64,000 bases of DNA, taken from assembly GCF_055900595.2 (NCBI RefSeq), contig NZ_CM148325.1, one strand, 5' to 3'. A model generated the notes under the pieces. The model was given only the letters and a program-made list of their open reading frames with translations, did no database searches and was not told the DNA's origin. The first letter of the stretch is position 1. The number at the start of each line of letters is the position of its first letter. Position numbers and translations under genes: made by a program. Positions 1 through 64,000 of the stretch are shown one piece after another.

Positions 1-557
1 GTTCAATGGAACTTGACGAAATGCTCTCCCAGCGCGACAGCATCAACTCACGCCTGCTGCGTATTGTCGATGAGGCCACCAACCCGTGGGGGATTAAAGT
101 CACCCGTATTGAAATTCGCGACGTGCGCCCACCGGCAGAGCTTATCTCTTCGATGAACGCGCAGATGAAAGCGGAACGTACCAAACGCGCTTACATCCTT
201 GAAGCGGAAGGGATCCGTCAGGCGGAAATCCTCAAAGCCGAAGGTGAAAAACAGTCGCAAATCCTGAAAGCGGAAGGTGAACGTCAGTCGGCATTCTTAC
301 AGGCCGAAGCGCGTGAACGTTCTGCCGAAGCGGAAGCCCGCGCCACCAAAATGGTGTCTGAAGCCATCGCCTCCGGTGATATTCAGGCGGTGAACTACTT
401 CGTAGCGCAGAAATACACCGAAGCGTTACAACAGATCGGTTCGTCCAGTAACAGCAAAGTAGTGATGATGCCATTAGAGGCCAGCAGCCTGATGGGGTCG
501 ATTGCCGGGATTGCTGAACTGGTGAAAGACAGCGCCAACAAGCGGACTCAGCCATGA
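1..557 (+). CDS. qmcA: QmcA (YbbK) stomatin/prohibitin-family membrane protease modulator, 3' part (5' end outside window)
   Basis: ORF 6..557 translation has SPFH-family character with EAEG/KAEGE repeats; followed by overlapping ybbJ as in the E. coli qmcA-ybbJ operon. Confidence 0.85.
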
Positions 558-1012
558 TGGAGTTAATGGTCGTTCACCCACATATTTTCTGGCTCAGTCT
601 CGGCGGGTTGCTGCTGGCTGCCGAAATGCTGGGCGGCAATGGTTATCTGTTGTGGAGCGGCGTGGCAGCGGTGATTACCGGCCTGGTGGTCTGGTTGCTG
701 CCGCTGGGCTGGGAGTGGCAAGGGGTGATGTTTGCCATCCTGACGCTGCTCGCTGCCTGGCTGTGGTGGAAATGGTTGTCGCGGCGGGTGCGCGAACAAA
801 AGCACAGCGACAGTCATTTAAACCAGCGCGGGCAGCAGTTGATTGGCCAACGTTTTGTTCTGGAATCTCCGCTGGTCAACGGGCGCGGTCATATGCGCGT
901 CGGTGACAGTTCATGGCCCGTCAGCGCCAGCGAGGATCTCAGTGCAGGTACGCATGTTGAGGTGATTGCGATAGAAGGGATAACGCTGATTATCCGTGCG
1001 GTCATCGCCTGA
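554..1012 (+). CDS. ybbJ: NfeD-like inner membrane protein YbbJ
   Basis: 152-aa ORF with N-terminal hydrophobic helices and C-terminal beta domain; start overlaps qmcA stop. Confidence 0.85.
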
Positions 1013-1094
1013 TGCGACGCTGGCGCGTCTTATCATGCCTACAAAATATGCCCGAATCGTAGGCCAGATAAGGCGCTTGCGCCGCATCCGGCAT
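1011..1094. repeat. REP/BIME-type extragenic palindromic element (two REP units in inverted orientation)
   Basis: gatgcgacgctggcgcgtcttatcatgcctac ... gtaggccagataaggcgcttgcgccgcatccggcat immediately after the ybbJ stop. Confidence 0.6.
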
Positions 1095-1114
1095 ATAGCC
1101 GAGTAGAGGCAAAA

Positions 1115-1477
1115 TTACTCTTCCCGGCCTTTACCCATACTTTTTTGGTCTTCATCCGGATAATGTTTTTTTAGATATTCCAGGACGTTTTTATTGACCT
1201 TGTGTTGCGTATACACCCACCCTTTCCAGTAATCAGGCTGGTCCAGGTAAACTTCTGGCGGAATGGTGAAATCAGAAAGCGTTAACCATTCGGCTAACAG
1301 ATCGGGGTTTCGTTTCTGGATCAACTGCAACAGCATAATCAGTGACATAGCTGAGGCAGGAGCCGTACTATCGCCACTTAAATATTTCCACACTGTTGAC
1401 CGGTTCGAACGAAAAAGGATGGGAAGCAATGCCCGGTCCAGATTCATTTCATTAAAAATCTTCTCAAATTCATTCAT
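1115..1477 (-). CDS. hypothetical 120-aa protein, divergent from the autotransporter gene; possible small regulator
   Basis: ORF with plausible composition; separated from the TAA gene by an AT-rich ~370-bp region. Confidence 0.45.
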   Translation of the reverse strand: MNEFEKIFNEMNLDRALLPILFRSNRSTVWKYLSGDSTAPASAMSLIMLLQLIQKRNPDLLAEWLTLSDFTIPPEVYLDQPDYWKGWVYTQHKVNKNVLEYLKKHYPDEDQKSMGKGREE

Positions 1478-1844
1478 TTAAATGTTCCTGCCTGGCGTAA
1501 ACCTCTTAAAAATTGAGATTTATCAAAGAAACGCATTTTAGCACACATCAGGAACCGCTTCACGTTTAGTCCAGAAACAGAATTTATTTCGCTTATCAAA
1601 ACAAGTCTTTACTCTTTTATACATTGAAAGAGCACGAAATAATTTCCTTTTTTATTTATATGAGAAACATTTTTTGTTTCTTATTGGTGGTGTTTACGCT
1701 TACACCAGACAAAAATGCGCTTTACATCACACAAATGGCGGCGTAGATTTCGATCATATTGCAACGTATTTTATTTCTTATTAACAATATTATTTGTTTC
1801 TTATAGAAACATTAATGCGACTTATTTTAAACAAGAGAAAATGA

Positions 1845-2861
1845 ATGAAAACTGTAAACGTAGCTTTACTGGCACTCATAATTTCAGCAACATCCAGCCC
1901 TATTGTTTTAGCTGGTGATACCATTGAAGCGGCGGCAACAGAGCTTTCAGCCATTAACTCTGGCATGTCGCAATCGGAGATTGAGCAGAAGATTACCCGC
2001 TTTTTAGAACGCACCGACAACAGCCCCGCTGCATATACCTATTTGACTGAACATCACTACATCCCTTCTGAAACACCTGATACCACTCAGACTCCCCCTG
2101 CCCAGACAGATCCTGACGCAGGACAAAAAACCGTTGCCGCTACAGGTGATGTACAGACAACCGCCCGTTATCAGAGCATGATCAACGCCCGACAGTCTGC
2201 GGTAACTGATGCCCAGCAAACGCAAATTACAGAGCAACAGGCGCAGATCGTAGCCACACAAAAAACGCTCGCCGCGACTGGAGATACGCAAAATACTGCT
2301 CATTATCAGGAGATGATTAATGCCAGACTGGCGGCTCAAAATGAGGCTAATCAGCGCACTACCACGGAACAAGGGCAGAAAATGAATGCACTGACAACCG
2401 ATGTGGCAGCACAACAGCAAAAAGAAAGGGCTCAATACGATAAACAAATGCAAAGTCTGGCGCAGAAGTCTGTCCAGGCACATGAGCAAATTGAAAGTCT
2501 GAGACAAGATTCCGCACAAACGCAACAACAGTTAACCAACACGCAAAAACGGGTCGCAGATAACAGCCAACAAATTAACACGCTCAATAACCATTTCGAT
2601 TCGCTGAAAAACGAAGTTGAGGACAATCGTAAAGAAGCCAATGCGGGAACTGCATCTGCCATCGCTATCGCCTCACAACCACAGGTGAAAACCGGTGACT
2701 TGATGATGGTGTCAGCGGGAGCGGGAACGTTCAACGGTGAATCTGCGGTGTCTGTAGGAACATCTTTTAATGCCGGAACGCATACGGTACTTAAAGCAGG
2801 TATTTCTGCGGATACACAATCTGATTTCGGTGCGGGTGTCGGCGTGGGATATTCGTTCTAA
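1845..2861 (+). CDS. short trimeric autotransporter adhesin (signal peptide, Q-rich coiled-coil stalk with tandem ~40-aa repeats, YadA-like C-terminal membrane anchor)
   Basis: N-terminal signal peptide MKTVNVALLALIISATSSPIVLA; C-terminus ...ASAIAIASQPQ...GDLMMVSAGAGTFNGESAVSVGTSF...GAGVGVGYSF matches the YadA-type anchor pattern. Confidence 0.75.
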   Translation: MKTVNVALLALIISATSSPIVLAGDTIEAAATELSAINSGMSQSEIEQKITRFLERTDNSPAAYTYLTEHHYIPSETPDTTQTPPAQTDPDAGQKTVAATGDVQTTARYQSMINARQSAVTDAQQTQITEQQAQIVATQKTLAATGDTQNTAHYQEMINARLAAQNEANQRTTTEQGQKMNALTTDVAAQQQKERAQYDKQMQSLAQKSVQAHEQIESLRQDSAQTQQQLTNTQKRVADNSQQINTLNNHFDSLKNEVEDNRKEANAGTASAIAIASQPQVKTGDLMMVSAGAGTFNGESAVSVGTSFNAGTHTVLKAGISADTQSDFGAGVGVGYSF

Positions 2862-2914
2862 TTTTAACAGCAATTTCTTATTCGCAATTTTCCGCACATT
2901 ATTTAAGGTTAACA

Positions 2915-3337
2915 ATGATGAATAGCTCCATTAAATCGTTTTCCCTGCTGGCGGTTATATTACTGGCTGGCTGTAGTTCACCCACTTCCCGCATCGCAGA
3001 TTGCCAAGCGCAGGGAGTCAGTCATGACACCTGTTATCTCGCAGAACAACAGCGTCAGGCGGCTATTTTAAGTGCATCAGAAGCACAGGCATTTAAAAAT
3101 GCAGAAGCCGCACAACATGCCCAGGCCGCTAAAAAATCTATTTATAAAGGATTTGGCGTCACCTTCAGAATGAGCAGTAAGAACTTTGCTTATCTCAATG
3201 ATTCATTATGTGCCATAGATGAAGATAATGCCGATGCCACGGTTTATCAGTCGGGTCTGTATAACGTCATTGTTTATCATCACACAGGAAAAGTCGCCTT
3301 AATGAAAGAAGGCCAGTTTGTGGGTTATTTAAAATGA
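2915..3337 (+). CDS. putative lipoprotein (lipobox LLAGC), unknown function
   Basis: signal peptide plus LAGC lipobox; stop overlaps start of next ORF. Confidence 0.55.
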   Translation: MMNSSIKSFSLLAVILLAGCSSPTSRIADCQAQGVSHDTCYLAEQQRQAAILSASEAQAFKNAEAAQHAQAAKKSIYKGFGVTFRMSSKNFAYLNDSLCAIDEDNADATVYQSGLYNVIVYHHTGKVALMKEGQFVGYLK

Positions 3338-3528
3338 AACTCACGCTTATACATATTATGATTATTGGCGCTTTTATCTTTGCATTCTTGCAAGTGGTAT
3401 TATTAGCCTCCCTGGTTCACGCTGTGAATGTTAACAATGAAATCCAGGAAGGCTTATTTCAATCGGGGCGCATAATGGTAGAAAGTTTGCAGCATATTCT
3501 TTCGGTGCAAACGGGGATTAATGGGTAA
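3334..3528 (+). CDS. small hydrophobic membrane protein (64 aa), translationally coupled to upstream lipoprotein gene
   Basis: ATGA overlap with preceding gene; one clear TM helix (IMIIGAFIFAFLQVVLLASLV). Confidence 0.4.
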   Translation: MKLTLIHIMIIGAFIFAFLQVVLLASLVHAVNVNNEIQEGLFQSGRIMVESLQHILSVQTGING

Positions 3529-3616
3529 GGATACCGTTACCATTTCCAGAGCAATAGTCACCAGCGTAATTTTCTGGCACAGTTCAGGGAACTGAAATTT
3601 TGGCTAAGGAGTAGCC

Positions 3617-4840
3617 ATGCTTTTTCCCTGTCGAAAACCTGAAGTACGTCTACTGAATAATACCGCTGCAGGCGTCATTTTTTCGGTGAAGTCCGGGAAA
3701 GGATTTCTGTGTCAGTGTGTGATTTACGATCCGCACCCTTATGGGCTTATCCGTTCGCTCTGCTGGCAGGATGTCCCGTTAATACGTTTCTGGTCCGAGG
3801 CTGGCTGCCCCACCTGTGCGGAATTTGTCTACAGCGGTTTTGCGGATGATGAACAGGGAGCCGCCCGGTTTTTGTCTGCTCTCGAAAACTGGAATCGCCC
3901 GTGGTCTGGCATGACGGACGCTTTTGCCGCGCTGACACCGCTGTTCTCATGCATGGCTGATGGCTATTATCTGCTCGAAGATCGTGAACTTTACCCGACG
4001 GATGGCAACGGGCATTTCTTTTGGGCGGCAACGGACCATAGCGCCAGTAATCCGGCGACCGTTGCCGTCTGGGATCCTGAATATTGCTATTTCAGTGACA
4101 CCGCCCCCTGTTTTCTTCTACCCGGCCAGCCGCCATCACATTTTAATCCTGAGCGTACGACGTTTTATCGCAATAAACCGGACGCCCCCGCTCTGGCCTG
4201 GTATCTCCCTGATTCCTATCTCTGCGTTCTGCTCGACGGACACCATAAAGCAACAGCCGCCGCGCTGGAAGGGCGACCGCTCAAAACACTGGTGCTCAGC
4301 ACGGCAACCCATTTTAATGATGAGCAACAAACCCTGGTATTTCCTGGCGGAGAATGTCTGCACAAAACAGAGCTGCTGTGTCACGTTCCCAAACTCACTG
4401 AATGGAAAACATTACCGCCCAACGCATGGGAGAGTTTCGGCCCTGATAAGCACATCAGCCCATCCGAAACCTGGTCAGAAGAGTTGCAGCAGAGCGTCAG
4501 CCGGTACCCTTCACTGGATCAAGCCTGGCAAATTGTTGAGGCCGGGAATTTGAGCGAAGCTCGTATTAAGCGCATGATCCAACAAGGTTTGGAGGGGGAT
4601 GAAAAGGCTGATGTTATTTTGCAGGCACTGTTTTCCACACACTCGCCGCTTTTTGTTGACTTTGCTCGATTCGTTATCAGCCATCCGGCATACGCCATTT
4701 ATCGCCCTCTCACCTTCCGGTTGATGGCGCAAAACCGAACGCCGCAAGCAGATGCCTTTTTTCTGGATTTTGCCATCAACGATGACGGCGAACGTCCGGA
4801 GTTGACGAAAATAATGGACGACTATTTCCGTATGCCTTAA
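3617..4840 (+). CDS. hypothetical 407-aa protein, Cys-rich N-terminal part, no family recognised
   Basis: long uninterrupted ORF with RBS (aaggag) upstream; stop codon directly abuts the cueR stop. Confidence 0.6.
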   Translation: MLFPCRKPEVRLLNNTAAGVIFSVKSGKGFLCQCVIYDPHPYGLIRSLCWQDVPLIRFWSEAGCPTCAEFVYSGFADDEQGAARFLSALENWNRPWSGMTDAFAALTPLFSCMADGYYLLEDRELYPTDGNGHFFWAATDHSASNPATVAVWDPEYCYFSDTAPCFLLPGQPPSHFNPERTTFYRNKPDAPALAWYLPDSYLCVLLDGHHKATAAALEGRPLKTLVLSTATHFNDEQQTLVFPGGECLHKTELLCHVPKLTEWKTLPPNAWESFGPDKHISPSETWSEELQQSVSRYPSLDQAWQIVEAGNLSEARIKRMIQQGLEGDEKADVILQALFSTHSPLFVDFARFVISHPAYAIYRPLTFRLMAQNRTPQADAFFLDFAINDDGERPELTKIMDDYFRMP

Positions 4841-5248
4841 TTACCCCGCCCGATGATGACAGCAGCCAGAGAGATTTTCGATAATCGGGCAGTCGGCGCT
4901 GTCATCGCCAGGGCAGGCATTCGCCAGCGCCAGTAGCTGGTCGCGCATGGATTGCAGCTCCTCAATGTGTCGTTCGATCTCCGCCACTTTCTCCAGGGTG
5001 CGCCGTTTTACATCGGCGCTGTGACGCTGCGGGTCGTTAAACAGATTCACCAGTTCGCCGCTCTCTTCCAGGTTAAAGCCCACCTGGCGCGCCTGGCGCA
5101 GTAAGGTCAGTTCGTTGAGATGCTGCTGCGTGTAGGTTCGATAACCATTTTCGCTGCGCATCGGCGGCGTCACCAGCCCCTTTTCTTCATAGAAGCGAAT
5201 GGCTTTGCTGGTCAGGCCGGTAATTTTTGCTACATCGCTAATGTTCAT
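4841..5248 (-). CDS. cueR: MerR-family copper-responsive regulator CueR
   Basis: 135-aa translation [26 protein letters not shown]...[24 protein letters not shown] recognised as E. coli CueR. Confidence 0.95.
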
Positions 5249-6420
5249 CGTTCGCGCAACGCCTCCTGTGCTTTGTTAAAGGGTTTCAACAGATAATCCA
5301 GCACGCTTTTTTTGCCAGTGCGGATATCGACCGTCGCCACCATACCGGGAAATATCGGAAACTGCTGTTTGCTTTTATTTTCCAGATGGTTGCTGAAAGT
5401 GCGAATGTACACCCGATAGTAATAAACATCGCGCCGCACTTCATCCTGTACAGTGTCCGGTGAAATCACCGCCACTTCCCCTGGCAGGCCGCCGTAGATG
5501 GAGTAATCGTAAGCGGTTATTTTCACCAGCGATTTTTGCCCCGGATGGATAAACGCCACATCGCGGGGGGAGATTTTTGCCTCGATCAACAGTTGCTCAT
5601 CCAGCGGCACGATAGTCATGAGTTTACCACCGGGGGCGATGACGCCGCCAACCGTGGTGACGTCAATGTCCTGAACAATGCCTCGCACCGGCGCAGTAAA
5701 GTTGAGCCGGGTGAGAGAATCTTCCCGCCCGCGGATCACCGAACGCTGGGTTTCCACTTCCGCATTGGCTTTCGCTAACTCTTCGCGCGCTTGTACGTAG
5801 TATTGCGTACGCACGTCGCTAAGTTTGTTTTCCAGTTCATTGGCCTGGCGTTGCAGGCGCAGCACTTCAACGCTGCTCGCCGCCCCCTGTTTCACCAGCG
5901 GCTGGGTCATCGCCAGTTCGCGGTTGACCAGGCTAATCCCCTGCGTCAGCCCGGTGGTGGCTTTGTTCAACCCGTCGCGGCGAGTGTTATATAACGCCGT
6001 TTCCGACTCGATAAGTTCGGGGAATTTATTCAGTTCGTCAGGGAAGACCAGCGGTTTATTGCTCACTTCTGCCCGCAGCCGCGCCGAGGTTGCCAGCGCC
6101 GCATACAGCCGCGACATCGCTTCCTGGACGTCGGATTCCGTTTTGGTGCGGTTAAGCTGCGCCAGCGGCTGCCCCTGTTCGACAATATCGCCAACCTTCA
6201 CGTCGAGATGATACAAAATCCCGCCTTCCAGCGACTGCACCACCTGTTCGCGTCCAGAAGGTTCTACCGTGCCGCTGCCGGTGGTGACTTCATCAAGCTG
6301 GAAGTACCACGCCCAGCCGAGAAAACAGAGCAGCATCACAGCGGTAACGCGTACCGCCAGCGCCGAACGCGGCAAGCGGGGTTCAGTCAGGCCACGGTTG
6401 TATTGCAGTTGTCCGTTCAT
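5245..6420 (-). CDS. type I secretion membrane fusion protein (HlyD/LapC family periplasmic adaptor)
   Basis: 391 aa; N-terminal TM anchor, coiled-coil and beta-barrel/lipoyl motifs typical of HlyD family; overlaps ABC gene start and cueR start. Confidence 0.9.
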
Positions 6421-8579
6421 GCAGCAGACCCCTTATTCTTCTCCTGCAACACCACCCGTCGCGCCGTGGGTTCGCTCTGTTCACGCAAAATGGCCTCTTT
6501 CGCGCCATCCATCACAATCCGCCCCTGATCCATCACGATAATGCGGTCCACCAGTTGCAGCATCGCCGTGCGGTGAGTGGCGATGACCAGCGTGCGATGC
6601 CCAATCCACTGTTTTAGTTGTTCAATTAAATACGCTTCCGCCATTTCATCCAGCGAGGCGCTGGGTTCATCGAGCAGGACGATGTTGGGTTGAGAGATGA
6701 GGAGCCGCGCCAGCAGCAGCGTTTGCCGCTGGCCGCCAGAAAGACCAAATCCCCCTTCCTGAATCATGTAGTTAAGGCCGTTTTTCTGCTTCTGCACAAA
6801 CGGCAGCGCCCCGCTGAGGGTTAATGCGCGTTCGATATCTTCATCGCTGGCCTCCGGCATCCCCATGGTGAGGTTTTCCCGCAGCGAACCGAAGAACAGT
6901 CGCCCGGTCTGGCTGAGCAGCCCCATGTCGCGACGCAGATCTGCCGGATCAAGCTGCCCGATGCTGATGTTATCCAGCAGCACCTGCCCCTGCTGGGCGA
7001 TACGCATTCCGGCGAGCATTTGCAGTAGCGTTGATTTACCCGCGCCGTTGCGCCCGAGAATGGCGATTTTCTCACCGGCCTGAATGTTGAGTTTGCCAAT
7101 CGCTACATCGGCAATTTTCTCTTCTTCGTCGTAATAAAACACCGCGTTGCTAAACTGATAATTACCGTGCAGTACCGCTTTATGCACCAGTTTGCCGTGC
7201 TCCGGCTGATCCACCGGGCGCTTCATCAGTTCATCAAGCCCGTTACGCGCCACTTTCGCCTGCTGCCAGCGCGAAAGCACGCCGGATATCTGCGACAGCG
7301 GCGCGATGGTGCGCGAAGCCAGAATCGTCGTTCCGACCAGCGCGCCGGTGGTCATGTCGCCGCTCATCACCATAAAGCAGCCCACCAACAGCACCACCAC
7401 ATAGACGATGGATTGCACTTCCTGCGTCCAGGTGAGCAGCAGCCCGGTGAGAAAACGTTGCTTCATGCTGATAGATGACGCCACGTCGTTGGTGTGATTC
7501 CACTGATTCTGGAAACGCTGTTCAGCACGCAGCAGTTTAATGTCTTCAATCGACTGCACGGCCTCGACAAGCGTAGCGTTGCGCACTGCCGATTCGCGCA
7601 TCCCTTCGTTCGCCAGCCGCGCCAGCGGGCGTTGTACCAGCAGGCCGGGGATCACCAGCAACGGCAGCGCCAGCAAAACAACCAGCACCAGCCAGCCGCC
7701 GATCATCCACAGAATAAAAACAAACAGCAGGAAGAATGGCAGATCCGCTACCGCGCCAATGGTGGTGGAGGTGATCAGCTCCCGCACCGATTCCAGTTCG
7801 CGGATCTGTGAGATAAACGATCCGGTGGATTTCGATCGCACGTTATTTTTCAGCCGTAATGCGTGACCAAACACGCGATCCGAAATACGCAGATCCGCCC
7901 GTTTGCCGATCACATCGGAAAGGTGTGTGCGCACCATGCGCATACAGAACTCAAACAGGATCGCCATCATCACCCCGGCGAACAGCACCCATAGCGTCGG
8001 GTAGGACTGCGCCGGAACAACGCGGTCGTAAACCTGCATCGAGAAAATCATCGCCGCCAGCGCCAGCACGTTCGCCACCAGCGAGGCCAGCATAATATCG
8101 CCGTAGCGCCGCCAGTCTTTTAGCGAAAGATTCCAGAACCAGTTAGCCTGATACGGGCGAATGTAGTCATCCACCCGCGCATCGGGAATGGCGCTGAGCG
8201 GTCGTAGCAGCGCCAGTTCAACGATTTTGTCTTCTATATCCGTGACGTTTAGCGTAGTTTCCAGCCCTTCGTCACCGCTGAACTGAACGCTGATATTGTC
8301 GTGATTGTCGCGGCGGGTGATAACGCCAATCTGTTGATTATCAAACACCGCGATCAGCGGCAGCCGCCAGGGGTTAAGCGAATCAGCGGAAAATTCTACC
8401 AGCCGTAGCCCCATTCCCAGTTGCCGCGCCATGTCGGTGAGCAACTCTTCCCGCTTGCTGTCGCGCTCCCAGTTGACGGTCGCGCGCACATTCTCCTGGG
8501 AAAAATCGAGGCGGTAATAGCGCGCCACGGCGATCATCGCCTCCAGCCAGGCTTCCACGGACTGGGCATTTTTTTTCAT
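6417..8579 (-). CDS. type I secretion ABC transporter with N-terminal C39-like domain (HlyB/LapB type)
   Basis: 720 aa; Walker A GRNGAGKST, ABC signature LSGGQRQ, Walker B LLDEPSASLD, six-TM core, N-terminal peptidase-like domain. Confidence 0.9.
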   Translation of the reverse strand: MKKNAQSVEAWLEAMIAVARYYRLDFSQENVRATVNWERDSKREELLTDMARQLGMGLRLVEFSADSLNPWRLPLIAVFDNQQIGVITRRDNHDNISVQFSGDEGLETTLNVTDIEDKIVELALLRPLSAIPDARVDDYIRPYQANWFWNLSLKDWRRYGDIMLASLVANVLALAAMIFSMQVYDRVVPAQSYPTLWVLFAGVMMAILFEFCMRMVRTHLSDVIGKRADLRISDRVFGHALRLKNNVRSKSTGSFISQIRELESVRELITSTTIGAVADLPFFLLFVFILWMIGGWLVLVVLLALPLLVIPGLLVQRPLARLANEGMRESAVRNATLVEAVQSIEDIKLLRAEQRFQNQWNHTNDVASSISMKQRFLTGLLLTWTQEVQSIVYVVVLLVGCFMVMSGDMTTGALVGTTILASRTIAPLSQISGVLSRWQQAKVARNGLDELMKRPVDQPEHGKLVHKAVLHGNYQFSNAVFYYDEEEKIADVAIGKLNIQAGEKIAILGRNGAGKSTLLQMLAGMRIAQQGQVLLDNISIGQLDPADLRRDMGLLSQTGRLFFGSLRENLTMGMPEASDEDIERALTLSGALPFVQKQKNGLNYMIQEGGFGLSGGQRQTLLLARLLISQPNIVLLDEPSASLDEMAEAYLIEQLKQWIGHRTLVIATHRTAMLQLVDRIIVMDQGRIVMDGAKEAILREQSEPTARRVVLQEKNKGSAA

Positions 8580-8582
8580 TCT

Positions 8583-11500
8583 CTACACCACCATCAACTG
8601 ATGATTCGCCAGTAAAGTGGCGAGGTCGGTGTGCACGCCCGTCAGCGTGACCATGTTAGTTGTCGCAAAGCCGCCGCCCGTGCCGTCACGGTCGATCTGC
8701 ACGATGGTGTCGCTGCCGCTCTGGGTAACTTTGACAAAATCACCGATGTTTCCGGCCTGGGCATCCAGCGTTGCCACACCGTTGACATAGCTGGCTTTGC
8801 CGTTTCCGGTGTAGCCGCTGCCCTGTAACAGTTCACGAATATCAATGCGATCGGTGTCGGCGGTGCCTTCCCAGGTGCCTACCGTAAAGCCATTCACCAC
8901 GTCCGAACCGTTGCCCCCGGCGGCGTCACTGGCGTTAAGCAGTTTATATAGCAAGGTGTCGTGACCGCCGTTACCGATGTTGAGCGTGTCGTTGCCGCCG
9001 CGCCCTTCCAGTTGGTTATCGCCGCTGCTGCCGGTCAGAGTGTCATTAAAATTCGAGCCGGAAATCCCTTCGATATTGGTAAATGTCGAGGTATTAAAAC
9101 CGGTGGCCTGTGCGGTGGTAACGCTTAAGTTAGCGGTGACGCCCACCGTTGAGAGACGGAAATCGACCACGTCCATGCCGCCGTTCGCCAGCCAGGTTCC
9201 TGTGCCGGAGCTGTACACCCAGCCGCCGGAACCGTCGTAGGTGTCGGTGCCTGCGGTGGCGAAGAAGGTGTCGTTATAGCCAGTGCCGACAAACTTGCCG
9301 TTGTTGCTCGCCGTACCCGCTTCAGCACTGAGATCGTAAGCGTGAGTAGCATCGGTGGCCTGTAAGCCACCCCAGCTGGTATTCACCGTCTGGTCGATAT
9401 TGCTGGCGGTGGTGCCAGTGGATTTGATCAGCACCGCGTTGTAGGTTTCTCCAGCGTTAAGTCCGTAGAAGTTGACCAGCGCCGAGGTGTCGTTAACGCC
9501 CATCCCCGACTGCGGGTTGATGATTTGTGTCGCCACCAGCACGCCCGCCGAGTTGTACAGCTTCACGGTATTGCCGTAATAGACATTAATACCGTTGGGA
9601 TCGGTGATACGCAGGTGCAACGAGGTGCCGTAGCTCACCGTGTTAGTGTTACGGATGAGGAACACGCTGCCCGACTGTTTGGTTACCAGCACATCCACCG
9701 CGCCGTCCCAGTCGTAGTCCATTGCCGCCACGCCGCTGGTGGTGCCGCTCTGGCTGCCACCGAGTGCCGATTGTGTCCAGTTACTGGCGTTGCTGACGTT
9801 AGTATAAAGATACGACTGTCCGGTCTGGGCGATACGGGCGATGTCCATTAACCCGTCATGATCCCAGTCGACGGCCAGGCTGAATTGACTGGCGTAGGTG
9901 GTTGCCGTCGCGCCGACCGCCACCGGGCTACCCAGCACGCCGTTGGTGTTGAATAACAGCGAGCCGTAGTTAGCTCTTCCCTGGCTGGCGGGCAGGAAGA
10001 GGTCCATATCGCCGTCACCATCGAAATCGGCCCATGTCATGGAAACGGATGTCGAGTTTCCCCCCGAGCCAGGACTACTGAGGAAAGTATTGACGGTGTT
10101 TTGTCCCCAGACGAAGGTGCCATTGCCCTGGCTTATCAACGATGAGAGGGTGAAGTTGTTGTTCAGGTTGAAAGTGTGCTGAACCAGATCAATTCTGCCG
10201 TCATTATTAAGATCGACACCGGAACCTTCGTTGAGTGACAAATAACCTGTCACCGCCCCACCGACCGTAGCACTCCCCCCGTTATTAGCGGTGGTGGAGT
10301 TGCCTGTCAGGGTGCCGGCGTTGTTCCACAGGAAAGTGTTGGAGTCCGGCCCCCCGGCGTCGCCAATCCAGAAATCAAGATAACCGTCGCCCTCTTTATC
10401 GAACGCCACAATCGAGCCATACCACGTCAGGGTGCCAACGTTCACCTGGATGGCGCTGGAAAACGTACCGTCGCCGTTATTAGTAAAGCCGTTGATATAC
10501 CCCGTGCCGTAGTCATCACGGGTAATAAACAGATCGCCCGTACCGTTACGGTTGTAATCGGCGATGGAGCTGGTGGCATAGTTGTTGCCACTTTGCACCA
10601 GCGTCAGGGCGGTTTTCGACCAGGTGAGCGGATCGGTGGATTGCATAATTTGCTGGTTGGCCAGCACCGTCCACATCCCGTGGTTGTCGAGTCCATAAGT
10701 CAGCCCCCAGGCGGTGGATTTGCTGGTGGTGGTCCAGGTCGGTGTGTAATCTATCGCCGCGTTAACCGTTACCGTGCCAGTGCTGACGTTGGCGGTGTTG
10801 CCATTGCCCGCCGAGCTTTTCACCTGCGCGGTGACGTTATAGGCGGTCGCAGACGCCGCCAGCGCGTCGGTATCCGGCAGTTGTACATACCAGGTGTTGT
10901 GCGCCGGATCGACGACCACCGCACCGCCTGGCTGCGAAGTGTAAGTTTTGCCGTTGATCACCACTTCAACATACTGTCCGCTGGCGAGTGCCGCGGTGAG
11001 TACGCCGCTGATAATCGGCGTGGTATCGCGTGTGGTTTGATTGGTGATTTGCGCAAGCGTGGTCGGAATAGAGGTATCGACCGTCAGGACAAAATCACTG
11101 GAGGAGGTGATATTCCCGGCCAGATCCACCACTCGCGCACTGTAGGTGTACGCGCCGCTGACCAGACCACTGTCGCTGTAAGTCCAGTTCAGCGCGCCGA
11201 CCATCGTTACCGCACCTAACAGCAGACCGTTACGGTAGAGGTAAACGACTTCACCGCTGGCAAGCGGCGCAGAGAGCACGCCGTTGAGCAACGGCGTGGT
11301 GTCGTCGGTGGCCTGCGAATTGCTAAACGTCCCCTGCCGCTGCCCGACATCATCGGTATACGACACAATGGTCGGCGTGGCGGTGGGGTTAATCGTATCG
11401 ACCACCACCGTTTTCGATACCACCGGGCCTGTATTTCCCGCCAGATCCAGCACCCGTACCTGATAAACGTAGCTGCCGTCGGTCAGCGTGCGGCTGTCAG

Positions 11501-14500
11501 TGTAAGTCCACTGCGTACCGTTGGTGGTGAGCGTGGTCCAGGTCGCGCCGCCATCGAGGCTAATCTGCGCCACTTCGCCGCTGGCAAGCCCCGCCCCCAG
11601 CGAACCGGTCAGCGTGAGCGTGGTATCGCTGGTGATAAAGTCGGTGGCCGAACTCCCCGTATCGGTGCTGATGCTGGCGATGGTGAGCACCTGCGCCGGG
11701 TTAACGGTGTCAATCTGCGCCGACTGGCTGCCGGTTGCGCCAACGTTGCCCGCTAAATCAACCACCCGCACCTGCCAGGTGGTGGTGCCGTTGGTCAGCG
11801 TACGCCCGTCCACATATGTCCAGTTCAGACCGTCTGCGGCAACGGTCACGTTCACCCAGGTTGCGCCGTTGTCGGTACTGATTTGCGCGAACTCATTAGC
11901 GCCGAGCGCCGCGCCCAGCACGCCGCGCACGGTAAGCGTGGTGTCGCTGGTAATAAAATCGCTGCTGCTGGCTCCGGTGTCATCGCTGATACCGGTAATA
12001 GTGATGCTTTTCGCCGCTTCCGGGCTGATGGTGTCAACCACCACGTTTTGCGTCGCGGTCTGCCCGACATTCCCCGCCAGATCCACCACCCGCACCGTGT
12101 AATTCCATGTGCCGTCGGTGAGCGTGCGACCATCGGCATAGCTCCAGCTGGTGCCGATAACGGTTAAGGTGGCCCAGGTAACGCCACCATCAAGGCTGAT
12201 TTGCGCCCGTTCATCTGCCGCCAGCGCCGCGCCGAGCGTCCCGCGCACGGTCAACGTAGTGTCACGGGTCACAAAATCGCTGCTGCTTAACCCGGTGTCA
12301 TCGCTGATGCCCGCAATGACGATGGTTTTGCTCGCCAGCGGCGCGGTGGTATCCACGGTGACTATCTGGCTGGCGGTCGCGCCGATATTTCCGGCGGTGT
12401 CGATCACCCGTACCTGATAGTTGTAGTTACCGTCGGTCAGCGTGCGCCCGTCAAGATAAGTCCAGGTTAATCCATTTACCGCCAGATTCTGCCAGGTGGT
12501 GCCGCCATCGATACTGATTTGCGCGAACTCACCGGCAGAAAGTGCCGAGCCCAGCGTGCCGCTTACCGCAAGCGTCGTGTCGCTGGTGACAAAATCATTA
12601 GTAATCAGACCTGTATCGGTGGTGATCGCGCTAATGGCGATGGTTTTCACCGCGGGATCTGGCGCAGTAGTGTCGATCACCACATTCTGGCTATCAGTCG
12701 CCCCGACGTTGCCCGCCGCATCAATCACCCGCACCTGATAGAGATAGTTACCATCGGTCAGCGTGCGGCTGTCGTTATAGCGCCAGGTCGTGCCAGTAAC
12801 GGTAAGCGTGCTCCAGGTTACACCGCCGTCGATACTGATTTGCGCCGTCTCGTTACTGGCAAGCGCGGCGGTGAGTGAGCCGTTGACCACCACCGGGCTG
12901 ACGCTGGTGATAAAGTCGCTGGCGCTAAGGCCAGTGTCGGCTTGCAGGGAATCAATATTAATGCCCATCGCCGGGGCGCTGAGATCGACGGTAATGGTGT
13001 GATTGCTGCTACCGATGTTGCCAATGGCGTTGCTCACCGAAGCGTTAATCACATAGGCATTGCCGTCCGCCAGCGCGGTGACATCGGCGCTGCCGAGGGT
13101 GTAGCTCCAGCTACCACCGGTCTGCACCGTAGTGGTGTAGGTTTTACCGTTTAAGGTCAGAGTCAGCGTCTGCCCGACTGGGGCGGTGGTGGTGCCGCTG
13201 ATCACCAAAGACGCGCCGTGTTCCGCCGCGTTCACCACATCATCGCCCGCAAGGGTGTTAATGGTGACGGTGGGGACGTCGCCATTCAACGTCACGCCAC
13301 GGCTGGCGCTACCGGGGTTTCCGGCCTGATCGCTGACCGTCGCGCTGATGGTGTAGCTGCCGTCGCTTAATCCGGCAAACTGCTGCGCCGGAATAAACAC
13401 CGACCAGCTTCCGCCACTGCCGACCGTTGCGGTCCAGTTTTGTCCGTTAAAGGTGACGCTCACCGTCTGGCCCGCTTCGGCGGTGGTGGTGCCGCTGATG
13501 GTCTGCCCGGCAAGCTGCTCGGCGTTGTTGATAATATCGTCACCCGCCACCGTGGCGATGGTGACCGTTGGCGCAACGGTATCGACGGTCAGGGCGTGCG
13601 TGGTTTGACCGGGGTTACCGGCACGATCGTTCACGCTGGCGGTAATGGTCTGCGCACCCTGCCCGAGCGATGCCAGATCCGCCGCAGGCACGTTCAGCGC
13701 CCAAGTGCCATTGGCGGCAACCGTGGCGGTATAGGTTTTGCCGCCAAAGGTGACGGTGACCGTTTGCCCCACTTCCGCGCTGGTCGAGCCGTTAAGGGTT
13801 AACGGCTGCTGCTGTTCGGCGGCGTTGAGTCGATCGTCCGTCGAAACGGTGTTAATGCTGATAATCGGCGCGGTGAGATCCACCGCCACGCTGCGCGAGG
13901 CCGTGGCGCTGTTTCCGGCGCTGTCCTGCGCGGAGGCGCTAACCGTATAGCTGGTGCCATCCGCAAGCGCCGCAACGTCTGCCGCCGGCACGTTCACGCT
14001 CCAGCTCCCGTTGCTCTGAATGGTGGCGCTGTAGCCTTTGCCGTTAAGTAACACGGTCACCACCGTACCTGCGGCAAAGTTCGTTCCGGTGCCGCTCAGG
14101 GTCAGCGCACTGCCTGCTTCGGCGGCGTTAATCACGTCATCGCTGGCAACGGTGTTGATGCTGATTGCCACCGCCGTTAAATCGACGGTGAACGGATGGC
14201 TGACGCTGACCGGGTTTCCGGCGCTGCTCTGGCCTGTCACGTCAACGGTTAACGCCCCCGCAGGCCAGGCGCTGACGTTTGCCGCCGGAATGCCAACGCT
14301 CCAGCTTCCATCCGCCTGTACCGTGGTGGAATACGCCACACTGTTGATGGTAACCGTCAGCACAGCACCTGCATTCAGGCCGCTACTGCCGCCGGTGATC
14401 ACCAGCGCCTGACCATGCTCGATGCTGTTGACGATATCATCGCCCGCCACGGTATCCACCCGCAGCCCTGGCAGATTGGCATCAATGGTGATATCCCGCG

Positions 14501-17500
14501 TGCCGCTACCCGTATTGCCATTCGCGTTGGTAACCGAGGCGGTAATGGTCAAATCACCATTGCCCAACGCCTGGAGATCGGCTGCCGGAACGCTGACGCT
14601 CCAGCTTAAGTTGCCCTGTACCGTAGCGGTGTAAGTGTTACCGCCCAGCGTCACGGTAACTGTATCGCCAGCGGCGGCGCGGGTCACCCCCCCGCTGATG
14701 GTTTGATCGGCCCCGGCTTCGGCGGCGTTGATAATATCGTCGTCCGCCACGGTATTGATGGTGACGCCTGGCAGGCCGCTGTCGACCAGTAAATTCGCCT
14801 GGCTGCTGGCGGTGTTGCCTGCCGCACTGGTGGCGCTGGCGCTGACGGTATAGTTAGCCTGACCTAAGGCCGCCAGATCGCTCACCGGCACGGTTAAGGT
14901 CCAGTTGCCTGCTGCGTCGGTGGTAGCGCTGTAGTTATGACCGTTGAGCGTGACGGTAACCTGTGCGCCGGTCGCCAGCCCCGTACTGCTACCGCTGATG
15001 GTCAACGGCTGGCCTTTTTCATCGGCGTTCAGAACGTTATCGCTGCTGATGGCGTTAAAGGTAATGGTCGGCAGCCCGGTATTGACCGTCACCTGATGGC
15101 TGGCGTTGCCGCTGTTTCCGGCGGCGTCAGTGACGCTGGCGTTAATGGTCACCGTGCCGTTTGCCAGTGCCGAAACAACGCTTGCCGGGACGCCGACGCT
15201 CCAGTTGCCGCTGGCATCCAGCACCGTGGTGAAGGTATTTGTGCCGATAGTCACCGTCACGGTGTTACCGGTTGCCGCACCAGTGGCAGAGCCGCTGATA
15301 ATCTGCGCCTGGGCGTGTTCCGTCGCGTTGATCACATCATCACCCGCGACAGTGTTGATGGTGACGACCGGAACGGAAGTATCCACCGTCAGGTTGTGGT
15401 TAACCGAGGTCGGGTTTCCGGCCTTGTCGCTCACCGCCGCGCTGACGGTGTAGTTGCTGGCGGTCAGAGCGCTTAAGTCGGCTGGCGGTACGCTGATACT
15501 CCAGCTGCCGTCCGTTTGTACCGTGCCAGTATAGTTTGCGCCATTGAGCGTGACGGTCACCGTCTGCCCGGCTTCCGCCGTGCTGCTGCCGGTGATGGTC
15601 AGCGCCGCACCCGCTTCGGCGGCGTTAAGAATATCGTCGCCCGCAATGGTGTTAATGGTCACCGTTGGCGCGGTGGCATCGACGCTGTAAGCGTGGGTAG
15701 TGGTGGCACTGTTGCCGTTAACGTTGCTGACGCTGGCCTGCGCGCTGGCATCACCATCACGCAGGGCTGCCATATCCGCCGCCGGAACCGTGGTGCTCCA
15801 GGAACCATTCGCCGCGACACTTGCAGTATAGGTTTTACCGCCAAAGGTCACGGTGACCGTTTGCCCGGCCTCCACGCCAGAGGTGCTGCCGGAGAGCGTT
15901 AATGCCGCGCCTTTTTCAGCGGCGTTAATCACATCATCGGTGGTAATGGCGTTGATGCTGACCGCCACCGCCGAGAGATCGACAGTCACTGGATGCGTAA
16001 CGCTGACCGAGTTTCCGGCGGTAGTGCTGCCGCTCGCCGTAATCGTCACCGCCCCCGCAGGCCAGGCGCTGACATCCACCGCCGGAACGCCGACGCTCCA
16101 GGTGCCATCCGCCAGCACTGCCGCAACATAGGTTTGCCCGTTAATGGTCAGCGTGACATTGCTACCCACCGCCAGCCCAGAGCTGCTGCCGGTAATCACC
16201 AGCGCCTGACCGTGCTCGATAATGTTGACCACATCATCGCCCGCCACGGTATCGACCCGCAGACCGGGGAGATTCGCGTCTATGGTGATTTCGCGCGTGC
16301 CGTTACCGGTATTGCCTACGCTGTTCGTTACCGAAGCCGAAATGCTCAGCTCTCCGTTGCCCAACGCCTGTAACGCCGAAGCCGGAACATCGACACTCCA
16401 GCTTAAGTCTGCCTGTACCGTAGCGGTGTAAGTCGCCCCACCGAGCGTCACGGTCACCGTGTCGCCCGCCGCGGCCCTCGTGACCTGCCCGCTGATAGTT
16501 TGAGTTGCCCCCGCTTCGGCGGCGTTAATAATATCGTCCGTTGCCACAACGTTAATGGTGACGCCCGGTAGCGCGGTATTAACCTGCACGTTATGGCTGG
16601 CGGAACCGCTATTGCCATCAACATCGGTTGCGGCGGCAGTCACCGTATAAGTCGCTTCACCGAGCGTACCAACCGCAGACGCCGGAACAGTCACGCTCCA
16701 GTTCCCGGAAGCATCGGCAGTGGTGGTGTAATTTTGCCCGTTGAGCGTAACAGTTACCTGCGTGCCCGCAGGCTGGTTGCTGGTGCCGGAAATCGACAGA
16801 TCCGCGCCTTTCTCCGTGGCGTTGATGATGTCATCGACGGCGATGGTGTTAATGGCGAGTATCGGTGCACCGAGCGCCACGCTGACAGTGTGCGAGGCCG
16901 TGCCGCTGTTGCCTGCGGAGTCGGTAACCGTGGCGGTAATGGTCACATCGCCCTGGGCCAGCGCGGAAATCACGCTGGCAGGCACGCCGATGCTCCAGTT
17001 GCCGTTGGCGTCCAGCACGGTGGTGTAGGTGGTCGTGCCAATCGTCACGGAAACCGTGTTACCCGTCGTCGCGCCCGTTGCCGAGCCGCTGATAATCTGC
17101 GCCTGAGCATGTTCCGTGGCGTTAATGATGTCATCGCCTGCTACCGTGTTAATGGTGACGACCGGAGCGGCAAGATCCACCGTCAGGTTATGCGTCGCCG
17201 AGGTTGGGTTGCCCGCTTTGTCGCTGACCGCCGCGCTCACCGTATAGGGGCTGGCGGTAAGGTCGGCTAAATCGCCAGTTGGTACGCTGACGCTCCAGCT
17301 CCCGTCTGCCTGCACGTTGCCGCTGTAATTGATGCCGTTTAGCGTCACGGTCACTGTCTGCCCGGCTTCTGCGGTGCTGGTGCCGCTGATGGTCAGCGCC
17401 GATCCCGCTTCGGCGGCATTAAGAATATCGTCGCTGGCGATGGTGTTGATAGTAACGGAGGGCGCGGTGGCATCGACGCTATAAACATGCGTTGCCTGGG

Positions 17501-20500
17501 CGTTGTTACCCGCGACGTTGCTGACGCTGGCCTGGATGTTTGCTGCGCCATCCGGCAAGGTTGCGAGATCGGCTGCTGGGATCGTCAGCCCCCAGGTATT
17601 ATCCGCGGCAACCGTGGTGGTGTAGCTTTTGCCACCGAAAATAACGGTAATGGTCTGCCCCGCTTCCACGCCGGAGGTGGTGCCAGAAAGCTGCAAATCA
17701 GTGCCTTTTTCGGCGGCGTTTATCACATCGTCAGTGGAGAGTGTATTGATGGTAATCGCCACGGCAGCGAGATTGACCGTGACCGGATGGCTAATGCTGG
17801 TTGTGGTTCCGGCGGTATTAGTGCCAGAGACGGCAATATTGACCGTCCCCGTAGGCCAGTTAGCCACGTCCGCTGCCGGAACGCCGACGCTCCAGGTGCC
17901 ATCGGCGAGTACCGTTGCGCCGTAGGTGACGCTATTGATAACCACCGTCAACGCCGCGCCCGCCGCCAGTCCGGTACTACTGCCGGTGACCACCAGTGCC
18001 TGAGTGTACTCAATGCTGTTAATCACATCATCGCCTGCCACGGTATCAACCCGCAGACCTGGCAAGTTGGCATCTATCACGATGTCGTGCGTTGCGGTGC
18101 CGGTATTATTTGCGGAATTGGTCACCGAGGCGCTGATGGTCAGTTCACTGTTACCCAGCGCCTGCAAATCTGCCGCAGGCACGCTGACGCTCCAGCTTAA
18201 ATCTGGCTGCACGGTGGCAATGTATTGATTACCGCCGAGCGTGACAGTGACCGAATCTCCTGCTGCTGCCGTCCCCGTAACCTGTCCGCTGAGGGTCTGG
18301 TTAACGGCGATTTCAGCGGCGTTGATAATGTCATCGCCCGCCACGGTATTAATAATCACCCCAGGCAGGAGCGATTCGACATTCACCGTATGGGTGGTGC
18401 TGCCGTTGTTGCCCGCGCTGTCGGTGGCACTGGCGCTAATCTGGTATACCGCCTCGCCCAGTGCGCCGACCGCCGAAGCAGGCACGGTAACGCTCCAGTT
18501 GCCGGAGCCGTCGGTGGTGGCGCTGTACGCCAGGCCGTTCAACATCACGGTGACCGTAGTGCCTGCCGCCAGGCCGCTGGAGACGCCGCTGATGATCAGA
18601 TCCTGGGTTTTCTCGGTATTGTTAATGATGTCATCGCCGGAGACGGTGTTGATGGTCAGCGTCGGGCCGCTGAGATCAACGGTCACATCGTGAGTCGTGC
18701 TGTCGCTGTTGCCCGCGCGATCGCTCAGGCTGGCGGTGATGGTCTGGCTACCGGTTGCCAGTGCCGTGACATCCGCCGCCGGAATACCCACACTCCAGTT
18801 ACCGGAGGCGTCCAGCGTTGTGGTGTAGTTTTTACCGTTCAGATTAACCGTGACCACATCGCCCGCCGCCGCGCCCGTACTGGTGCCGCTCACCACCAGC
18901 GCCTGACCATGTTCGATGGCGTTGATAATGTCATCGCCCGCGACGGTATTAATGGTGAGATCCGGCGCGGTAACGTCCACCGCCAGTGCATGATCCGCGC
19001 TTGCCGGGTTGCCCGCTTTGTCGCTCACCGTGGCGGTCACGGTATAACTGCTGGCGGTTAATCCGCTTAAATCTGTCGCCGGAACGTTCACACTCCAGGT
19101 GCCATCGGCCTGGACGGTAGTCTGGTACGTGTTGTTATTGAGCGTGACAGTCAGCGTCTGCCCGGCCTGCGCCGTGGTGGTGCCGCTGATAGTTATCCCC
19201 GCGCCCGCTTCACTCACGTTGAGAATATCGTCGCTGGCGATGGTGTTGATGGTCACAAGCGGCGCGGTGGCATCGACGCTGTACGCGCGATCGGCCTGGG
19301 CGCTGTTGCCGTTAATGTTGCTGACACTCGCCTGCACGTTGCCCGCGCCGTCCGGCAACGCAGCGAGATCGGCAGGCGGCACATTCACCGTCCAGCTACC
19401 GTTGGCTTCCACAGTGGTGGTGTAATTTTTGCCGCCAAAGGTGACGGTCACCGTCTGCCCGGCTTCTACACCGCTGGTACTGCCGCTCACCACCAGCGTT
19501 TCGCCTTTTTCGACGGCATTGATCACATCATCGCCGGAGAGAGTGTTAATGGTTATGGCGACCGCCGCCAGATCGACGGTAACCGGATGGGTAATGGTGG
19601 AGGTTGTTCCGGCGCTGTTGGTGCCGCTTACCGTGATATCCACCGTACCCGCAGGCCAGTTGCTGACGTCTGCCGCCGGAACGCCGAGGTTCCATGTACC
19701 GTCAGCTAACACCGTGGCAGCGTAAGTGACGTTGTTAATCACGACCGTTAATGCCGTTCCTGCCGTCAGCCCGGTGCTGCTACCTGTTATCACCAGCGCC
19801 TGATTGTGCTCAATGCTGTTAATAACATCATCGCCCGCTACGGTATCGACCCGCAAACCAGGCAGATTGGCATCGATCGTAATATCGCGCGAGCCGCTGC
19901 CGCTGTTGCCCACGACGTTGGTGACCGAGGCGTTAACTGTCAGGTCGCCGTTACCAAGCGCCTGAATATCCGCCGCCGGAACGCTGACACTCCAGCTTAA
20001 ATTAGCCTGCACCGTAGCGGTGTAGGTGTTGCCGCCCAGCGTGACGGTGACCGTATCGCCCGCCGCCGCGCCCGTCACCTGCCCGCTGATGGTTTGCACA
20101 CTGCCCGCTTCGGCGGCATTAATAATGTCATCGGTTGCCACTGCGTTAATGGTAACGCCAGGTAAGGCGCTGTTGACCAGCACATTATGGCTGACGGAAT
20201 TACTGTTGCCTGCCGTGTCGGTAACGCTCGCCGTTACCGTGTAGTTGGCTTCACCCAACGCGCTAGCTGCCGAGGCTGGCACCGTGGCGCTCCAGTTGCC
20301 ACTGCTATCGGTGGTAGCGGTGTAATTTTGTCCGTTCAGCGTCACTGTAATGGTGGTGCCTGCGGGCTGATTACTGGTGCCAGTAATTTGCAGATCCGCG
20401 CCTTTTTCTGTGGCGTTAATCACATCATCGGTGGCGATAGTATTGATACCTATCGTTGGCGAGGTGAGATTCACGGTGACCGTGCGGCTGGCATCATCGC

Positions 20501-23500
20501 TGTTGCCTGCCGCATCGGTAATGGCCGCAGTGATGGTTTGCGGGCCGCTGCCCAGCGCAGTGACGTCTGCTGCCGGAACGCCGACGCTCCAGTTGCCGGA
20601 GGCGTCCAGCGTGGTGGTATAAGTTTTACTGTTTAACGTGATGGTGATGACATCGCCCGCTTCGCCGCCAGTGCTGGAACCGGAGATCACCAGCGCCTGT
20701 CCGTGTTCGGCGGCGTTAATGATGTCATCGCCGGAGACGGTGTTAATGGTTAAAACTGGCACGGTGAGATCCACCGCCAGGCCGTGAGTGGCGGTCGCCG
20801 GGTTACCCGCTTTGTCGCTTACCGAGGCGCTGACCGTGTACGGGCTGGCGGTCAGATTGCTGAGATCCGCCGTCGGCACGCTGACGCTCCAGCTACCGCC
20901 CGCCTGAACGGTGCCGATGTAAGCCACACCATTAAGCGTGACGGTTACCGTTTGCCCCGCTTCGGCGGTGCTGGTGCCGCTGATGGTTAACGGATTGCCC
21001 GCCTCAGCGGCGTTAAGAATATCGTCTGTGGCAATAGTGTTAATGGCAAGCGTCGGTGCCGTGGCGTCGACGCTGTAGGCGTGGGTTGCCGAAGCCGTGT
21101 TGCCGTTAATATTGCTGACACTGGCCTGTACCGTGGCGTCGCCGTCACGTAACGCGCTGAGATCGGCGGTGGGTAGAGTAGTTGTCCAGCTACCATCGCC
21201 CGCTACGGTAGCAATATAGGTTTTGCCGCCAAAGGTGACGGTGACGGTTTGCCCCGCTTCCACGCCGGAAGTGCTGCCGGAAAGGGTTAACTCTGCCCCT
21301 TTTTCAGCGGCATTAATCACATCGTCGCCGGAAACGGTGTTAATGGAGATCGCCACCGCCGCCAGATCGACGGTGACCGGATGGGTGATGGTGGAGGTTG
21401 TTCCGGCAGTGTTAGTGCCGCTTACCGTGATATCCACCGTCCCCGCAGGCCAGTTGCCCACGTCTGCCGCCGGAACGCCAACGCTCCATGTGCCATCGGC
21501 TAATACTGTCGCAGCGTAAGTGACCGTGTTAATCACCACTGTCAGCGCCGCGCCCGCCGCCAGCCCGCTGCTGCTACCGGTTATCACCAGTGCCTGAGCG
21601 TGCTCGATGCTGTTGACCACATCATCGCCCGCCACGGTATCGACGCGCAGACCCGGCAGGTTGGCGTCTATCACAATATCGCGCGAACCGCTGCCAGTAT
21701 TACCCACGCCGTTGGTTACCGAGGCATTAACTGTCAGTTCGCCATTACCGATAGCCTGAATATCCGCCGCCGGAACGTCCACGCTCCAGCTAAAATTGCC
21801 CTGCACGGTAGCGGTGTAGGTTTTCCCGCCAATCGCCACGGTAACCGTATCGCCCGCCGCCGCACCCGTCACCTGGCCGCTGATGGTCTGCGCCACGCCC
21901 GATTCCGCCGCGTTAATAATATCGTCGGTCGCCACCGGATTAATGGTGACACCCGGCAGCGCGGTATTCACCTGCACGTTATGGCTGGCGGAATTGCTGT
22001 TGCCCGCGCTGTCGGTGACGTTCGCCGTCACCGTGTAACTGGCGTCGCCCAGCGCACCGACGGCAGAGGCTGGCACCGTGGTGCTCCAGTTGCCTGCGGC
22101 GTCCGTCGTGGCGGAGTAATTTTGCCCGTTAAGCGTCACCGTAATTGTGGTGCCTGTTGGCTGATTACTGGTGCCGGAAATTTGCAGATCCGCGCCTTTT
22201 TCCGTGGCATTAATCACGTCATCGCTGGCAATGGGGTTGATGCCAATGGTCGGCGCGGTAAGGTTAACGGTGACCGTGTGCGTCTCGTTGTCGCTGTTGC
22301 CAGCCACATCGGTAACGGTCGCCGTCACGGTTTGCGGGCCGCTGCCCAGCGCAGAGACATCCGCAGCCGGAACGCCGACGCTCCAGTTTCCGGAGGCGTC
22401 CAGCGTGGTAGTGTAGGTTTTATTGTTTAGCGTGACGCTGACGATATCGCCCGCCTCCCCGCCAGTGCTGGAACCGGAAATCACCAGCGCCTGCCCGTGT
22501 TCGGCGGCGTTAATAATATCATCGCCCGCAATGGTGTTAATGGTCAGTACCGGAACGGTGAGATCCACCGCCAGATTATGCGTGGTGCTCGCCGGGTTGC
22601 CCGCTTTGTCATTGACCGTCGCCGTCAGGGTATGGCTGCCATCGGTCAATGCCTCAAGATCTGCCGCCGGAATAGTAATACTCCAGCTGCCGTCCGCCTG
22701 CACTGTTGCCTGATAGGTCTGCACGGTCGGGCTGTTAAGCGTTACCGTAACAATCTGCCCCGCTTCAGCGGTGGTGCTGCCGCTCACCGTCACGCCCGCA
22801 TCGGCTTCGCTGGCGTTGACGATATTGTCGCTGGCGACGGTATTGATAATGATGGTTGGCGCGCTGCTATCGACGCTGTAGTTATGCACCGCCGAGGCGC
22901 TATTGCCATTGATATTGCTGACGCTGGCCTGCGCGGAGGCGCTGCCCTCAGGTAATGCTGCCAGATCGGCGGCAGGAACGGTGGCAGTCCAGCTACCATC
23001 GCTCGCCACGCTGGCGGTGTAATTTTTCCCGCCAAAGTTGACGGTGACGGTTTGTCCTGGCTCTACATTAGTGGTGGTGCCGGAAAGAGTTAAATCAGCG
23101 CCTTTTTCTGCGGCGTTAATCACGTCGTCCGTGGCGATGGTGTTGATTGTGATCGCCGCCGGAGTGAGATCCACCGTTACCGGATGCGTAATGCTCACCG
23201 GATTTCCGGCGCTACTTTCCCCGGATACAGCAATAGACACTGTTCCCGCAGGCCAGGCGCTAACCTGCGCCGCCGTGACGCCCACGCTCCAGCTACCATC
23301 GACCTGCACCGCAGTGGTGTATTCCACATTATTAATCGTAACTGTAAGCGGGGTGCCTTCTGCCAGCCCCGAGCTGCTGCCGGTGACCACCAGCGCCTGC
23401 CCGTGTTCGATGATATTGACCACATCATCGCCCGCTACCGTATCGACCCGCAGACCGGGCAGATTGGCGTCGATGGTGATATCCCGCGTGCCGCTGCCGG

Positions 23501-26500
23501 TGTTGCCGTTTTGATTGGTGACCGAGGCGCTCACCGTTAAATCACCATTACCCAGCGCCTGAATATCCGCCGCCGGAACGCTCACGCTCCAGCTTAAACC
23601 GGCCTGCACGGTGGTGCTGTAAGTATTACCGCCCAGCGTAACGGTTACCGTGTCGCCAACGGCGGCTCCAGTCACCTGCCCGCTGATGGTTTGCGCAGCC
23701 CCCGCTTCGGCGGCGTTAATAATATCGTCGGTTGCCACCGGGTTAATAGTCACGCCGGGCAGCGCGCTGTCGACCAGCACGTTATGGCTGGCGGTGGCGC
23801 TGTTGCCGATATCGCTGGTCACCGCCGCCGTTACCGTATAGTTGGCCTGGCCCAGTGCGGTTACCGCCGATGCCGGAACGGTGACGCTCCAGTTACCGGA
23901 GGCGTCGGTCGTGGTGGTGTAATTTTGCCCGTTCAGCGTCACTGTGATGGCGGTATTAACAGGCTGATCGCTGGTGCCGGTAATTTGAACATCGGCCCCT
24001 TTTTCGCTGGCGTTAATCACATCATCGCCCGCAATGGTGTTAATGCCAATCACCGGCGCGGCGGTATCAACCGTGACGGTCAGTGACTGGCTACCCGTAT
24101 TTCCGGCGCGATCAGTCACTGAAACGTTGATCGGATAACTGCCGTCCACCAGTCCGCTGACAACGGAGGCCGGAACGCCCAGACTCCAGTTGCCGGAAGC
24201 ATCCACCACCGTGGTGTAATCCACATCATTCAGCGTAACGGTGACAATATCGCCCGCCTGCGCGCCGGTGACCGTGCCGCTGATGATTTGCGCCTGGGTA
24301 TGTTCCGGCGTGTTAATGACGTTATCGGTTGCCACCGGATTAATGGTCACCACCGGCGGCGTGGCATCGACCAGCGCCACCCGTGAGACGCTGGTCGGAT
24401 TACCCGCGACATCGTTCACGCTCGCGGTCACCGTGGCGTTGCCGTCAGCCAGTGCGCCAACGTTGGCGGCGGGAACGGTCACGCTCCAGGAGCCAACTGA
24501 CTGCACGACGCCCTGATAGGTCTGCCCATTAAGCGTGACGGTCACCGTCTGCCCCGGCTGAGCGTCGGTGGTGCCAGTGATTTGCAGATCCTGACCACTT
24601 TCGGCGGCGTTAATGATGTTATCAGCCGTCAGCGAGTCGATGCTTAAAGCCGGAGCCAGGCTGTCGACGGTAATGGTGCGGGAGGTGTCGCCTGTGTTAC
24701 CGCTGATATTAGTAACGGTCGCAGTGATTTCCGTCGCACCGTCTGCCTGGCTACTCACCGCGCTGGCGGGAACGGTCAGGCTCCAGCCGCCACCTGCCTG
24801 AACGGTAGTGGTAAAGGTCTGCCCGGCGAATTTCACTACTACGGTTTGCCCGGTTTCCACCAGCTGCGTGGTACCGGTCAGCGTCAATGGCGCGCCTTTT
24901 TCTGCGGCATTGATAATGTCATCGCCGGAGACGGTATTGATGGTAATAAGCACCGCGCCCGGATTAACCTCCACGTTGCGATCGATAGTAACCGGGTTCC
25001 CGGCGGGGTCCGTTGCGCTGGCATTAACCACTATCGTACCCGGCGTCAGTGCCTGTAGATCTGCCGCAGGCACGCCTACCTGCCAGTTGCCGTTGCTGTC
25101 GGTCACCCCCTGGTAGGTGTTGCCGCCGAGCAAAACAGTGACCACTCTTCCGGCGGACAAATTAGTACTGCTACCGGTGATAATCAGGTTTTGCTGCTGC
25201 TCAACGGCATTGATCACATCATCGCCCGCGATGGTGTCAATGCGCAGCCCCGGCAGCCCGGCGCTGATGGTGATATCAAGCGCACTGCTACCCGTATTGC
25301 CATGTACGGTAGTAACCGAAGCATTAATGGTTAACGCACCATCGCCCAGCGCCTGTAAATCTGCCGCCGGAACGTTCACGCTCCAGGTGAGATTGCTGCC
25401 CACCGTCGCCGTGTAAGTATTGCCGCCCAGTTCAATAGTGACCGTATCGCCCTGCGCGGCGCCCACGACGACGCCACTCAGGGTTTGATCTGCTCCCGCT
25501 TCGGCGTTGTTGACAATGTTGTCGCCCGCAAAGGTGTTGATGATCACCTGCGGCAGCACCGTATCGACCAGCAAATTGCTCTGCGCGGTGCCAGTGTTGC
25601 CGGTCACATCGGTGGCGCTGGCAGTGACGGTGTAATTGGTGTTCGCAAGATTAACAACATCACTCACCGGAACGCTCAGCGACCAGACGCCGCCGCTGAC
25701 CTGAGCGCTATACGTGACATTATTCAACGTCACGCTAACTGTACCGCCATCGGGCAAATTGCTGGTGCCGCTTAACGTTAGCGGCTGCTGAGACTCCAAC
25801 GCATTCAGTACGTTATCTCCGCTGATAGCATCTATCGCGACTTGCGGCGCGACGCCCGCCAGGGTGATGTTATGAGTCGCTGTACCGGTATTTCCGGCGG
25901 CATCGGTCACCGTGACGATAATATCGTTAGGGCCACGCGCTAGAGTGCGAGTTACCGCCGGATCAAGCGCCACATTCCAGCTACCGTCTGCCTGCACCAC
26001 GCCGGACAGAACTGTGGCGCCTAACTTGACGGTGACCGTGTCGCCAGGGGAAGCCCCACTGACCCGCCCGGAAATAATCTGCGCCACAATCTGTTCGGCG
26101 GTATTAAGAATATCGTCACCCGCAACGGTGTTAACGCTGACCACTGGCGCACCGGTGTCTACTGTGAAATTTACGCTGTTGCTGGTGGTGTTTCCTGCCC
26201 GGTCGCTGACGCTGGCATTTATGGCGTAGTCGCCATCTGCCAGCGCCTGCACTTCTGCGGCAGGCAGCGTCACTTGCCAGGTTCCGTCACTACCGACAGT
26301 TGCTGTGTGGCTTTTCCCGTTAACGGTCAGTGTTACGGTTTGCCCGGCTTCTGCGTTCGAAGTGCCGCTCACTACCAGCGAGGCATTATGTTCTGAGGCG
26401 CTGACAATGTTGTCCTGAGCGATGGTGTTGATTGCAAGTGTTGGCGGCTGGGTATCGACCGTTAGCAGCTGCGCTCCGGTGACCGTATTGCCCGTGGCAT

Positions 26501-27560
26501 CTTTCCCACTGACCAGCACCGCCTGATTGCCTTCGCCTAATGTCTGGGCGTCGGCGGTCGGCACCTGCACGCTCCACGCGCCGTTAGCGCCTACGCTGGT
26601 GGTGTAAGTTTTGCCGTTTAGCGTGACGGTGAGTTCCGTTCCCTGTGCCAGATGGCTACTGGTGCCAGAAAGGGTAAACCCGGCGGCCTGTTCGCTGGCG
26701 TTAATGATGTTATCGCCTGCGGTGGTGGCGAGCTGTACGGCGGCCTGACTATTGTCGATGGTTAACGTTATCGACCCGGCGTTGGTAATGGTGCTGCCGA
26801 CGATTTGCACCACTGACCAGGTATGTTCGCCCGCGCTTTGTGTGGGCAAATCGACGCTCCAGCGTCCATCGCTACCGACCTGGGTACTGGCGATGGTGTC
26901 ACCATTGCTGTCTTTAATCTGGATGGTCGCCCCCGCCTGTCCGCTGCCGCTAAAGGTTGGCGTAGTGTCATCGGTGATATCGTTGGCGGAAAGAATACCG
27001 CGTTGATCGCCCTGATTATCGGTTACCAAAAACGATGGAGTGGCATTGCCGGGTTCGGCTGGCGGAGGGTTGTTAACCACTTCAGTTTTTGAGTCATCAT
27101 CACCACCGCTTGCCAGTAAAGCGCCAAGCGCGCCACCACCTACCGCGGCACCCGCTAACCATCCCCACGGGAAGGCACTGGTCTGAGCGACGGTATCAAG
27201 ATACGGCGCAATGCTTTCAATTGCGGTAGTCTGAGCGGTCAGCTCCACGGGCGCTAATCCACCCGCCGCGGTATCGGCAAAGGTGACATGAGTCAGCTGT
27301 TGCCCATCGGCAAACACCAGTTCGGATTGCTCGCTGGTATTTGCCGCTTGCAGGAAATAACCATTACAGCGGATCACCGTGCCGTCCTGCATATAAATCA
27401 GCAGATCGTTTCCATCGCGCACATAACGCGCAACGGCAGAGGCCTGAGCATGAACCTGCACCACGGAGGGCTCATAAATGACAACCGTAACGTCGCCAGG
27501 ATTAATCAGCGTTTGTTTGACGGATGTTTTTCGCGAAATAACATCAATAATCAGGCTCAT
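8583..27560 (-). CDS. giant T1SS-secreted adhesin (6,325 aa): LapA-like N-terminal module, ~45-50 Ig-like repeats, FG-GAP-like calcium-binding repeats, RTX-type GG repeats and C-terminal secretion signal
   Basis: single 18,978-nt ORF; ~100-aa repeats each with the ...INT(V/I)AGDD(I/V)INAAE... core; DFDGDGDMD / DWDHDGLMD / DYDWDGAVD motifs; GGNDTLNIGNGGHDTL near C-terminus; flanked by T1SS genes. Confidence 0.9.
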   Translation of the reverse strand: MSLIIDVISRKTSVKQTLINPGDVTVVIYEPSVVQVHAQASAVARYVRDGNDLLIYMQDGTVIRCNGYFLQAANTSEQSELVFADGQQLTHVTFADTAAGGLAPVELTAQTTAIESIAPYLDTVAQTSAFPWGWLAGAAVGGGALGALLASGGDDDSKTEVVNNPPPAEPGNATPSFLVTDNQGDQRGILSANDITDDTTPTFSGSGQAGATIQIKDSNGDTIASTQVGSDGRWSVDLPTQSAGEHTWSVVQIVGSTITNAGSITLTIDNSQAAVQLATTAGDNIINASEQAAGFTLSGTSSHLAQGTELTVTLNGKTYTTSVGANGAWSVQVPTADAQTLGEGNQAVLVSGKDATGNTVTGAQLLTVDTQPPTLAINTIAQDNIVSASEHNASLVVSGTSNAEAGQTVTLTVNGKSHTATVGSDGTWQVTLPAAEVQALADGDYAINASVSDRAGNTTSNSVNFTVDTGAPVVSVNTVAGDDILNTAEQIVAQIISGRVSGASPGDTVTVKLGATVLSGVVQADGSWNVALDPAVTRTLARGPNDIIVTVTDAAGNTGTATHNITLAGVAPQVAIDAISGDNVLNALESQQPLTLSGTSNLPDGGTVSVTLNNVTYSAQVSGGVWSLSVPVSDVVNLANTNYTVTASATDVTGNTGTAQSNLLVDTVLPQVIINTFAGDNIVNNAEAGADQTLSGVVVGAAQGDTVTIELGGNTYTATVGSNLTWSVNVPAADLQALGDGALTINASVTTVHGNTGSSALDITISAGLPGLRIDTIAGDDVINAVEQQQNLIITGSSTNLSAGRVVTVLLGGNTYQGVTDSNGNWQVGVPAADLQALTPGTIVVNASATDPAGNPVTIDRNVEVNPGAVLITINTVSGDDIINAAEKGAPLTLTGTTQLVETGQTVVVKFAGQTFTTTVQAGGGWSLTVPASAVSSQADGATEITATVTNISGNTGDTSRTITVDSLAPALSIDSLTADNIINAAESGQDLQITGTTDAQPGQTVTVTLNGQTYQGVVQSVGSWSVTVPAANVGALADGNATVTASVNDVAGNPTSVSRVALVDATPPVVTINPVATDNVINTPEHTQAQIISGTVTGAQAGDIVTVTLNDVDYTTVVDASGNWSLGVPASVVSGLVDGSYPINVSVTDRAGNTGSQSLTVTVDTAAPVIGINTIAGDDVINASEKGADVQITGTSDQPVNTAITVTLNGQNYTTTTDASGNWSVTVPASAVTALGQANYTVTAAVTSDIGNSATASHNVLVDSALPGVTINPVATDDIINAAEAGAAQTISGQVTGAAVGDTVTVTLGGNTYSTTVQAGLSWSVSVPAADIQALGNGDLTVSASVTNQNGNTGSGTRDITIDANLPGLRVDTVAGDDVVNIIEHGQALVVTGSSSGLAEGTPLTVTINNVEYTTAVQVDGSWSVGVTAAQVSAWPAGTVSIAVSGESSAGNPVSITHPVTVDLTPAAITINTIATDDVINAAEKGADLTLSGTTTNVEPGQTVTVNFGGKNYTASVASDGSWTATVPAADLAALPEGSASAQASVSNINGNSASAVHNYSVDSSAPTIIINTVASDNIVNASEADAGVTVSGSTTAEAGQIVTVTLNSPTVQTYQATVQADGSWSITIPAADLEALTDGSHTLTATVNDKAGNPASTTHNLAVDLTVPVLTINTIAGDDIINAAEHGQALVISGSSTGGEAGDIVSVTLNNKTYTTTLDASGNWSVGVPAADVSALGSGPQTVTATVTDVAGNSDNETHTVTVNLTAPTIGINPIASDDVINATEKGADLQISGTSNQPTGTTITVTLNGQNYSATTDAAGNWSTTVPASAVGALGDASYTVTANVTDSAGNSNSASHNVQVNTALPGVTINPVATDDIINAAESGVAQTISGQVTGAAAGDTVTVAIGGKTYTATVQGNFSWSVDVPAADIQAIGNGELTVNASVTNGVGNTGSGSRDIVIDANLPGLRVDTVAGDDVVNSIEHAQALVITGSSSGLAAGAALTVVINTVTYAATVLADGTWSVGVPAADVGNWPAGTVDITVSGTNTAGTTSTITHPVTVDLAAVAISINTVSGDDVINAAEKGAELTLSGSTSGVEAGQTVTVTFGGKTYIATVAGDGSWTTTLPTADLSALRDGDATVQASVSNINGNTASATHAYSVDATAPTLAINTIATDDILNAAEAGNPLTISGTSTAEAGQTVTVTLNGVAYIGTVQAGGSWSVSVPTADLSNLTASPYTVSASVSDKAGNPATATHGLAVDLTVPVLTINTVSGDDIINAAEHGQALVISGSSTGGEAGDVITITLNSKTYTTTLDASGNWSVGVPAADVTALGSGPQTITAAITDAAGNSDDASRTVTVNLTSPTIGINTIATDDVINATEKGADLQITGTSNQPAGTTITVTLNGQNYTATTDSSGNWSATVPASAASALGEANYTVTASVTDTAGNSNSVSHNVLVNSALPGVTINAVATDDIINAAEAGSVQTISGQVTGAAAGDTVTVTLGGNTYTATVQANLSWSVSVPAADIQALGNGDLTVNASVTNVVGNSGSGSRDITIDANLPGLRVDTVAGDDVINSIEHNQALVITGSSTGLTAGTALTVVINNVTYAATVLADGTWNLGVPAADVSNWPAGTVDITVSGTNSAGTTSTITHPVTVDLAAVAITINTLSGDDVINAVEKGETLVVSGSTSGVEAGQTVTVTFGGKNYTTTVEANGSWTVNVPPADLAALPDGAGNVQASVSNINGNSAQADRAYSVDATAPLVTINTIASDDILNVSEAGAGITISGTTTAQAGQTLTVTLNNNTYQTTVQADGTWSVNVPATDLSGLTASSYTVTATVSDKAGNPASADHALAVDVTAPDLTINTVAGDDIINAIEHGQALVVSGTSTGAAAGDVVTVNLNGKNYTTTLDASGNWSVGIPAADVTALATGSQTITASLSDRAGNSDSTTHDVTVDLSGPTLTINTVSGDDIINNTEKTQDLIISGVSSGLAAGTTVTVMLNGLAYSATTDGSGNWSVTVPASAVGALGEAVYQISASATDSAGNNGSTTHTVNVESLLPGVIINTVAGDDIINAAEIAVNQTLSGQVTGTAAAGDSVTVTLGGNQYIATVQPDLSWSVSVPAADLQALGNSELTISASVTNSANNTGTATHDIVIDANLPGLRVDTVAGDDVINSIEYTQALVVTGSSTGLAAGAALTVVINSVTYGATVLADGTWSVGVPAADVANWPTGTVNIAVSGTNTAGTTTSISHPVTVNLAAVAITINTLSTDDVINAAEKGTDLQLSGTTSGVEAGQTITVIFGGKSYTTTVAADNTWGLTIPAADLATLPDGAANIQASVSNVAGNNAQATHVYSVDATAPSVTINTIASDDILNAAEAGSALTISGTSTAEAGQTVTVTLNGINYSGNVQADGSWSVSVPTGDLADLTASPYTVSAAVSDKAGNPTSATHNLTVDLAAPVVTINTVAGDDIINATEHAQAQIISGSATGATTGNTVSVTIGTTTYTTVLDANGNWSIGVPASVISALAQGDVTITATVTDSAGNSGTASHTVSVALGAPILAINTIAVDDIINATEKGADLSISGTSNQPAGTQVTVTLNGQNYTTTADASGNWSVTVPASAVGTLGEATYTVTAAATDVDGNSGSASHNVQVNTALPGVTINVVATDDIINAAEAGATQTISGQVTRAAAGDTVTVTLGGATYTATVQADLSWSVDVPASALQALGNGELSISASVTNSVGNTGNGTREITIDANLPGLRVDTVAGDDVVNIIEHGQALVITGSSSGLAVGSNVTLTINGQTYVAAVLADGTWSVGVPAVDVSAWPAGAVTITASGSTTAGNSVSVTHPVTVDLSAVAVSINAITTDDVINAAEKGAALTLSGSTSGVEAGQTVTVTFGGKTYTASVAANGSWSTTVPAADMAALRDGDASAQASVSNVNGNSATTTHAYSVDATAPTVTINTIAGDDILNAAEAGAALTITGSSTAEAGQTVTVTLNGANYTGTVQTDGSWSISVPPADLSALTASNYTVSAAVSDKAGNPTSVNHNLTVDTSVPVVTINTVAGDDVINATEHAQAQIISGSATGAATGNTVTVTIGTNTFTTVLDASGNWSVGVPASVVSALANGTVTINASVTDAAGNSGNASHQVTVNTGLPTITFNAISSDNVLNADEKGQPLTISGSSTGLATGAQVTVTLNGHNYSATTDAAGNWTLTVPVSDLAALGQANYTVSASATSAAGNTASSQANLLVDSGLPGVTINTVADDDIINAAEAGADQTISGGVTRAAAGDTVTVTLGGNTYTATVQGNLSWSVSVPAADLQALGNGDLTITASVTNANGNTGSGTRDITIDANLPGLRVDTVAGDDIVNSIEHGQALVITGGSSGLNAGAVLTVTINSVAYSTTVQADGSWSVGIPAANVSAWPAGALTVDVTGQSSAGNPVSVSHPFTVDLTAVAISINTVASDDVINAAEAGSALTLSGTGTNFAAGTVVTVLLNGKGYSATIQSNGSWSVNVPAADVAALADGTSYTVSASAQDSAGNSATASRSVAVDLTAPIISINTVSTDDRLNAAEQQQPLTLNGSTSAEVGQTVTVTFGGKTYTATVAANGTWALNVPAADLASLGQGAQTITASVNDRAGNPGQTTHALTVDTVAPTVTIATVAGDDIINNAEQLAGQTISGTTTAEAGQTVSVTFNGQNWTATVGSGGSWSVFIPAQQFAGLSDGSYTISATVSDQAGNPGSASRGVTLNGDVPTVTINTLAGDDVVNAAEHGASLVISGTTTAPVGQTLTLTLNGKTYTTTVQTGGSWSYTLGSADVTALADGNAYVINASVSNAIGNIGSSNHTITVDLSAPAMGINIDSLQADTGLSASDFITSVSPVVVNGSLTAALASNETAQISIDGGVTWSTLTVTGTTWRYNDSRTLTDGNYLYQVRVIDAAGNVGATDSQNVVIDTTAPDPAVKTIAISAITTDTGLITNDFVTSDTTLAVSGTLGSALSAGEFAQISIDGGTTWQNLAVNGLTWTYLDGRTLTDGNYNYQVRVIDTAGNIGATASQIVTVDTTAPLASKTIVIAGISDDTGLSSSDFVTRDTTLTVRGTLGAALAADERAQISLDGGVTWATLTVIGTSWSYADGRTLTDGTWNYTVRVVDLAGNVGQTATQNVVVDTISPEAAKSITITGISDDTGASSSDFITSDTTLTVRGVLGAALGANEFAQISTDNGATWVNVTVAADGLNWTYVDGRTLTNGTTTWQVRVVDLAGNVGATGSQSAQIDTVNPAQVLTIASISTDTGSSATDFITSDTTLTLTGSLGAGLASGEVAQISLDGGATWTTLTTNGTQWTYTDSRTLTDGSYVYQVRVLDLAGNTGPVVSKTVVVDTINPTATPTIVSYTDDVGQRQGTFSNSQATDDTTPLLNGVLSAPLASGEVVYLYRNGLLLGAVTMVGALNWTYSDSGLVSGAYTYSARVVDLAGNITSSSDFVLTVDTSIPTTLAQITNQTTRDTTPIISGVLTAALASGQYVEVVINGKTYTSQPGGAVVVDPAHNTWYVQLPDTDALAASATAYNVTAQVKSSAGNGNTANVSTGTVTVNAAIDYTPTWTTTSKSTAWGLTYGLDNHGMWTVLANQQIMQSTDPLTWSKTALTLVQSGNNYATSSIADYNRNGTGDLFITRDDYGTGYINGFTNNGDGTFSSAIQVNVGTLTWYGSIVAFDKEGDGYLDFWIGDAGGPDSNTFLWNNAGTLTGNSTTANNGGSATVGGAVTGYLSLNEGSGVDLNNDGRIDLVQHTFNLNNNFTLSSLISQGNGTFVWGQNTVNTFLSSPGSGGNSTSVSMTWADFDGDGDMDLFLPASQGRANYGSLLFNTNGVLGSPVAVGATATTYASQFSLAVDWDHDGLMDIARIAQTGQSYLYTNVSNASNWTQSALGGSQSGTTSGVAAMDYDWDGAVDVLVTKQSGSVFLIRNTNTVSYGTSLHLRITDPNGINVYYGNTVKLYNSAGVLVATQIINPQSGMGVNDTSALVNFYGLNAGETYNAVLIKSTGTTASNIDQTVNTSWGGLQATDATHAYDLSAEAGTASNNGKFVGTGYNDTFFATAGTDTYDGSGGWVYSSGTGTWLANGGMDVVDFRLSTVGVTANLSVTTAQATGFNTSTFTNIEGISGSNFNDTLTGSSGDNQLEGRGGNDTLNIGNGGHDTLLYKLLNASDAAGGNGSDVVNGFTVGTWEGTADTDRIDIRELLQGSGYTGNGKASYVNGVATLDAQAGNIGDFVKVTQSGSDTIVQIDRDGTGGGFATTNMVTLTGVHTDLATLLANHQLMVV

Positions 27561-27668
27561 AATGGCATTCCTGATAAATGGCGCATATCCTTAGCGAGTC
27601 CATTTATCTAAATAAGACAAAGGTAATCACTTAACAACGATGCATACCTGATATTAATAATGGCAGGA

Positions 27669-29024
27669 TTATTTTAAGTCGGGTAAGTCGTTGTATAAGC
27701 CCTGTTTAATTCCCGCTAATGGAATAAGGTTATTCACCGCAGCGGCATAATTTACGGCGGCGACCCAGCCATCATAATTGGCATTTATTTCAGCCGATTG
27801 CGCCTGAAAAACATCTTGCTCGACGGTTAATAGATCATTCAGGCTTCGGTTACCCAATTTATATTCATTTTGATAAACATCCCGCGTTCTGTGCGCACTT
27901 TCGGATTGCGCTAAACCGGCCTCTTCACGTCCCCGTGCCCCAGTCCAGTTGGCATACGCCACCGACGCCCGTTGCATAACATCTAATTTCGCCTGCTCAA
28001 CCTGCGAGGCAGAGATTTTTTGTTGCCCTTCGGCCTGTTGCACCTGGGCTGAAACCGCGCCGCCCTGATACAACGGCGCGTTGACGTTCAGTTGTAACTG
28101 GTCATCCCAGTACGAGCGGTCGCTGGTCTGGTAGCGCGTTTTGCCGCCCTGAATACTGAGCGTCGGCCAGTATTGCGATTTGGTTTTTTCCACACCGTAC
28201 TGAGCAGACTGACGTAAGTTTTCTGCCGCCAGAACCAGCGGTATGGACTGGTAATCAATATTTTTTAGCGACACTGGCTGCTCGGCTAATTCAGCAGGTG
28301 GCGCGGCTATCCTCTCCGGCTGTACACCAGTGAGCACCGCCAGTTGCGCTTTGGCGCTTGCCATTTGCGCCTGGTATTGCTCCAGCGTCGAGCGCATTGC
28401 CGCTATACGCGTCTGTGCCTGTAATTCATCGGATGATGAGTTAAGCCCGGCGTTGGCGCGCAGTGCCGCCATGTTGTAGACATTTTCCAGAGAGTGAATA
28501 TTACGCTGCGCAGCGTCGCACAACGCCTGATATCGGCTCACTTCCATATAGGTCGTCGCCGTTTTTTCGGCTACGTCAGTTAAGGTTGCCATCAGTTTAA
28601 AGCGGTAGCTGTCACGAGCGGCGGTTTGTAGTTTGATATCGTTATCTGTTTTACCGAAGTCATACACCAGCTGCGTCAGGGTTATGCCATAAGAGACGTT
28701 GTTATCCAGCCTGCCGCTGGAGTCCGTTTGCCGGGACGGCCCCGCGTTGCCGGTTAATCCAACGTGTGGATACCAGGCACTTTTGGCTTCATCGATTTGC
28801 GCTTCGCCAATACCTATCTGCGCCGCCTGTTGAGTGACGTCGGGATTTCGCGCAAAGGCGCGTAATATACTTTCCTGTAAAGATAATCGGGCAACTGGCG
28901 TTACCGCTGGGGCGTTCGCCCATTGTGGCAGCGGTGCAGCAATTGTAGCTTCTCCCATCACCATAAAACTTATTAAAAAAATAAGTCCATTATTTTTACG
29001 GTTTTTAAACTGGAATCGCGCCAT
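27669..29024 (-). CDS. TolC-family outer membrane channel of the type I secretion system
   Basis: 451 aa with signal peptide and two repeated coiled-coil/beta halves typical of outer membrane efflux proteins; first gene of the OMP-adhesin-ABC-MFP cluster. Confidence 0.85.
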   Translation of the reverse strand: MARFQFKNRKNNGLIFLISFMVMGEATIAAPLPQWANAPAVTPVARLSLQESILRAFARNPDVTQQAAQIGIGEAQIDEAKSAWYPHVGLTGNAGPSRQTDSSGRLDNNVSYGITLTQLVYDFGKTDNDIKLQTAARDSYRFKLMATLTDVAEKTATTYMEVSRYQALCDAAQRNIHSLENVYNMAALRANAGLNSSSDELQAQTRIAAMRSTLEQYQAQMASAKAQLAVLTGVQPERIAAPPAELAEQPVSLKNIDYQSIPLVLAAENLRQSAQYGVEKTKSQYWPTLSIQGGKTRYQTSDRSYWDDQLQLNVNAPLYQGGAVSAQVQQAEGQQKISASQVEQAKLDVMQRASVAYANWTGARGREEAGLAQSESAHRTRDVYQNEYKLGNRSLNDLLTVEQDVFQAQSAEINANYDGWVAAVNYAAAVNNLIPLAGIKQGLYNDLPDLK

Positions 29025-29327
29025 AGATAAGTCACTTCCTTCCAGGTCATTATTTTAACTGGTTTTTATAACCAGTCTCATTTTATTAAGAAGGGTAATA
29101 ACTTGTGCACCTCTTTTGTCGAACATTGAGATTGGAAAAGAAATGCAGTTAAAAAGCTTATACGTTATTTATTTAGAATACACTACGACTTTTAGATTAC
29201 CATCATACGCATTAAGAATAATCCACAGCAATAAGTGATTAGTATCACAGATTTATCGCGTATATATCATTTTTTTGTGACTTATTTATTAAAGGAATAA
29301 GAAAGGAAATTTGAATTAAAGACAAAG

Positions 29328-29350
29328 GCGCAGTACAGAAAGTACTGCGC
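29328..29350 (-). terminator. putative terminator hairpin downstream of ybaT
   Basis: perfect 9-bp inverted repeat gcgcagtac-agaaa-gtactgcgc just 3' of the ybaT stop. Confidence 0.45.
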
Positions 29351-29361
29351 GCAGAGAGGTT

Positions 29362-30654
29362 TTATACGGCTTTATTGCGCTTCATGACCATTGCCACAAT
29401 AAGGCTGAGTAAGAGTGCGCCAATAATCCATATCAGCGCACGACTGCCCTGGGACCACAGACTGTAGATGAAGCCAACGATCACCAACAACATAACCAAC
29501 GTGCCAACGATAAGAATCGGCAACGAGGCATGGATATCATGACGCAGGCGCATCGCCACCACAAACACCGCCAGGTAGCAGATCAAAAAGGTGGCACTGG
29601 CAACGCTGGCGAGTGAGCCTAAATTTAGCGCCGCCGTCATCAGCATAATCAACACCACGACGATGATGTTGCCCCAGGTACTCTGCCGCCACAGAGATTT
29701 ATTCATTAGCTTCGGCAGTTCGCGTTCGCTTCCCATGTTGTCCATGATGTTAAACACGGCGAACAGGTTCGCGTTGATGGCTGAAGCCGTCGCCAGTAAA
29801 GCACCGATGACAACGATCACATAACCCACATGCCCGAGGAGCGGAGATGCGGCCTGCGCTACGGCGGTATCGGCATATTTTTCTAACTCTAATGCCGATA
29901 CATCGCTAAGCAGTACCAGCGCCAGCGCGATGTAAAGCAGTGTGGTAACGCCAATCGCCACCAGAAACGCCCGTGGCATAATGACCGCCGGATCTTTCAC
30001 TTTATCCGCCGCGTTCGCCATCATGCCAAAGCCCGCATAGGCAAGGAAGGTTATCCCGATACAGGAGAAGAACGCACCGGAGCTGGGAGGCGCAGAGACG
30101 GAAATATGCGCCGGTTGTAGCGACCAGACACCGGCAATAATCAGCAATAACAGGATCATCATTTTAATGCCGACGAGGATCACTTCCAGCCGCCCTACCG
30201 CATGGTTGCTTAAGGAGTTGAAAAGCGTCATCACCGCAATGATCCCCAACGCGTAGAGCAAAATAAGGTGCTCCTCCTGGCTGCCTTCATGCAAAAACTG
30301 CACGGCATAAGCGCCAAAAGCACGGGCGACCATGGCGATACTCACCGCCAGCGTCAACAGGTACAGTAACGAGAGCGCCAGCGAAAAGACGCCGTTGCCT
30401 AATCCGCGACGAAAGAAGTCGATAATACCGCCATTGCTGGGATAGCTCGCCCCCAGACGCGCATAGGCATAACCGGAAAACATCGCCACAATACCGCCAA
30501 AAGCAAAGGCGACCCAGGTCGAGGCTTCCATTAGCAACGCAGCCTGCCCCAGCAGCGCGAAGATCCCCGCCCCCACCATTGCCCCAATGCCGATGGAAAC
30601 GACGTTCCATAGACCGAGAGGTTTGTTACCGTTATTACCTTCCGTGTTCATCAT
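29362..30654 (-). CDS. ybaT: APC-family amino acid transporter YbaT
   Basis: 430-aa polytopic membrane protein, immediately downstream of glsA as in E. coli. Confidence 0.9.
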   Translation of the reverse strand: MMNTEGNNGNKPLGLWNVVSIGIGAMVGAGIFALLGQAALLMEASTWVAFAFGGIVAMFSGYAYARLGASYPSNGGIIDFFRRGLGNGVFSLALSLLYLLTLAVSIAMVARAFGAYAVQFLHEGSQEEHLILLYALGIIAVMTLFNSLSNHAVGRLEVILVGIKMMILLLLIIAGVWSLQPAHISVSAPPSSGAFFSCIGITFLAYAGFGMMANAADKVKDPAVIMPRAFLVAIGVTTLLYIALALVLLSDVSALELEKYADTAVAQAASPLLGHVGYVIVVIGALLATASAINANLFAVFNIMDNMGSERELPKLMNKSLWRQSTWGNIIVVVLIMLMTAALNLGSLASVASATFLICYLAVFVVAMRLRHDIHASLPILIVGTLVMLLVIVGFIYSLWSQGSRALIWIIGALLLSLIVAMVMKRNKAV

Positions 30655-30656
30655 GA

Positions 30657-31589
30657 TCAGCCCTTAAACACGTTATAGCCGAGTTGCTTAGCGACCGATG
30701 CCACCATTTTTTGACCGCGAACACTGTTGCCTTCTTCGTCCAGCGGTGGTGAGAACGCGGCAATTCCCATCACGCCAGGGACGACCGCCAGAATACCGCC
30801 ACCTACACCGCTTTTGCCCGGTAAACCAACGCGATACGCCCAGTCACCGGAGCGACCATACAGCCCTTCCATCATCATTTCGGCCAGAATGTACGGCACG
30901 TTGTCGGCCTGAAGAACGCGTTTATGCGTCAGCGGATTCACACCACCCGCCGCCAGCGTCGCGCCAAGCGTTGCCAGTTCAATAGTATTGAGGAGCGTGG
31001 AGCACTGACGGGTATACACGTCACAGGCTTCCATTGCATCACAATAGAGATATCCGGCGGAGTACAGCAGCCAGGCTATGGCCCGGTTATGGAAGTTGGT
31101 TGTTTATTCCGACTGGTTGACTTCATCAGAGAGCGCTACCTGCTCACCAGCCAGTTGTTGTTGGATATGTAAAATTCGCTGCCAGCGTTGTTCGGCATTT
31201 TCAGCGTTAATCAGGCTGGTGGTGGCAATAGCGCCAGCATTTACCAGTGGCGAAAGCGGTTTGCCGCCATGCAACTCTAAGGCGATAACCGAGTTAAAGG
31301 GCAATCCGGTCGGGTCAGCGCCAATTTTGTCCTGTACCGCCTGCGGGCCGACATCTTCTAACGCGAGGGCTAACGTACAGACTTTTGAAATGGATTCCAG
31401 CGCAAAGCGGTAATCACTGTCACCCGCGCTAAAGACTTTACCATCGCAGGTCACGATAGCCACTGCCGCCAGTTGACTGGGCACATTCGCCAGAAAGGGA
31501 ATGTAATCGGCATTTTGTCCGCCGTTAAGTGAGTGAAATTGGGTGTAAGCCTGATCCACTGCCTGCTGTAATGTGTTTGCATCTAACAT
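30657..31589 (-). pseudogene. glsA: glutaminase 1 gene interrupted by one in-frame TAA (codon 162); otherwise full length
   Basis: ORFs 31104..31589 and 30657..31034 are in the same frame and together give the 310-aa glutaminase; minus-strand reads tcg gaa TAA aca acc. Confidence 0.8.
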
Positions 31590-31780
31590 CTTTTGTTAAC
31601 TCCTTTTTATAGATGCGGGAGGGGATTCCTCACCCCGGTGCCGATTTTCAGGCATCCTGATTTAACTTAGCACCCGCGACTTAACTACAGGAAAACAAAG
31701 AGATAAATGTCTAATCCTGATGCAAATTGAGCCGATTTTTTAATCTTTACGGACTTTTACCCGCCTGGTTTATTAATTTC

Positions 31781-31799
31781 TTGACCTTCCCCTTGCTGG
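31781..31799 (+). promoter_or_regulatory. copA promoter -35 hexamer and left half of the CueR operator, cut off at the prophage junction
   Basis: TTGACCTTCCCCTTGCTGG matches the copA promoter/CueR box recalled from E. coli K-12, but the right half of the dyad and the -10 are replaced by different sequence from about 31800. Confidence 0.55.
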
Positions 31800-31868
31800 G
31801 GACAAAGAACTGCGTGGTGTAAAATAACACCACGCAATATCAATAAGTTACATAACCACTTTAACTCT

Positions 31869-32882
31869 CTACCTCCCTTTTTCCTCAAAATGTGGACACT
31901 CAATGGACATATCACATAGCGGATTATGCATCACAGCATCGCTTAAATAATCCGGCGAAAAATGCGCATAAGTCATTGTCTGAGATATATCTGCATGACC
32001 GAGGATTTTTTGAAGAGAAATAATATTCCCCCCATTCATCATAAAATGGGTGGCAAATGTATGCCTCAATACATGAACCGCTTGACCGTCCGGCAAATTA
32101 GGCTTAGCCACCTTCAGTTTCAGCCTAAACCATTTATAACTCACCCGAAATAAACGCCCCTCCTTGCGATGTTTTACAAGCCTAACAACATCATCAGAAA
32201 CAGGAACAACCCGACGCTTATTATTTTTTGTGAAATTAAATACAACCTTATTACCGATAATATGTTCCCCCATTAGCTGATATGCTTCATTCCAGCGACA
32301 GCCTGTAGACAACAAAAGGACAGCCATTCGGTAATAATCTCCCGAACCCTTGCAGATAGAAAGAAACGCACCAATCTCTTCATGATTAAGATAAGCCATC
32401 TCTGGGGTTTTTTCCTTGAGGCGAGGAAGCGACAATACAGGGTTACTACCGTGATATTCACCAATCTCTGCCATAGCCTTTAACGCAGCGCTAAACGCAA
32501 AAAGATCATGGTTGATTGTAGATGCCTTAACCCCTTGATCGAGACGGCGCGATCTATATTCAGCAACCATGCGTTCATCAATCTCGTACATCATAGGGTC
32601 ACCCATATCAAGACAAATACACTGGAGGTTATTCAGTCTACGATTCGCGTAATCCTTGTGACGACCTATCAGTAACCACCACGTCGCAATGAAATCGCTT
32701 AAATATCGCTTGTCCAGAAGATTACCGAAAACATCAACAGAAGGGCGATCAGCAAGAACTTCGCGTTCAAATGCTACAGCCAGATTTTTTTTCTCAAACT
32801 TCCGACGAATGCGCCTTCCCTTACTTCCGTCGGGTCGAATGTCCACAAAATAGCGACCATCTTCGAGCTTCTTAATTGACAT
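31869..32882 (-). CDS. int: P2-family tyrosine integrase
   Basis: MSIKKLEDGRYFVDIRP... close to P2 Int N-terminus; C-terminal R..H..R..Y catalytic region (HVLRHTFATH, MTYAHF); ORF track start 32912 probably too far upstream. Confidence 0.9.
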   Translation of the reverse strand: MSIKKLEDGRYFVDIRPDGSKGRRIRRKFEKKNLAVAFEREVLADRPSVDVFGNLLDKRYLSDFIATWWLLIGRHKDYANRRLNNLQCICLDMGDPMMYEIDERMVAEYRSRRLDQGVKASTINHDLFAFSAALKAMAEIGEYHGSNPVLSLPRLKEKTPEMAYLNHEEIGAFLSICKGSGDYYRMAVLLLSTGCRWNEAYQLMGEHIIGNKVVFNFTKNNKRRVVPVSDDVVRLVKHRKEGRLFRVSYKWFRLKLKVAKPNLPDGQAVHVLRHTFATHFMMNGGNIISLQKILGHADISQTMTYAHFSPDYLSDAVMHNPLCDMSIECPHFEEKGR

Positions 32883-32951
32883 AAGAAGACCCTCCAACAG
32901 TCCATTCTCCATCTTGAAAACAGATAGAGAAAACGTATTCCTTATAAAGAG

Positions 32952-33251
32952 TTAACCAGTCTGTTTCCCTGATTGGGGTGACGTTGTTTCGACGTGCCCA
33001 CAGTGTGCGAGAGCCGGGGCTATTTGCCCGTGTTCTGGGTCGATGCGGTCATACATAAACCAATTCTGATACTTATGAAAACGGGGGTGACCAAATATCT
33101 TAATTGCAGATTCCAATGTCATCTTAGATTTGTCACGCTCATAGCCGTGATAGGTTGTGTAATTAAGCCCTACTAAATCAACAAATTGCTGTTTTGTTAG
33201 CCTTTCCGAATCTCGCATGATCGCTAACTTTTCACCTTGAGTATTTGACAT
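32952..33251 (-). CDS. C: P2 C-type immunity repressor
   Basis: 99 aa, MSNTQGEKLAIMRDSERLTKQQFVDL...GQIAPALAHCGHVETTSPQSGKQTG closely resembles P2 C. Confidence 0.9.
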   Translation of the reverse strand: MSNTQGEKLAIMRDSERLTKQQFVDLVGLNYTTYHGYERDKSKMTLESAIKIFGHPRFHKYQNWFMYDRIDPEHGQIAPALAHCGHVETTSPQSGKQTG

Positions 33252-33345
33252 ATTTACGAGTACTCCATATAGTTACGCAAAAACAACATTCCTAGCCTAA
33301 AACGGCAAAACACCGTCAAAGGCCGATTAGGCTAAGCAAGCCTCA

Positions 33346-33993
33346 ATGAATGGCAACCTTGGAGTGTATCAAAAAATGGCAAAACAACGAGATTTTGAAC
33401 AAATCACGACACATCAGCATTGCCGTCTCTATCCATTAGACGGCTACATCACGATGAACGTGTGCAAAATGAGTTCAACGCAGGCTGGACGCATACGTGA
33501 TATGAGTCTGAGCGACTTACAACAACAGGAGTTTGTTAGCCCAGAGGAGTTTGCATACATCACGGGGCGCACCTACAAAGCAGCCAAAAACATCATGGAC
33601 CGAAACGAAAGCCTGCTTATTAAGGAATACGCCACGCCAGACGCAACACGACCTAAGCGATTTATCAGACTCCAGCACTACTGGGCCGCAATTATCAACA
33701 ACAAAGCATCGCTGACACCACGCGAGCATCTATTTATCAATGAGATTCGAAACAACAAAACGCTTTACCGCGAGATGATGAAAATCAATCTCAAGATTCG
33801 CGAAGGGCGAGAAGTCTCGAAAAAAAACCAAGATACTCCCATCAATCGCAATCAGCGGCATAACACCAAAAGGAGTTTTCCCATGTGCGACCTGAGCAAA
33901 GCAGAGCTAATTGCAATCATATTGTTTGCCATAGATTTTGGTTTTCTTTTGAGCGGCGCAATTCTCCTTCCTGCAATTAACAGGAAAAATTAA
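33346..33993 (+). CDS. Cox/Apl-like HTH excision and switch regulator; start uncertain, C-terminal hydrophobic tail
   Basis: segment EFAYITGRTYKAAKNIMDRNESLLIKEY resembles Cox/Apl HTH; divergent from C; probable true start near 33502. Confidence 0.45.
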   Translation: MNGNLGVYQKMAKQRDFEQITTHQHCRLYPLDGYITMNVCKMSSTQAGRIRDMSLSDLQQQEFVSPEEFAYITGRTYKAAKNIMDRNESLLIKEYATPDATRPKRFIRLQHYWAAIINNKASLTPREHLFINEIRNNKTLYREMMKINLKIREGREVSKKNQDTPINRNQRHNTKRSFPMCDLSKAELIAIILFAIDFGFLLSGAILLPAINRKN

Positions 33994-34023
33994 TCACCAC
34001 TGCAAATAACAAGAGCCAACAAC

Positions 34024-34239
34024 ATGACCCCAAGACAAGTATTAATCTCCAAAAATGATGACATATTGCACTTTCAAGTAAAATACATAATAGCCACAAC
34101 AAAGGTAGGAACATCAATCTATATACACTATCAGAATTTCTATCTGGAGAGAGTCTTCGAAACGGAAGGAGAAGCCCAGAAGTTTTTGATACACATAAAA
34201 GATTGCATAGAAGGAAAAATAAGACCAGGGGATCAATAA
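34024..34239 (+). CDS. hypothetical early protein (71 aa)
   Basis: ORF in early operon; stop overlaps next start (TAATG). Confidence 0.35.
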   Translation: MTPRQVLISKNDDILHFQVKYIIATTKVGTSIYIHYQNFYLERVFETEGEAQKFLIHIKDCIEGKIRPGDQ

Positions 34240-34547
34240 TGCGAAAACATTATTCACAACCATATATCCGTAACAGTGCGCCACGCAGCAATAACCGCTG
34301 GAGCCTGCGCGAAACACACGCAACACCAGGCGGTCACGTTGTAAAACAAACTGGGGAACACACCTGGCTGATTGAGCAGGCTGGACTCGTGATCCACAGA
34401 TGCAACCGCAATCCGTTTACCGGAAACCGCATCTTTGCACTGAGCAGCGGCGACAACCAGTTCGGGCAGGATTTCACGCTACACGAAGCCCTGCGAACTG
34501 CCGACCGCTTAATCGCGGGGCGCAGCTTTCAGCACCCGGATTACTAA
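34239..34547 (+). CDS. hypothetical early protein (102 aa)
   Basis: ATG at 34239 overlapping upstream stop. Confidence 0.4.
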   Translation: MRKHYSQPYIRNSAPRSNNRWSLRETHATPGGHVVKQTGEHTWLIEQAGLVIHRCNRNPFTGNRIFALSSGDNQFGQDFTLHEALRTADRLIAGRSFQHPDY

Positions 34548-34590
34548 AGAAAAGTCGGCTTAATAAGCCCTGAGCCAGTCTTAATAAGAC

Positions 34591-34848
34591 ATGAGAGGCG
34601 ATAAGATGAAAAGAGCCTACAAAGAAATCGCTAACGACATACTTCAGAATTATCACCTAACCCTTGCAAACGAGGGTGTCGCCTATGATGAGCAATCGTT
34701 CCGCGCAATGCAGGGTGGGATTCTTGGGCTGTATATCGCCGCCACAGCCAGCGGCGACCTCGAAGCGCTGGCAGAATTAAAGGTTATCTATCCGAAAGAA
34801 CTTGGCGAAGACCTGATTAAACCCTATCTCATTGAGGAGCTGGCATGA
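34591..34848 (+). CDS. hypothetical early protein (85 aa)
   Basis: ORF with RBS; co-directional with early operon. Confidence 0.4.
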   Translation: MRGDKMKRAYKEIANDILQNYHLTLANEGVAYDEQSFRAMQGGILGLYIAATASGDLEALAELKVIYPKELGEDLIKPYLIEELA

Positions 34849-34970
34849 ATATTCTTATCTCGTGGTTAATTCTCATCCTCGCCATTATTTGCGCGGTGGG
34901 AATCATGCGAATTATTAACGGCATTAAAACCATCGAATCATTATTTACTGGCGACAAGCGCCATAAATAA
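34845..34970 (+). CDS. small hydrophobic peptide (41 aa, MNILISWLILILAIICAVGIM...), translationally coupled
   Basis: hand translation; ATGA overlap with upstream ORF; below the ORF-track size cut-off. Confidence 0.3.
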   Translation: MNILISWLILILAIICAVGIMRIINGIKTIESLFTGDKRHK

Positions 34971-35050
34971 ATAACCGGAAATTACCAGAAAGCAAGAAAA
35001 CATCCGCAACGGCGGAGGGATTCCCTTACGCCTGAAATAAGGAGCAGCGA

Positions 35051-35266
35051 ATGAGTAAACCACTAACCAGCATTGAGCGAAAAATTGTTTTTATGAATGT
35101 GGCAGGCGTGCAGTTCGAAGTGGATAAGCAGGTCATCGTCTCCGAAACGAGATGCCCGGCAGCAGGTGAGCAATGCACCTACCTGACACTGGCAGACGGC
35201 ACGCAAATAACCGCCGTCACCGACACCATTCGCGAGCTTGTGATTATCAGAGGGGTTAAACGATGA
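35051..35266 (+). CDS. hypothetical early protein (71 aa)
   Basis: ORF with RBS aaggagc; stop overlaps next ORF. Confidence 0.4.
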   Translation: MSKPLTSIERKIVFMNVAGVQFEVDKQVIVSETRCPAAGEQCTYLTLADGTQITAVTDTIRELVIIRGVKR

Positions 35267-35475
35267 CCAGCAAATACACCACCAACGCACGCAAGCCAGG
35301 CAAGGAGGCACGTCATCACATTGCCGTTCTGCGCAATCTCATCATGTGCGAAATCGACGACTTTGTGGCGGGACTGGGCCAGCCGGGCGAGCCAGCAACA
35401 CCGGGCGAAATACACAAAGAACTACGCCGCCGCATAGAAAGCGCGGTGGATTACGTCATGAACCCGAACGACTGA
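35263..35475 (+). CDS. hypothetical early protein (70 aa)
   Basis: ATGA-coupled to upstream ORF. Confidence 0.4.
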   Translation: MTSKYTTNARKPGKEARHHIAVLRNLIMCEIDDFVAGLGQPGEPATPGEIHKELRRRIESAVDYVMNPND

Positions 35476-35515
35476 CCAGAACGCGAGCGCGCGCCGGATG
35501 ACGCACGCATAACGC

Positions 35516-36001
35516 TTAGCGGGAAGCGCCAACCGTAAGGCTGGCAATGATTTTTTCGGAGAGTGAGAGAGATTCGCGATGATTAAGACCAAGAGCAGCA
35601 CAAGCTTTATTGCGCGCCGGGTTGTCCATGCATTCAAGCACCGGAGAGTCCTGCTTCTCAATTTCCACCAGTCGCGCCAGCAACACCTCCGTGCTGAGAC
35701 CGTCGCTTTCAGTAATCAGGACGTTATAGCGATGAGCCTGTTCTTTTGCAGCCTGAGCGCGTCGCCCAAATTTCCAGGCGATATTGCAGCCACTAAGCAC
35801 AGCCACGATACCACCCAGCAACCAACTGAAATTGCTGTCTGCAAACACAGTAGCCCCAGACGTAAGGATGACAGCATTAATCACCGTATCCATACGGCGG
35901 TTAAACACCTCCGAAATATGTTCAAGCCAGTAACTGTTCCAGAGACGAAACATGACCTCGTGTCGCCGTTCGGCATGATTTTCAGTTGGTTGTCTGTTCA
36001 T
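35516..36001 (-). CDS. 2-TM membrane protein encoded antisense to the early operon (possible moron)
   Basis: 161 aa with a hydrophobic hairpin (VINAVILTSGATVF ... FSWLLGGIVAVLSGCNIAW) followed by a charged helical tail. Confidence 0.5.
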   Translation of the reverse strand: MNRQPTENHAERRHEVMFRLWNSYWLEHISEVFNRRMDTVINAVILTSGATVFADSNFSWLLGGIVAVLSGCNIAWKFGRRAQAAKEQAHRYNVLITESDGLSTEVLLARLVEIEKQDSPVLECMDNPARNKACAALGLNHRESLSLSEKIIASLTVGASR

Positions 36002-36244
36002 TGCGGTTTAACCCTCCTCATCATCTCGCCCCTGCCCTTTTTCAGGCGCGGGAGCCGGTTGCCGTGGCACATGAAATTTATCGCTATCAGACATTTATTT
36101 TTTCCCGTGTGTTGTTGAACAAACTGCCCGCACAGTTTTGACGGAACGGCGGGCGCTTCAAGCGTAACACACCCTTCTTTTCCGGTTGAAGGCGAAAAAA
36201 ACCGGACAGCTACCCGACACAAACCAGACCAGCGGAGAACTGCC

Positions 36245-36799
36245 ATGTACGCACTTAAACCTATGGGGATACCAGGCAAAGCCCCGGCGCATGTGAAAGC
36301 CTGGACACAGCAGGAAGATGATTTGCTGATCACCCTGTACCCGCAGCACACAGCACGAGATATCGCCGGACGTCTGGGGCGCAGCTACGAAGGAGTTCGC
36401 GGCCGCATTTCTCGTCTGCGTGAACAGGGCAGGATTGGCATCAAGCAGCAAAGACTAAGCGATGAGATGATCGCCACGCTCATCAGGAACCGCCACACCA
36501 GGTCCCTCAAGGAACTGGCACACATGGCGAAAGTTTCGACACGCACGGTAACCAACCGATTGAGGGCGCTGGGCTACAGCCTGATCAAATGCGGAGAACT
36601 GCATAAAAACGCCGTCTACAGCGACTGCATCGTTGAGATTATCAACCAGTTACGCGACGAGCAGGGCCTGACGTTCAGGGAAATCGCGCAGCGCCTTAGC
36701 CACGAACTACAGCCGAACCCCACCCCGGCACTTGCTCGCCATCTCTACTGGCGCCGCACAGCAGCCGACGCCGTACTCCGCGAACTGTTACCAGATTGA
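36245..36799 (+). CDS. hypothetical DNA-binding protein with three HTH-like segments
   Basis: 184-aa ORF; repeated ...(R/K)x(L/I)AxxLGxSxxxVxxRLxxL... motifs. Confidence 0.5.
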   Translation: MYALKPMGIPGKAPAHVKAWTQQEDDLLITLYPQHTARDIAGRLGRSYEGVRGRISRLREQGRIGIKQQRLSDEMIATLIRNRHTRSLKELAHMAKVSTRTVTNRLRALGYSLIKCGELHKNAVYSDCIVEIINQLRDEQGLTFREIAQRLSHELQPNPTPALARHLYWRRTAADAVLRELLPD

Positions 36800-37119
36800 G
36801 CAATCACCATGTACACACAAAAAAACCGCTTGCAACAACAAACCGGAACAGGGTACGCTTCCCCCGCACCTCATAAAACGGGTGTCGGGTTTCGCAGCCT
36901 GCTGACTAGCAAAGCGCACAACCGCGCCAGCGGTTTTTTTGTGCGTACTGTATTGCCACGTCTTTTTCGCACACGAATTATGGCGGGGCGTACGGGGCCG
37001 ACTTCGGTCGGGCCGGGTTCTTTGCTAGCCGGTACTGCGAACCTCGTACGTCTCGCCACCCACAGTTTCGCAGCTCTGGATGGTGAGTTTTTAAAACTTA
37101 CTAGCAAAGAGGCCACACC

Positions 37120-37338
37120 ATGGCAAACCGCAAACAGCGCCGCGCTACTGCGGAGCATCACCACGTCCGCGCCCAAATCGACAAACGCCTTTTCCGCGCA
37201 TCACGCGTTGCACGCATCATGCACATCAACATGCTGCATGAACGCAGAGGGGCACTACCGAACACCTATATCGCCTCCGTTTTCAGCTATCTGGCGGACG
37301 ATCTCGCCGAGCTGCAACACCTCATTAACCAGCACTGA
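37120..37338 (+). CDS. hypothetical small protein (72 aa)
   Basis: ATG preceded by aaagagg RBS. Confidence 0.35.
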   Translation: MANRKQRRATAEHHHVRAQIDKRLFRASRVARIMHINMLHERRGALPNTYIASVFSYLADDLAELQHLINQH

Positions 37339-37410
37339 TAAACATCCCGAAGCCATCCTGCGCCCGTTCGCGGGAGGCTTCCACACATCTGTAGTCGGGA
37401 GGATTGCGCC

Positions 37411-37779
37411 ATGATTCTGGCTGACGATTTTCTGGAGTACCTGAACAACACCGAGCGCGACCTGTACGCGCGCGTTCTCACCCGTTACGAGAAATACAAA
37501 CTTTCACTGCCAGAGCATCAACTCCGCGAAGGCGATATCGACATTGAAGGGCGCTACATCGTCAGGCGCCGCATAGCGGGCTACGGCATCTGGCGTGTCA
37601 CCGGACTTGAGCATTCATTGCTGACCATCTGCCAGAGTCCGTCCGGCGTGATAACGGAGATCGTCGCCGATAGTCTGCGACTCACCCATCACAGCGCCAC
37701 CCCGGAAGAAACGCTGGCAGAAACCCAGCGTCTGTGTCGCGTCATTGCCAACGCCGCCCTCCGCGCAGACAGGAGGTAA
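37411..37779 (+). CDS. hypothetical protein (122 aa) immediately upstream of gene A
   Basis: ORF with RBS ggagg; ends 4 nt before A. Confidence 0.45.
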   Translation: MILADDFLEYLNNTERDLYARVLTRYEKYKLSLPEHQLREGDIDIEGRYIVRRRIAGYGIWRVTGLEHSLLTICQSPSGVITEIVADSLRLTHHSATPEETLAETQRLCRVIANAALRADRR

Positions 37780-37782
37780 GCG

Positions 37783-40272
37783 ATGGAGTTCGTCAGAGAC
37801 TGGCAAAAACCGCGCCCCGCTATCGGGCGCGAAGGCTTACCCGTACCTGAAACCGCACTGGATACCATCCTGAAGTGTTACCGCGCAGACGAAGAGCGCG
37901 CACTGCACGCTGAAGAGCAGGGTCATCCGCTTGCGGGCACAACCATCGGTAACGCGATCGACAAGTGGGAAGGCGCACAGGAGCGCCAGGAAGAGGCCAT
38001 CACGCTCACACAGGAAGCGAGAAGACACCCGCCCACCCTTATTGAGGAAACCCTCAAAGAGCTGGACACCCTGCCCAAGTGGTTGAGGCTGCCGCTGATT
38101 AAGCACCTGAACTTTTTAAGGCGCAAACAGGAGGACGAACAACAGAAAGGCAAGCGCGGCAAGGACACCCGCAAATATGAGCGCTTCCTGAAAAACGGCA
38201 TCCCCGCACGTCTTCGCCGTATTCGTGAGATTAACGCTCGCTTTGCACCGTTAAGTTTTCAGGCCGCTGCCATGCGCGAGAGTCTGGAAGAACTGATCAC
38301 ACTGCCGAACCTGAGCCGTGAACGCATCCAGAAAATAGCCGTACTGCTTGCCAGCGCCGTTAAAATGCATCTTGCCGACGCAATGGACAAGGCCCGCGAA
38401 ATAACAGGGAACGACAAAGACGACAACCTGAACAACTGGCTGATTGCCTACCAGTATATTGGTCGCCGTGTCCTGAAGCTGGGGATCACCCCACCATACT
38501 GGAGCGCCCTTGAACTCCGCCCCGACCGCAGAAGCCCCCCGGACGTGACACTGGTTCCGGGCGCTGTTTTGCGCCTGAACGACGCCGAATGGTGGAATAA
38601 AAAACTTCGCCAGATGCACGACGTCTGGCGTGAGGAACTTTTACGTGCAGCGGGCCTTGTATCCCGCCAGACCTCCGTTTATGTGAGCCGTGAAGCGCTG
38701 GCAGACTTCCGCGAAAAACAGGCCCGTACCCGCGATTTTCTCAAAGCGCACGACGTGGAGAACGAAGACGGCGAACGCATCAGTCTGGAAGATATCTACT
38801 ACGCCAGTACATCCAACCCGCATAACCGCCGCAACGAGATGATGGCGTGCGTTAAGGGAATGGAGCTTATCGCACAGGAACGCGGCGACGTGGCCTTCTT
38901 CGTCACGGTCACAGCCCCGTCTCGTTTTCACAGCGTCACCGACGCAGGCACGCTGAACCCGAAATACAAAGGCGCAACCGTAAAGGACGCCAGCGACTAT
39001 CTGGTTTATAACTTCTTCGCCTCCGCCCGCAAACTCATCAAAAAAGAGAAGCGGGGCTGGTACGGCATTCGCACCGTGGAGCCTCACCACGACGGCACGC
39101 CCCACTGGCACATGCTGGTATTCACAAGCCCTGAGAACGAAGAGCGCATCACGGAAATCATGTGCAATGCCGCCATTCGCGAAGACCGGGCAGAGCTGGG
39201 CGACGACATCACCCCGCGCTTCAAGTGCGAGAAGATAGATCCCGAAAAAGGCACGCCAACCAGCTACATCGCCACCTACATAGGCAAAGGCATTGACGCC
39301 GCTGCATTCGGCGACACGGATCCAAAAACAGGTAAACCGCCCGTTGACCACGAAAGCGGAAAACCTATGGCGGACACCGTGGAAAACGCCGTCGCCTGGG
39401 CGCGCCTGCATCGCATTCGCCAGTTCCAGTTCTTTGGCCTCCCTTCCCGTCAGGTGTGGCGTGAGTTCCGCCGCCTTGCCGGACAAATGGCACGCAACCC
39501 GAAGGGGCCGCAGGCACTGACCAACCCCAAAGCCGACGCCCTCCTTGTTGCAGCCGATACGGGGTGTTTTGCCAGCTACATCATGCATCAGGGCGGTGTG
39601 CTCATTCCCCGTAGTGAATATCTGGCCCGCACAGCCTACGTCACCGCAGAAGAGCCGAACAATTACAGCGAATTCCCCGAGCGCATTTACGGTATCCGCA
39701 TGCCGGAACTGGGGGAGGACTTCACGTTATGCACCCACCCGGAAGAGTGGAAAATCGTCAGAAAGGAACCGGAACCAGACAACCGCACGGGCGAGGGTTT
39801 TGACCTTCAGGGCGGCCCCGCCGCCCCTTGGACTCGTGGCAATAACTGTCACCCTGACGAAAAAACAACCAACAACAGCACACAAACAGAACAGTCAGAG
39901 TGGGCAAAACTGCCCCCCTTACCCCCATCGTCGGACGGTTTTGTGAGCTGGTTTAAGTCGCTTAAGAGGCCGGACAGGAAAAAACTACAAAGATTGCTCA
40001 AAAAACGCACCGAAGAGAGTCGCCAGAACGCCAGCGGCGGCACCGACACACCCACCGACACCATTAACCTGGGCGTTGTGCTGCCGGAACTGCCGGAAAT
40101 CGTGCAAGTCCGCCGCGATCTGGAAGCGCTGGGCGCGGACTTCCCCGAAGCAATGGCCCATTCCGTCTTTATGGGTGCCCGCGTTCGTCTGGGTGACGGT
40201 CGCACCGTTCACCGCGACGAGCAGACCGGGCGCATCACCGTCACCAGTCTGCAACCGGAGGCGAAACCATGA
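37783..40272 (+). CDS. A: P2 gpA-type rolling-circle replication initiator
   Basis: 829 aa; position after the early genes and length fit the P2/186 A protein; HxH-type motif region (HWHMLVF). Confidence 0.85.
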   Translation: MEFVRDWQKPRPAIGREGLPVPETALDTILKCYRADEERALHAEEQGHPLAGTTIGNAIDKWEGAQERQEEAITLTQEARRHPPTLIEETLKELDTLPKWLRLPLIKHLNFLRRKQEDEQQKGKRGKDTRKYERFLKNGIPARLRRIREINARFAPLSFQAAAMRESLEELITLPNLSRERIQKIAVLLASAVKMHLADAMDKAREITGNDKDDNLNNWLIAYQYIGRRVLKLGITPPYWSALELRPDRRSPPDVTLVPGAVLRLNDAEWWNKKLRQMHDVWREELLRAAGLVSRQTSVYVSREALADFREKQARTRDFLKAHDVENEDGERISLEDIYYASTSNPHNRRNEMMACVKGMELIAQERGDVAFFVTVTAPSRFHSVTDAGTLNPKYKGATVKDASDYLVYNFFASARKLIKKEKRGWYGIRTVEPHHDGTPHWHMLVFTSPENEERITEIMCNAAIREDRAELGDDITPRFKCEKIDPEKGTPTSYIATYIGKGIDAAAFGDTDPKTGKPPVDHESGKPMADTVENAVAWARLHRIRQFQFFGLPSRQVWREFRRLAGQMARNPKGPQALTNPKADALLVAADTGCFASYIMHQGGVLIPRSEYLARTAYVTAEEPNNYSEFPERIYGIRMPELGEDFTLCTHPEEWKIVRKEPEPDNRTGEGFDLQGGPAAPWTRGNNCHPDEKTTNNSTQTEQSEWAKLPPLPPSSDGFVSWFKSLKRPDRKKLQRLLKKRTEESRQNASGGTDTPTDTINLGVVLPELPEIVQVRRDLEALGADFPEAMAHSVFMGARVRLGDGRTVHRDEQTGRITVTSLQPEAKP

Positions 40273-40679
40273 ACCGTTATCATTGTGTACTGCCGCGCCA
40301 CTACTTCGGTCAGATTATGCGCTCGCGTATTCCGGCGGTCACGCTGCGAAACCTGAGCACGGTACCGCAGCCGGGCGATGAGCTGGAAATCGCCGTAGCA
40401 GGCCCTGACCGTTCAGCCAGCTGCGTGACCGCCGACGTGCTGAACGCCGTGCCCGTAGGTGGTGACTGGCTGGTTGCCATCCGCTTCCGCCAAGACCCGT
40501 TCGCACCTGAACCGCTCACCCCCGCAGGCCGCATCATGCAGAACTGGCGGGATGAACGCGCGAAGGCGAACTGCGAAAAACTGATTAACAGGATTGCCAC
40601 GACAAACCGACATGCCGCGCTGGCGCGCCGGATATACCCCGCAAAATCAACACAACCAACAGGAGTAAAAGGCCCATGA
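40269..40679 (+). CDS. hypothetical 136-aa protein translationally coupled to A (position of P2 orf91)
   Basis: ATGA overlap with A stop. Confidence 0.5.
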   Translation: MNRYHCVLPRHYFGQIMRSRIPAVTLRNLSTVPQPGDELEIAVAGPDRSASCVTADVLNAVPVGGDWLVAIRFRQDPFAPEPLTPAGRIMQNWRDERAKANCEKLINRIATTNRHAALARRIYPAKSTQPTGVKGP

Positions 40680-40822
40680 AAAGAATCGCCGGAACTGACT
40701 ACCAGGAGCTGCTTAAAGCGGTGGAAAACTACCGTTCAGCGCTGGTGTGGTGTGAGATTAAGCCCTGTGACCCGGGAGCAGTTAAGGATTGCAACCGGCG
40801 CGTGAGGACATTCAGCGCGTAA
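40676..40822 (+). CDS. hypothetical 48-aa Cys-containing peptide, coupled to upstream ORF
   Basis: hand translation MKRIAGTDYQELLKAVENYRSALVWCEIKPCDPGAVKDCNRRVRTFSA; ATGA overlap. Confidence 0.3.
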   Translation: MKRIAGTDYQELLKAVENYRSALVWCEIKPCDPGAVKDCNRRVRTFSA

Positions 40823-40937
40823 TTGGCTACCGCTATGTAGCAGCCATTATTGACCTTGTGAATGAACTGGAGGAAGCAAAAGAGCGCATCGCAGAACTGG
40901 AAACCCAGAATAACCCCAACCAGCAGGAGCAGAAGCC

Positions 40938-41519
40938 ATGAAAAAAAGAGACCTTAAAAAACACCTCCGTAGTCAGATTGAATATTTTGAAGATAAGGCT
41001 GCAAAAACAGGGCTTTCCGGTAAAGAGAACATGAACTTCAGGGCACACCTCCTGACGTGGAGAATACTTAATATCACGAGAGATGGACTTGAGCCGCTAG
41101 CCTACCTGATGGAAGATGGCGAGACCCTCATACAGGATCCCAATGTGGAAATGGAGAAGAAAGAGATGGACCTGCCGATAATCGGGCTGTTTGAGATCCC
41201 TGAACTAATAGGACGTTATGAACACGAAAACCGCCAGCTTGCCGCCTTTTTATCCGTGACAATCGAACGACTGGAAACCGTGAAACACGATATTCCGTTC
41301 GGTTTTGATGAGCGCACCGAGGGTGATTTGCTCAGCTTTCAGATTGCCCTGAACGTGCTCACCGCAGAGCCTTCTGCGTGGCTACGCCCGGAACGGCACC
41401 ACAACACGTTCGCATTTACCGTAATTCCCTACGATGCCGCACAGGAAGAGGATAACTTCGAGACCAGGCTTGTTCCCCTGTATCAGATTGCGGATTTCTA
41501 TACGTTGATTCGCTGGTAA
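40938..41519 (+). CDS. hypothetical 193-aa acidic protein (prophage cargo)
   Basis: ORF followed by a strong intrinsic terminator; no recognisable family. Confidence 0.55.
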   Translation: MKKRDLKKHLRSQIEYFEDKAAKTGLSGKENMNFRAHLLTWRILNITRDGLEPLAYLMEDGETLIQDPNVEMEKKEMDLPIIGLFEIPELIGRYEHENRQLAAFLSVTIERLETVKHDIPFGFDERTEGDLLSFQIALNVLTAEPSAWLRPERHHNTFAFTVIPYDAAQEEDNFETRLVPLYQIADFYTLIRW

Positions 41520-41534
41520 TCCCCCACAGTAAAA

Positions 41535-41557
41535 CAGCCCGACCGGGCTGTTTTTTT
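41535..41557 (+). terminator. rho-independent terminator
   Basis: cagcccgaccgggctg hairpin followed by T7. Confidence 0.6.
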
Positions 41558-41614
41558 ATCTGATATTTTTGATAACGTTGACCGGCTCATTAGCAAAAAA
41601 GCAAAGAGGAAAAC

Positions 41615-42001
41615 ATGAAAGCCCGTATCGGGATCATCCCGGAAAAAGCCCTGCGCCAGCACCTGATTGATATTGCCAGAGGGAAGCGAAAACCACAGCC
41701 CGACGAGCCAAAGGTATGGTTTTCATCCATCAATGCGGCAGGCCAGACGCTGAGCAATGAAAATATCGCCCTTCTGCGTCTTATGAATGAGGAGAAGCCG
41801 CAGACCATGACCGCACTTGCGGAGTTATCCGGCAGAAAACTGAGCAACCTGTCTGTAACCCTGAAAATGCTGAGCAGCTACGGTTTTGTCAGTCTGGAAA
41901 AGAAAGGGAATACTGTACACCCGAAAGCACTTTTTACCGATTTTGAAATCATCGTTGATCCGTCCGTGGGTTCAGTACATCGCGCCACCGCCCGGCCCTG
42001 A
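41615..42001 (+). CDS. standalone winged-helix DNA-binding protein (128 aa)
   Basis: C-terminal half TMTALAELSGRKLSNLSVTLKMLSSYGFVSLEKKG has wHTH character; RBS agaggaaaacATG; flanked by terminators on both sides. Confidence 0.5.
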   Translation: MKARIGIIPEKALRQHLIDIARGKRKPQPDEPKVWFSSINAAGQTLSNENIALLRLMNEEKPQTMTALAELSGRKLSNLSVTLKMLSSYGFVSLEKKGNTVHPKALFTDFEIIVDPSVGSVHRATARP

Positions 42002-42012
42002 AGTGCGCAATA

Positions 42013-42040
42013 AACAGCCCCGTTCGGGGCTGTTATTTAT
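42013..42040. terminator. bidirectional terminator between convergent genes
   Basis: cagccccgttcggggctg hairpin with T-rich flank. Confidence 0.55.
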
Positions 42041-42411
42041 TCCAGAATCAGCTGTTCAGGTGTGCAGCCGTACAGTCTGGCAAGGCGCTCAATATTTGCC
42101 CTGCGCGGGCGTTCTGTTCTTTCGAATTCGGACACGGTAGCCTGCCTGATACCCAGCGCATCCGCCACCTGCTTTTGCGTCATTCCGCGATAGATTCGCC
42201 ACGCCGCCTGCATGGTGCAGCCACGTTCCGAGAGGATGTTGACCACCTCGTTGGGATACAGCGTATCAGGCGATGCACTCGGTTCGTTCTGGACGTCCTC
42301 GTAGAGTTCGTCAAGGTCGCTGTCTCCTGCCAGTTTTTCAAACAACGCCACTGGCAGAATGACGGATACCCTGTTACCCGCACCGTCAGTAATAAACTGA
42401 ATCTGACTCAT
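42037..42411 (-). CDS. XRE-family HTH antitoxin (HigA-like)
   Basis: C-terminal MTQKQVADALGIRQATVSEFERTERPRRANIERLARLYGCTPEQL is a Cro/C1-type HTH; adjacent to RelE/ParE toxin gene. Confidence 0.7.
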   Translation of the reverse strand: MSQIQFITDGAGNRVSVILPVALFEKLAGDSDLDELYEDVQNEPSASPDTLYPNEVVNILSERGCTMQAAWRIYRGMTQKQVADALGIRQATVSEFERTERPRRANIERLARLYGCTPEQLILE

Positions 42412-42484
42412 TTGCCCCTCCTGCTAAACATCGGTTTATTTTTTAATTTGCTGCCGGTGATAAAAAACGGCGGGTCGCCCCGCC

Positions 42485-42757
42485 TTAGTATGTTGTCGAG
42501 GTTCTCCGCTGAATACGGAGGATCCTGATAACCACTATCTGCCCTCCCTCAATCGTGAACCTGACACGGTAATGATTTACCCTGAGTCTGTACTCCCCGC
42601 CCGAGTCAGTGAGCTTTTTAATATCCAGATTCTGGAACTTCGGATAGCCATAAAGCGCGTTAACTTTCTCGCGTAAGGATTTCTGATCCCTCGCTGGCAA
42701 AACCCGTAAATCTTTGATTGCCCGAGGGGTCCACATGATTTCAGTCGTCATAAACAC
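42485..42757 (-). CDS. RelE/ParE-family type II toxin
   Basis: ~90 aa with the ...EYRLRVNHYRVRFTIEGGQIVVIRILRIQRR core typical of RelE/ParE toxins. Confidence 0.7.
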   Translation of the reverse strand: MFMTTEIMWTPRAIKDLRVLPARDQKSLREKVNALYGYPKFQNLDIKKLTDSGGEYRLRVNHYRVRFTIEGGQIVVIRILRIQRRTSTTY

Positions 42758-43340
42758 ACCGGAAGCAAATTATTAAAGAGCCGTGCCCGCTGGCACACCT
42801 TAAATATAGGTTTTAACCCCTATATTGTCAAACAAAATCCCTATATCATGAAGTAAAAAAGCACCTCCCGCGACCTCCCTTTCCGGTGCACGAAAGTGCA
42901 CAAATTTGCACAATTTTTTTGAACGACTTTTTGCCCTTCCGGCCCGTGTGGCGTCTGGATCCGTCGGGGATCCGTGCGTGCACGAAAAAAGGCCTTTTTC
43001 TGCGCGCAGGTGACGGGGGAACAGCCCGCGTTTCAGGGGGTAAATAGCATTCCCTGAACGATGTTGCAGTGACACAACAGAATGGCTGTATTTCTCACGC
43101 TGAGCGTGAAAAAGACGTAAGGGCTTTTGATTTGATGGGGTGAAAGATAAGGCCGTCAAAATCGCACTGAGGCAGCGAGAATATGTCGTCAGAGTTGCGG
43201 GGTTGCGTAAGCATCCGCCCGGCGATGATGGCTACAGGGCTGGAGATGTTGTGAAATTATCTGAAGGAATAACCAGCTTGCAGGAGAACCCGGGCAAAGT
43301 CAGAATAGCGGCAGGCATCAACTCAAAAGAGGATAATGTC

Positions 43341-43844
43341 ATGAGCCACTTTAATGATTTATGCCAGATCAATCGTGAAGCTGAAGAAAAACGCGCTGAG
43401 GCAGCTCAAATTTTGCGGGATGAAGCGGCAAGGCTGATTGATTTCTATGAAGAATGGCTGGGGCTTCCATCCATGTACTGGGAAGACGATGATGGCGACC
43501 TGCACCGCTACGTGGAGACAGGCTTGCCATGTAAGACAGCGGCGGATTTTAGTCCTCTTTCAGTCCACAATATCGCATCTGCACCAGACAATATTTTCCG
43601 CATGGCCGTACGAACCTGGGTTAAGTCATCTGACAGCAGCTACCCGGTAAGCGTGGTTATTGCACTTGAATTATATTCAGTAGATGCGGAACGGGTGTCT
43701 CTGAGAGTCCGGGTGGAAGACGATATTTCTGTTCGCGTATTTATCAATAAACCCAGCGAAGAAGCCTGGGGCGATGTTGTTATGCACATGAAAAAGCACA
43801 TCGCTAATCACCTGAAAAAGCGAGCGCCATCAGCACTTCGTTAA
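43341..43844 (+). CDS. hypothetical 167-aa protein (prophage cargo); alternative GTG start at 43140
   Basis: ATG at 43341 with aaagagga RBS; followed by bidirectional terminator before Q. Confidence 0.5.
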   Translation: MSHFNDLCQINREAEEKRAEAAQILRDEAARLIDFYEEWLGLPSMYWEDDDGDLHRYVETGLPCKTAADFSPLSVHNIASAPDNIFRMAVRTWVKSSDSSYPVSVVIALELYSVDAERVSLRVRVEDDISVRVFINKPSEEAWGDVVMHMKKHIANHLKKRAPSALR

Positions 43845-43859
43845 GCAGAGCTGGAGAGT

Positions 43860-43884
43860 CGGGGCATAAATTTTTTATGCCCCG
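43860..43884. terminator. bidirectional terminator between the cargo gene and Q
   Basis: cggggcat-aaatttttt-atgccccg hairpin. Confidence 0.5.
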
Positions 43885-43910
43885 GCGAAGCAGCAGACAA
43901 GCGAAGCGCG

Positions 43911-44966
43911 TCAGGATATGGGCCGGGTGTCTAACAGTGCGTAAGGGTTAAAACGGATCACCTCTTCGCCCAGCCAGTCGTTGACGTGTTTCATTGCTTC
44001 CATGACGGGCATCAGTTCGTTAATGGCAAACACACGGGCTGCCTTCTCCACATCCCCGAATGACCCCTTCTCACCCGGCATGGCCCCCATCAGCTGAGGT
44101 GGCACGCGGTGCACAGCCAGCACGTCATCACGCGATGCGGCCTTGACGTTCATGAACTCATCCTTTGCGGTGATTTGCTGAAACGGCAAAATCTGTACGC
44201 CATCCTTACCACCTCCCGCCGCGTGGATGAGCAGATTTTTAAACGCCCCGCCACCACGCGCGCTTTGCAGTGTTTCCCGCAGTTTTTCCATGCTTTCACG
44301 GTCAACCTGCGCCGCACCGATGTAGACAATACAGCCCGCGTGTGAGCCGTTATCGTAGTAGAGCTTGCGGAAGATATCGGCGGAATGTGACAGGCTGGCA
44401 GACAGCAGGCCGCCCAGGTAATCCGGCATCCCGTAAATCTCCTGGTTGATATCAGGATTCATCAGGTGGCATATCGTCCCCTCACGAAAGCGGTACTCTT
44501 CCTGTCCTTCCTGTATATACCACCATGATTTCATATCGCTGCCACGTCGCATGTATTTCGCCAGCGCCCGGCGCAGGGCCAGCGGTTCGCCAAGCATGTT
44601 GCGCCGCAGCTCAAGACAGGCATTACCGAACACAAACCAGTCCATCGCCACCCCGGCGAACTCCTGGCGGGACAGCAGAGGATGTGGAATATAGCAGCCC
44701 AGCAGCACATTACGTTTGAAGCTGAGCGCCGACTGGTGCCAGGACGTCTGGCGGGCAGCCCGTGCCAGTCCGTACCAGTCAACGGGCGTTTCAAACCACC
44801 GCCCGTTGTCGGCGCAGTACATGCTGTCCAGCAGGTCGGCCCCTGACAGCCGGTAAGGTCCTTCAAACGTGAAGGCACTCAGTGTCGGGTCGCTTCGCAG
44901 GGAATCCGCAAGGCTGCCCTGCGCTGCGCGGGCGTTCGTACGTCGTTGTTTATTTTTTCTGCTCAT
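43911..44966 (-). CDS. Q: portal protein (P2 gpQ-like)
   Basis: 351 aa; position downstream of terminase P in the leftward P-Q operon. Confidence 0.85.
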   Translation of the reverse strand: MSRKNKQRRTNARAAQGSLADSLRSDPTLSAFTFEGPYRLSGADLLDSMYCADNGRWFETPVDWYGLARAARQTSWHQSALSFKRNVLLGCYIPHPLLSRQEFAGVAMDWFVFGNACLELRRNMLGEPLALRRALAKYMRRGSDMKSWWYIQEGQEEYRFREGTICHLMNPDINQEIYGMPDYLGGLLSASLSHSADIFRKLYYDNGSHAGCIVYIGAAQVDRESMEKLRETLQSARGGGAFKNLLIHAAGGGKDGVQILPFQQITAKDEFMNVKAASRDDVLAVHRVPPQLMGAMPGEKGSFGDVEKAARVFAINELMPVMEAMKHVNDWLGEEVIRFNPYALLDTRPIS

Positions 44967-46717
44967 CAGAACTCCGTAACACTGAAGGGGGCGGCATCAT
45001 GTTCACCGCCGACAGGTTCGTTGATAACGGCCAGCATGGTGGCCCATGCAAGATCGCCATGGCTTACGCCTCTTGCGCGATCTGTTTCGTAGGTGATAAA
45101 TCCGGCCTGCGTTTTTGTTTTGCGTACCGCGTTAAAGGCGCTCACCAGTTCGCGCTCGCTGCGGTCGTACTCCCACCGCCCGGCGCGCATGAGCTGCAGC
45201 ATCTTCAGAACCAGCGTGCGCTTTGATGACAGGGTGAAGGTGTAGGGAATGGCTGCCGGAAAAAAGCGCTTCACAATCTGATACACCGCATCCCCGTGAC
45301 CGCCGGTTACGTCAATACCGATATGCTCAACGTTATAGCGAAAGGTGAACTCTTCAATCACCTTCGCCTGCGCCTCAAACTCCAGCCCCTGCACCCGCCG
45401 CGTCTCCACGGTGCGAAAACGCCCGCCCGGTACGGCTGGCGGCACCACCACGACAACCGCCCCGCTGTCACCGTTCCCGCTACTGCCGTTGGCGTCGTAC
45501 CCAATCCACACAGGGCGGTTCCCCATCGGACGCGGTGCAAACGGCTTCCAGTCCGGCCACTCGTCGTATCCGTCAACACCGCAGCCAATCAGGATATTCA
45601 GGTTAAATGCCGATTCCCCTTCGCGAGCAAATTCACACATGTAGAGATTGCGGAACTCGTCTTCAGTGTTATTGCGCCGGATTTTGTCAATGTTGGTTAA
45701 CGTCCATCCCTGACTGACCACATCTTCCAGCGTCACAATTTGCCGCCAGATATAGTCAGGACAGATAAGGCCGTTATGAAGCGCATTCCAGCTCACATCA
45801 AAATGCTGACGTTTATGAGTACGAAGCCCTTCATTCCAGTGATCGCCGTTCCAGTATGCATACGCCTCATGTGTTTCACTTGATGGCGTGGAAAAATAGG
45901 TACACCGCAAACCATCCAGCGTTGCCATAGCAGCAGCCACCTTGCGCAGCTCTGCGAAACGCCCCGTCCAGAAAAACTCATCAAAATACAGATTCCCTGT
46001 GTACGCTTGCGCGGTGGCCGCAGAAGTGCCGAGAAAATGCAGCTCTGCACCGTTGGAGAGGATGACTTTATCGCCCCCTTTCAGTTCCACATCAACTTCA
46101 GATGCAGCCTTCTGAATAATGCTTTTAAACTGGAGCGCCTGACGACGAGACGCAGACAAAAAAATCTGGTTACGCTGGTAAGGTTGTGCCACATCGTCAC
46201 GCAGCGCCATCAGCAGCGCTTCCTGCGCAAAATACCAGGTCGCCCCAATCTGGCGGGATTTCAGGATCATCCTGTCAGTAATTCCGGCACGCTCACAGGC
46301 ACCGATAGCATCAAGCCATTTGCGCTGGTGTCCGGCCAGCCTGTCGGTAATTTTTTCCCGCAGCGCCGCGATCTGTTCCGGCGTGAAATGATTTTTGTGT
46401 TTTTTCGCCCGGCCTTTCTTTCCTGTTGCCGTCTCATCCGGCAGACCGTCATGCAGCTTTTTAAGCTGACGGGTCAGCAAATCAATTTCCTTAAAGTCCC
46501 CGCCTGTTTTATTCTGTTTTTCCGTGAGCTGAATGAGTCGCGCATCCATGGACTGCGTGACACGCTGAACCGGGGGCGTCTCATCCCACTGGTCGCGTTT
46601 TTTCCACGAATGGATCGTGTTCTGGTTGATACCCATAAGGCGGGAAATTTCCGCAACAGGGTAACCCTGCCAGTACAGCTGGCGTGCCCGCTGGCGAACA
46701 AATGTATCCTGAATCAT
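44966..46717 (-). CDS. P: terminase large (ATPase) subunit (P2 gpP-like)
   Basis: 583 aa; N-terminal HTH-like segment, ATPase and nuclease regions. Confidence 0.9.
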   Translation of the reverse strand: MIQDTFVRQRARQLYWQGYPVAEISRLMGINQNTIHSWKKRDQWDETPPVQRVTQSMDARLIQLTEKQNKTGGDFKEIDLLTRQLKKLHDGLPDETATGKKGRAKKHKNHFTPEQIAALREKITDRLAGHQRKWLDAIGACERAGITDRMILKSRQIGATWYFAQEALLMALRDDVAQPYQRNQIFLSASRRQALQFKSIIQKAASEVDVELKGGDKVILSNGAELHFLGTSAATAQAYTGNLYFDEFFWTGRFAELRKVAAAMATLDGLRCTYFSTPSSETHEAYAYWNGDHWNEGLRTHKRQHFDVSWNALHNGLICPDYIWRQIVTLEDVVSQGWTLTNIDKIRRNNTEDEFRNLYMCEFAREGESAFNLNILIGCGVDGYDEWPDWKPFAPRPMGNRPVWIGYDANGSSGNGDSGAVVVVVPPAVPGGRFRTVETRRVQGLEFEAQAKVIEEFTFRYNVEHIGIDVTGGHGDAVYQIVKRFFPAAIPYTFTLSSKRTLVLKMLQLMRAGRWEYDRSERELVSAFNAVRKTKTQAGFITYETDRARGVSHGDLAWATMLAVINEPVGGEHDAAPFSVTEF

Positions 46718-46782
46718 TTCTCCCCCTCATGTGATTCAGGCAGTTTACTCACCCCTTACAGGCCTCCTGCCATGCCCGGTGT

Positions 46783-46806
46783 TGTCGGCATTCGCTTACA
46801 ACAAAC
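46783..46806 (+). promoter_or_regulatory. Ogr-type late promoter element (TGT-N12-ACA dyad) in the divergent P/O control region
   Basis: TGTcggcattcgcttACA at 46783-46800, about 70 nt upstream of the O start. Confidence 0.45.
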
Positions 46807-46871
46807 GCACTTTGTCTGTCCCTGCCCCGTTTTGCCATCATGAGACAAACGATCATCACGAGGGCCCGACA

Positions 46872-47708
46872 ATGCCTGAACAGAAAAAAACATCCCGTAA
46901 AACATTCCGCGTGGCCGTTTCCGGTCCCACCGCAGACGGTCGCGAAATCAGTGCCGCAGATTTGCGCGCGGCGGCCAGTAACTTCAACCCTGAGATTTAC
47001 GGCGCACGCGTGAACGTGGAGCACTGGCTTTCACCGGTTCCGTCCAGTGAATTTTCCGCCATGGGTGATGTGACGGCACTGAGCACAGAAGAAATCACCG
47101 AAGGTCCGCTGGTCGGTCGTACTGCGCTGTATGCGGAAATCGAACCCACCGACCGCATGAAAAATCTGGTCTCCCGGGGTAAGAAAATTTACTCCAGTAT
47201 TGAGCTGGCACGAAATTTCACCCCTACGGGCACCCCGTATCTTATTGGCCTTGCCATGACAGACACCCCGGCAAGCATCGGCACGGAGCGTCTTCAGTTC
47301 GCCCTGCAGCAGCGCCGTTCGGTCATGACCTTCAATAATCAGCAGACGGAAGCACCGATGTTCTCTGACGCCATTGAGGCTGAAGTGATCGAACTGACGG
47401 AGCGCCGCAGCGAGGAAGGTGCGCAGTGGTTTAACCGCGTGATGAACATGATTGGGCGAGGACGCAGGGCTGACGACACCCGGTTCTCCCGCATTCATGA
47501 CGCCGTTGAGGGGATAGCCTCATCGCATGCCGACCTTCTCGACCGCTTCAGTGCACTGGAATCGCGCCATCAGGCAGACAGACAGAAAGTCGCCACCCTG
47601 TCCACTGAGCTGGCAGAGCTGAAAAACAGACTGCGCGGACTGGACGCTGATCAGCAAAGTCGTTTTACGGCAACCGGCGGGCAGTCCAGACAACTGGCTG
47701 ACTACTGA
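46872..47708 (+). CDS. O: capsid scaffolding protein (P2 gpO-like)
   Basis: start MPEQKKTS with RBS; position between P and N. Confidence 0.85.
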   Translation: MPEQKKTSRKTFRVAVSGPTADGREISAADLRAAASNFNPEIYGARVNVEHWLSPVPSSEFSAMGDVTALSTEEITEGPLVGRTALYAEIEPTDRMKNLVSRGKKIYSSIELARNFTPTGTPYLIGLAMTDTPASIGTERLQFALQQRRSVMTFNNQQTEAPMFSDAIEAEVIELTERRSEEGAQWFNRVMNMIGRGRRADDTRFSRIHDAVEGIASSHADLLDRFSALESRHQADRQKVATLSTELAELKNRLRGLDADQQSRFTATGGQSRQLADY

Positions 47709-47736
47709 CAGAAATAACCACAAGAGGTGATAACCG

Positions 47737-48876
47737 ATGAATCTGATCATGAGCGATGCCGCGCGGGCCGAGCTTTTTGCTTACCAGGCACAACAGGCAG
47801 AGATGAATAACATCACGATATCTGCGCTCTCCTCCCGCTTTTCGGTACAACCGGCAGTGCAGCAGAGATTTGAAAACGCATCAAAGGAAAGCCATGATTT
47901 TCTTCAGAAAGTCAACAGCATTGGTGTGACAGAGCAGAAAGGTGAAAAGGTACTCCTGGACACCACCGGGCCGGTTGCGCGCACGAACAGCAGTTATGAC
48001 GGCACAAATCGTCGTAACCCGCTGAATGTGGTGGACATGAAAGCGCGACGCTATGAGTGCGAGCAGGTGAACTACGACACCTTCATCTCCTACCCTCAGC
48101 TTGACATGTGGGCCGGACACCCTGACTTCCAGCTGCGTGTGAGTCGCCAGATTGCCAGACAGGTGGCACTTGATCGCATCATGACAGGTTTTAACGGTAC
48201 GCACCATGCGGAAGTCTCGGATATAAAAAAACACCCGCGACTTGAGGACGTCAATAAGGGGTGGCTGCAGGATATCAGGGACCAGGCCCCGCAACGCGTC
48301 ATGAAAGACGTGATGCTGACTGCGCGCAATATGGACAATTCGGTGGCATACACCGGCAGATACGCCAATCCCGATGCACTGATCCAGGATGCACGCTCAT
48401 CCCTGCTTGACGAATGGCACAAGGACGCAGACGACCTCGTTGTCATCATGGGGCGAAACCTCTTTAACTCCCTGCGCCTGCCGGTCCTGAACAGTATCAG
48501 CATGCAGAATCCGAATGCCGAACTGCTTGCCGGACAGCTCATTGTGTCAACGCGGACCATTGGCGGCCTTGATGTGTACCTTGCGCCATTTTTCCCGGCT
48601 CAGTCAATACTCATCACCTCATTCAGCAACCTGTCGGTTTACTGGCAGAAGGGGTCCATGCGTCGTCTCATGAAGGATGAGCCCGAATACAACCGTATCG
48701 CCATCTATCAGTCCGTTAACGACTGCTATGTGGTTGAGGACCATGGTAAGTGCGCACTGATTGAGAATATCAGCTTTGCCGAATATGACCATGACGCGCC
48801 GGACTGGTACCGGGACGCCACAAAAGCACTGTCAGCGCAGGCTGAAGACAGGGATGCAGGGGAAGAGGAGGATTAA
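47737..48876 (+). CDS. N: major capsid protein (P2 gpN-like)
   Basis: 379 aa; segments YECEQVNYD, DFQLRVSRQ, IMTGFNG align with P2 N as recalled. Confidence 0.9.
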   Translation: MNLIMSDAARAELFAYQAQQAEMNNITISALSSRFSVQPAVQQRFENASKESHDFLQKVNSIGVTEQKGEKVLLDTTGPVARTNSSYDGTNRRNPLNVVDMKARRYECEQVNYDTFISYPQLDMWAGHPDFQLRVSRQIARQVALDRIMTGFNGTHHAEVSDIKKHPRLEDVNKGWLQDIRDQAPQRVMKDVMLTARNMDNSVAYTGRYANPDALIQDARSSLLDEWHKDADDLVVIMGRNLFNSLRLPVLNSISMQNPNAELLAGQLIVSTRTIGGLDVYLAPFFPAQSILITSFSNLSVYWQKGSMRRLMKDEPEYNRIAIYQSVNDCYVVEDHGKCALIENISFAEYDHDAPDWYRDATKALSAQAEDRDAGEEED

Positions 48877-48878
48877 CC

Positions 48879-49661
48879 ATGCTGACACCGGCACAGGCTC
48901 ATTTCCAGCGCGTGATGGCTTTACGGGCAGGAACGGCAGCAGAAAACGAGGATATCGTGGCCCGCACGGCTCATGAGCAGGTCCTTCACCGTCTGCGCCT
49001 GGCACAGCAACGCATAAAGGGCGTCCAGGCAAAAGCGGCAAAGGCCGCGCTCAAGCGTGAAATGCTGCCGGGTTTTGCAGGCTGGATAGACGGCACGCTG
49101 GAAGCCGACGGCGGACAGCAGGATGAGGTGATAGCCACACTCATGGTGTGGGCCGTGGACTGTGGCGACCTGGCGCTTGCACTGCGCATCGGGGATTATG
49201 TGGTTCGCCACAACCTCACGATGCCTGACAACTTCGGGCGTACGGCAGCCACGGTACTGACCGAGGAAATCTGCAACCCTGTTCTGACACAGGCCGGAAC
49301 GGATGCACACGCCGATTTGTCCGGCTACATCGAACCGCTGGACACCCTCTGGCAAATTGTCGCGAACCGGGACATGCCCGATGAGGTCCGCGCCAAGCTG
49401 TGCAAGGCATGCGCCTTTGCCCGTCGTGGCCTGACCGATGCCGACAGCATGGCGGTGAGTCTGAAGCTGTTCCGTGAGGCAATGCACCTTAACCCGAATG
49501 CGGGGGTAAAACGTGAGATTGCCACGCTTTCACGGGCCCTGAAAAAGGCCGGACAGGATGAAGCCGCTGCCGCACAGGAGCCTGCGGCACAGAAAGATAC
49601 AACCAGAGAACAGACCACGACGCCGAAGGCGAAAGCGAAAGCGAAGGCGAAACGTGGTTAA
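48879..49661 (+). CDS. M: terminase small/endonuclease subunit (P2 gpM-like)
   Basis: 260 aa; position and P2-like order. Confidence 0.85.
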   Translation: MLTPAQAHFQRVMALRAGTAAENEDIVARTAHEQVLHRLRLAQQRIKGVQAKAAKAALKREMLPGFAGWIDGTLEADGGQQDEVIATLMVWAVDCGDLALALRIGDYVVRHNLTMPDNFGRTAATVLTEEICNPVLTQAGTDAHADLSGYIEPLDTLWQIVANRDMPDEVRAKLCKACAFARRGLTDADSMAVSLKLFREAMHLNPNAGVKREIATLSRALKKAGQDEAAAAQEPAAQKDTTREQTTTPKAKAKAKAKRG

Positions 49662-49763
49662 CGGCTGACCCCGTCAGAAGGCGGCGTGCCGGGCGTTCCG
49701 GTTACGGTTTTCCGTTCCCCTTACACCCGGCACCCACCGCTTTTTTTTCTGAAGGAGCGATTT

Positions 49764-50258
49764 ATGAGCATGGTCGCAAGACCGGAAGCCGCCCCTGCGC
49801 GGGACGACATCACCGACACCGACGACGGCGACGCCACCATCACCGCCGGGGCATTCTGGCCGGAGATTGTGCTGCGGGAGCTGCGCCTTGCAGTACGCCT
49901 GCCGGGCCGCATCACCTCCACACGTCTGGCGCACGTTGCCACGGGAGCCGTGGCTCACGTCACGCGGGAGCTGGAAGAGTGGCAGCAGGCGCAAATCGCC
50001 GCAGGATTCAGCACGCTGACAGACGTACCTGCCGCCACCATCAACGGTGAGAGCGTCAACGCCTGGCATTACCGGCACGCCGTCTACAGCGCCACCCGTG
50101 CCCTGATTCTGGAGCGCTGGCGGGATGTGGACACCACCGACAAGGGGGACCGCAGGGCTGACGCACTGGATGAGCAGGTGGAGGACCTGTGGCGCGACGT
50201 GCGCTGGGCGATTTCCGATATTCTCGGCTTTCCCCGTCTTTTTGTGGAGCTTGTGTGA
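49764..50258 (+). CDS. L: capsid completion protein (P2 gpL-like)
   Basis: ATG at 49764 with aaggagcg RBS. Confidence 0.8.
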   Translation: MSMVARPEAAPARDDITDTDDGDATITAGAFWPEIVLRELRLAVRLPGRITSTRLAHVATGAVAHVTRELEEWQQAQIAAGFSTLTDVPAATINGESVNAWHYRHAVYSATRALILERWRDVDTTDKGDRRADALDEQVEDLWRDVRWAISDILGFPRLFVELV

Positions 50259-50455
50259 TGAAAGTGAGGGCACTTCAGGGGGACACCGTGGATTTACTCT
50301 GTTTCCGGCACTACGGCACCACGCAGGGGGTGACCGCACAGGTACTTGATGCCAATCCCGGGCTCTGCCGCCAGGTAATTCTGGAAGCGGGACAGGAGGT
50401 GGAGATGCCGGAGCCGGAAAGGAAACAGCAACGCGAAAAGGTAAAGCTATGGTGA
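50258..50455 (+). CDS. X: tail protein X (P2 gpX-like)
   Basis: 65-aa ORF MKVRALQGDTVD... at the X position. Confidence 0.75.
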   Translation: MKVRALQGDTVDLLCFRHYGTTQGVTAQVLDANPGLCRQVILEAGQEVEMPEPERKQQREKVKLW

Positions 50456-50739
50456 CGGGATTTTTTCAGCGCGTCAGTGACTGGATCACCTTCTGGGCGT
50501 CAGTGACGGCAACAACCATTGGTGTTATGACCATCAGCGAAAAAATTGCGCTGGCCGGGCTGCTTCTGGGGTCACTTTCCGCCATCCATGCCTGGCGCCA
50601 CCGCAGGCGTACGGAGCAGGCAATGAAGCGCCGCAATGACCTTATCGCCCGCATCCTGGCACGTTCAGAAAACCGCGAGCTTCACGACGGTGAGAGACGG
50701 GCACTGGACAGCGTGAGACAGGACGGAGAAGAGCGGTGA
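50449..50739 (+). CDS. holin (probably pinholin, partner of SAR endolysin)
   Basis: 96 aa with hydrophobic helices, charged C-terminus; precedes endolysin. Confidence 0.7.
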   Translation: MVTGFFQRVSDWITFWASVTATTIGVMTISEKIALAGLLLGSLSAIHAWRHRRRTEQAMKRRNDLIARILARSENRELHDGERRALDSVRQDGEER

Positions 50740-51281
50740 AGCTGCCGGTAAAACGTTATGCGGTGGCGGCCATTGTGGCGCTGGGCGTCTCCATGGCACC
50801 CGGTGAACTGAGAACCTCACGGGAAGCACAGATAAAAATCGCCACCCGGGAAGAGTGCCGGGCGACACCGTACCGTGATATTGCAGGAGTAATGACCGTG
50901 GGATGTGGTTCAACAGGGGGCGTGGAGAACCGGGTTTACGGAGAAAAGGAGGTGGCCCGCCGCTGGGTGAATGACCTGCGGCACGCGGAAAACTGTATCA
51001 ACCAGAACTTCAGCGGTGCCGCCATGCCCCAGTCCGCCTTTGAGGCGATGACCGACGCGGCGTTCAACGTCGGCTGTACCGGCCTGATGTGGTACCGGGA
51101 CAGGAGCGGCAACCGGCAGCGCACCACCATCTGGAAGCACGCACAGGCGCACCGCTGGGTGGCGATGTGCGGGAGACTGACCGATTTTGTCAACAGTGGC
51201 GGACGCCGCTCACAGGGGCTGGTTAACCGCCGGGAGGAGTTCAGACAGTGGTGTCTTCGCGACACGGGAGGCAGCACATGA
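50736..51281 (+). CDS. SAR endolysin (T4-lysozyme-like muramidase with N-terminal signal-arrest-release segment)
   Basis: N-terminal YAVAAIVALGVSMAP; catalytic E-D-T spacing in REECRATPYRDIAGVMTVGCG; GTG start overlapping holin stop. Confidence 0.85.
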   Translation: MKLPVKRYAVAAIVALGVSMAPGELRTSREAQIKIATREECRATPYRDIAGVMTVGCGSTGGVENRVYGEKEVARRWVNDLRHAENCINQNFSGAAMPQSAFEAMTDAAFNVGCTGLMWYRDRSGNRQRTTIWKHAQAHRWVAMCGRLTDFVNSGGRRSQGLVNRREEFRQWCLRDTGGST

Positions 51282-51685
51282 GACCGGTTTACGCCGTGAT
51301 TGTTGCCCTCATGGTGACCGCCCTGACGGCAGTGGCCATGTGGCAGTCATACCGGCTGGGGCGTGCCGGTGAGGCACGTGACGCCGCAGAGCAGCAGCTG
51401 GGCGAATACAGCCGTGCGCTGCGTGAATCCTCCGCCGTTATCAGCGATGCCTCCGCCGTACTGCATGAGGTGATGACGCAGCGACAGCAAAGGGCACAGG
51501 AAGGAGAAGCCAGACGTGAACAGCTTCGCGAAATTACTGCGACGGATGAGTGCGCCCGCGCTCTTCCTGACCACCGTTTTACTGACCGGCTGCGCGAACA
51601 CACGGAACGCGCCACTGCCCGCGCCCTCCTTCCGGTTCATTCCGGCGGGACTGACGACGGGAACACGGCCCCCGCCCTTCCCTGA
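51278..51685 (+). CDS. lysB: i-spanin (LysB/Rz-like)
   Basis: N-terminal TM helix then coiled-coil; ATGA overlap with endolysin. Confidence 0.7.
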   Translation: MRPVYAVIVALMVTALTAVAMWQSYRLGRAGEARDAAEQQLGEYSRALRESSAVISDASAVLHEVMTQRQQRAQEGEARREQLREITATDECARALPDHRFTDRLREHTERATARALLPVHSGGTDDGNTAPALP

Positions 51686-51830
51686 ACACCCCACCTGGGG
51701 AAATATCGGGATATGGAGCGACAGCCTCCTGGATGCACTGGAAACCTGCAACGCAGACAAACAGGCCATTGAGGCGCTGGAGCGCCGGAGACTCAACCGA
51801 CAGAACGGAGGGGGACATGCTGAAAAGTAA
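51516..51830 (+). CDS. lysC: o-spanin lipoprotein (LysC/Rz1-like), overlapping lysB in another frame
   Basis: lipobox LLTGC after signal peptide; Pro-rich; overlapped arrangement as in P2. Confidence 0.7.
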   Translation: MNSFAKLLRRMSAPALFLTTVLLTGCANTRNAPLPAPSFRFIPAGLTTGTRPPPFPEHPTWGNIGIWSDSLLDALETCNADKQAIEALERRRLNRQNGGGHAEK

Positions 51831-52281
51831 ATCCCTGAGCACACACATGAGTACAGCGTGCCGGTGGTGCAGGGCCAACCCGGAAAAGTTCACCGTGTTC
51901 ATTGAACGTGGCGGGATAGAGACCACCGGCGAGACGCCGACGTTCGTGTACAACTACCGGCTCGTGATGTTCGTCATGGACTACACGGGCGACCTGGACG
52001 ACCTGACGCTGCCGCTGATTGTCTGGCTGGCAGAGAACCAGCCGCAGTTGCTGCTTAATCCTGAGCGCAACGGCGATATTCAGTTCACGGCGGCCATTAA
52101 CGACGACGACAGTGCGGACGTGCTTTTTGAGGTGCCGCTGCGCGAGCGCGTGCGCGTCACCCGCAGGGATGACGGCACCCTCACAACGGAACATCTGCCG
52201 GAGCCGAAATCGCGCATCCCGCAGGACGGCGACTGGTCGCACATTCTGGAGGATGTGACGTGGGAGGTGACCGGTGACTGA
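51817..52281 (+). CDS. R: tail completion protein (P2 gpR-like)
   Basis: start MLKSKSL with RBS ggaggggg. Confidence 0.8.
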   Translation: MLKSKSLSTHMSTACRWCRANPEKFTVFIERGGIETTGETPTFVYNYRLVMFVMDYTGDLDDLTLPLIVWLAENQPQLLLNPERNGDIQFTAAINDDDSADVLFEVPLRERVRVTRRDDGTLTTEHLPEPKSRIPQDGDWSHILEDVTWEVTGD

Positions 52282-52915
52282 CAGGGCTTTCACTGAACTG
52301 GACCGCACAATGCGGACCATCAGTAGCGGACTTTCCCCGCAGGCACTGAGCCGGATTGCCGGGCAGCTTGCCAGAGAGCTTCGCCGCAGCCAGCAACAGC
52401 GCATGCGTGCACAGAAAGCGCCGGACGGTACACAGTGGGAGCCGCGCAGACGGCGCATCAGCCGCCTGCAGCAGCGTATCCGCTTCATCCGGAACAACGA
52501 AACCCGCACGCTGAAAAACTGGCATCACGACGTGAGCAGACACGGACGCACCATCACCGGCTGGGATGAGGATAAGGGAGGCCTGCGCACCTTCTACCGG
52601 GAGGATATCACCCGTTATATTGAAATCAGCACCCGCCGCATCAGCCGCAACGCCACAAAGACCGTACCGATGTTTGCGAAGCTGCGCACGGCACGCTACC
52701 TGAAAGCCAGAGGCGATGCGGGCGGTCTGACCGTCGGTTATGACGGCGTGGCGGCACGCATTGCCCGCGTTCACCAGTTCGGGGAGCGCGACCGGGTGGC
52801 CGCAGGGGTGTATACGGATTATCCGGCCCGTGAACTTCTTGGAATAACACCGGCAGATGAACGGCTGATTGCCGACAGGTTACTGAACCGCATTGCGGGA
52901 GAAATATCATCATGA
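52274..52915 (+). CDS. S: tail completion/virion morphogenesis protein (P2 gpS-like, longer than P2 S)
   Basis: position after R; overlapping reading frames. Confidence 0.75.
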   Translation: MTDRAFTELDRTMRTISSGLSPQALSRIAGQLARELRRSQQQRMRAQKAPDGTQWEPRRRRISRLQQRIRFIRNNETRTLKNWHHDVSRHGRTITGWDEDKGGLRTFYREDITRYIEISTRRISRNATKTVPMFAKLRTARYLKARGDAGGLTVGYDGVAARIARVHQFGERDRVAAGVYTDYPARELLGITPADERLIADRLLNRIAGEISS

Positions 52916-53493
52916 ACGCGGAGCTTATGCGCCTTATCAGCAACATTATCAGAACCGGCGTGATTTTCGACGTGAACCCGCAGACCTGGGAGGTCCGGGT
53001 GCGCAGTGGCGGACTGGAGACAGGCTGGCTTCGCTGGAGCACCGCGCGGGCGGGCGCGTTCAGTGTCTGGGTGCCGCCAGCCACCGGTGAACAGGTGGCG
53101 TTCGTCTGTATCGGTGGTAATCCCGAAACCGCGATAATCATCGGCAGCCTCTGGAGCGATGATATCCCGGCACCGGGCAGCACACTGAAGGAAATCATCA
53201 TGACAGCACCGGACGGTGCGGTATTCCGCTACGATGCAGACGCCGGTGCACTGGAGGTTAAGGGGATTAAAACAGCCAGCATTCAGGCCGACACGCGCAT
53301 CACCCTGGACACGCCGGAGGTGGTGTGTACCCGCAAACTTATCACCGCCACCCTGGAGGTGCAGAACGGCGGCGAGATGCGCGGCAGCATATCCCACAGC
53401 GGCGGCAGCCTGACATCCAACGGTATCACCGTTCATACGCACACCCACGGTGGCGTCAGGACGGGCCCGGGCACCACGGGAGGCCCGCAATGA
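52912..53493 (+). CDS. V: baseplate spike protein (P2 gpV-like)
   Basis: 193 aa; conserved HTHTHGG-like C-terminal apex motif. Confidence 0.85.
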   Translation: MNAELMRLISNIIRTGVIFDVNPQTWEVRVRSGGLETGWLRWSTARAGAFSVWVPPATGEQVAFVCIGGNPETAIIIGSLWSDDIPAPGSTLKEIIMTAPDGAVFRYDADAGALEVKGIKTASIQADTRITLDTPEVVCTRKLITATLEVQNGGEMRGSISHSGGSLTSNGITVHTHTHGGVRTGPGTTGGPQ

Positions 53494-53840
53494 CCGCTGT
53501 TTACAGGGGGATGAACCCGCAGGGAACCGGCACGCTGAGCGACAGCGAACACCTGAAAAACAGCGTGCGGGATATCCTGACCACACCGCCAGGCAGCCGG
53601 GTGATGCGCCGCGAATACGGCAGCCTGTTACCGGACCTCATCGACGAGCCCATGAACGACACCACGCGTTTACAGTGCATGAGCGCCACGGTGACTGCGC
53701 TGGCGCGCCATGAACCCCGTATAGCACTGCAGAACGTCGATGTGAACTGGCGGGCTGGCGGACGCGCCGTGGTGACGTTATCCGGCATCATCACCGAAAC
53801 CATGCAGAACATCACATTCAGTATCACCATAAGGGAGTAA
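53490..53840 (+). CDS. W: baseplate wedge protein (P2 gpW-like)
   Basis: start MTAVYRGMNPQGTG; P2 order. Confidence 0.85.
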   Translation: MTAVYRGMNPQGTGTLSDSEHLKNSVRDILTTPPGSRVMRREYGSLLPDLIDEPMNDTTRLQCMSATVTALARHEPRIALQNVDVNWRAGGRAVVTLSGIITETMQNITFSITIRE

Positions 53841-53843
53841 ATC

Positions 53844-54740
53844 ATGCCTTCCGTTGACCTGTCACAGTTACCGGAACCGGCCATCATCGCGCAGCCGGAT
53901 TTTGAGTCCATCCTGGCAGACATTAAAACCATGATGGTGAGCTCCTTCCCGGAAGAATACCGCGCCGCCGTCACCCGTGCCCTTACTCTGGAATCCGAGC
54001 CATTGAACATCATTTCCCAGGCCATGGCCTTTCGTGAAATGCTGCTTCGCCAGCGCATCAATGAAGCCGCCCGCGCCTGCATGCTCAGCCACAGCCGGGG
54101 CAGTGACCTGGACAATCTGGCTGCCAACAACAACACCCGCCGCCTGGTCATTCATCCGGCCACTGATACCACGGAAGCAGTGATGGAAAGCGACACATCG
54201 CTGCGTCTGCGTGCCCAGTCAGCCTGGGACGGCCTGAGTGTGGCCGGACCGTCCGGCGCGTATGAGTATTTTGCCCGGAGCGCAAGCGGTCTTGTCCGTG
54301 ATGCGCGCGCCATCAGCCCGTCACCGGCCACAGTCACCGTCTCCATCCTGTCAGCAGACGGTGACGGCACCGCCGGTGAGGCGTTACTGAACACGGTGCG
54401 CACCGCCCTGAATGCCGAGAACGTGCGCCCGGTTGCCGACCGCCTGACTGTGCAGAGTGCTACCATCGTGAACTGGGAAATGGAAGCGAAGCTGTATTTT
54501 TATCCAGGGCCGGAGTCTGAACCCATGCTTGCGGCCGCTGACGCCGCTTTCCGTGCATGGCTGGCAGACCAGGGCCGTATCGGTCAGGATGTGGCCCTGT
54601 CAGCCATCACTGCAGCGCTGCATGTTCACGGTGTCCAGCGCGTTGAGGTCATAAAACCCACGCAGAACATCACCATCAGTGACACTCAGGCAGCCAGATG
54701 TACCACATTCAGCATCAGCGAAGGAGGACGCAATGAGTGA
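53844..54740 (+). CDS. J: baseplate protein J
   Basis: 298 aa at the J position. Confidence 0.85.
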   Translation: MPSVDLSQLPEPAIIAQPDFESILADIKTMMVSSFPEEYRAAVTRALTLESEPLNIISQAMAFREMLLRQRINEAARACMLSHSRGSDLDNLAANNNTRRLVIHPATDTTEAVMESDTSLRLRAQSAWDGLSVAGPSGAYEYFARSASGLVRDARAISPSPATVTVSILSADGDGTAGEALLNTVRTALNAENVRPVADRLTVQSATIVNWEMEAKLYFYPGPESEPMLAAADAAFRAWLADQGRIGQDVALSAITAALHVHGVQRVEVIKPTQNITISDTQAARCTTFSISEGGRNE

Positions 54741-55461
54741 CAGGAAAAAAACAGACAGCGCACAGCACAGTACATCACTGCTTCCACCGTCCGCAGGGCC
54801 ATTCATGCGCGCCACAGAGGCGACAGGAGTACGCATCAGTACCATACCGGTGGACGCCGACACCCTGTGGTCGCCGGACCGCTGCCCTGCTCACCTCCTG
54901 CCCTACCTTGCATGGGCATGTTCCGTTGACCGCTGGGACCGCAACTGGCCGGAAGAGACCAGACGACAGGTGATTGGCCAGTCCTGGAAGGTACACCGCC
55001 AGAAAGGAACGGTCAGCGCACTGAGGGAAACAGCCGCAGCATTCGGTTATGAGATGACCATCAGTGAATGGTGGGAGCATGGAGGGCAGCCGGGCACCTT
55101 TACTGTGACCATCGGGGCAGACACTCAGGGCATCGGCCCTGAAACATGGCTGGAGATGGAGGATCTGCTCAATGATGCACGTCCGGTTTCACGTCATATG
55201 ACGGGGCTTTATGCCGCCCTGCGTTCTGGCGTGACGGTTTACTGCGCTGCGGGAGCAGGCTGTGATGAGCTTGTAACCATTCACCAGAAAGCTCGCGCCT
55301 CCCTGGCGGGCCAGGTGACCATCATCGCAGCAGGAGACACACACACAACCGACAGTGTGACCGTACTGCCGGGGGTTCCGTCAGGTATGTACGGGGAGAT
55401 CTGTATCCGTACCGGCGCAGGTATATTCGTGAGTGAGATTGTGGAGGTTATCACCTTATGA
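54733..55461 (+). CDS. I: baseplate/tail protein I
   Basis: start MSDRKKTD with RBS aaggagg, overlapping J stop. Confidence 0.8.
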   Translation: MSDRKKTDSAQHSTSLLPPSAGPFMRATEATGVRISTIPVDADTLWSPDRCPAHLLPYLAWACSVDRWDRNWPEETRRQVIGQSWKVHRQKGTVSALRETAAAFGYEMTISEWWEHGGQPGTFTVTIGADTQGIGPETWLEMEDLLNDARPVSRHMTGLYAALRSGVTVYCAAGAGCDELVTIHQKARASLAGQVTIIAAGDTHTTDSVTVLPGVPSGMYGEICIRTGAGIFVSEIVEVITL

Positions 55462-56573
55462 ACACCGATTTTTATTCCGTTCTGACGGATGCCGGGCTGA
55501 AAAAACTGGCGGCAGCCGCAGCATCAGGGAATCAGATGAAAATCACCCATATGGCTGTAGGCGACGGAAACGGAAAAGCCGTAACACCCGGCAGGGCCGA
55601 CACCAGGCTTGTCAGGGAAAAATACCGTGCGCCACTGAACAGTCTGGAAGAAGACACAGAGAGACCGGGGCATGTTATCGCAGAAATGGTGATACCTGAA
55701 AAACAGGGAGGGTGGTGGATCAGAGAATTCGGATTATTCGACGAAGACGGCGGAATGATTGTTACAGGCAAATTTCCTGACACATGGAAGCCTGCACCTG
55801 GTCAGGGTGGAGCACGACTGATATCAGTGAAAGTGGTTGTGGCAGTATCACATACAGAAAACATTGTGCTGAAAGTGGATCCTTCTGTTGTCATGGCAAC
55901 CCGGGAATGGGTGAACACAAAAGCAGAGCAGTTAAAGAAAGAGCTCAGACAACCTGATGCAACCACCAAAACAAAAGGCATTGTTCAGCTTAGCAGTGAC
56001 ATCAACAGCACCTCTGAAACGCAGGCTGCCACCCCCGGAGCGGTAAAAGCCGTGAATGATCGTGTGGACGGAAAACAGGACGCGGATCCCACGCTCACAT
56101 CTCTGTCCGGGAAAAATGCACAGCAACTGAGGCAGCTTCTGGGGCTGGGCACGCTTGCCACCCTGAACAGGGGCACCGGTTCAGGGAATGTGCCGGACAT
56201 GAGTCACTTTGCGAGTAAAAAAGCAGACTACGGTTACCAGTGTTTTCCTGGCGGCATAATGATCCAGTGGCTGCGGATCCCCTCAGACCACACAGAAAGA
56301 GCTGTCAGTCAGGAAGCCCGGGTGGCACTAAGCGGCGTGCGACTGTTTTCAGTGGAGGGTAACTGGAACGGTAATAACATGATTAAGACCCTGGCAAACT
56401 ACCAGTGGCCGAGAGTTTTCGGGGCAATTTATGCGACCGTTGCAACCAGGAATCACGGATCTGCATGGCGAGTATATCCGGTGTCCGCGAACAAGGATGT
56501 GCGTGTCGTATCCATTGCCTGGGCGGGAGAAGGTACAGATGACACTTATGTGGTTGGGGTGGGAAGAGTATGA
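55458..56573 (+). CDS. H: tail fibre protein (gpH-like conserved N-terminus, short divergent C-terminal receptor-binding region)
   Basis: N-terminus MNTDFYSVLTDAGLKKLAAAAASGN..ITHMAVGDGNG resembles P2 H; 371 aa versus ~670 in P2. Confidence 0.8.
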   Translation: MNTDFYSVLTDAGLKKLAAAAASGNQMKITHMAVGDGNGKAVTPGRADTRLVREKYRAPLNSLEEDTERPGHVIAEMVIPEKQGGWWIREFGLFDEDGGMIVTGKFPDTWKPAPGQGGARLISVKVVVAVSHTENIVLKVDPSVVMATREWVNTKAEQLKKELRQPDATTKTKGIVQLSSDINSTSETQAATPGAVKAVNDRVDGKQDADPTLTSLSGKNAQQLRQLLGLGTLATLNRGTGSGNVPDMSHFASKKADYGYQCFPGGIMIQWLRIPSDHTERAVSQEARVALSGVRLFSVEGNWNGNNMIKTLANYQWPRVFGAIYATVATRNHGSAWRVYPVSANKDVRVVSIAWAGEGTDDTYVVGVGRV

Positions 56574-57016
56574 AAATGATGTGGTCGCCGTCTGTGGGCG
56601 GTTTTTTTGGTGAAGACAGCAGCCATATACCGGAAGATGCGGTGGAGGTTGATGAATCGATGTGGAGCAGGATGATGGAGGGACAACTTGAGGGAAAAAT
56701 TATCGTTAACGGCCCTGACGACCTGCCTGTTCTGGAAGAGCGTCCGGGACCGGGGCCAGAAGAATACCGGCATCAGGCTCGCCTTGAGCTTGCTGACCTT
56801 CGCCGACAGGGGCTGGAACACATAGAGTCGATGCGCTGGCGTGACAAAGCGGTCATGAACAGGCTGGGAGAAGAGGAGAAGCAGGAGTATAACGCCTGGC
56901 TTGACTGGCTCGACGCGCTTGACAGTACGGACATATCAGGGGCACCGGATGTGGTGTGGCCGGTGATGCCCGTCACGGTGGTTCCTGAACATCCTCAGAA
57001 AAAATTGCCGGAGTGA
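56570..57016 (+). CDS. tail fibre assembly chaperone (Tfa/gpG-like)
   Basis: C-terminal ...YNAWLDWLDALD...VVWPVMP resembles the conserved Tfa C-terminus. Confidence 0.65.
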   Translation: MKMMWSPSVGGFFGEDSSHIPEDAVEVDESMWSRMMEGQLEGKIIVNGPDDLPVLEERPGPGPEEYRHQARLELADLRRQGLEHIESMRWRDKAVMNRLGEEEKQEYNAWLDWLDALDSTDISGAPDVVWPVMPVTVVPEHPQKKLPE

Positions 57017-57022
57017 ACAGCC

Positions 57023-57050
57023 TCCGGCCTGAGACTGCACTCAGGCCGGA
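57023..57050. terminator. bidirectional terminator hairpin between convergent tfa and U
   Basis: 11-bp stem tccggcctgag / ctcaggccgga. Confidence 0.55.
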
Positions 57051-57057
57051 AATTCTG

Positions 57058-57504
57058 TTATCTGCCAGCATTGCGGATGATACCCGAAAGCATATCAGAC
57101 ACCGACGGCATCATTCGCTCCCGCAAATCCTCATCACAGCGTTCCATACTGACAGTGAACTCAATTTTTTTGGCCTTACCGTGGCGGTCAAGTTCGCTTC
57201 GCGTTGTGCGGACAGCCGTTATCACATACATGCCGTATATCTGCCCCACACCGTCAATCAGCGGCCATGGGCGGCCAGTGTAAGCCTGCGTCGTTAAAAG
57301 GCTGAGGGAAACCTCACCGCCGGTAATTTCGGGATAAAGCACACCGGACAACGTGATCTGGTCGTCACCCGCCCCGATATACTGCCAGCTGGCCGAACGA
57401 TTGATGCGTTCATTTTTAACGTGGCGCCAGGTTTTATTATGTTGCAGTTGTTGATGAGGCAGCGTGCGCAACTCAAAAACAAACATGCCGTAAATCATCA
57501 TCAT
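57058..57504 (-). CDS. U: tail protein U
   Basis: 148 aa; MMMIYGMFVFELRTLPHQ...ITLSGVLYPEITGG...GRPWPLIDGVGQIYGMYVI resembles P2 U. Confidence 0.85.
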   Translation of the reverse strand: MMMIYGMFVFELRTLPHQQLQHNKTWRHVKNERINRSASWQYIGAGDDQITLSGVLYPEITGGEVSLSLLTTQAYTGRPWPLIDGVGQIYGMYVITAVRTTRSELDRHGKAKKIEFTVSMERCDEDLRERMMPSVSDMLSGIIRNAGR

Positions 57505-57515
57505 GCGAGGTACTC

Positions 57516-60500
57516 CTAATCTCTGTCACGGAAACTACCGACTGTCTGGCGGATACGGCGTTCCATTTCCGCACGGACGGCATCACCCACCATTTTTGCC
57601 AGTTCGCGCGGGTTTTGCGTGTGAACATCATGCAGGTGAATATGCAGTTCGCCAGTTAATCCCCATGGTGCCGGATCACTCTGACGCGGTCGGGGCGATG
57701 CGGGGGATATGGGCTGGCGCACAGCCTCAACCACCGGACGGGATGTTGCCGTTACGACGGGTGTCATTACCGGCGCAATATTGCCGGACACTACCGGTTT
57801 AATTACCGGGGAGAGCGTCGGTATAACATCGCCAGCCATAACCGGTTTGATCGCTGGCGAAATAACCGGAGCAACAGACTCAGCCATGACGGAACTGACA
57901 GGCTGAGGCGCTCTCACTATGCCAGCATCGATAACCAGCATGAGCTCGCGTACTGCCTCAAGGACAGGACGGGATATTGCCGCCATCACTGGTGTCATTA
58001 GCGGGGAGAACGTCGGCATGACATCGTGAGTCATAACCGGTTTGATCACCGGCGAAACCACCGGCGTAATATTACCGGACAGTACCGGACGGACGACCGG
58101 AGGAATAACCGGCACATTATTCACGGACACCACCGGCTTCACGACCGGCGACACGTTCGCCGTGGTGGATATCAGCGGCGAAACACTGACAGGCGGTGGC
58201 GCTGGCAGCGGTGGCAACGAAGGCACACTGACCGACGGCACCTGCGGCAGTCTGACAGGTGGCTCACTGACACTACCCGGTAACAGGGAAGCTGCGCGGT
58301 TAAAGCGTTCCTCCTTCCACTCACCACGAACGGCCAGCGCTTCCGGCAGGTTTTTAAAGATAATATCGCCGGGACCAGTGCGTTTTTTCGCCTGTTTCGC
58401 CTCATCCAGCAGGCCACCGGTGTTATCGACGATTTTATTCAGGCGACGCATGGTGCCGGTATTCTCCCCCGTCAGCGGAGCAGTTGCTGCAGGTGCAGGT
58501 ACTGGCGGCTTTTTGTCTTTGTCATTTTGCGGCGGATTAATGACATTAACATCCGCCAGGAGCATGGCGGCTTTCTCGTTCAGCAGCTCCTTCTGCTTCA
58601 GCTCTTCCGCCTTTTTCCGGGCGCGCTCAACCGCCGACGGAATCAGCCCGAGTTTTTCCAGCACCCGGGTTAATGAGTCAATCAGCAGCGTAACCGGACC
58701 GGTCACCAGATTGCTGATAAACTCCCCGACCTTCTGCCCGAACGTCCGCCCGGCTTCCGTGCACTTGTCCAGCTCATCCTTTGTTGTGCTTACCGGCGCG
58801 AACAAATCCACGAACCACTGCCACACACGCCCGATTGTCTGCCCGACATACTCAAACAATGGTCCCAGTGGTGCCACAGCCTCGCGCAGTGGCGTAAGCC
58901 CCTGCCACAGGCCGGACAAGAACCCGCCCACGACAGCCTTCAGCTGGTCCCAGTGCCGCCAGATAAGCACTGCCGCACCGACCAGTGTCGCCACCACAAG
59001 GCCCACCGGACTTAACAGAAAACCCAGCGCCCCGCCAAGTGCGCCCACCGCACCACTCACCATCCCCCACAGTGCGGGCAGACCTGACAGTCTGAGCGCC
59101 AGTATTCCGATACCGCGCCCCAGTGAAATCAGTGCGCCGCCAGGTGAAGTGAACGCAGCCAGCAGACCACCACGCAGCGCGCCAAGTCCCGCCTGCACAC
59201 CACGAAGCCGCCCCGCAACTACGCCCAGCAGTGCAGCAAACCGTCCGGCACCGGAGGTGATACCGACAAACAGCACGCGCCAGCCACCGATACCGCCCAG
59301 CGGACCACCGAGTACGCCGCGCAGCTGCGTCAGTAACGGCAGCGCACGACCGAGGCCGGATGTGCCGGTCAGCAGGGCAAACCCAAGACGCAGTTTTGCC
59401 AGCGGCCCCATCAACACACCAGTGGCAAGTGACAGCGCCCCCATGGCCGCAACCGCAGCCAGCAGTGCACCACCGGCAATCAGCAGTTGTTTTGTCAGTT
59501 CAGGGTGCGCCTGGGCCAGCGCGGTGACTTTCGCAATAACCCGGGTGAACGACTGCGTGACAGAACGCAGCGGCCCGTCAACGAGGTCAGCGACACGGAT
59601 ACGCAGCCCTTCCCATGCGCTGTTCAGTGATTTCAGGTCGCCGTCCAGGTTGTCCGCCATGATTCTGGCGTTTTCTTCCAGTTCGCCGTTCGCTGCCTGA
59701 ATCTCACGCGTCAGGCGCGGCAGGTTTTTTTCGCCTGCCTGTTCAACCAGGCTCATCAGGGAGACATACGCCTCCTGCCCGGCAATATCTGAAAAGAACG
59801 AGACTTTTGCCGCGTTACCGTATTTACGGGTGGCCTGATACAGCTCATACAGGATATCTTCCATCGGGCGCATGTTCCCGTAAGCATCCTGCGTTTCCAC
59901 GCCCAGCTGTTTCAGCGCCTTTGCTGCCGCTTTAGGCGGGTTCACAAGGCGGGACAGACTGGAGCGCAGCGCCGTACCAGCATCACTGCCACGTATCCCC
60001 ATCGACCCAAGCAACCCGGTCATGGCTGCGGTCTGTTCAAGAGACAGACCGAGTGAGGCGGCGACCGGTCCCGTATATTTCATCGTCTCACCAAGCCCGC
60101 GCAGGTCGGTATTGGTGCGGGTGAACGTTGCGGCCAGCGTGTCACCCACGCGGTTCATCTGGTCGGCAGACAACCCGAACTGCGTAAGGATATTTGAGCT
60201 GATATCGGCCGTCTGACCGAGGTCCATGCCGCTGGCCGTTGCCAGATTCAGCACGCCGGGAAGAGCCGCCTGTATCGCCTGCGGCGTGAACCCCGCCATG
60301 GCAAGGAACGCCTGACCGCTGGCAGCATCACCTGCGGTAAACTGCGTTTCGGAGCCGAGTTTAAGCGCCTGTTCGCGCAGCGCCTTAAACTGCGGACTGT
60401 TTTTGTCAATACGGGTCAGCGCCTGGACGCGCGACATCTCCTTACCAAAACTGACCGCCGGTTGCAGGAAACGCCCGGCCGCATAGCCACCTGCCGCTGC

Positions 60501-61094
60501 CGTGCCGACTGCCGTAAATCCACCCGCTTTCAGTTTTCCCGCCATCTCCTGAGCGCGGAAATATTGCTGGCGTGCCTGCGTGACGCGTGCCAGAGTCTGC
60601 CGTTCACGTTCCAGCTGTTCGTTGTATTGCTGTGTTCGCCGTATGGCCTGTTGAATGGTGTTGTCACTGCCGGAAAGCGCAATACCGTGACGCCGCAGCT
60701 CACCACCCAGTTCGCGCATTCGCTGAACTTCACGCGCACGGACCTCATTGAGACGCTCAAGTTTGAGGCTCAAATCGTTCATCAGCTTTTTCTGTTTGTC
60801 AGACAGCACGGTTCCGGCGCGCTGAATTTGCTGAAGTGCGCTTAACTGGCGTTGTGCCCGGGCAATGCCGTTTCCGGCCTTGTTTGCAGCCTCGCGGGCG
60901 CGATCAAATGAACGGGCGTGGCGTTCCAGGTTTTTGATCGCACCCTGCGTTCTCTGTATGGAGTCGCCAAGCTGGCCCATCATGCGACGGGCGTTTTCGG
61001 TGGGACGGGTCAGCCTGTCAACAGCGCTGAAGGCGACCCGTATATCAAGCGTTTTCATGCTCTGCGTTCCCGCTGCGAAGGGCCGCCCGCTCAC
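57516..61094 (-). CDS. T: tail tape measure protein (gpT-like, 1,192 aa, with Pro/Val-rich tandem repeats near the C-terminus)
   Basis: long helical protein with a transmembrane-like glycine-rich central region; located between E and U. Confidence 0.85.
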   Translation of the reverse strand: MSGRPFAAGTQSMKTLDIRVAFSAVDRLTRPTENARRMMGQLGDSIQRTQGAIKNLERHARSFDRAREAANKAGNGIARAQRQLSALQQIQRAGTVLSDKQKKLMNDLSLKLERLNEVRAREVQRMRELGGELRRHGIALSGSDNTIQQAIRRTQQYNEQLERERQTLARVTQARQQYFRAQEMAGKLKAGGFTAVGTAAAGGYAAGRFLQPAVSFGKEMSRVQALTRIDKNSPQFKALREQALKLGSETQFTAGDAASGQAFLAMAGFTPQAIQAALPGVLNLATASGMDLGQTADISSNILTQFGLSADQMNRVGDTLAATFTRTNTDLRGLGETMKYTGPVAASLGLSLEQTAAMTGLLGSMGIRGSDAGTALRSSLSRLVNPPKAAAKALKQLGVETQDAYGNMRPMEDILYELYQATRKYGNAAKVSFFSDIAGQEAYVSLMSLVEQAGEKNLPRLTREIQAANGELEENARIMADNLDGDLKSLNSAWEGLRIRVADLVDGPLRSVTQSFTRVIAKVTALAQAHPELTKQLLIAGGALLAAVAAMGALSLATGVLMGPLAKLRLGFALLTGTSGLGRALPLLTQLRGVLGGPLGGIGGWRVLFVGITSGAGRFAALLGVVAGRLRGVQAGLGALRGGLLAAFTSPGGALISLGRGIGILALRLSGLPALWGMVSGAVGALGGALGFLLSPVGLVVATLVGAAVLIWRHWDQLKAVVGGFLSGLWQGLTPLREAVAPLGPLFEYVGQTIGRVWQWFVDLFAPVSTTKDELDKCTEAGRTFGQKVGEFISNLVTGPVTLLIDSLTRVLEKLGLIPSAVERARKKAEELKQKELLNEKAAMLLADVNVINPPQNDKDKKPPVPAPAATAPLTGENTGTMRRLNKIVDNTGGLLDEAKQAKKRTGPGDIIFKNLPEALAVRGEWKEERFNRAASLLPGSVSEPPVRLPQVPSVSVPSLPPLPAPPPVSVSPLISTTANVSPVVKPVVSVNNVPVIPPVVRPVLSGNITPVVSPVIKPVMTHDVMPTFSPLMTPVMAAISRPVLEAVRELMLVIDAGIVRAPQPVSSVMAESVAPVISPAIKPVMAGDVIPTLSPVIKPVVSGNIAPVMTPVVTATSRPVVEAVRQPISPASPRPRQSDPAPWGLTGELHIHLHDVHTQNPRELAKMVGDAVRAEMERRIRQTVGSFRDRD

Positions 61095-61571
61095 GCCAGG
61101 CGACCACCTCGCCGGGATCCATCAGGAAGATTTCAGCGGGAGACCAGTTGAAAATAACGGCGATATCCGCCACAAAGTCTTCAATATGCTCAAAGGGCAC
61201 GACGGTTATCAGCCTGCCGTCGCCGCCACGCTCTTCCCGCCAGAGTCCTGACCGGCCAAAAAATTAACCGCCACCCCGCACAGCTGAATAAAATCAGCGG
61301 ACCCCATGCGCTTAAGCAGAACCTCGTCCAGTCGCGGCGAAGTGACGCGCGGGAGTAACTCAAACATCGCGTCCGTTTTCATGTTCAGCACGTCAAGCAG
61401 TGACAGCCCGCGCAGTGAACCGGCCTGCTGTACAGCAGGCGTGATTTCCACATACGTGATTTTTTTGTTACCGAGCACAAGGGGCGTTTTCAGCGTCACG
61501 CCGCGCTCACTGGTCACGTCCGCCGCATCAGCACCGTCAGTAACAGGGGCAACAACCGGATTTTCTTTCAT
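61045..61571 (-). other. predicted E+E' product made by -1 programmed frameshift at TTTTTTG (61257-61263), extending to a TGA at 61045 and overlapping the T start
   Basis: hand translation of the -1 frame after the slippery heptamer gives ~70 more codons. Confidence 0.5.
61209..61571 (-). CDS. E: tail assembly chaperone E
   Basis: 120-aa ORF between FII and T containing a T6G slippery site near its 3' end. Confidence 0.8.
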   Translation of the reverse strand: MKENPVVAPVTDGADAADVTSERGVTLKTPLVLGNKKITYVEITPAVQQAGSLRGLSLLDVLNMKTDAMFELLPRVTSPRLDEVLLKRMGSADFIQLCGVAVNFLAGQDSGGKSVAATAG

Positions 61572-61621
61572 GAATAAAACCTCAAATCAGGGGGCGACGC
61601 CACGCGCCGCCGTGGAAAACA

Positions 61622-62140
61622 TTAACCACCAAGACCAATCGCCGAGCGCACGCGGTCCGGGAAGACGCTTTTGCCGTCCTTGCGTTCGATGTGGTTCAGT
61701 AAATCAATCTCCAGCACCGGACGGTCGTTAATGCTGAGTTTGTAGTAGGTACTTTTGACCGCATAGGTGTGAGACGTGACCTCACCCTGTTTGGCCTCCC
61801 CGGTATCAATTTCCGTCACGCGACCGCGAAGCTCAATCTCGTACAGGTCACTCTGTTCTTCATCGTTGTAGTACTCACCGACAAAGCGCAGCAGCGTACC
61901 GTCAATCGTTCCGCCGTACTTGAGGAACAGTTCGCGGGTCGGCCCGCCCATGGTGAAACTCGCATCCAGCGCGCCGTCATCCAGGCCAAGGTCGATATTT
62001 ACTGCACCGGCCATACCACCACCGCGATAGGCTTCCGTTTTACGGGTCAGTTTGGGGGCCGTGAAGCCGGTCACTCTGCCAATCTGGTTCACCCCGTCAG
62101 TAAACAGCGTGAACACCCTGAGATTTTTTGGTACGGCCAT
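61622..62140 (-). CDS. FII: tail tube protein FII
   Basis: 172 aa, position after the sheath gene. Confidence 0.9.
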   Translation of the reverse strand: MAVPKNLRVFTLFTDGVNQIGRVTGFTAPKLTRKTEAYRGGGMAGAVNIDLGLDDGALDASFTMGGPTRELFLKYGGTIDGTLLRFVGEYYNDEEQSDLYEIELRGRVTEIDTGEAKQGEVTSHTYAVKSTYYKLSINDRPVLEIDLLNHIERKDGKSVFPDRVRSAIGLGG

Positions 62141-63423
62141 TAAGCACCTCCAAGCGTCGCAAATGCAGGACCAAAGAATTCATCAGTAAACGTCTGGTAA
62201 AGTTCCATATCCTCAAGCGGCGGAACGGGCGTGTACTTGTAGCGGATACGCACGCGTCCCTGACGAAGTTCCGTGGTGCTGTTATCCACCACGTCATACC
62301 AGCACTCCGCACCAACGAGACGTCCTGACGTAACCAGCGCATCCAGTTTTGCGCGAATTGCGCTTAACACGTCTTTCACATTAGCAGGGGTCAGCGGGGC
62401 ATCAATCGTTTCAAACTGCGCTTCCGCAACAGAATCAGCCAGCACCTGAGCGGTTCGCGTGTACACCTCAAAGATATACGCCTTCGTTTCCGGCGTACGG
62501 TTGCCCCAGAAGCGGAAACCGTTACGGCGAATGATGGTGGTGATTTCCTTGTTGTTGAGATTGTTGGCATCGCTGTCTTCGGACTGAAGGGACCAGAACA
62601 CCGGGCTGGAAATACCCAGCACATTTCTTACCGGCACGTTGGACAGCGATTTATGCCAGCCCTGTTCGTGGTCAATACGTGCACGTAAACCGCAGGCGTA
62701 CGCCGCAGCCGGGAAGACCTCATTAGCGCCGGATTTCGGGTTATGGGCGATGAAGTCAGGCCAGAGCAGCATAAGTTCGCGCTCGTTAAATCTGGCGCGG
62801 TAGCTGATTGCATCAGCGGGCTTCTTGCAGTTGTGACAGCCCGCGTAGACAAATGCGCGAAGTTTTTCTGCAATTACACACAGGGATTTTGTGACAGCTT
62901 CAGTATCCAGTCCGGGCGCTGCGATGATGCGCGGACGGTAACCGATGGCATCATCCTGTTCAGCTATCAGAAGTGCATACATACCGGTATAATTACCGTC
63001 GTCATCCGTGCCACCAATGACATACTGGTCCTGCGTTTTGTGTGGGTATACAGGATGTGCATCTTCAGACTCATCAATACCAAAAAATGCCCTGTCTTCA
63101 GGATCCAGATGACCGAATGATGTAACTCCTGTATCCGGGGCGCCCTGAGAACTGGCATCAGGAACGCGCACCACAATCACCTTCGTGCTCACCTGGTCGG
63201 CGACAGCCTTAAGTGAACGGTACAGCGTGCCCTTTGTGCCGGTCTTACCCAGCACATCACTGACGCGGGTCAGCAGTATGGGTTTGTTCAGCGGGAACAG
63301 AGTTTCATCCGCGTCATCTGCCGTAGCCACAATACCAATAACACTGGAATCCACATCATTAATGGCGGTGGTAAGGCCGGTACTTTCCCTTACGCGCGCA
63401 CCATGAAAGCGTGTTTCACTCAT
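62140..63423 (-). CDS. FI: contractile tail sheath protein FI
   Basis: strong similarity to P2 FI (KLRAF, IDHEQGWHKSLSNV, RRNGFRFWGNRT, YKYTPVPPLE); likely start MSETRF at 63423. Confidence 0.9.
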   Translation of the reverse strand: MSETRFHGARVRESTGLTTAINDVDSSVIGIVATADDADETLFPLNKPILLTRVSDVLGKTGTKGTLYRSLKAVADQVSTKVIVVRVPDASSQGAPDTGVTSFGHLDPEDRAFFGIDESEDAHPVYPHKTQDQYVIGGTDDDGNYTGMYALLIAEQDDAIGYRPRIIAAPGLDTEAVTKSLCVIAEKLRAFVYAGCHNCKKPADAISYRARFNERELMLLWPDFIAHNPKSGANEVFPAAAYACGLRARIDHEQGWHKSLSNVPVRNVLGISSPVFWSLQSEDSDANNLNNKEITTIIRRNGFRFWGNRTPETKAYIFEVYTRTAQVLADSVAEAQFETIDAPLTPANVKDVLSAIRAKLDALVTSGRLVGAECWYDVVDNSTTELRQGRVRIRYKYTPVPPLEDMELYQTFTDEFFGPAFATLGGA

Positions 63424-63583
63424 ATGTTTCACCCTTGTCTGGCTGGTTGATTTTGCGTAATCATTACCCACGATGCCGCCGGTATCATCTCCTGCCCGTT
63501 CTCACCGTTCGCTTACAACAAACAGCCGTTCACCACGGTCGCACGCCGTGAAAACATGACGGGACACACCACGAGGGCAGACC

Positions 63584-64000
63584 ATGACCGACCTGTTAAT
63601 CAACGTTCCGTCACCGGATATCGAAATCACCATCAACAACAACAGACTCCGTAACGTCACGGAGCGGCTCATGACGCTGTCACTGACCGACAACCGGGGC
63701 TTTGAGGCGGACCGCGTCACCCTGACCATTGACGACGCGGACGGGCAGCTTCAGCTGGCACAGCGCGGCGCACGCCTGAACGTGATGATTGGCTGGCGCG
63801 GGGAGGCGCTGGTTAACAAGGGTGTCTACATCGTTGATGAAGTGACGTGGGAAGGCCCGCCGGACAAACTGACCATCACCGCCAGCAGCGCCGATTTTCG
63901 CGAAGAGTTCAACGTGAAGCGTGAAGTCTCCTGGCACGACGTGACGGTAAAACAGGTTGTGTCAGCCATCGCGCACCGCTACGGCCTGAAAGCACAGATA
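63584..64000 (+). CDS. D: tail protein D, N-terminal part (continues beyond window)
   Basis: MTDLLINVPSPDIEITINNNRL... resembles the P2 D N-terminus; ATG at 63584. Confidence 0.75.
   Translation, partial: MTDLLINVPSPDIEITINNNRLRNVTERLMTLSLTDNRGFEADRVTLTIDDADGQLQLAQRGARLNVMIGWRGEALVNKGVYIVDEVTWEGPPDKLTITASSADFREEFNVKREVSWHDVTVKQVVSAIAHRYGLKAQI

What the first reader, a model, noticed from the sequence alone, without database searches (positions are those of the whole stretch)
61045..61263. Conserved -1 programmed frameshift site for E/E'
Gene E has the heptamer T-TTT-TTG (minus strand, 61263-61257) about 50 nt before its stop. The -1 frame stays open for ~70 codons to a TGA at 61045, overlapping the start of T. 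This is the P2 E/E' arrangement, analogous to lambda G/GT, and should be annotated as a fusion product.
Basis: partly seen in the sequence, partly recalled or inferred. Interest (0 to 1): 0.3.

Follow-up and report, generated by a model that had tools for sequence, protein, structure and literature searches.

The report
P2-type tail chaperone frameshift site
This is the well-known -1 ribosomal frameshift that lets P2-like phages make two tail-assembly chaperones (E and E+E') from one gene, here in a P88-like E. coli prophage; it is real but ordinary, and public records mis-annotate it as two separate genes.

Summary
On the minus strand, gene E (61571-61209, 120 aa) carries an in-phase T_TTT_TTG (61263-61257). 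The -1 frame opens at a TAA just 5' of it, runs 70 sense codons to TGA 61047-61045, and overlaps the tape-measure ATG (61058) by 14 nt.

The geometry alone is not significant: 22% of random positions and frames in this window are followed by at least 71 sense codons. Homology and conservation decide the case.
- The -1 extension matches Pfam PF06528 Phage_P2_GpE (4e-12).
- E and E' align to P2 E (35% identity, 2e-14) and P2 E' (49%, 7e-16).
- The gene sits between tube (FII) and tape-measure (T) genes.
- In 19 GenBank relatives and 80 IMG/VR loci, E' is always in the -1 frame.
- All 80 IMG/VR loci and 18 of the 19 relatives have an in-phase X_XXY_YYZ heptamer at, or one codon before, the homologous Phe-Leu. 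The Mannheimia phage has G_GGA_AAG further downstream.
- Substitutions cluster at -1-frame third positions.
- Several relatives have no start codon ahead of the conserved E' core.
- No stimulatory RNA structure was found, as reported for P2.

Verdict: an orthologue of the P2 E/E+E' programmed frameshift, producing a 175-aa fusion. It is already known biology and low interest. Its practical value is correcting the annotation.

The parts
61209..61571 (-). Gene E (zero-frame product, 120 aa): tail assembly chaperone, homologue of P2 gpE
   Evidence: ORF and translation. PHROG 103 'tail protein' 4e-31. BLASTP to P2 E 35% identity, 2e-14. No Pfam or NCBIfam hit.
61257..61263 (-). Slippery heptamer T_TTT_TTG, in phase (AAT TTT TTG = codons 103-105, N-F-L)
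   Evidence: Sequence and phase. Same heptamer at the homologous F-L column in P2, 186 and 13 other GenBank relatives. 60 of 92 distinct E sequences carry NNT TTT TTG, against 1.45% expected from codon usage.
61045..61257 (-). E' : -1 frame extension, 70 sense codons plus TGA (61047-61045); G61257 is read twice
   Evidence: Translation. PHROG 1756 1e-32. BLASTP to P2 E' 49% identity, 7e-16. Substitutions against P88, phiT5282H and Kp4861-1 cluster at -1-frame third positions.
61045..61571 (-). Predicted E+E' fusion product (175 aa; junction ...VAVNFL|GRSGLW...)
   Evidence: Built. AlphaFold2 model has mean pLDDT 84.7 and pTM 0.75, and the linker is confidently modelled.
61066..61173 (-). Pfam PF06528 Phage_P2_GpE domain (fusion residues 134-169), encoded only in the -1 frame
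   Evidence: hmmscan E = 4e-12, 45.8 bits against a cutoff of 23.
61209..61256 (-). Dual-coded stretch: C-terminal tail of E (AGQDSGGKSVAATAG) in frame 0 and the conserved linker G.W..ERGGDG of E+E' in frame -1
   Evidence: The linker motif is conserved in P88, Kp4861-1, phiT5282H and 3LV2017. The model places a beta-hairpin at residues 112-124.
61264..61266 (-). TAA in the -1 frame directly 5' of the heptamer, so the -1 ORF opens exactly at the slip site
61045..61200 (-). The 51-aa GTG-start ORF that public annotation calls 'GpE family phage tail protein'; most likely an annotation surrogate for E', not a separate gene
   Evidence: This start codon is absent in Kp4861-1, phiT5282H and 3LV2017.
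57516..61058 (-). Tape measure protein T (1180 aa from ATG 61058); its start overlaps the end of E' by 14 nt
   Evidence: Pfam PF10145 3e-58 and TIGR01760 2e-87. Same start is used in the PGAP and P88 records.
61622..62140 (-). Tail tube protein FII, immediately upstream of E
   Evidence: PF04985 4e-44 and TIGR01611 2e-34.
62140..63471 (-). Tail sheath protein FI (PGAP start would be about 63423)
   Evidence: PF04984, PF22671 and PF17482. Annotation of the near-identical locus.
57058..57504 (-). gpU homologue, downstream of T
   Evidence: PF06995 Phage_P2_GpU 7e-41.

Best explanation
This is the orthologue, in a P88/Xuanwuvirus-like (Peduoviridae) E. coli prophage, of the bacteriophage P2 E/E+E' programmed -1 ribosomal frameshift.

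Most ribosomes translate E to its stop at 61209 and make the 120-aa tail assembly chaperone. A minority slip back one base when tRNA-Phe (UUU, P site) and tRNA-Leu (UUG, A site) sit on U_UUU_UUG at 61263-61257. They re-pair in the -1 frame and continue for 70 more codons, giving a 175-aa E+E' protein (junction ...VAVNFL-GRSGLW...). This protein ends 14 nt inside the tape-measure gene.

By analogy with lambda G/GT and P2, both proteins share the N-terminal chaperone domain, which is inferred to bind the tape measure. Only the frameshift product carries the GpE domain, which is inferred to recruit the tube protein. A fixed E : E+E' ratio would be needed for tail assembly, and neither protein would be in the virion.

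Shown here: the sequence anatomy, the homology of both halves, the gene position, conservation of the -1 frame and of a slippery heptamer, and purifying selection on the -1 frame. Inferred: that slippage happens, its efficiency, and the binding partners.
For: 1. Anatomy is exactly as described.
2. The -1 frame encodes Pfam PF06528 Phage_P2_GpE (4e-12, above its gathering score) and PHROG 1756 (1e-32). It is 49% identical to P2 E' (7e-16). E is 35% identical to P2 E (2e-14).
3. The gene order is FI-FII-E-E'-T-U.
4. tblastn of the fusion finds 396 phage records. In 58 of the 60 rows listed, the match is split into two pieces in different frames.
5. In 19/19 fetched GenBank or RefSeq loci and 80/80 IMG/VR loci (76 distinct), E' is in the -1 frame relative to E.
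6. An in-phase X_XXY_YYZ heptamer lies at, or 3 nt before, the homologous F-L codons in all 80 IMG/VR loci and in 18 of the 19 GenBank relatives. The Mannheimia phage is the exception, with G_GGA_AAG further downstream. Among the 76 distinct IMG/VR sequences the counts are T_TTT_TTG 46, A_AAT_TTT 13, C_CCT_TTC 13, T_TTT_TTA 2 and T_TTT_TTC 2. NNT TTT TTG is seen in 60 of 92 distinct E genes, against 1.45% expected from their own codon usage. The preceding codon ends in T in 92/92, across 7 different codons.
7. After E's stop, differences from P88 fall 7/3/16 on -1-frame codon positions 1/2/3. For phiT5282H the counts are 14/8/26 and for Kp4861-1 14/9/29. Amino-acid identity to P88 after E's stop is 85% in the -1 frame and 61-65% in the other two.
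8. Kp4861-1, phiT5282H and 3LV2017 have no ATG, GTG or TTG in the -1 ORF before codon 43-46, which is inside the conserved core. The domain can therefore only be reached by frameshifting.
9. The linker upstream of the window's GTG is conserved (G.W..ERGGDG) and is confidently modelled as a beta-hairpin.
10. Literature: P2 makes E (91 aa) and E+E' (142 aa) by -1 frameshifting at TTTTTTG. The site is conserved in P2-like phages and has no downstream hairpin (PMC3091744, citing Christie 2002 and Xu 2004). Lambda G/GT function is reviewed in PMC5009743. GenBank records for 186, KS5 and FLC5 annotate the frameshift.
Against: - There is no experimental evidence for this prophage or for any P88-like phage. 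The P88 paper does not mention a frameshift.
- No stimulatory RNA structure is detectable. The z-scores are +0.12 and -0.37 for the 100 and 60 nt downstream, and the consensus fold of 12 relatives is only -1.5 kcal/mol. No Rfam hit. Efficiency therefore rests on the heptamer alone, though the same is reported for P2.
- The geometry alone is not statistically unusual in this G+C-rich window.
- The E N-domain misses Pfam PF10109 and all NCBIfam models.
- A GTG at 61200 could in principle start an independent 51-aa product.
- The relatives are phylogenetically related, so the counts are not independent events.
Confidence: 0.92

Rival explanations
1. E' is an independent small gene. Translation starts at GTG 61200 and gives the 51-aa 'GpE family phage tail protein' that PGAP and the P88 and Chuche records annotate, with no frameshift.
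For: An ORF with a GTG start exists at 61200-61045. Public records annotate it this way. P88 and Chuche keep the GTG.
Against: - No convincing Shine-Dalgarno precedes the GTG. The upstream sequence is caggctgataaccgtc, with only an AGG 12 nt away.
- The start codon is missing in Kp4861-1, phiT5282H and 3LV2017, where the first possible start lies inside the conserved core.
- The 19 -1-frame codons upstream of the GTG are conserved at the protein level and are confidently modelled.
- This model does not explain the strictly conserved in-phase heptamer or the -1 phase in 99 of 99 relatives.
- For P2, the 142-aa E+E' read from E's own start codon is the reported product.
Confidence: 0.03
2. The fusion is made by transcriptional slippage. 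RNA polymerase adds one extra U in the T6 run, and the mRNA then reads ...N-F-F-G-R-S... in frame. Ribosomes do not shift.
For: A homopolymeric T6 run is present, and some relatives have T7 (Zymomonas). The outcome is the same downstream frame. Sequence analysis alone cannot tell the two mechanisms apart in this window.
Against: - By my own knowledge of the field, efficient slippage by bacterial RNA polymerase needs runs of about 7-9 or more.
- Relatives keep the frameshift with heptamers that have only 3-4-nt runs: C_CCT_TTC in 13 and A_AAT_TTT in 13 distinct loci. These fit tandem tRNA re-pairing but not polymerase slippage.
- What is conserved is the codon phase of the heptamer, which is a ribosomal property.
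Confidence: 0.04
3. This is a chance configuration or a decayed relic: a slippery-looking heptamer and an open -1 frame with no product in this prophage.
For: Geometry of this kind is common in the window. 22% of positions and frames are followed by at least 71 sense codons. In the 99.9%-identical locus of strain LH50-c, the tape-measure gene is annotated as a pseudogene, so some copies of this prophage are decaying.
Against: The Pfam domain, the conservation, the third-position substitution pattern and the intact flanking FI, FII, T and U genes in this window all argue against it.
Confidence: 0.01

Closest known systems
Bacteriophage P2 E / E+E' programmed -1 frameshift (Christie et al. 2002, J Bacteriol 184:6522; cited through PMC3091744)
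   Same: - Homologous E (35% identity) and E' (49% identity, Pfam PF06528).
- The same heptamer T_TTT_TTG on the homologous Phe-Leu codons.
- The same -1 direction.
- The same position between FII and T.
- The end of E' overlaps the start of T.
- No downstream RNA structure.
   Different: - E is 120 aa against 91 aa, with a longer and poorly modelled N-terminus.
- The E N-domain no longer hits Pfam PF10109, whereas P2 E scores 2.6e-12.
- E' is 70 codons against 57, because of a roughly 14-aa linker (G.W..ERGGDG) shared with the P88, Reipivirus, Novemvirus and Reginaelenavirus lineages.
- The slip site is 45 nt from E's stop, against 18 nt in P2.
- gpD is not downstream of U but divergent from FI, so the operon is not FETUD.
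Escherichia phage P88 / Xuanwuvirus gp47-gp46 (NC_026014), and phage Chuche
   Same: These are the closest sequenced phages, at 75-79% nt identity. E is 62-66% identical and E' 83-84%. They have the same E' length, the same 14-nt overlap with T, and the same heptamer.
   Different: P88 and Chuche have the extended A_AAT_TTT_TTG, which is two overlapping heptamers. The window has TT_AAT_TTT_TTG with a -1-frame TAA. None of these records annotates a fusion.
Bacteriophage lambda G / GT (Levin et al. 1993; Xu, Hendrix, Duda 2004, 2013, 2014; reviewed in PMC5009743)
   Same: - The same logic and the same genomic position, between the major tail (tube) gene and the tape-measure gene.
[quoted passage not shown]
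- Two products with a shared N-terminus.
- Inferred roles: the chaperone binds the tape measure and the extension binds the tube protein.
   Different: I tested no sequence similarity to lambda. Lambda has a different heptamer (G_GGA_AAG) and belongs to a siphovirus. The analogy is functional and does not imply family membership. One P2-like relative (Mannheimia 587AP1) does use G_GGA_AAG.

Membership tests
P2-type E/E+E' frameshifted tail assembly chaperone (Peduoviridae) | Upstream ORF homologous to P2 gpE (Pfam PF10109 Phage_TAC_7) | tested here: met
   BLASTP to P2 E gives 35% identity over 88 aa, 2e-14. PHROG 103 scores 4e-31. The Pfam model itself is NOT matched: no hit for the window, 0.019 for P88 and 2.6e-12 for P2. 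Homology is therefore shown by pairwise and PHROG evidence, not by Pfam.
P2-type E/E+E' frameshifted tail assembly chaperone (Peduoviridae) | -1 frame extension carrying the GpE domain (Pfam PF06528) | tested here: met
   hmmscan gives 4e-12 and 45.8 bits against a cutoff of 23, over residues 134-169 of the fusion. The extension is 49% identical to P2 E'.
P2-type E/E+E' frameshifted tail assembly chaperone (Peduoviridae) | In-phase slippery heptamer (T_TTT_TTG in P2) at the homologous position near the 3' end of E | tested here: met
   The phase is AAT TTT TTG. The F-L codons fall in the same alignment column as in P2 and 186.
P2-type E/E+E' frameshifted tail assembly chaperone (Peduoviridae) | Located between the tail tube gene (FII) and the tape measure gene (T), with E' ending at or over the T start | tested here: met
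   Pfam and TIGRFAM assignments of the neighbouring genes. The overlap with T is 14 nt.
P2-type E/E+E' frameshifted tail assembly chaperone (Peduoviridae) | E' has no translation start of its own | tested here: inconclusive
   The window has a GTG at -1-frame codon 20 without a good Shine-Dalgarno. Three relatives have no start before the conserved core. This argues against independent initiation but does not exclude it in this window.
P2-type E/E+E' frameshifted tail assembly chaperone (Peduoviridae) | Both E and the fusion E+E' are actually produced and are needed for tail assembly | not testable with these tools
   This needs a reporter assay, proteomics or genetics. It is known for P2 only from the literature.
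Lambda G/GT-type tail assembly chaperone frameshift (Xu, Hendrix, Duda 2004 class) | Two overlapping ORFs between the major tail (tube) gene and the tape measure gene, joined by a conserved -1 (rarely +1) shift at a slippery sequence | tested here: met
   This shows membership of the functional class only. I did not test sequence homology to lambda G or T.

The most novel reading that the evidence does not exclude
In the P88, Reipivirus and Novemvirus lineage to which this prophage belongs, the frameshift product has gained a conserved linker of about 14 residues. The linker (G.W..ERGGDG) is confidently modelled as a beta-hairpin and is encoded entirely in the stretch that is also read in frame 0. 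In the same lineage the slip site has hopped between three adjacent heptamers (A_AAT_TTT, T_TTT_TTG, C_CCT_TTC). This could mean a lineage-specific extra function for E+E', a differently tuned E : E+E' ratio, or a third product started at GTG 61200, rather than a plain copy of the P2 arrangement.
Probability: 0.08. Interest if true: 0.25.

Novelty: already known. Interest (0 to 1): 0.1.

Why it matters
The scientific value is small. The mechanism, the protein family, the heptamer and its conservation among P2-like phages were published in 2002-2010.

The practical value is in annotation. RefSeq/PGAP records for the E. coli genomes carrying this prophage, and the P88, Chuche, SEN8, Shewanella M16-3 and RefSeq P2 records examined, either split E' off as a short ORF or omit it. 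These ORFs carry names such as 'GpE family phage tail protein', 'tail protein' or 'hypothetical protein', and some have an arbitrary GTG start. The real 175-aa product is therefore missing from protein databases.

The comparative data also give a clean example of selection on slipperiness. The heptamer moves by one codon and changes sequence, while the -1 phase and the position are kept.

Tried and rejected
- Pfam and NCBIfam on the E N-domain gave no hit, even at E <= 10. Homology had to be shown by BLASTP and PHROGs.
- NCBIfam gave no hit for the fusion.
- A PDB sequence search of the fusion found nothing relevant.
- Foldseek of the AlphaFold2 model against the PDB gave no match at E <= 0.001.
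- Foldseek against BFVD gave two unnamed 83-89-aa viral proteins matching the E domain (TM 0.80-0.85) and weak hits to named tail assembly chaperones. This is consistent with the interpretation but adds little.
- I looked for a stimulatory RNA element in three ways: single-sequence folds, a consensus fold of 12 relatives and Rfam. All were negative. The structure hypothesis is rejected, in agreement with the reports for P2.
- I considered an internal Shine-Dalgarno-like stimulator upstream of the heptamer (GGGGTGG, 7 nt before it). It is not conserved in P88, so I rejected it.
- I tested whether the geometry alone is significant. It is not.
- Tandem Repeats Finder on the tape-measure gene found nothing.
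- The primary P2 paper (PMC135442) is not in the held library. It is cited second-hand through PMC3091744.
- My first coordinate transfer for gpD was off by one base. It was corrected by six-frame translation.
Full report
**Observation.** On the minus strand, an ORF runs from ATG 61571 to TGA 61211-61209 and encodes 120 aa. A GAGG lies 8 nt upstream of the ATG. The run TTTTTTG occupies 61263-61257. Codon 104 starts at 61262, so the zero-frame reading is AAT TTT TTG (N-F-L). The heptamer is therefore in the canonical X_XXY_YYZ phase. The -1 frame carries a TAA at 61266-61264, directly 5' of the heptamer. From G61257 it is open for 70 sense codons up to TGA 61047-61045. The next gene's ATG is at 61058, which gives a 14-nt overlap (ATGAAAACGCTTGA).

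**Is it more than chance?** The geometry alone is not. In this G+C-rich window, 22% of random positions and frames are followed by at least 71 sense codons. There are 29 in-phase XXXYYYZ heptamers in the last 150 nt of ORFs of 90 aa or more, and four of them have longer -1 extensions than this one. TTTTTTG occurs 24 times in the window, against about 10 expected. The case rests on what the -1 frame encodes and on comparison with relatives.

**What the frames encode.**
- The predicted fusion is 175 aa, with junction ...VAVNFL|GRSGLW....
- It matches Pfam PF06528 Phage_P2_GpE at residues 134-169 (E = 4e-12, 45.8 bits, cutoff 23). These residues are encoded only in the -1 frame.
- PHROGs assigns E to phrog_103 (4e-31) and E' to phrog_1756 (1e-32). 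Both are labelled 'tail protein'.
- BLASTP against P2 gives 35% identity for E (2e-14) and 49% for E' (7e-16).
- The E N-domain does not reach Pfam PF10109 Phage_TAC_7. P2 E scores 2.6e-12, P88 E scores 0.019, and the window gives no hit.
- The neighbours on the same strand, read 5' to 3', are: sheath FI (start 63471), tube FII (62140-61622), E, E', tape measure T (61058-57516; PF10145 and TIGR01760), and gpU (57504-57058).

**Origin of the window.** The region is 99.3-99.9% identical to prophages in 28 of 5,426 complete E. coli genomes, many of them from chickens. Among sequenced phages it is closest to Chuche, P88 and other Xuanwuvirus members (Peduoviridae), at 75-79% nt identity. It is therefore P2-like but is not P2.

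**Public annotation.** PGAP calls E 'phage tail protein' or 'hypothetical protein'. It calls E' a separate 51-aa GTG-start 'GpE family phage tail protein'. The P88 and Chuche records do the same. The RefSeq P2 record examined omits E' altogether. The 186 record notes a probable frameshift, and the KS5 and FLC5 records annotate a joined CDS.

**Conservation in GenBank and RefSeq relatives.** tblastn of the fusion against 50,697 phage records finds 396 records. In 58 of the 60 rows listed, the match is split into two pieces. I fetched 19 diverse loci, from phages and prophages of E. coli, Klebsiella, Enterobacter, Yersinia, Salmonella, Shewanella, Zymomonas, Burkholderia, Ralstonia, Mannheimia and Vibrio.
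- E' is in the -1 frame relative to E in all 19.
- Of the 18 relatives that are not near-identical to the window, 14 have in-phase T_TTT_TTG.
- The other four have T_TTT_TTT, T_TTT_TTC, G_GGA_AAG or C_CCT_TTC.
- In the alignment of fused proteins, the Phe-Leu encoded by TTT TTG falls in the same column throughout.

**Conservation in IMG/VR.** A scan of IMG/VR returned 80 more loci, 76 of them distinct.
- E' is in the -1 frame in 80 of 80.
- An in-phase canonical heptamer lies at, or 3 nt before, the homologous place in every one.
- The counts are T_TTT_TTG 46, A_AAT_TTT 13 (where TTT ATG replaces TTT TTG), C_CCT_TTC 13, T_TTT_TTA 2 and T_TTT_TTC 2.
- Over 92 distinct E genes, NNT TTT TTG occurs in 60. 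Their own codon usage predicts 1.45%.
- The codon before TTT ends in T in all 92, although it encodes seven different amino acids.

These counts are inflated by shared ancestry. Even so, the replacement of one heptamer by another at an adjacent position shows that slipperiness itself is selected.

**Selection on the -1 frame.** Downstream of E's stop, differences from P88 fall 7/3/16 on -1-frame codon positions 1/2/3. The counts are 14/8/26 for phiT5282H and 14/9/29 for Kp4861-1. Amino-acid identity to P88 is 85% in the -1 frame and 61-65% in the other two frames.

**Independent initiation.** The window's GTG at 61200 is codon 20 of the -1 ORF and lacks a good Shine-Dalgarno. Kp4861-1, phiT5282H and 3LV2017 have no start codon before codon 43-46, which is inside the conserved ADIAVIF core. 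The 19 codons upstream of the GTG encode a linker motif (G.W..ERGGDG) that is conserved in this lineage. An AlphaFold2 model of the fusion has mean pLDDT 84.7 and pTM 0.75. It places a beta-hairpin at residues 112-124, with pLDDT about 86-88. A separate 51-aa gene is therefore unlikely.

**Mechanism.**
- I found no stimulatory RNA structure. The 100 and 60 nt downstream fold no better than shuffles (z = +0.12 and -0.37).
- The consensus fold of 12 relatives has no helix within about 75 nt of the site (-1.5 kcal/mol).
- Rfam finds nothing.
- This agrees with the published statement that the P2 and Burkholderia E+E' sites lack downstream hairpins (PMC3091744).
- The short-run variants C_CCT_TTC and A_AAT_TTT in relatives fit tandem tRNA re-pairing on the ribosome. 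They do not fit RNA-polymerase slippage, which needs longer homopolymers (this last point is my own knowledge). Phase conservation also points to the ribosome.
- The functional model is inferred from lambda G/GT (PMC5009743) and from P2. In that model, E and the E part of E+E' coat the tape measure, the E' domain recruits the tube protein, and neither protein ends up in the virion. None of this was tested here.

**Comparison with known systems and novelty.** This is an orthologue of the P2 E/E+E' recoding site. It shares the protein family, the heptamer, the codon position and the genomic position. The differences are quantitative:
- E is longer and more diverged (120 aa against 91 aa).
- E' is 13 codons longer, with a lineage-specific linker.
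- The slip site lies 45 nt rather than 18 nt before E's stop.
- gpD is placed differently.

I rate it already known and of low interest (0.1). Its main use is to correct the annotation to a ribosomal_slippage join, complement(join(61045..61257,61257..61571)).

**Leads that went nowhere.** The PDB sequence search and the Foldseek search against the PDB gave nothing. BFVD gave only two unnamed small viral proteins matching the E domain, plus weak hits to named tail assembly chaperones. The primary P2 paper is not in the held library.

Noticed in passing
window 61593-61611 (minus strand), between the FII stop (61622) and the E start (61571): A G+C-rich hairpin (8 bp, 3-nt loop, -17 kcal/mol) with no clear T tract sits here. 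P88 has a 9-bp hairpin at the same place. In phage 186 the same intergenic position is annotated 'tI; partial terminator of pJ transcript', and Mannheimia 587AP1 has a rho-independent terminator there. It may lower expression of E, T and U relative to sheath and tube. The z-score in the window is only -1.3.
   Followed up: partly
window 63584-64000 (+ strand, runs off the window end): A gpD (late control D) homologue starts at ATG 63584 on the opposite strand, divergent from the sheath gene. The tail operon here is FI-FII-E-E'-T-U without D, unlike P2's FETUD order. The near-identical LH50-c locus is annotated the same way.
   Followed up: partly
relatives: L021, L023-L034, L037, L038 (A_AAT_TTT); L007, L062-L078 (C_CCT_TTC); L012, L019, L061, L076, L095, L097 (T_TTT_TTT/A/C); L017 (G_GGA_AAG): The slip site differs between lineages. 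Where TTT TTG is lost (TTT ATG or TTC TTG), a canonical heptamer one codon upstream takes over. P88 has both heptamers in tandem (A_AAT_TTT_TTG). This is a clean case of turnover of a recoding signal at a fixed position.
   Followed up: partly
window 57516-58500 (minus strand), C-terminal ~230 aa of the tape measure protein: The 1180-aa tape measure is much longer than P88's (about 935 aa). It ends with Pro/Val-rich stretches that look like an internal duplication at the protein level (...SPVIKPVM..D.V.PT.SP...SRPV.EAVR... appears twice in the translation). Tandem Repeats Finder sees no DNA repeat. In strain LH50-c the orthologous gene is annotated as a truncated pseudogene.
   Followed up: no
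window 58042-59700 (+ strand): A 552-aa ORF lies antisense to the tape-measure gene. It is rich in S, P, T, G and A, and is most likely a non-coding shadow ORF of G+C-rich coding DNA.
   Followed up: no
whole window: TTTTTTG occurs 24 times, against about 10 expected from dinucleotide-preserving shuffles. The occurrences are concentrated at 1-5 kb and 28-47 kb. This probably reflects A+T-rich intergenic or foreign segments and was not examined.
   Followed up: no
public records NZ_CP100500, NC_026014, PP925824, NC_070904, NC_047753, NC_070920: E' is systematically annotated as a stand-alone short CDS or omitted, instead of as a ribosomal_slippage join. Only the 186, KS5 and FLC5 records among those examined record the frameshift.
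   Followed up: yes

Follow-up and report, generated by a model that had tools for sequence, protein, structure and literature searches.

In phage P2, the tail genes FI and D belong to one co-directional operon (FI FII E E′ T U D) that is transcribed from PF alone. In the prophage described here, the FI-FII-E-T-U block is inverted, running opposite to D and to genes O through G, and FI (minus strand) and D (plus strand) diverge over a gap of 160 nt. This arrangement raises the question of how D is transcribed, and whether a 16-nt sequence that stands in the gap, and again upstream of O, has a part in its late expression. The original prediction held that D has an Ogr-dependent late promoter of its own, which would make the inverted arrangement functional rather than accidental.

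The stretch of DNA analysed (the window) is 64,000 nucleotides long and carries a prophage that we assign to the P88-like (Xuanwuvirus-type) branch of the P2 family. Gene identities were taken from tblastn searches with phage P2 proteins together with the list of open reading frames. The int, C and A genes lie at 31.9-39.8 kb, Q and P at 43911-46717 on the minus strand (P ATG at 46717), and O through G at 46872-57016 on the plus strand (O ATG at 46872). The inverted block follows on the minus strand, with U at 57058-57504, T from 57516 to about 61049, E at 61209-61571, FII at 61622-62140 and, as its first gene, FI at 62140-63423; FI, which encodes the tail sheath, matches its P2 counterpart with E = 1e-108 and has Pfam phage sheath domains. 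D, the gene for the tail/baseplate hub ('late control D'), starts at 63584 on the plus strand and runs past the end of the window, which holds only its 5′ part (63584-64000; 50% identity to P2 gpD, E = 4e-36). The two genes that flank the FI-D site, a tail sheath gene and a tail gene, are thus both morphogenetic (late) genes.

Genes G and U converge, and the 41 nt that separate them contain a hairpin (57023-57050) that has an 11-bp stem and runs of T on both strands and resembles a terminator in either direction. It is probably a two-way terminator that ends the O-G and FI-U transcripts and isolates D from the former. With this hairpin in place, and with 6.4 kb of antisense genes upstream of D, D would therefore need its own promoter. 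Within the O-G segment, the S-like (52274-52915) and V-like (52912-53493) open reading frames overlap by 4 nt, and neither a gap nor a dyad precedes V. The phage seems to have no separate PV promoter, and O through G may therefore form a single transcript of about 10 kb, in which case four late transcripts would depend on just two activator sites.

The sequence that drew attention to the locus, TTCGCTTACAACAAAC, occurs as two exact plus-strand copies, at 46791-46806 and 63508-63523, as had been reported, and we found no further match in the window at up to 2 mismatches. Chance would supply 0.05 matches, and two or more copies were seen in 0 of 100 dinucleotide-preserving shuffles. The spacing also agreed with the earlier description: the O ATG (46872) lies 66 nt past the first copy and the D ATG (63584) 61 nt past the second. 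The first copy overlaps a perfect TGT-N12-ACA dyad at 46783-46800. At the second, the equivalent positions (63500-63517) read TCT-N12-ACA, and the left half is one base off the textbook TGT-N12-ACA consensus, in line with the earlier remark that only the right half is intact.

Similarity between the two sites extends over a patch of 26 nt, GTTCTCACCGTTCGCTTACAACAAAC and GTTGTCGGCATTCGCTTACAACAAAC, in which 22 of 26 positions are identical (local alignment z = 6.4 relative to shuffles). The 16-mer itself is composite. Nine of its 16 bases (ACAACAAAC) form the conserved half-site together with its extension, and the remaining seven (TTCGCTT) belong to the dyad spacer; the copy at 63508-63523 accordingly comprises 7 nt of spacer, the ACA half-site and an ACAAAC extension. 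All relatives have the conserved half-site, ACAACAAA, at P-O as well as at FI-D. The predicted functional unit is therefore the dyad with its ACAACAAA extension rather than the 16-mer. Counts of the bare TGT-N12-ACA pattern show no enrichment across the whole window (13 found, 14.8 expected), so this pattern is uninformative unless position and conservation are also considered. As an 8-mer, ACAACAAA is found more often in the window than expected (8 copies against 2.7), and four of these copies lie on the plus strand of the early region, at 33698-36842, just past the C repressor gene.

The P-O gap (46718-46871) contains a PP/PO pair of the P2 kind, and the FI-D gap repeats its design. The predicted common activator site of PP and PO, TGTTGT-N12-ACAACA, spans 46780-46803, with the first copy of the 16-mer inside it; its core (46783-46800) is centred at 46791.5, at a distance of 74.5 nt from the ATG of P and 80.5 nt from that of O. 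A homologous site is kept in 80 relatives, and it is the counterpart of the P2 feature annotated as 'activator binding site; pO, pP promoters'. On the O side we predict an extended -10 element, TG-c-CATCAT (46833-46841, plus strand), and on the P side a -10 hexamer, TAAACT (46742-46747, minus strand), the last T of each being 49.5 nt from the centre. P88-like phages have TAATCT at the latter position, and TTTGCCATCATGA is kept at the PO extended -10 in their P-O regions.

Another dyad, TGTTGCAGTGACACAACA at 43062-43079, was noted in the region preceding Q. It is a perfect TGTTG-N8-CAACA dyad that can also be read as TGT-N12-ACA, with about 0.06 such dyads expected per window, and it lacks the ACAACAAA extension. 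It stands in a non-coding gap, 61 nt ahead of a cargo open reading frame of 234 aa (43140-43844, plus strand), and it may be a third activator site that places this cargo gene under late control. The dyad lies between gene Q and two small minus-strand open reading frames of 90 and 124 aa (42037-42757), cargo between the replication genes and Q, that look like a HigB/RelE-type toxin and an HTH antitoxin.

P2 provides a mapped reference for a promoter pair of this kind. The P2 record (NC_001895) lists one 'activator binding site; pO, pP promoters' at 3057-3087, with transcript starts at 3016 (minus strand, P) and 3127 (plus strand, O). Its element is TGTTGT-GTCAGTGATAAG-CCA, and the centre of TGT-N12-CCA, at 3071.5, lies midway between the mapped starts, 55.5 nt from either one. 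The -10 hexamers, TAGCCT and GAAACT, each place their -7 T 48.5 nt from that centre. In the same way, the paper on Smp131, which restates the consensus, gives one dyad with the same coordinates to both PP′ and PO′ (PMC3931495). Each of the mapped P2 sites has one perfect TGTTGT half, the core being TGT-N12-CCA at PO/PP and PF and TGT-N12-CAA at PV, so an imperfect half is normal in working sites. Since the perfect half is promoter-proximal at PP and distal at PO, PF and PV, both orientations work.

The FI-D gap follows this geometry closely. The predicted Ogr-type activator site, GTTCT-N12-ACAACAAAC (63498-63523), would be common to PF and to a promoter for D, which we call PD. Its core, TCT-N12-ACA, is centred at 63508.5, with the FI ATG 85.5 nt to one side and the D ATG 75.5 nt to the other. 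A predicted extended -10 element for PD, TG-a-AAACAT, lies at 63549-63557 on the plus strand, and a predicted -10 hexamer for PF, AATGAT, at 63460-63465 on the minus strand; the last T of each is 48.5 nt from the dyad centre, an offset that equals the -7 position of the mapped PP and PO starts of P2. With starts set 7 nt beyond each -10 hexamer, transcription would begin near 63453 toward FI and near 63564 toward D, 111 nt apart as at P2 PP/PO, and the placing of the dyad at about -55 follows from the same -10 elements. Good ribosome-binding sequences lie downstream of both predicted starts. A simple consensus scan of the gap gave no match to a sigma-70 promoter, in keeping with promoters that rely on an activator. 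We also looked in the gap for a second dyad that could serve as a separate PF site, and found none.

At the sequence level, the locus thus has the features of a P2-type late promoter, namely a partial dyad, a -10-like hexamer with no -35 element, late genes downstream and an Ogr/Delta gene in the phage. It also shares with P2 PP/PO the more specific arrangement of a single, partly symmetric TGT-N12-ACA-type site midway between divergent late operons, with no -35 consensus and with -10 elements that end about 48.5 nt on either side of the centre. It differs from P2 PP/PO in its TCT left half and in the ACAACAAA(A) extension of the conserved half, and its starts are predicted whereas those of P2 are mapped. 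P2 PF (site 17555-17583, start 17626-17628) offers a second comparison. There, too, the site lies upstream of the tail-sheath gene with its perfect TGTTGT half distal, and the distance from site centre to FI ATG is 82.5 nt as against 85.5 nt here; the imperfect proximal half is CCA at P2 PF and AGA, read on the minus strand, in the window. However, P2 PF works in one direction, with unrelated cargo (fun/Z) as its upstream gene, whereas here D lies on the opposite side at a promoter-compatible distance.

If the site is used, its position and its -10 elements should be conserved. We searched IMG/VR with 139 residues of D and examined the best 80 loci, in which D identity ranged from 99% to 58%. 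All 80 have FI immediately upstream of D on the other strand. These loci yielded 68 distinct FI-D gap sequences, the window's own included, and exactly one T[GC]T-N12-ACA was present in 66 of the 68, starting 74-80 nt from the FI ATG, where chance would give about 0.08 per gap; in both of the gaps without the dyad at this place, the estimate of the FI start is off. When the gaps were aligned on the dyad, the 12-nt spacer varied freely, and T-T, a (gCG)ACAACAAA(A) block and two flanking blocks were kept. Anchoring the alignment on the dyad pattern makes the conservation of the dyad columns partly a matter of construction; the count of one site per gap and the mirror-image -10 elements are independent of it.

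The sample consists mostly of near-identical P88-like sequences, and 19 remained at less than 80% mutual identity. On the FI side, nAnnAT (mostly GATnAT) has its last T 48.5-49.5 nt from the centre in all 19 (chance 0.076 per sequence). On the D side, TGn-nAnnnT has its last T at the same 48.5-49.5 nt in 18 of 19 (chance 0.016 per sequence). Across the relatives, the FI ATG is 82.5-88.5 nt and the D ATG 68.5-76.5 nt away from the dyad centre. All P88-like sequences have the TCT half at the FI-D site, and their P-O site (cTGTTCT-ggccgttttctt-ACAACAAAAG) has it as well; more distant relatives have TGT. Because P88-like phages carry TCT at both sites, TCT is a conserved variant and not a sign of decay.

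The same layout is present in deposited phages. The nearest deposited relatives are Escherichia phages P88 and 520873 (about 76-77% nucleotide identity), whose records annotate the inverted arrangement. P88, 520873, 500465-2 and P884B11 (all Xuanwuvirus), as well as Citrobacter phage phiSM, resemble the window in having an inverted FI-U block, a divergent D and a gap of 150-160 nt, with TCT-N12-(gCG)ACAACAAAA at the same place; their structural genes are about 70-77% identical to those of the window at the nucleotide level. P88 and 520873 carry a DNA invertase and an invertible tail-fibre segment beside U, and the window carries neither. The records of P88 and 520873 contain no late promoter annotation, the papers on P88 and phiSM describe no promoters, and in the searchable literature we came across neither an account of a late promoter in the FI-D gap nor transcript, footprint or reporter results for any P88-like phage. 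Fels-2 and SopE-phi, considered as further phages with an inverted F block, were dropped as candidates, the Fels-2 record having the canonical co-directional order FI..U-D-ogr that is also found in P2.

The activator gene itself lies beyond the window. A viral contig that is 99-100% identical to the window, and represents the same phage (L004), extends past the window end and contains a D of 363 aa. Beginning 43 nt after D, an 83-aa open reading frame (4136-4387 of that contig) matches the Pfam family Ogr_Delta (PF04606) with E = 4.9e-14 and 52.4 bits, against a cut-off of 26.3. Across the D-ogr region (3001-4524), a terminator-like hairpin (4505-4524) appears only after this reading frame. 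D and the activator gene may therefore form one transcript, in which case the activator would stimulate its own synthesis. P2-type late transcription needs the activator and its contact with the alpha subunit of RNA polymerase, as the rpoA109 phenotype illustrates.

The near-identity of the two sites in this phage is a separate matter from the presence of the FI-D site. The spacers of the P-O and FI-D sites agree at 9 of 12 positions here but at only 1-3 of 12 in the nine other genomes in which both sites were available, and in those nine the alignment scores between the two sites are at background. In P88-like phages the FI-D spacer (cccgccacggcg) is unrelated to the P-O spacer of the same phage, unlike the situation in the window. 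A search for the 16-mer in other genomes, as had been proposed, returned 41 IMG/VR contigs, of which three are related (the same phage and one sister) and 38 present it in unrelated contexts; within IMG/VR, then, the 16-mer has a related context only in the window phage and its sister. That sister (IMG genome 2778261463), in which O is 99% and FI 96% identical to the window over 360 matched FI residues, has the 16-mer at P-O only. Its FI-D site reads TGT-ctcctgacagcg-ACAACAAAA, with the ACA half intact. On this evidence, the TTCGCTT match between the two sites is private to the window phage. A short exchange of sequence between P-O and FI-D in this one lineage would be its likeliest and simplest cause.

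Two further observations concern the FI-D gap. The window and the sister phage (L005) are identical from FI to just beyond the FI -10 element (about 63466-63470); from there, across the dyad and on into D, which is only 83% identical, the two differ sharply, and a mosaic junction therefore appears to lie inside the gap. A scan of a genome collection with the FI-D-specific 21-mer GTTCGCTTACAACAAACAGCC gave a single match, in a Thermomonas MAG that otherwise shows no similarity to the window, and we discarded it as a chance match.

Several explanations compete with a site that is shared by FI and D. The site could be PF and nothing else, serving the FI operon, with D transcribed from a separate, activator-independent promoter or by read-through, and the match to the O side would then be irrelevant to D. 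This reading fits the orientation of the site, in which the strong half, read as TGTTGT on the minus strand, lies away from FI, just as the strong half is distal at P2 PF, PO and PV, and the distance from the site to FI is conserved at least as well as that to D. It fits less well with the extended -10-like motif that stands on the D side, at the exact mirror position, in 18 of the 19 diverged relatives, although this motif could serve another purpose, such as recognition by a different regulator or a leader-RNA feature. Orientation is also no obstacle to D, as P2 PP works with its strong half proximal, which is how D would be placed here. An activator-independent promoter for D finds no sigma-70 consensus in the gap, and read-through is unlikely in view of the antisense block and of the hairpin at 57023-57050. 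We therefore regard a PF-only site as unlikely.

It is considerably less probable that the second copy of the 16-mer is a mere by-product of recombination or gene conversion, the 16-mer being functionless in itself and its identity an accident laid over two functional sites. The unusual likeness of the two spacers in this phage and the presence of the 16-mer at P-O only in the sister phage are what such an event would leave behind, but with one lineage it is indistinguishable from chance convergence. Moreover, conversion accounts for the identity and not for the presence of the site, and it is compatible with a shared promoter. Least probable of all, and in our view very nearly negligible, is that the element is part of a coding sequence or of a structured RNA and is unrelated to promoters, a case that the original prediction had named among its refutations. 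Mechanically called reading frames do overlap both copies (63502-63729, minus strand; 46731-47708, plus strand, with a GTG start), yet these are antisense to D or upstream extensions of O, no Rfam family matches 63300-63700 at E <= 1, and bases of the spacer and flanks change freely, without the pattern of a reading frame, only the half-sites and the -10 blocks being kept. The P88 record likewise has a 43-aa hypothetical protein, SF19_gp50 (L001, 8505-8636), which starts inside FI and spans the FI-D gap including the dyad; since the conservation pattern of the gap is promoter-like, this is probably a spurious gene call.

We therefore favor, with good though not complete confidence, a single Ogr-type site that serves a divergent PF/PD pair of late promoters between FI and D, by analogy with P2 PP/PO. 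The 16-mer at 63508-63523 would be part of a binding site for an Ogr-family late activator. Bound midway, at 63508.5, the activator would help RNA polymerase to start about 55 nt away on each side. The leftward PF transcript, from near 63453, would cover FI-FII-E-T-U; the rightward PD transcript, from near 63564, would cover D and probably also the ogr-like gene that follows it. The repeat, the gene layout, the conserved dyad at its fixed position, the two mirror-image -10-like elements and the Ogr/Delta gene are observed directly; activator binding, these starts and their dependence on the activator are what we infer from the arrangement of the elements. The prediction of an Ogr-dependent late promoter for D is borne out to this extent by the dyad kept in 66 of 68 gaps, the D-side -10 element in 18 of 19 relatives and the Ogr/Delta gene after D, and the same comparative evidence argues that the inverted F block is a working arrangement. 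It needs amendment in three respects: the site is not specific to D but is equally well placed for the divergent FI, which needs PF; its TCT half is a conserved form and not a damaged one; and the unit to consider is the dyad with its ACAACAAA extension in place of the 16-mer.

How this arrangement arose can be sketched more tentatively, in a scenario to which we give somewhat less than an even chance. Inversion of the F block would have brought the PF site beside D. Since Ogr sites are symmetric and work at about -55, one such site can become a two-way switch, and here it would have done so once a -10 element arose on the D side. Two sites would then serve four late transcripts, and D and ogr would come under an Ogr-activated promoter in a short positive feedback loop. 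In the window phage, a patch of about 26 nt would also have been copied from P-O into FI-D; if true, this would be a case in which the activator sites of one phage genome evolve in concert.

These results leave the understanding of the mechanism of Ogr-type activation unchanged, and the two-way design with a common site had already been mapped in P2; what the FI-D gap would add is a second use of the PP/PO design, independently placed. The site, the two -10 elements and the two predicted starts can be annotated in many prophages of Escherichia, Klebsiella, Citrobacter and related hosts. For the large P88-like branch, in which the tail-tube/sheath operon is flipped, a shared promoter pair would explain how the essential tail gene D, and probably the activator gene too, remains under late control.
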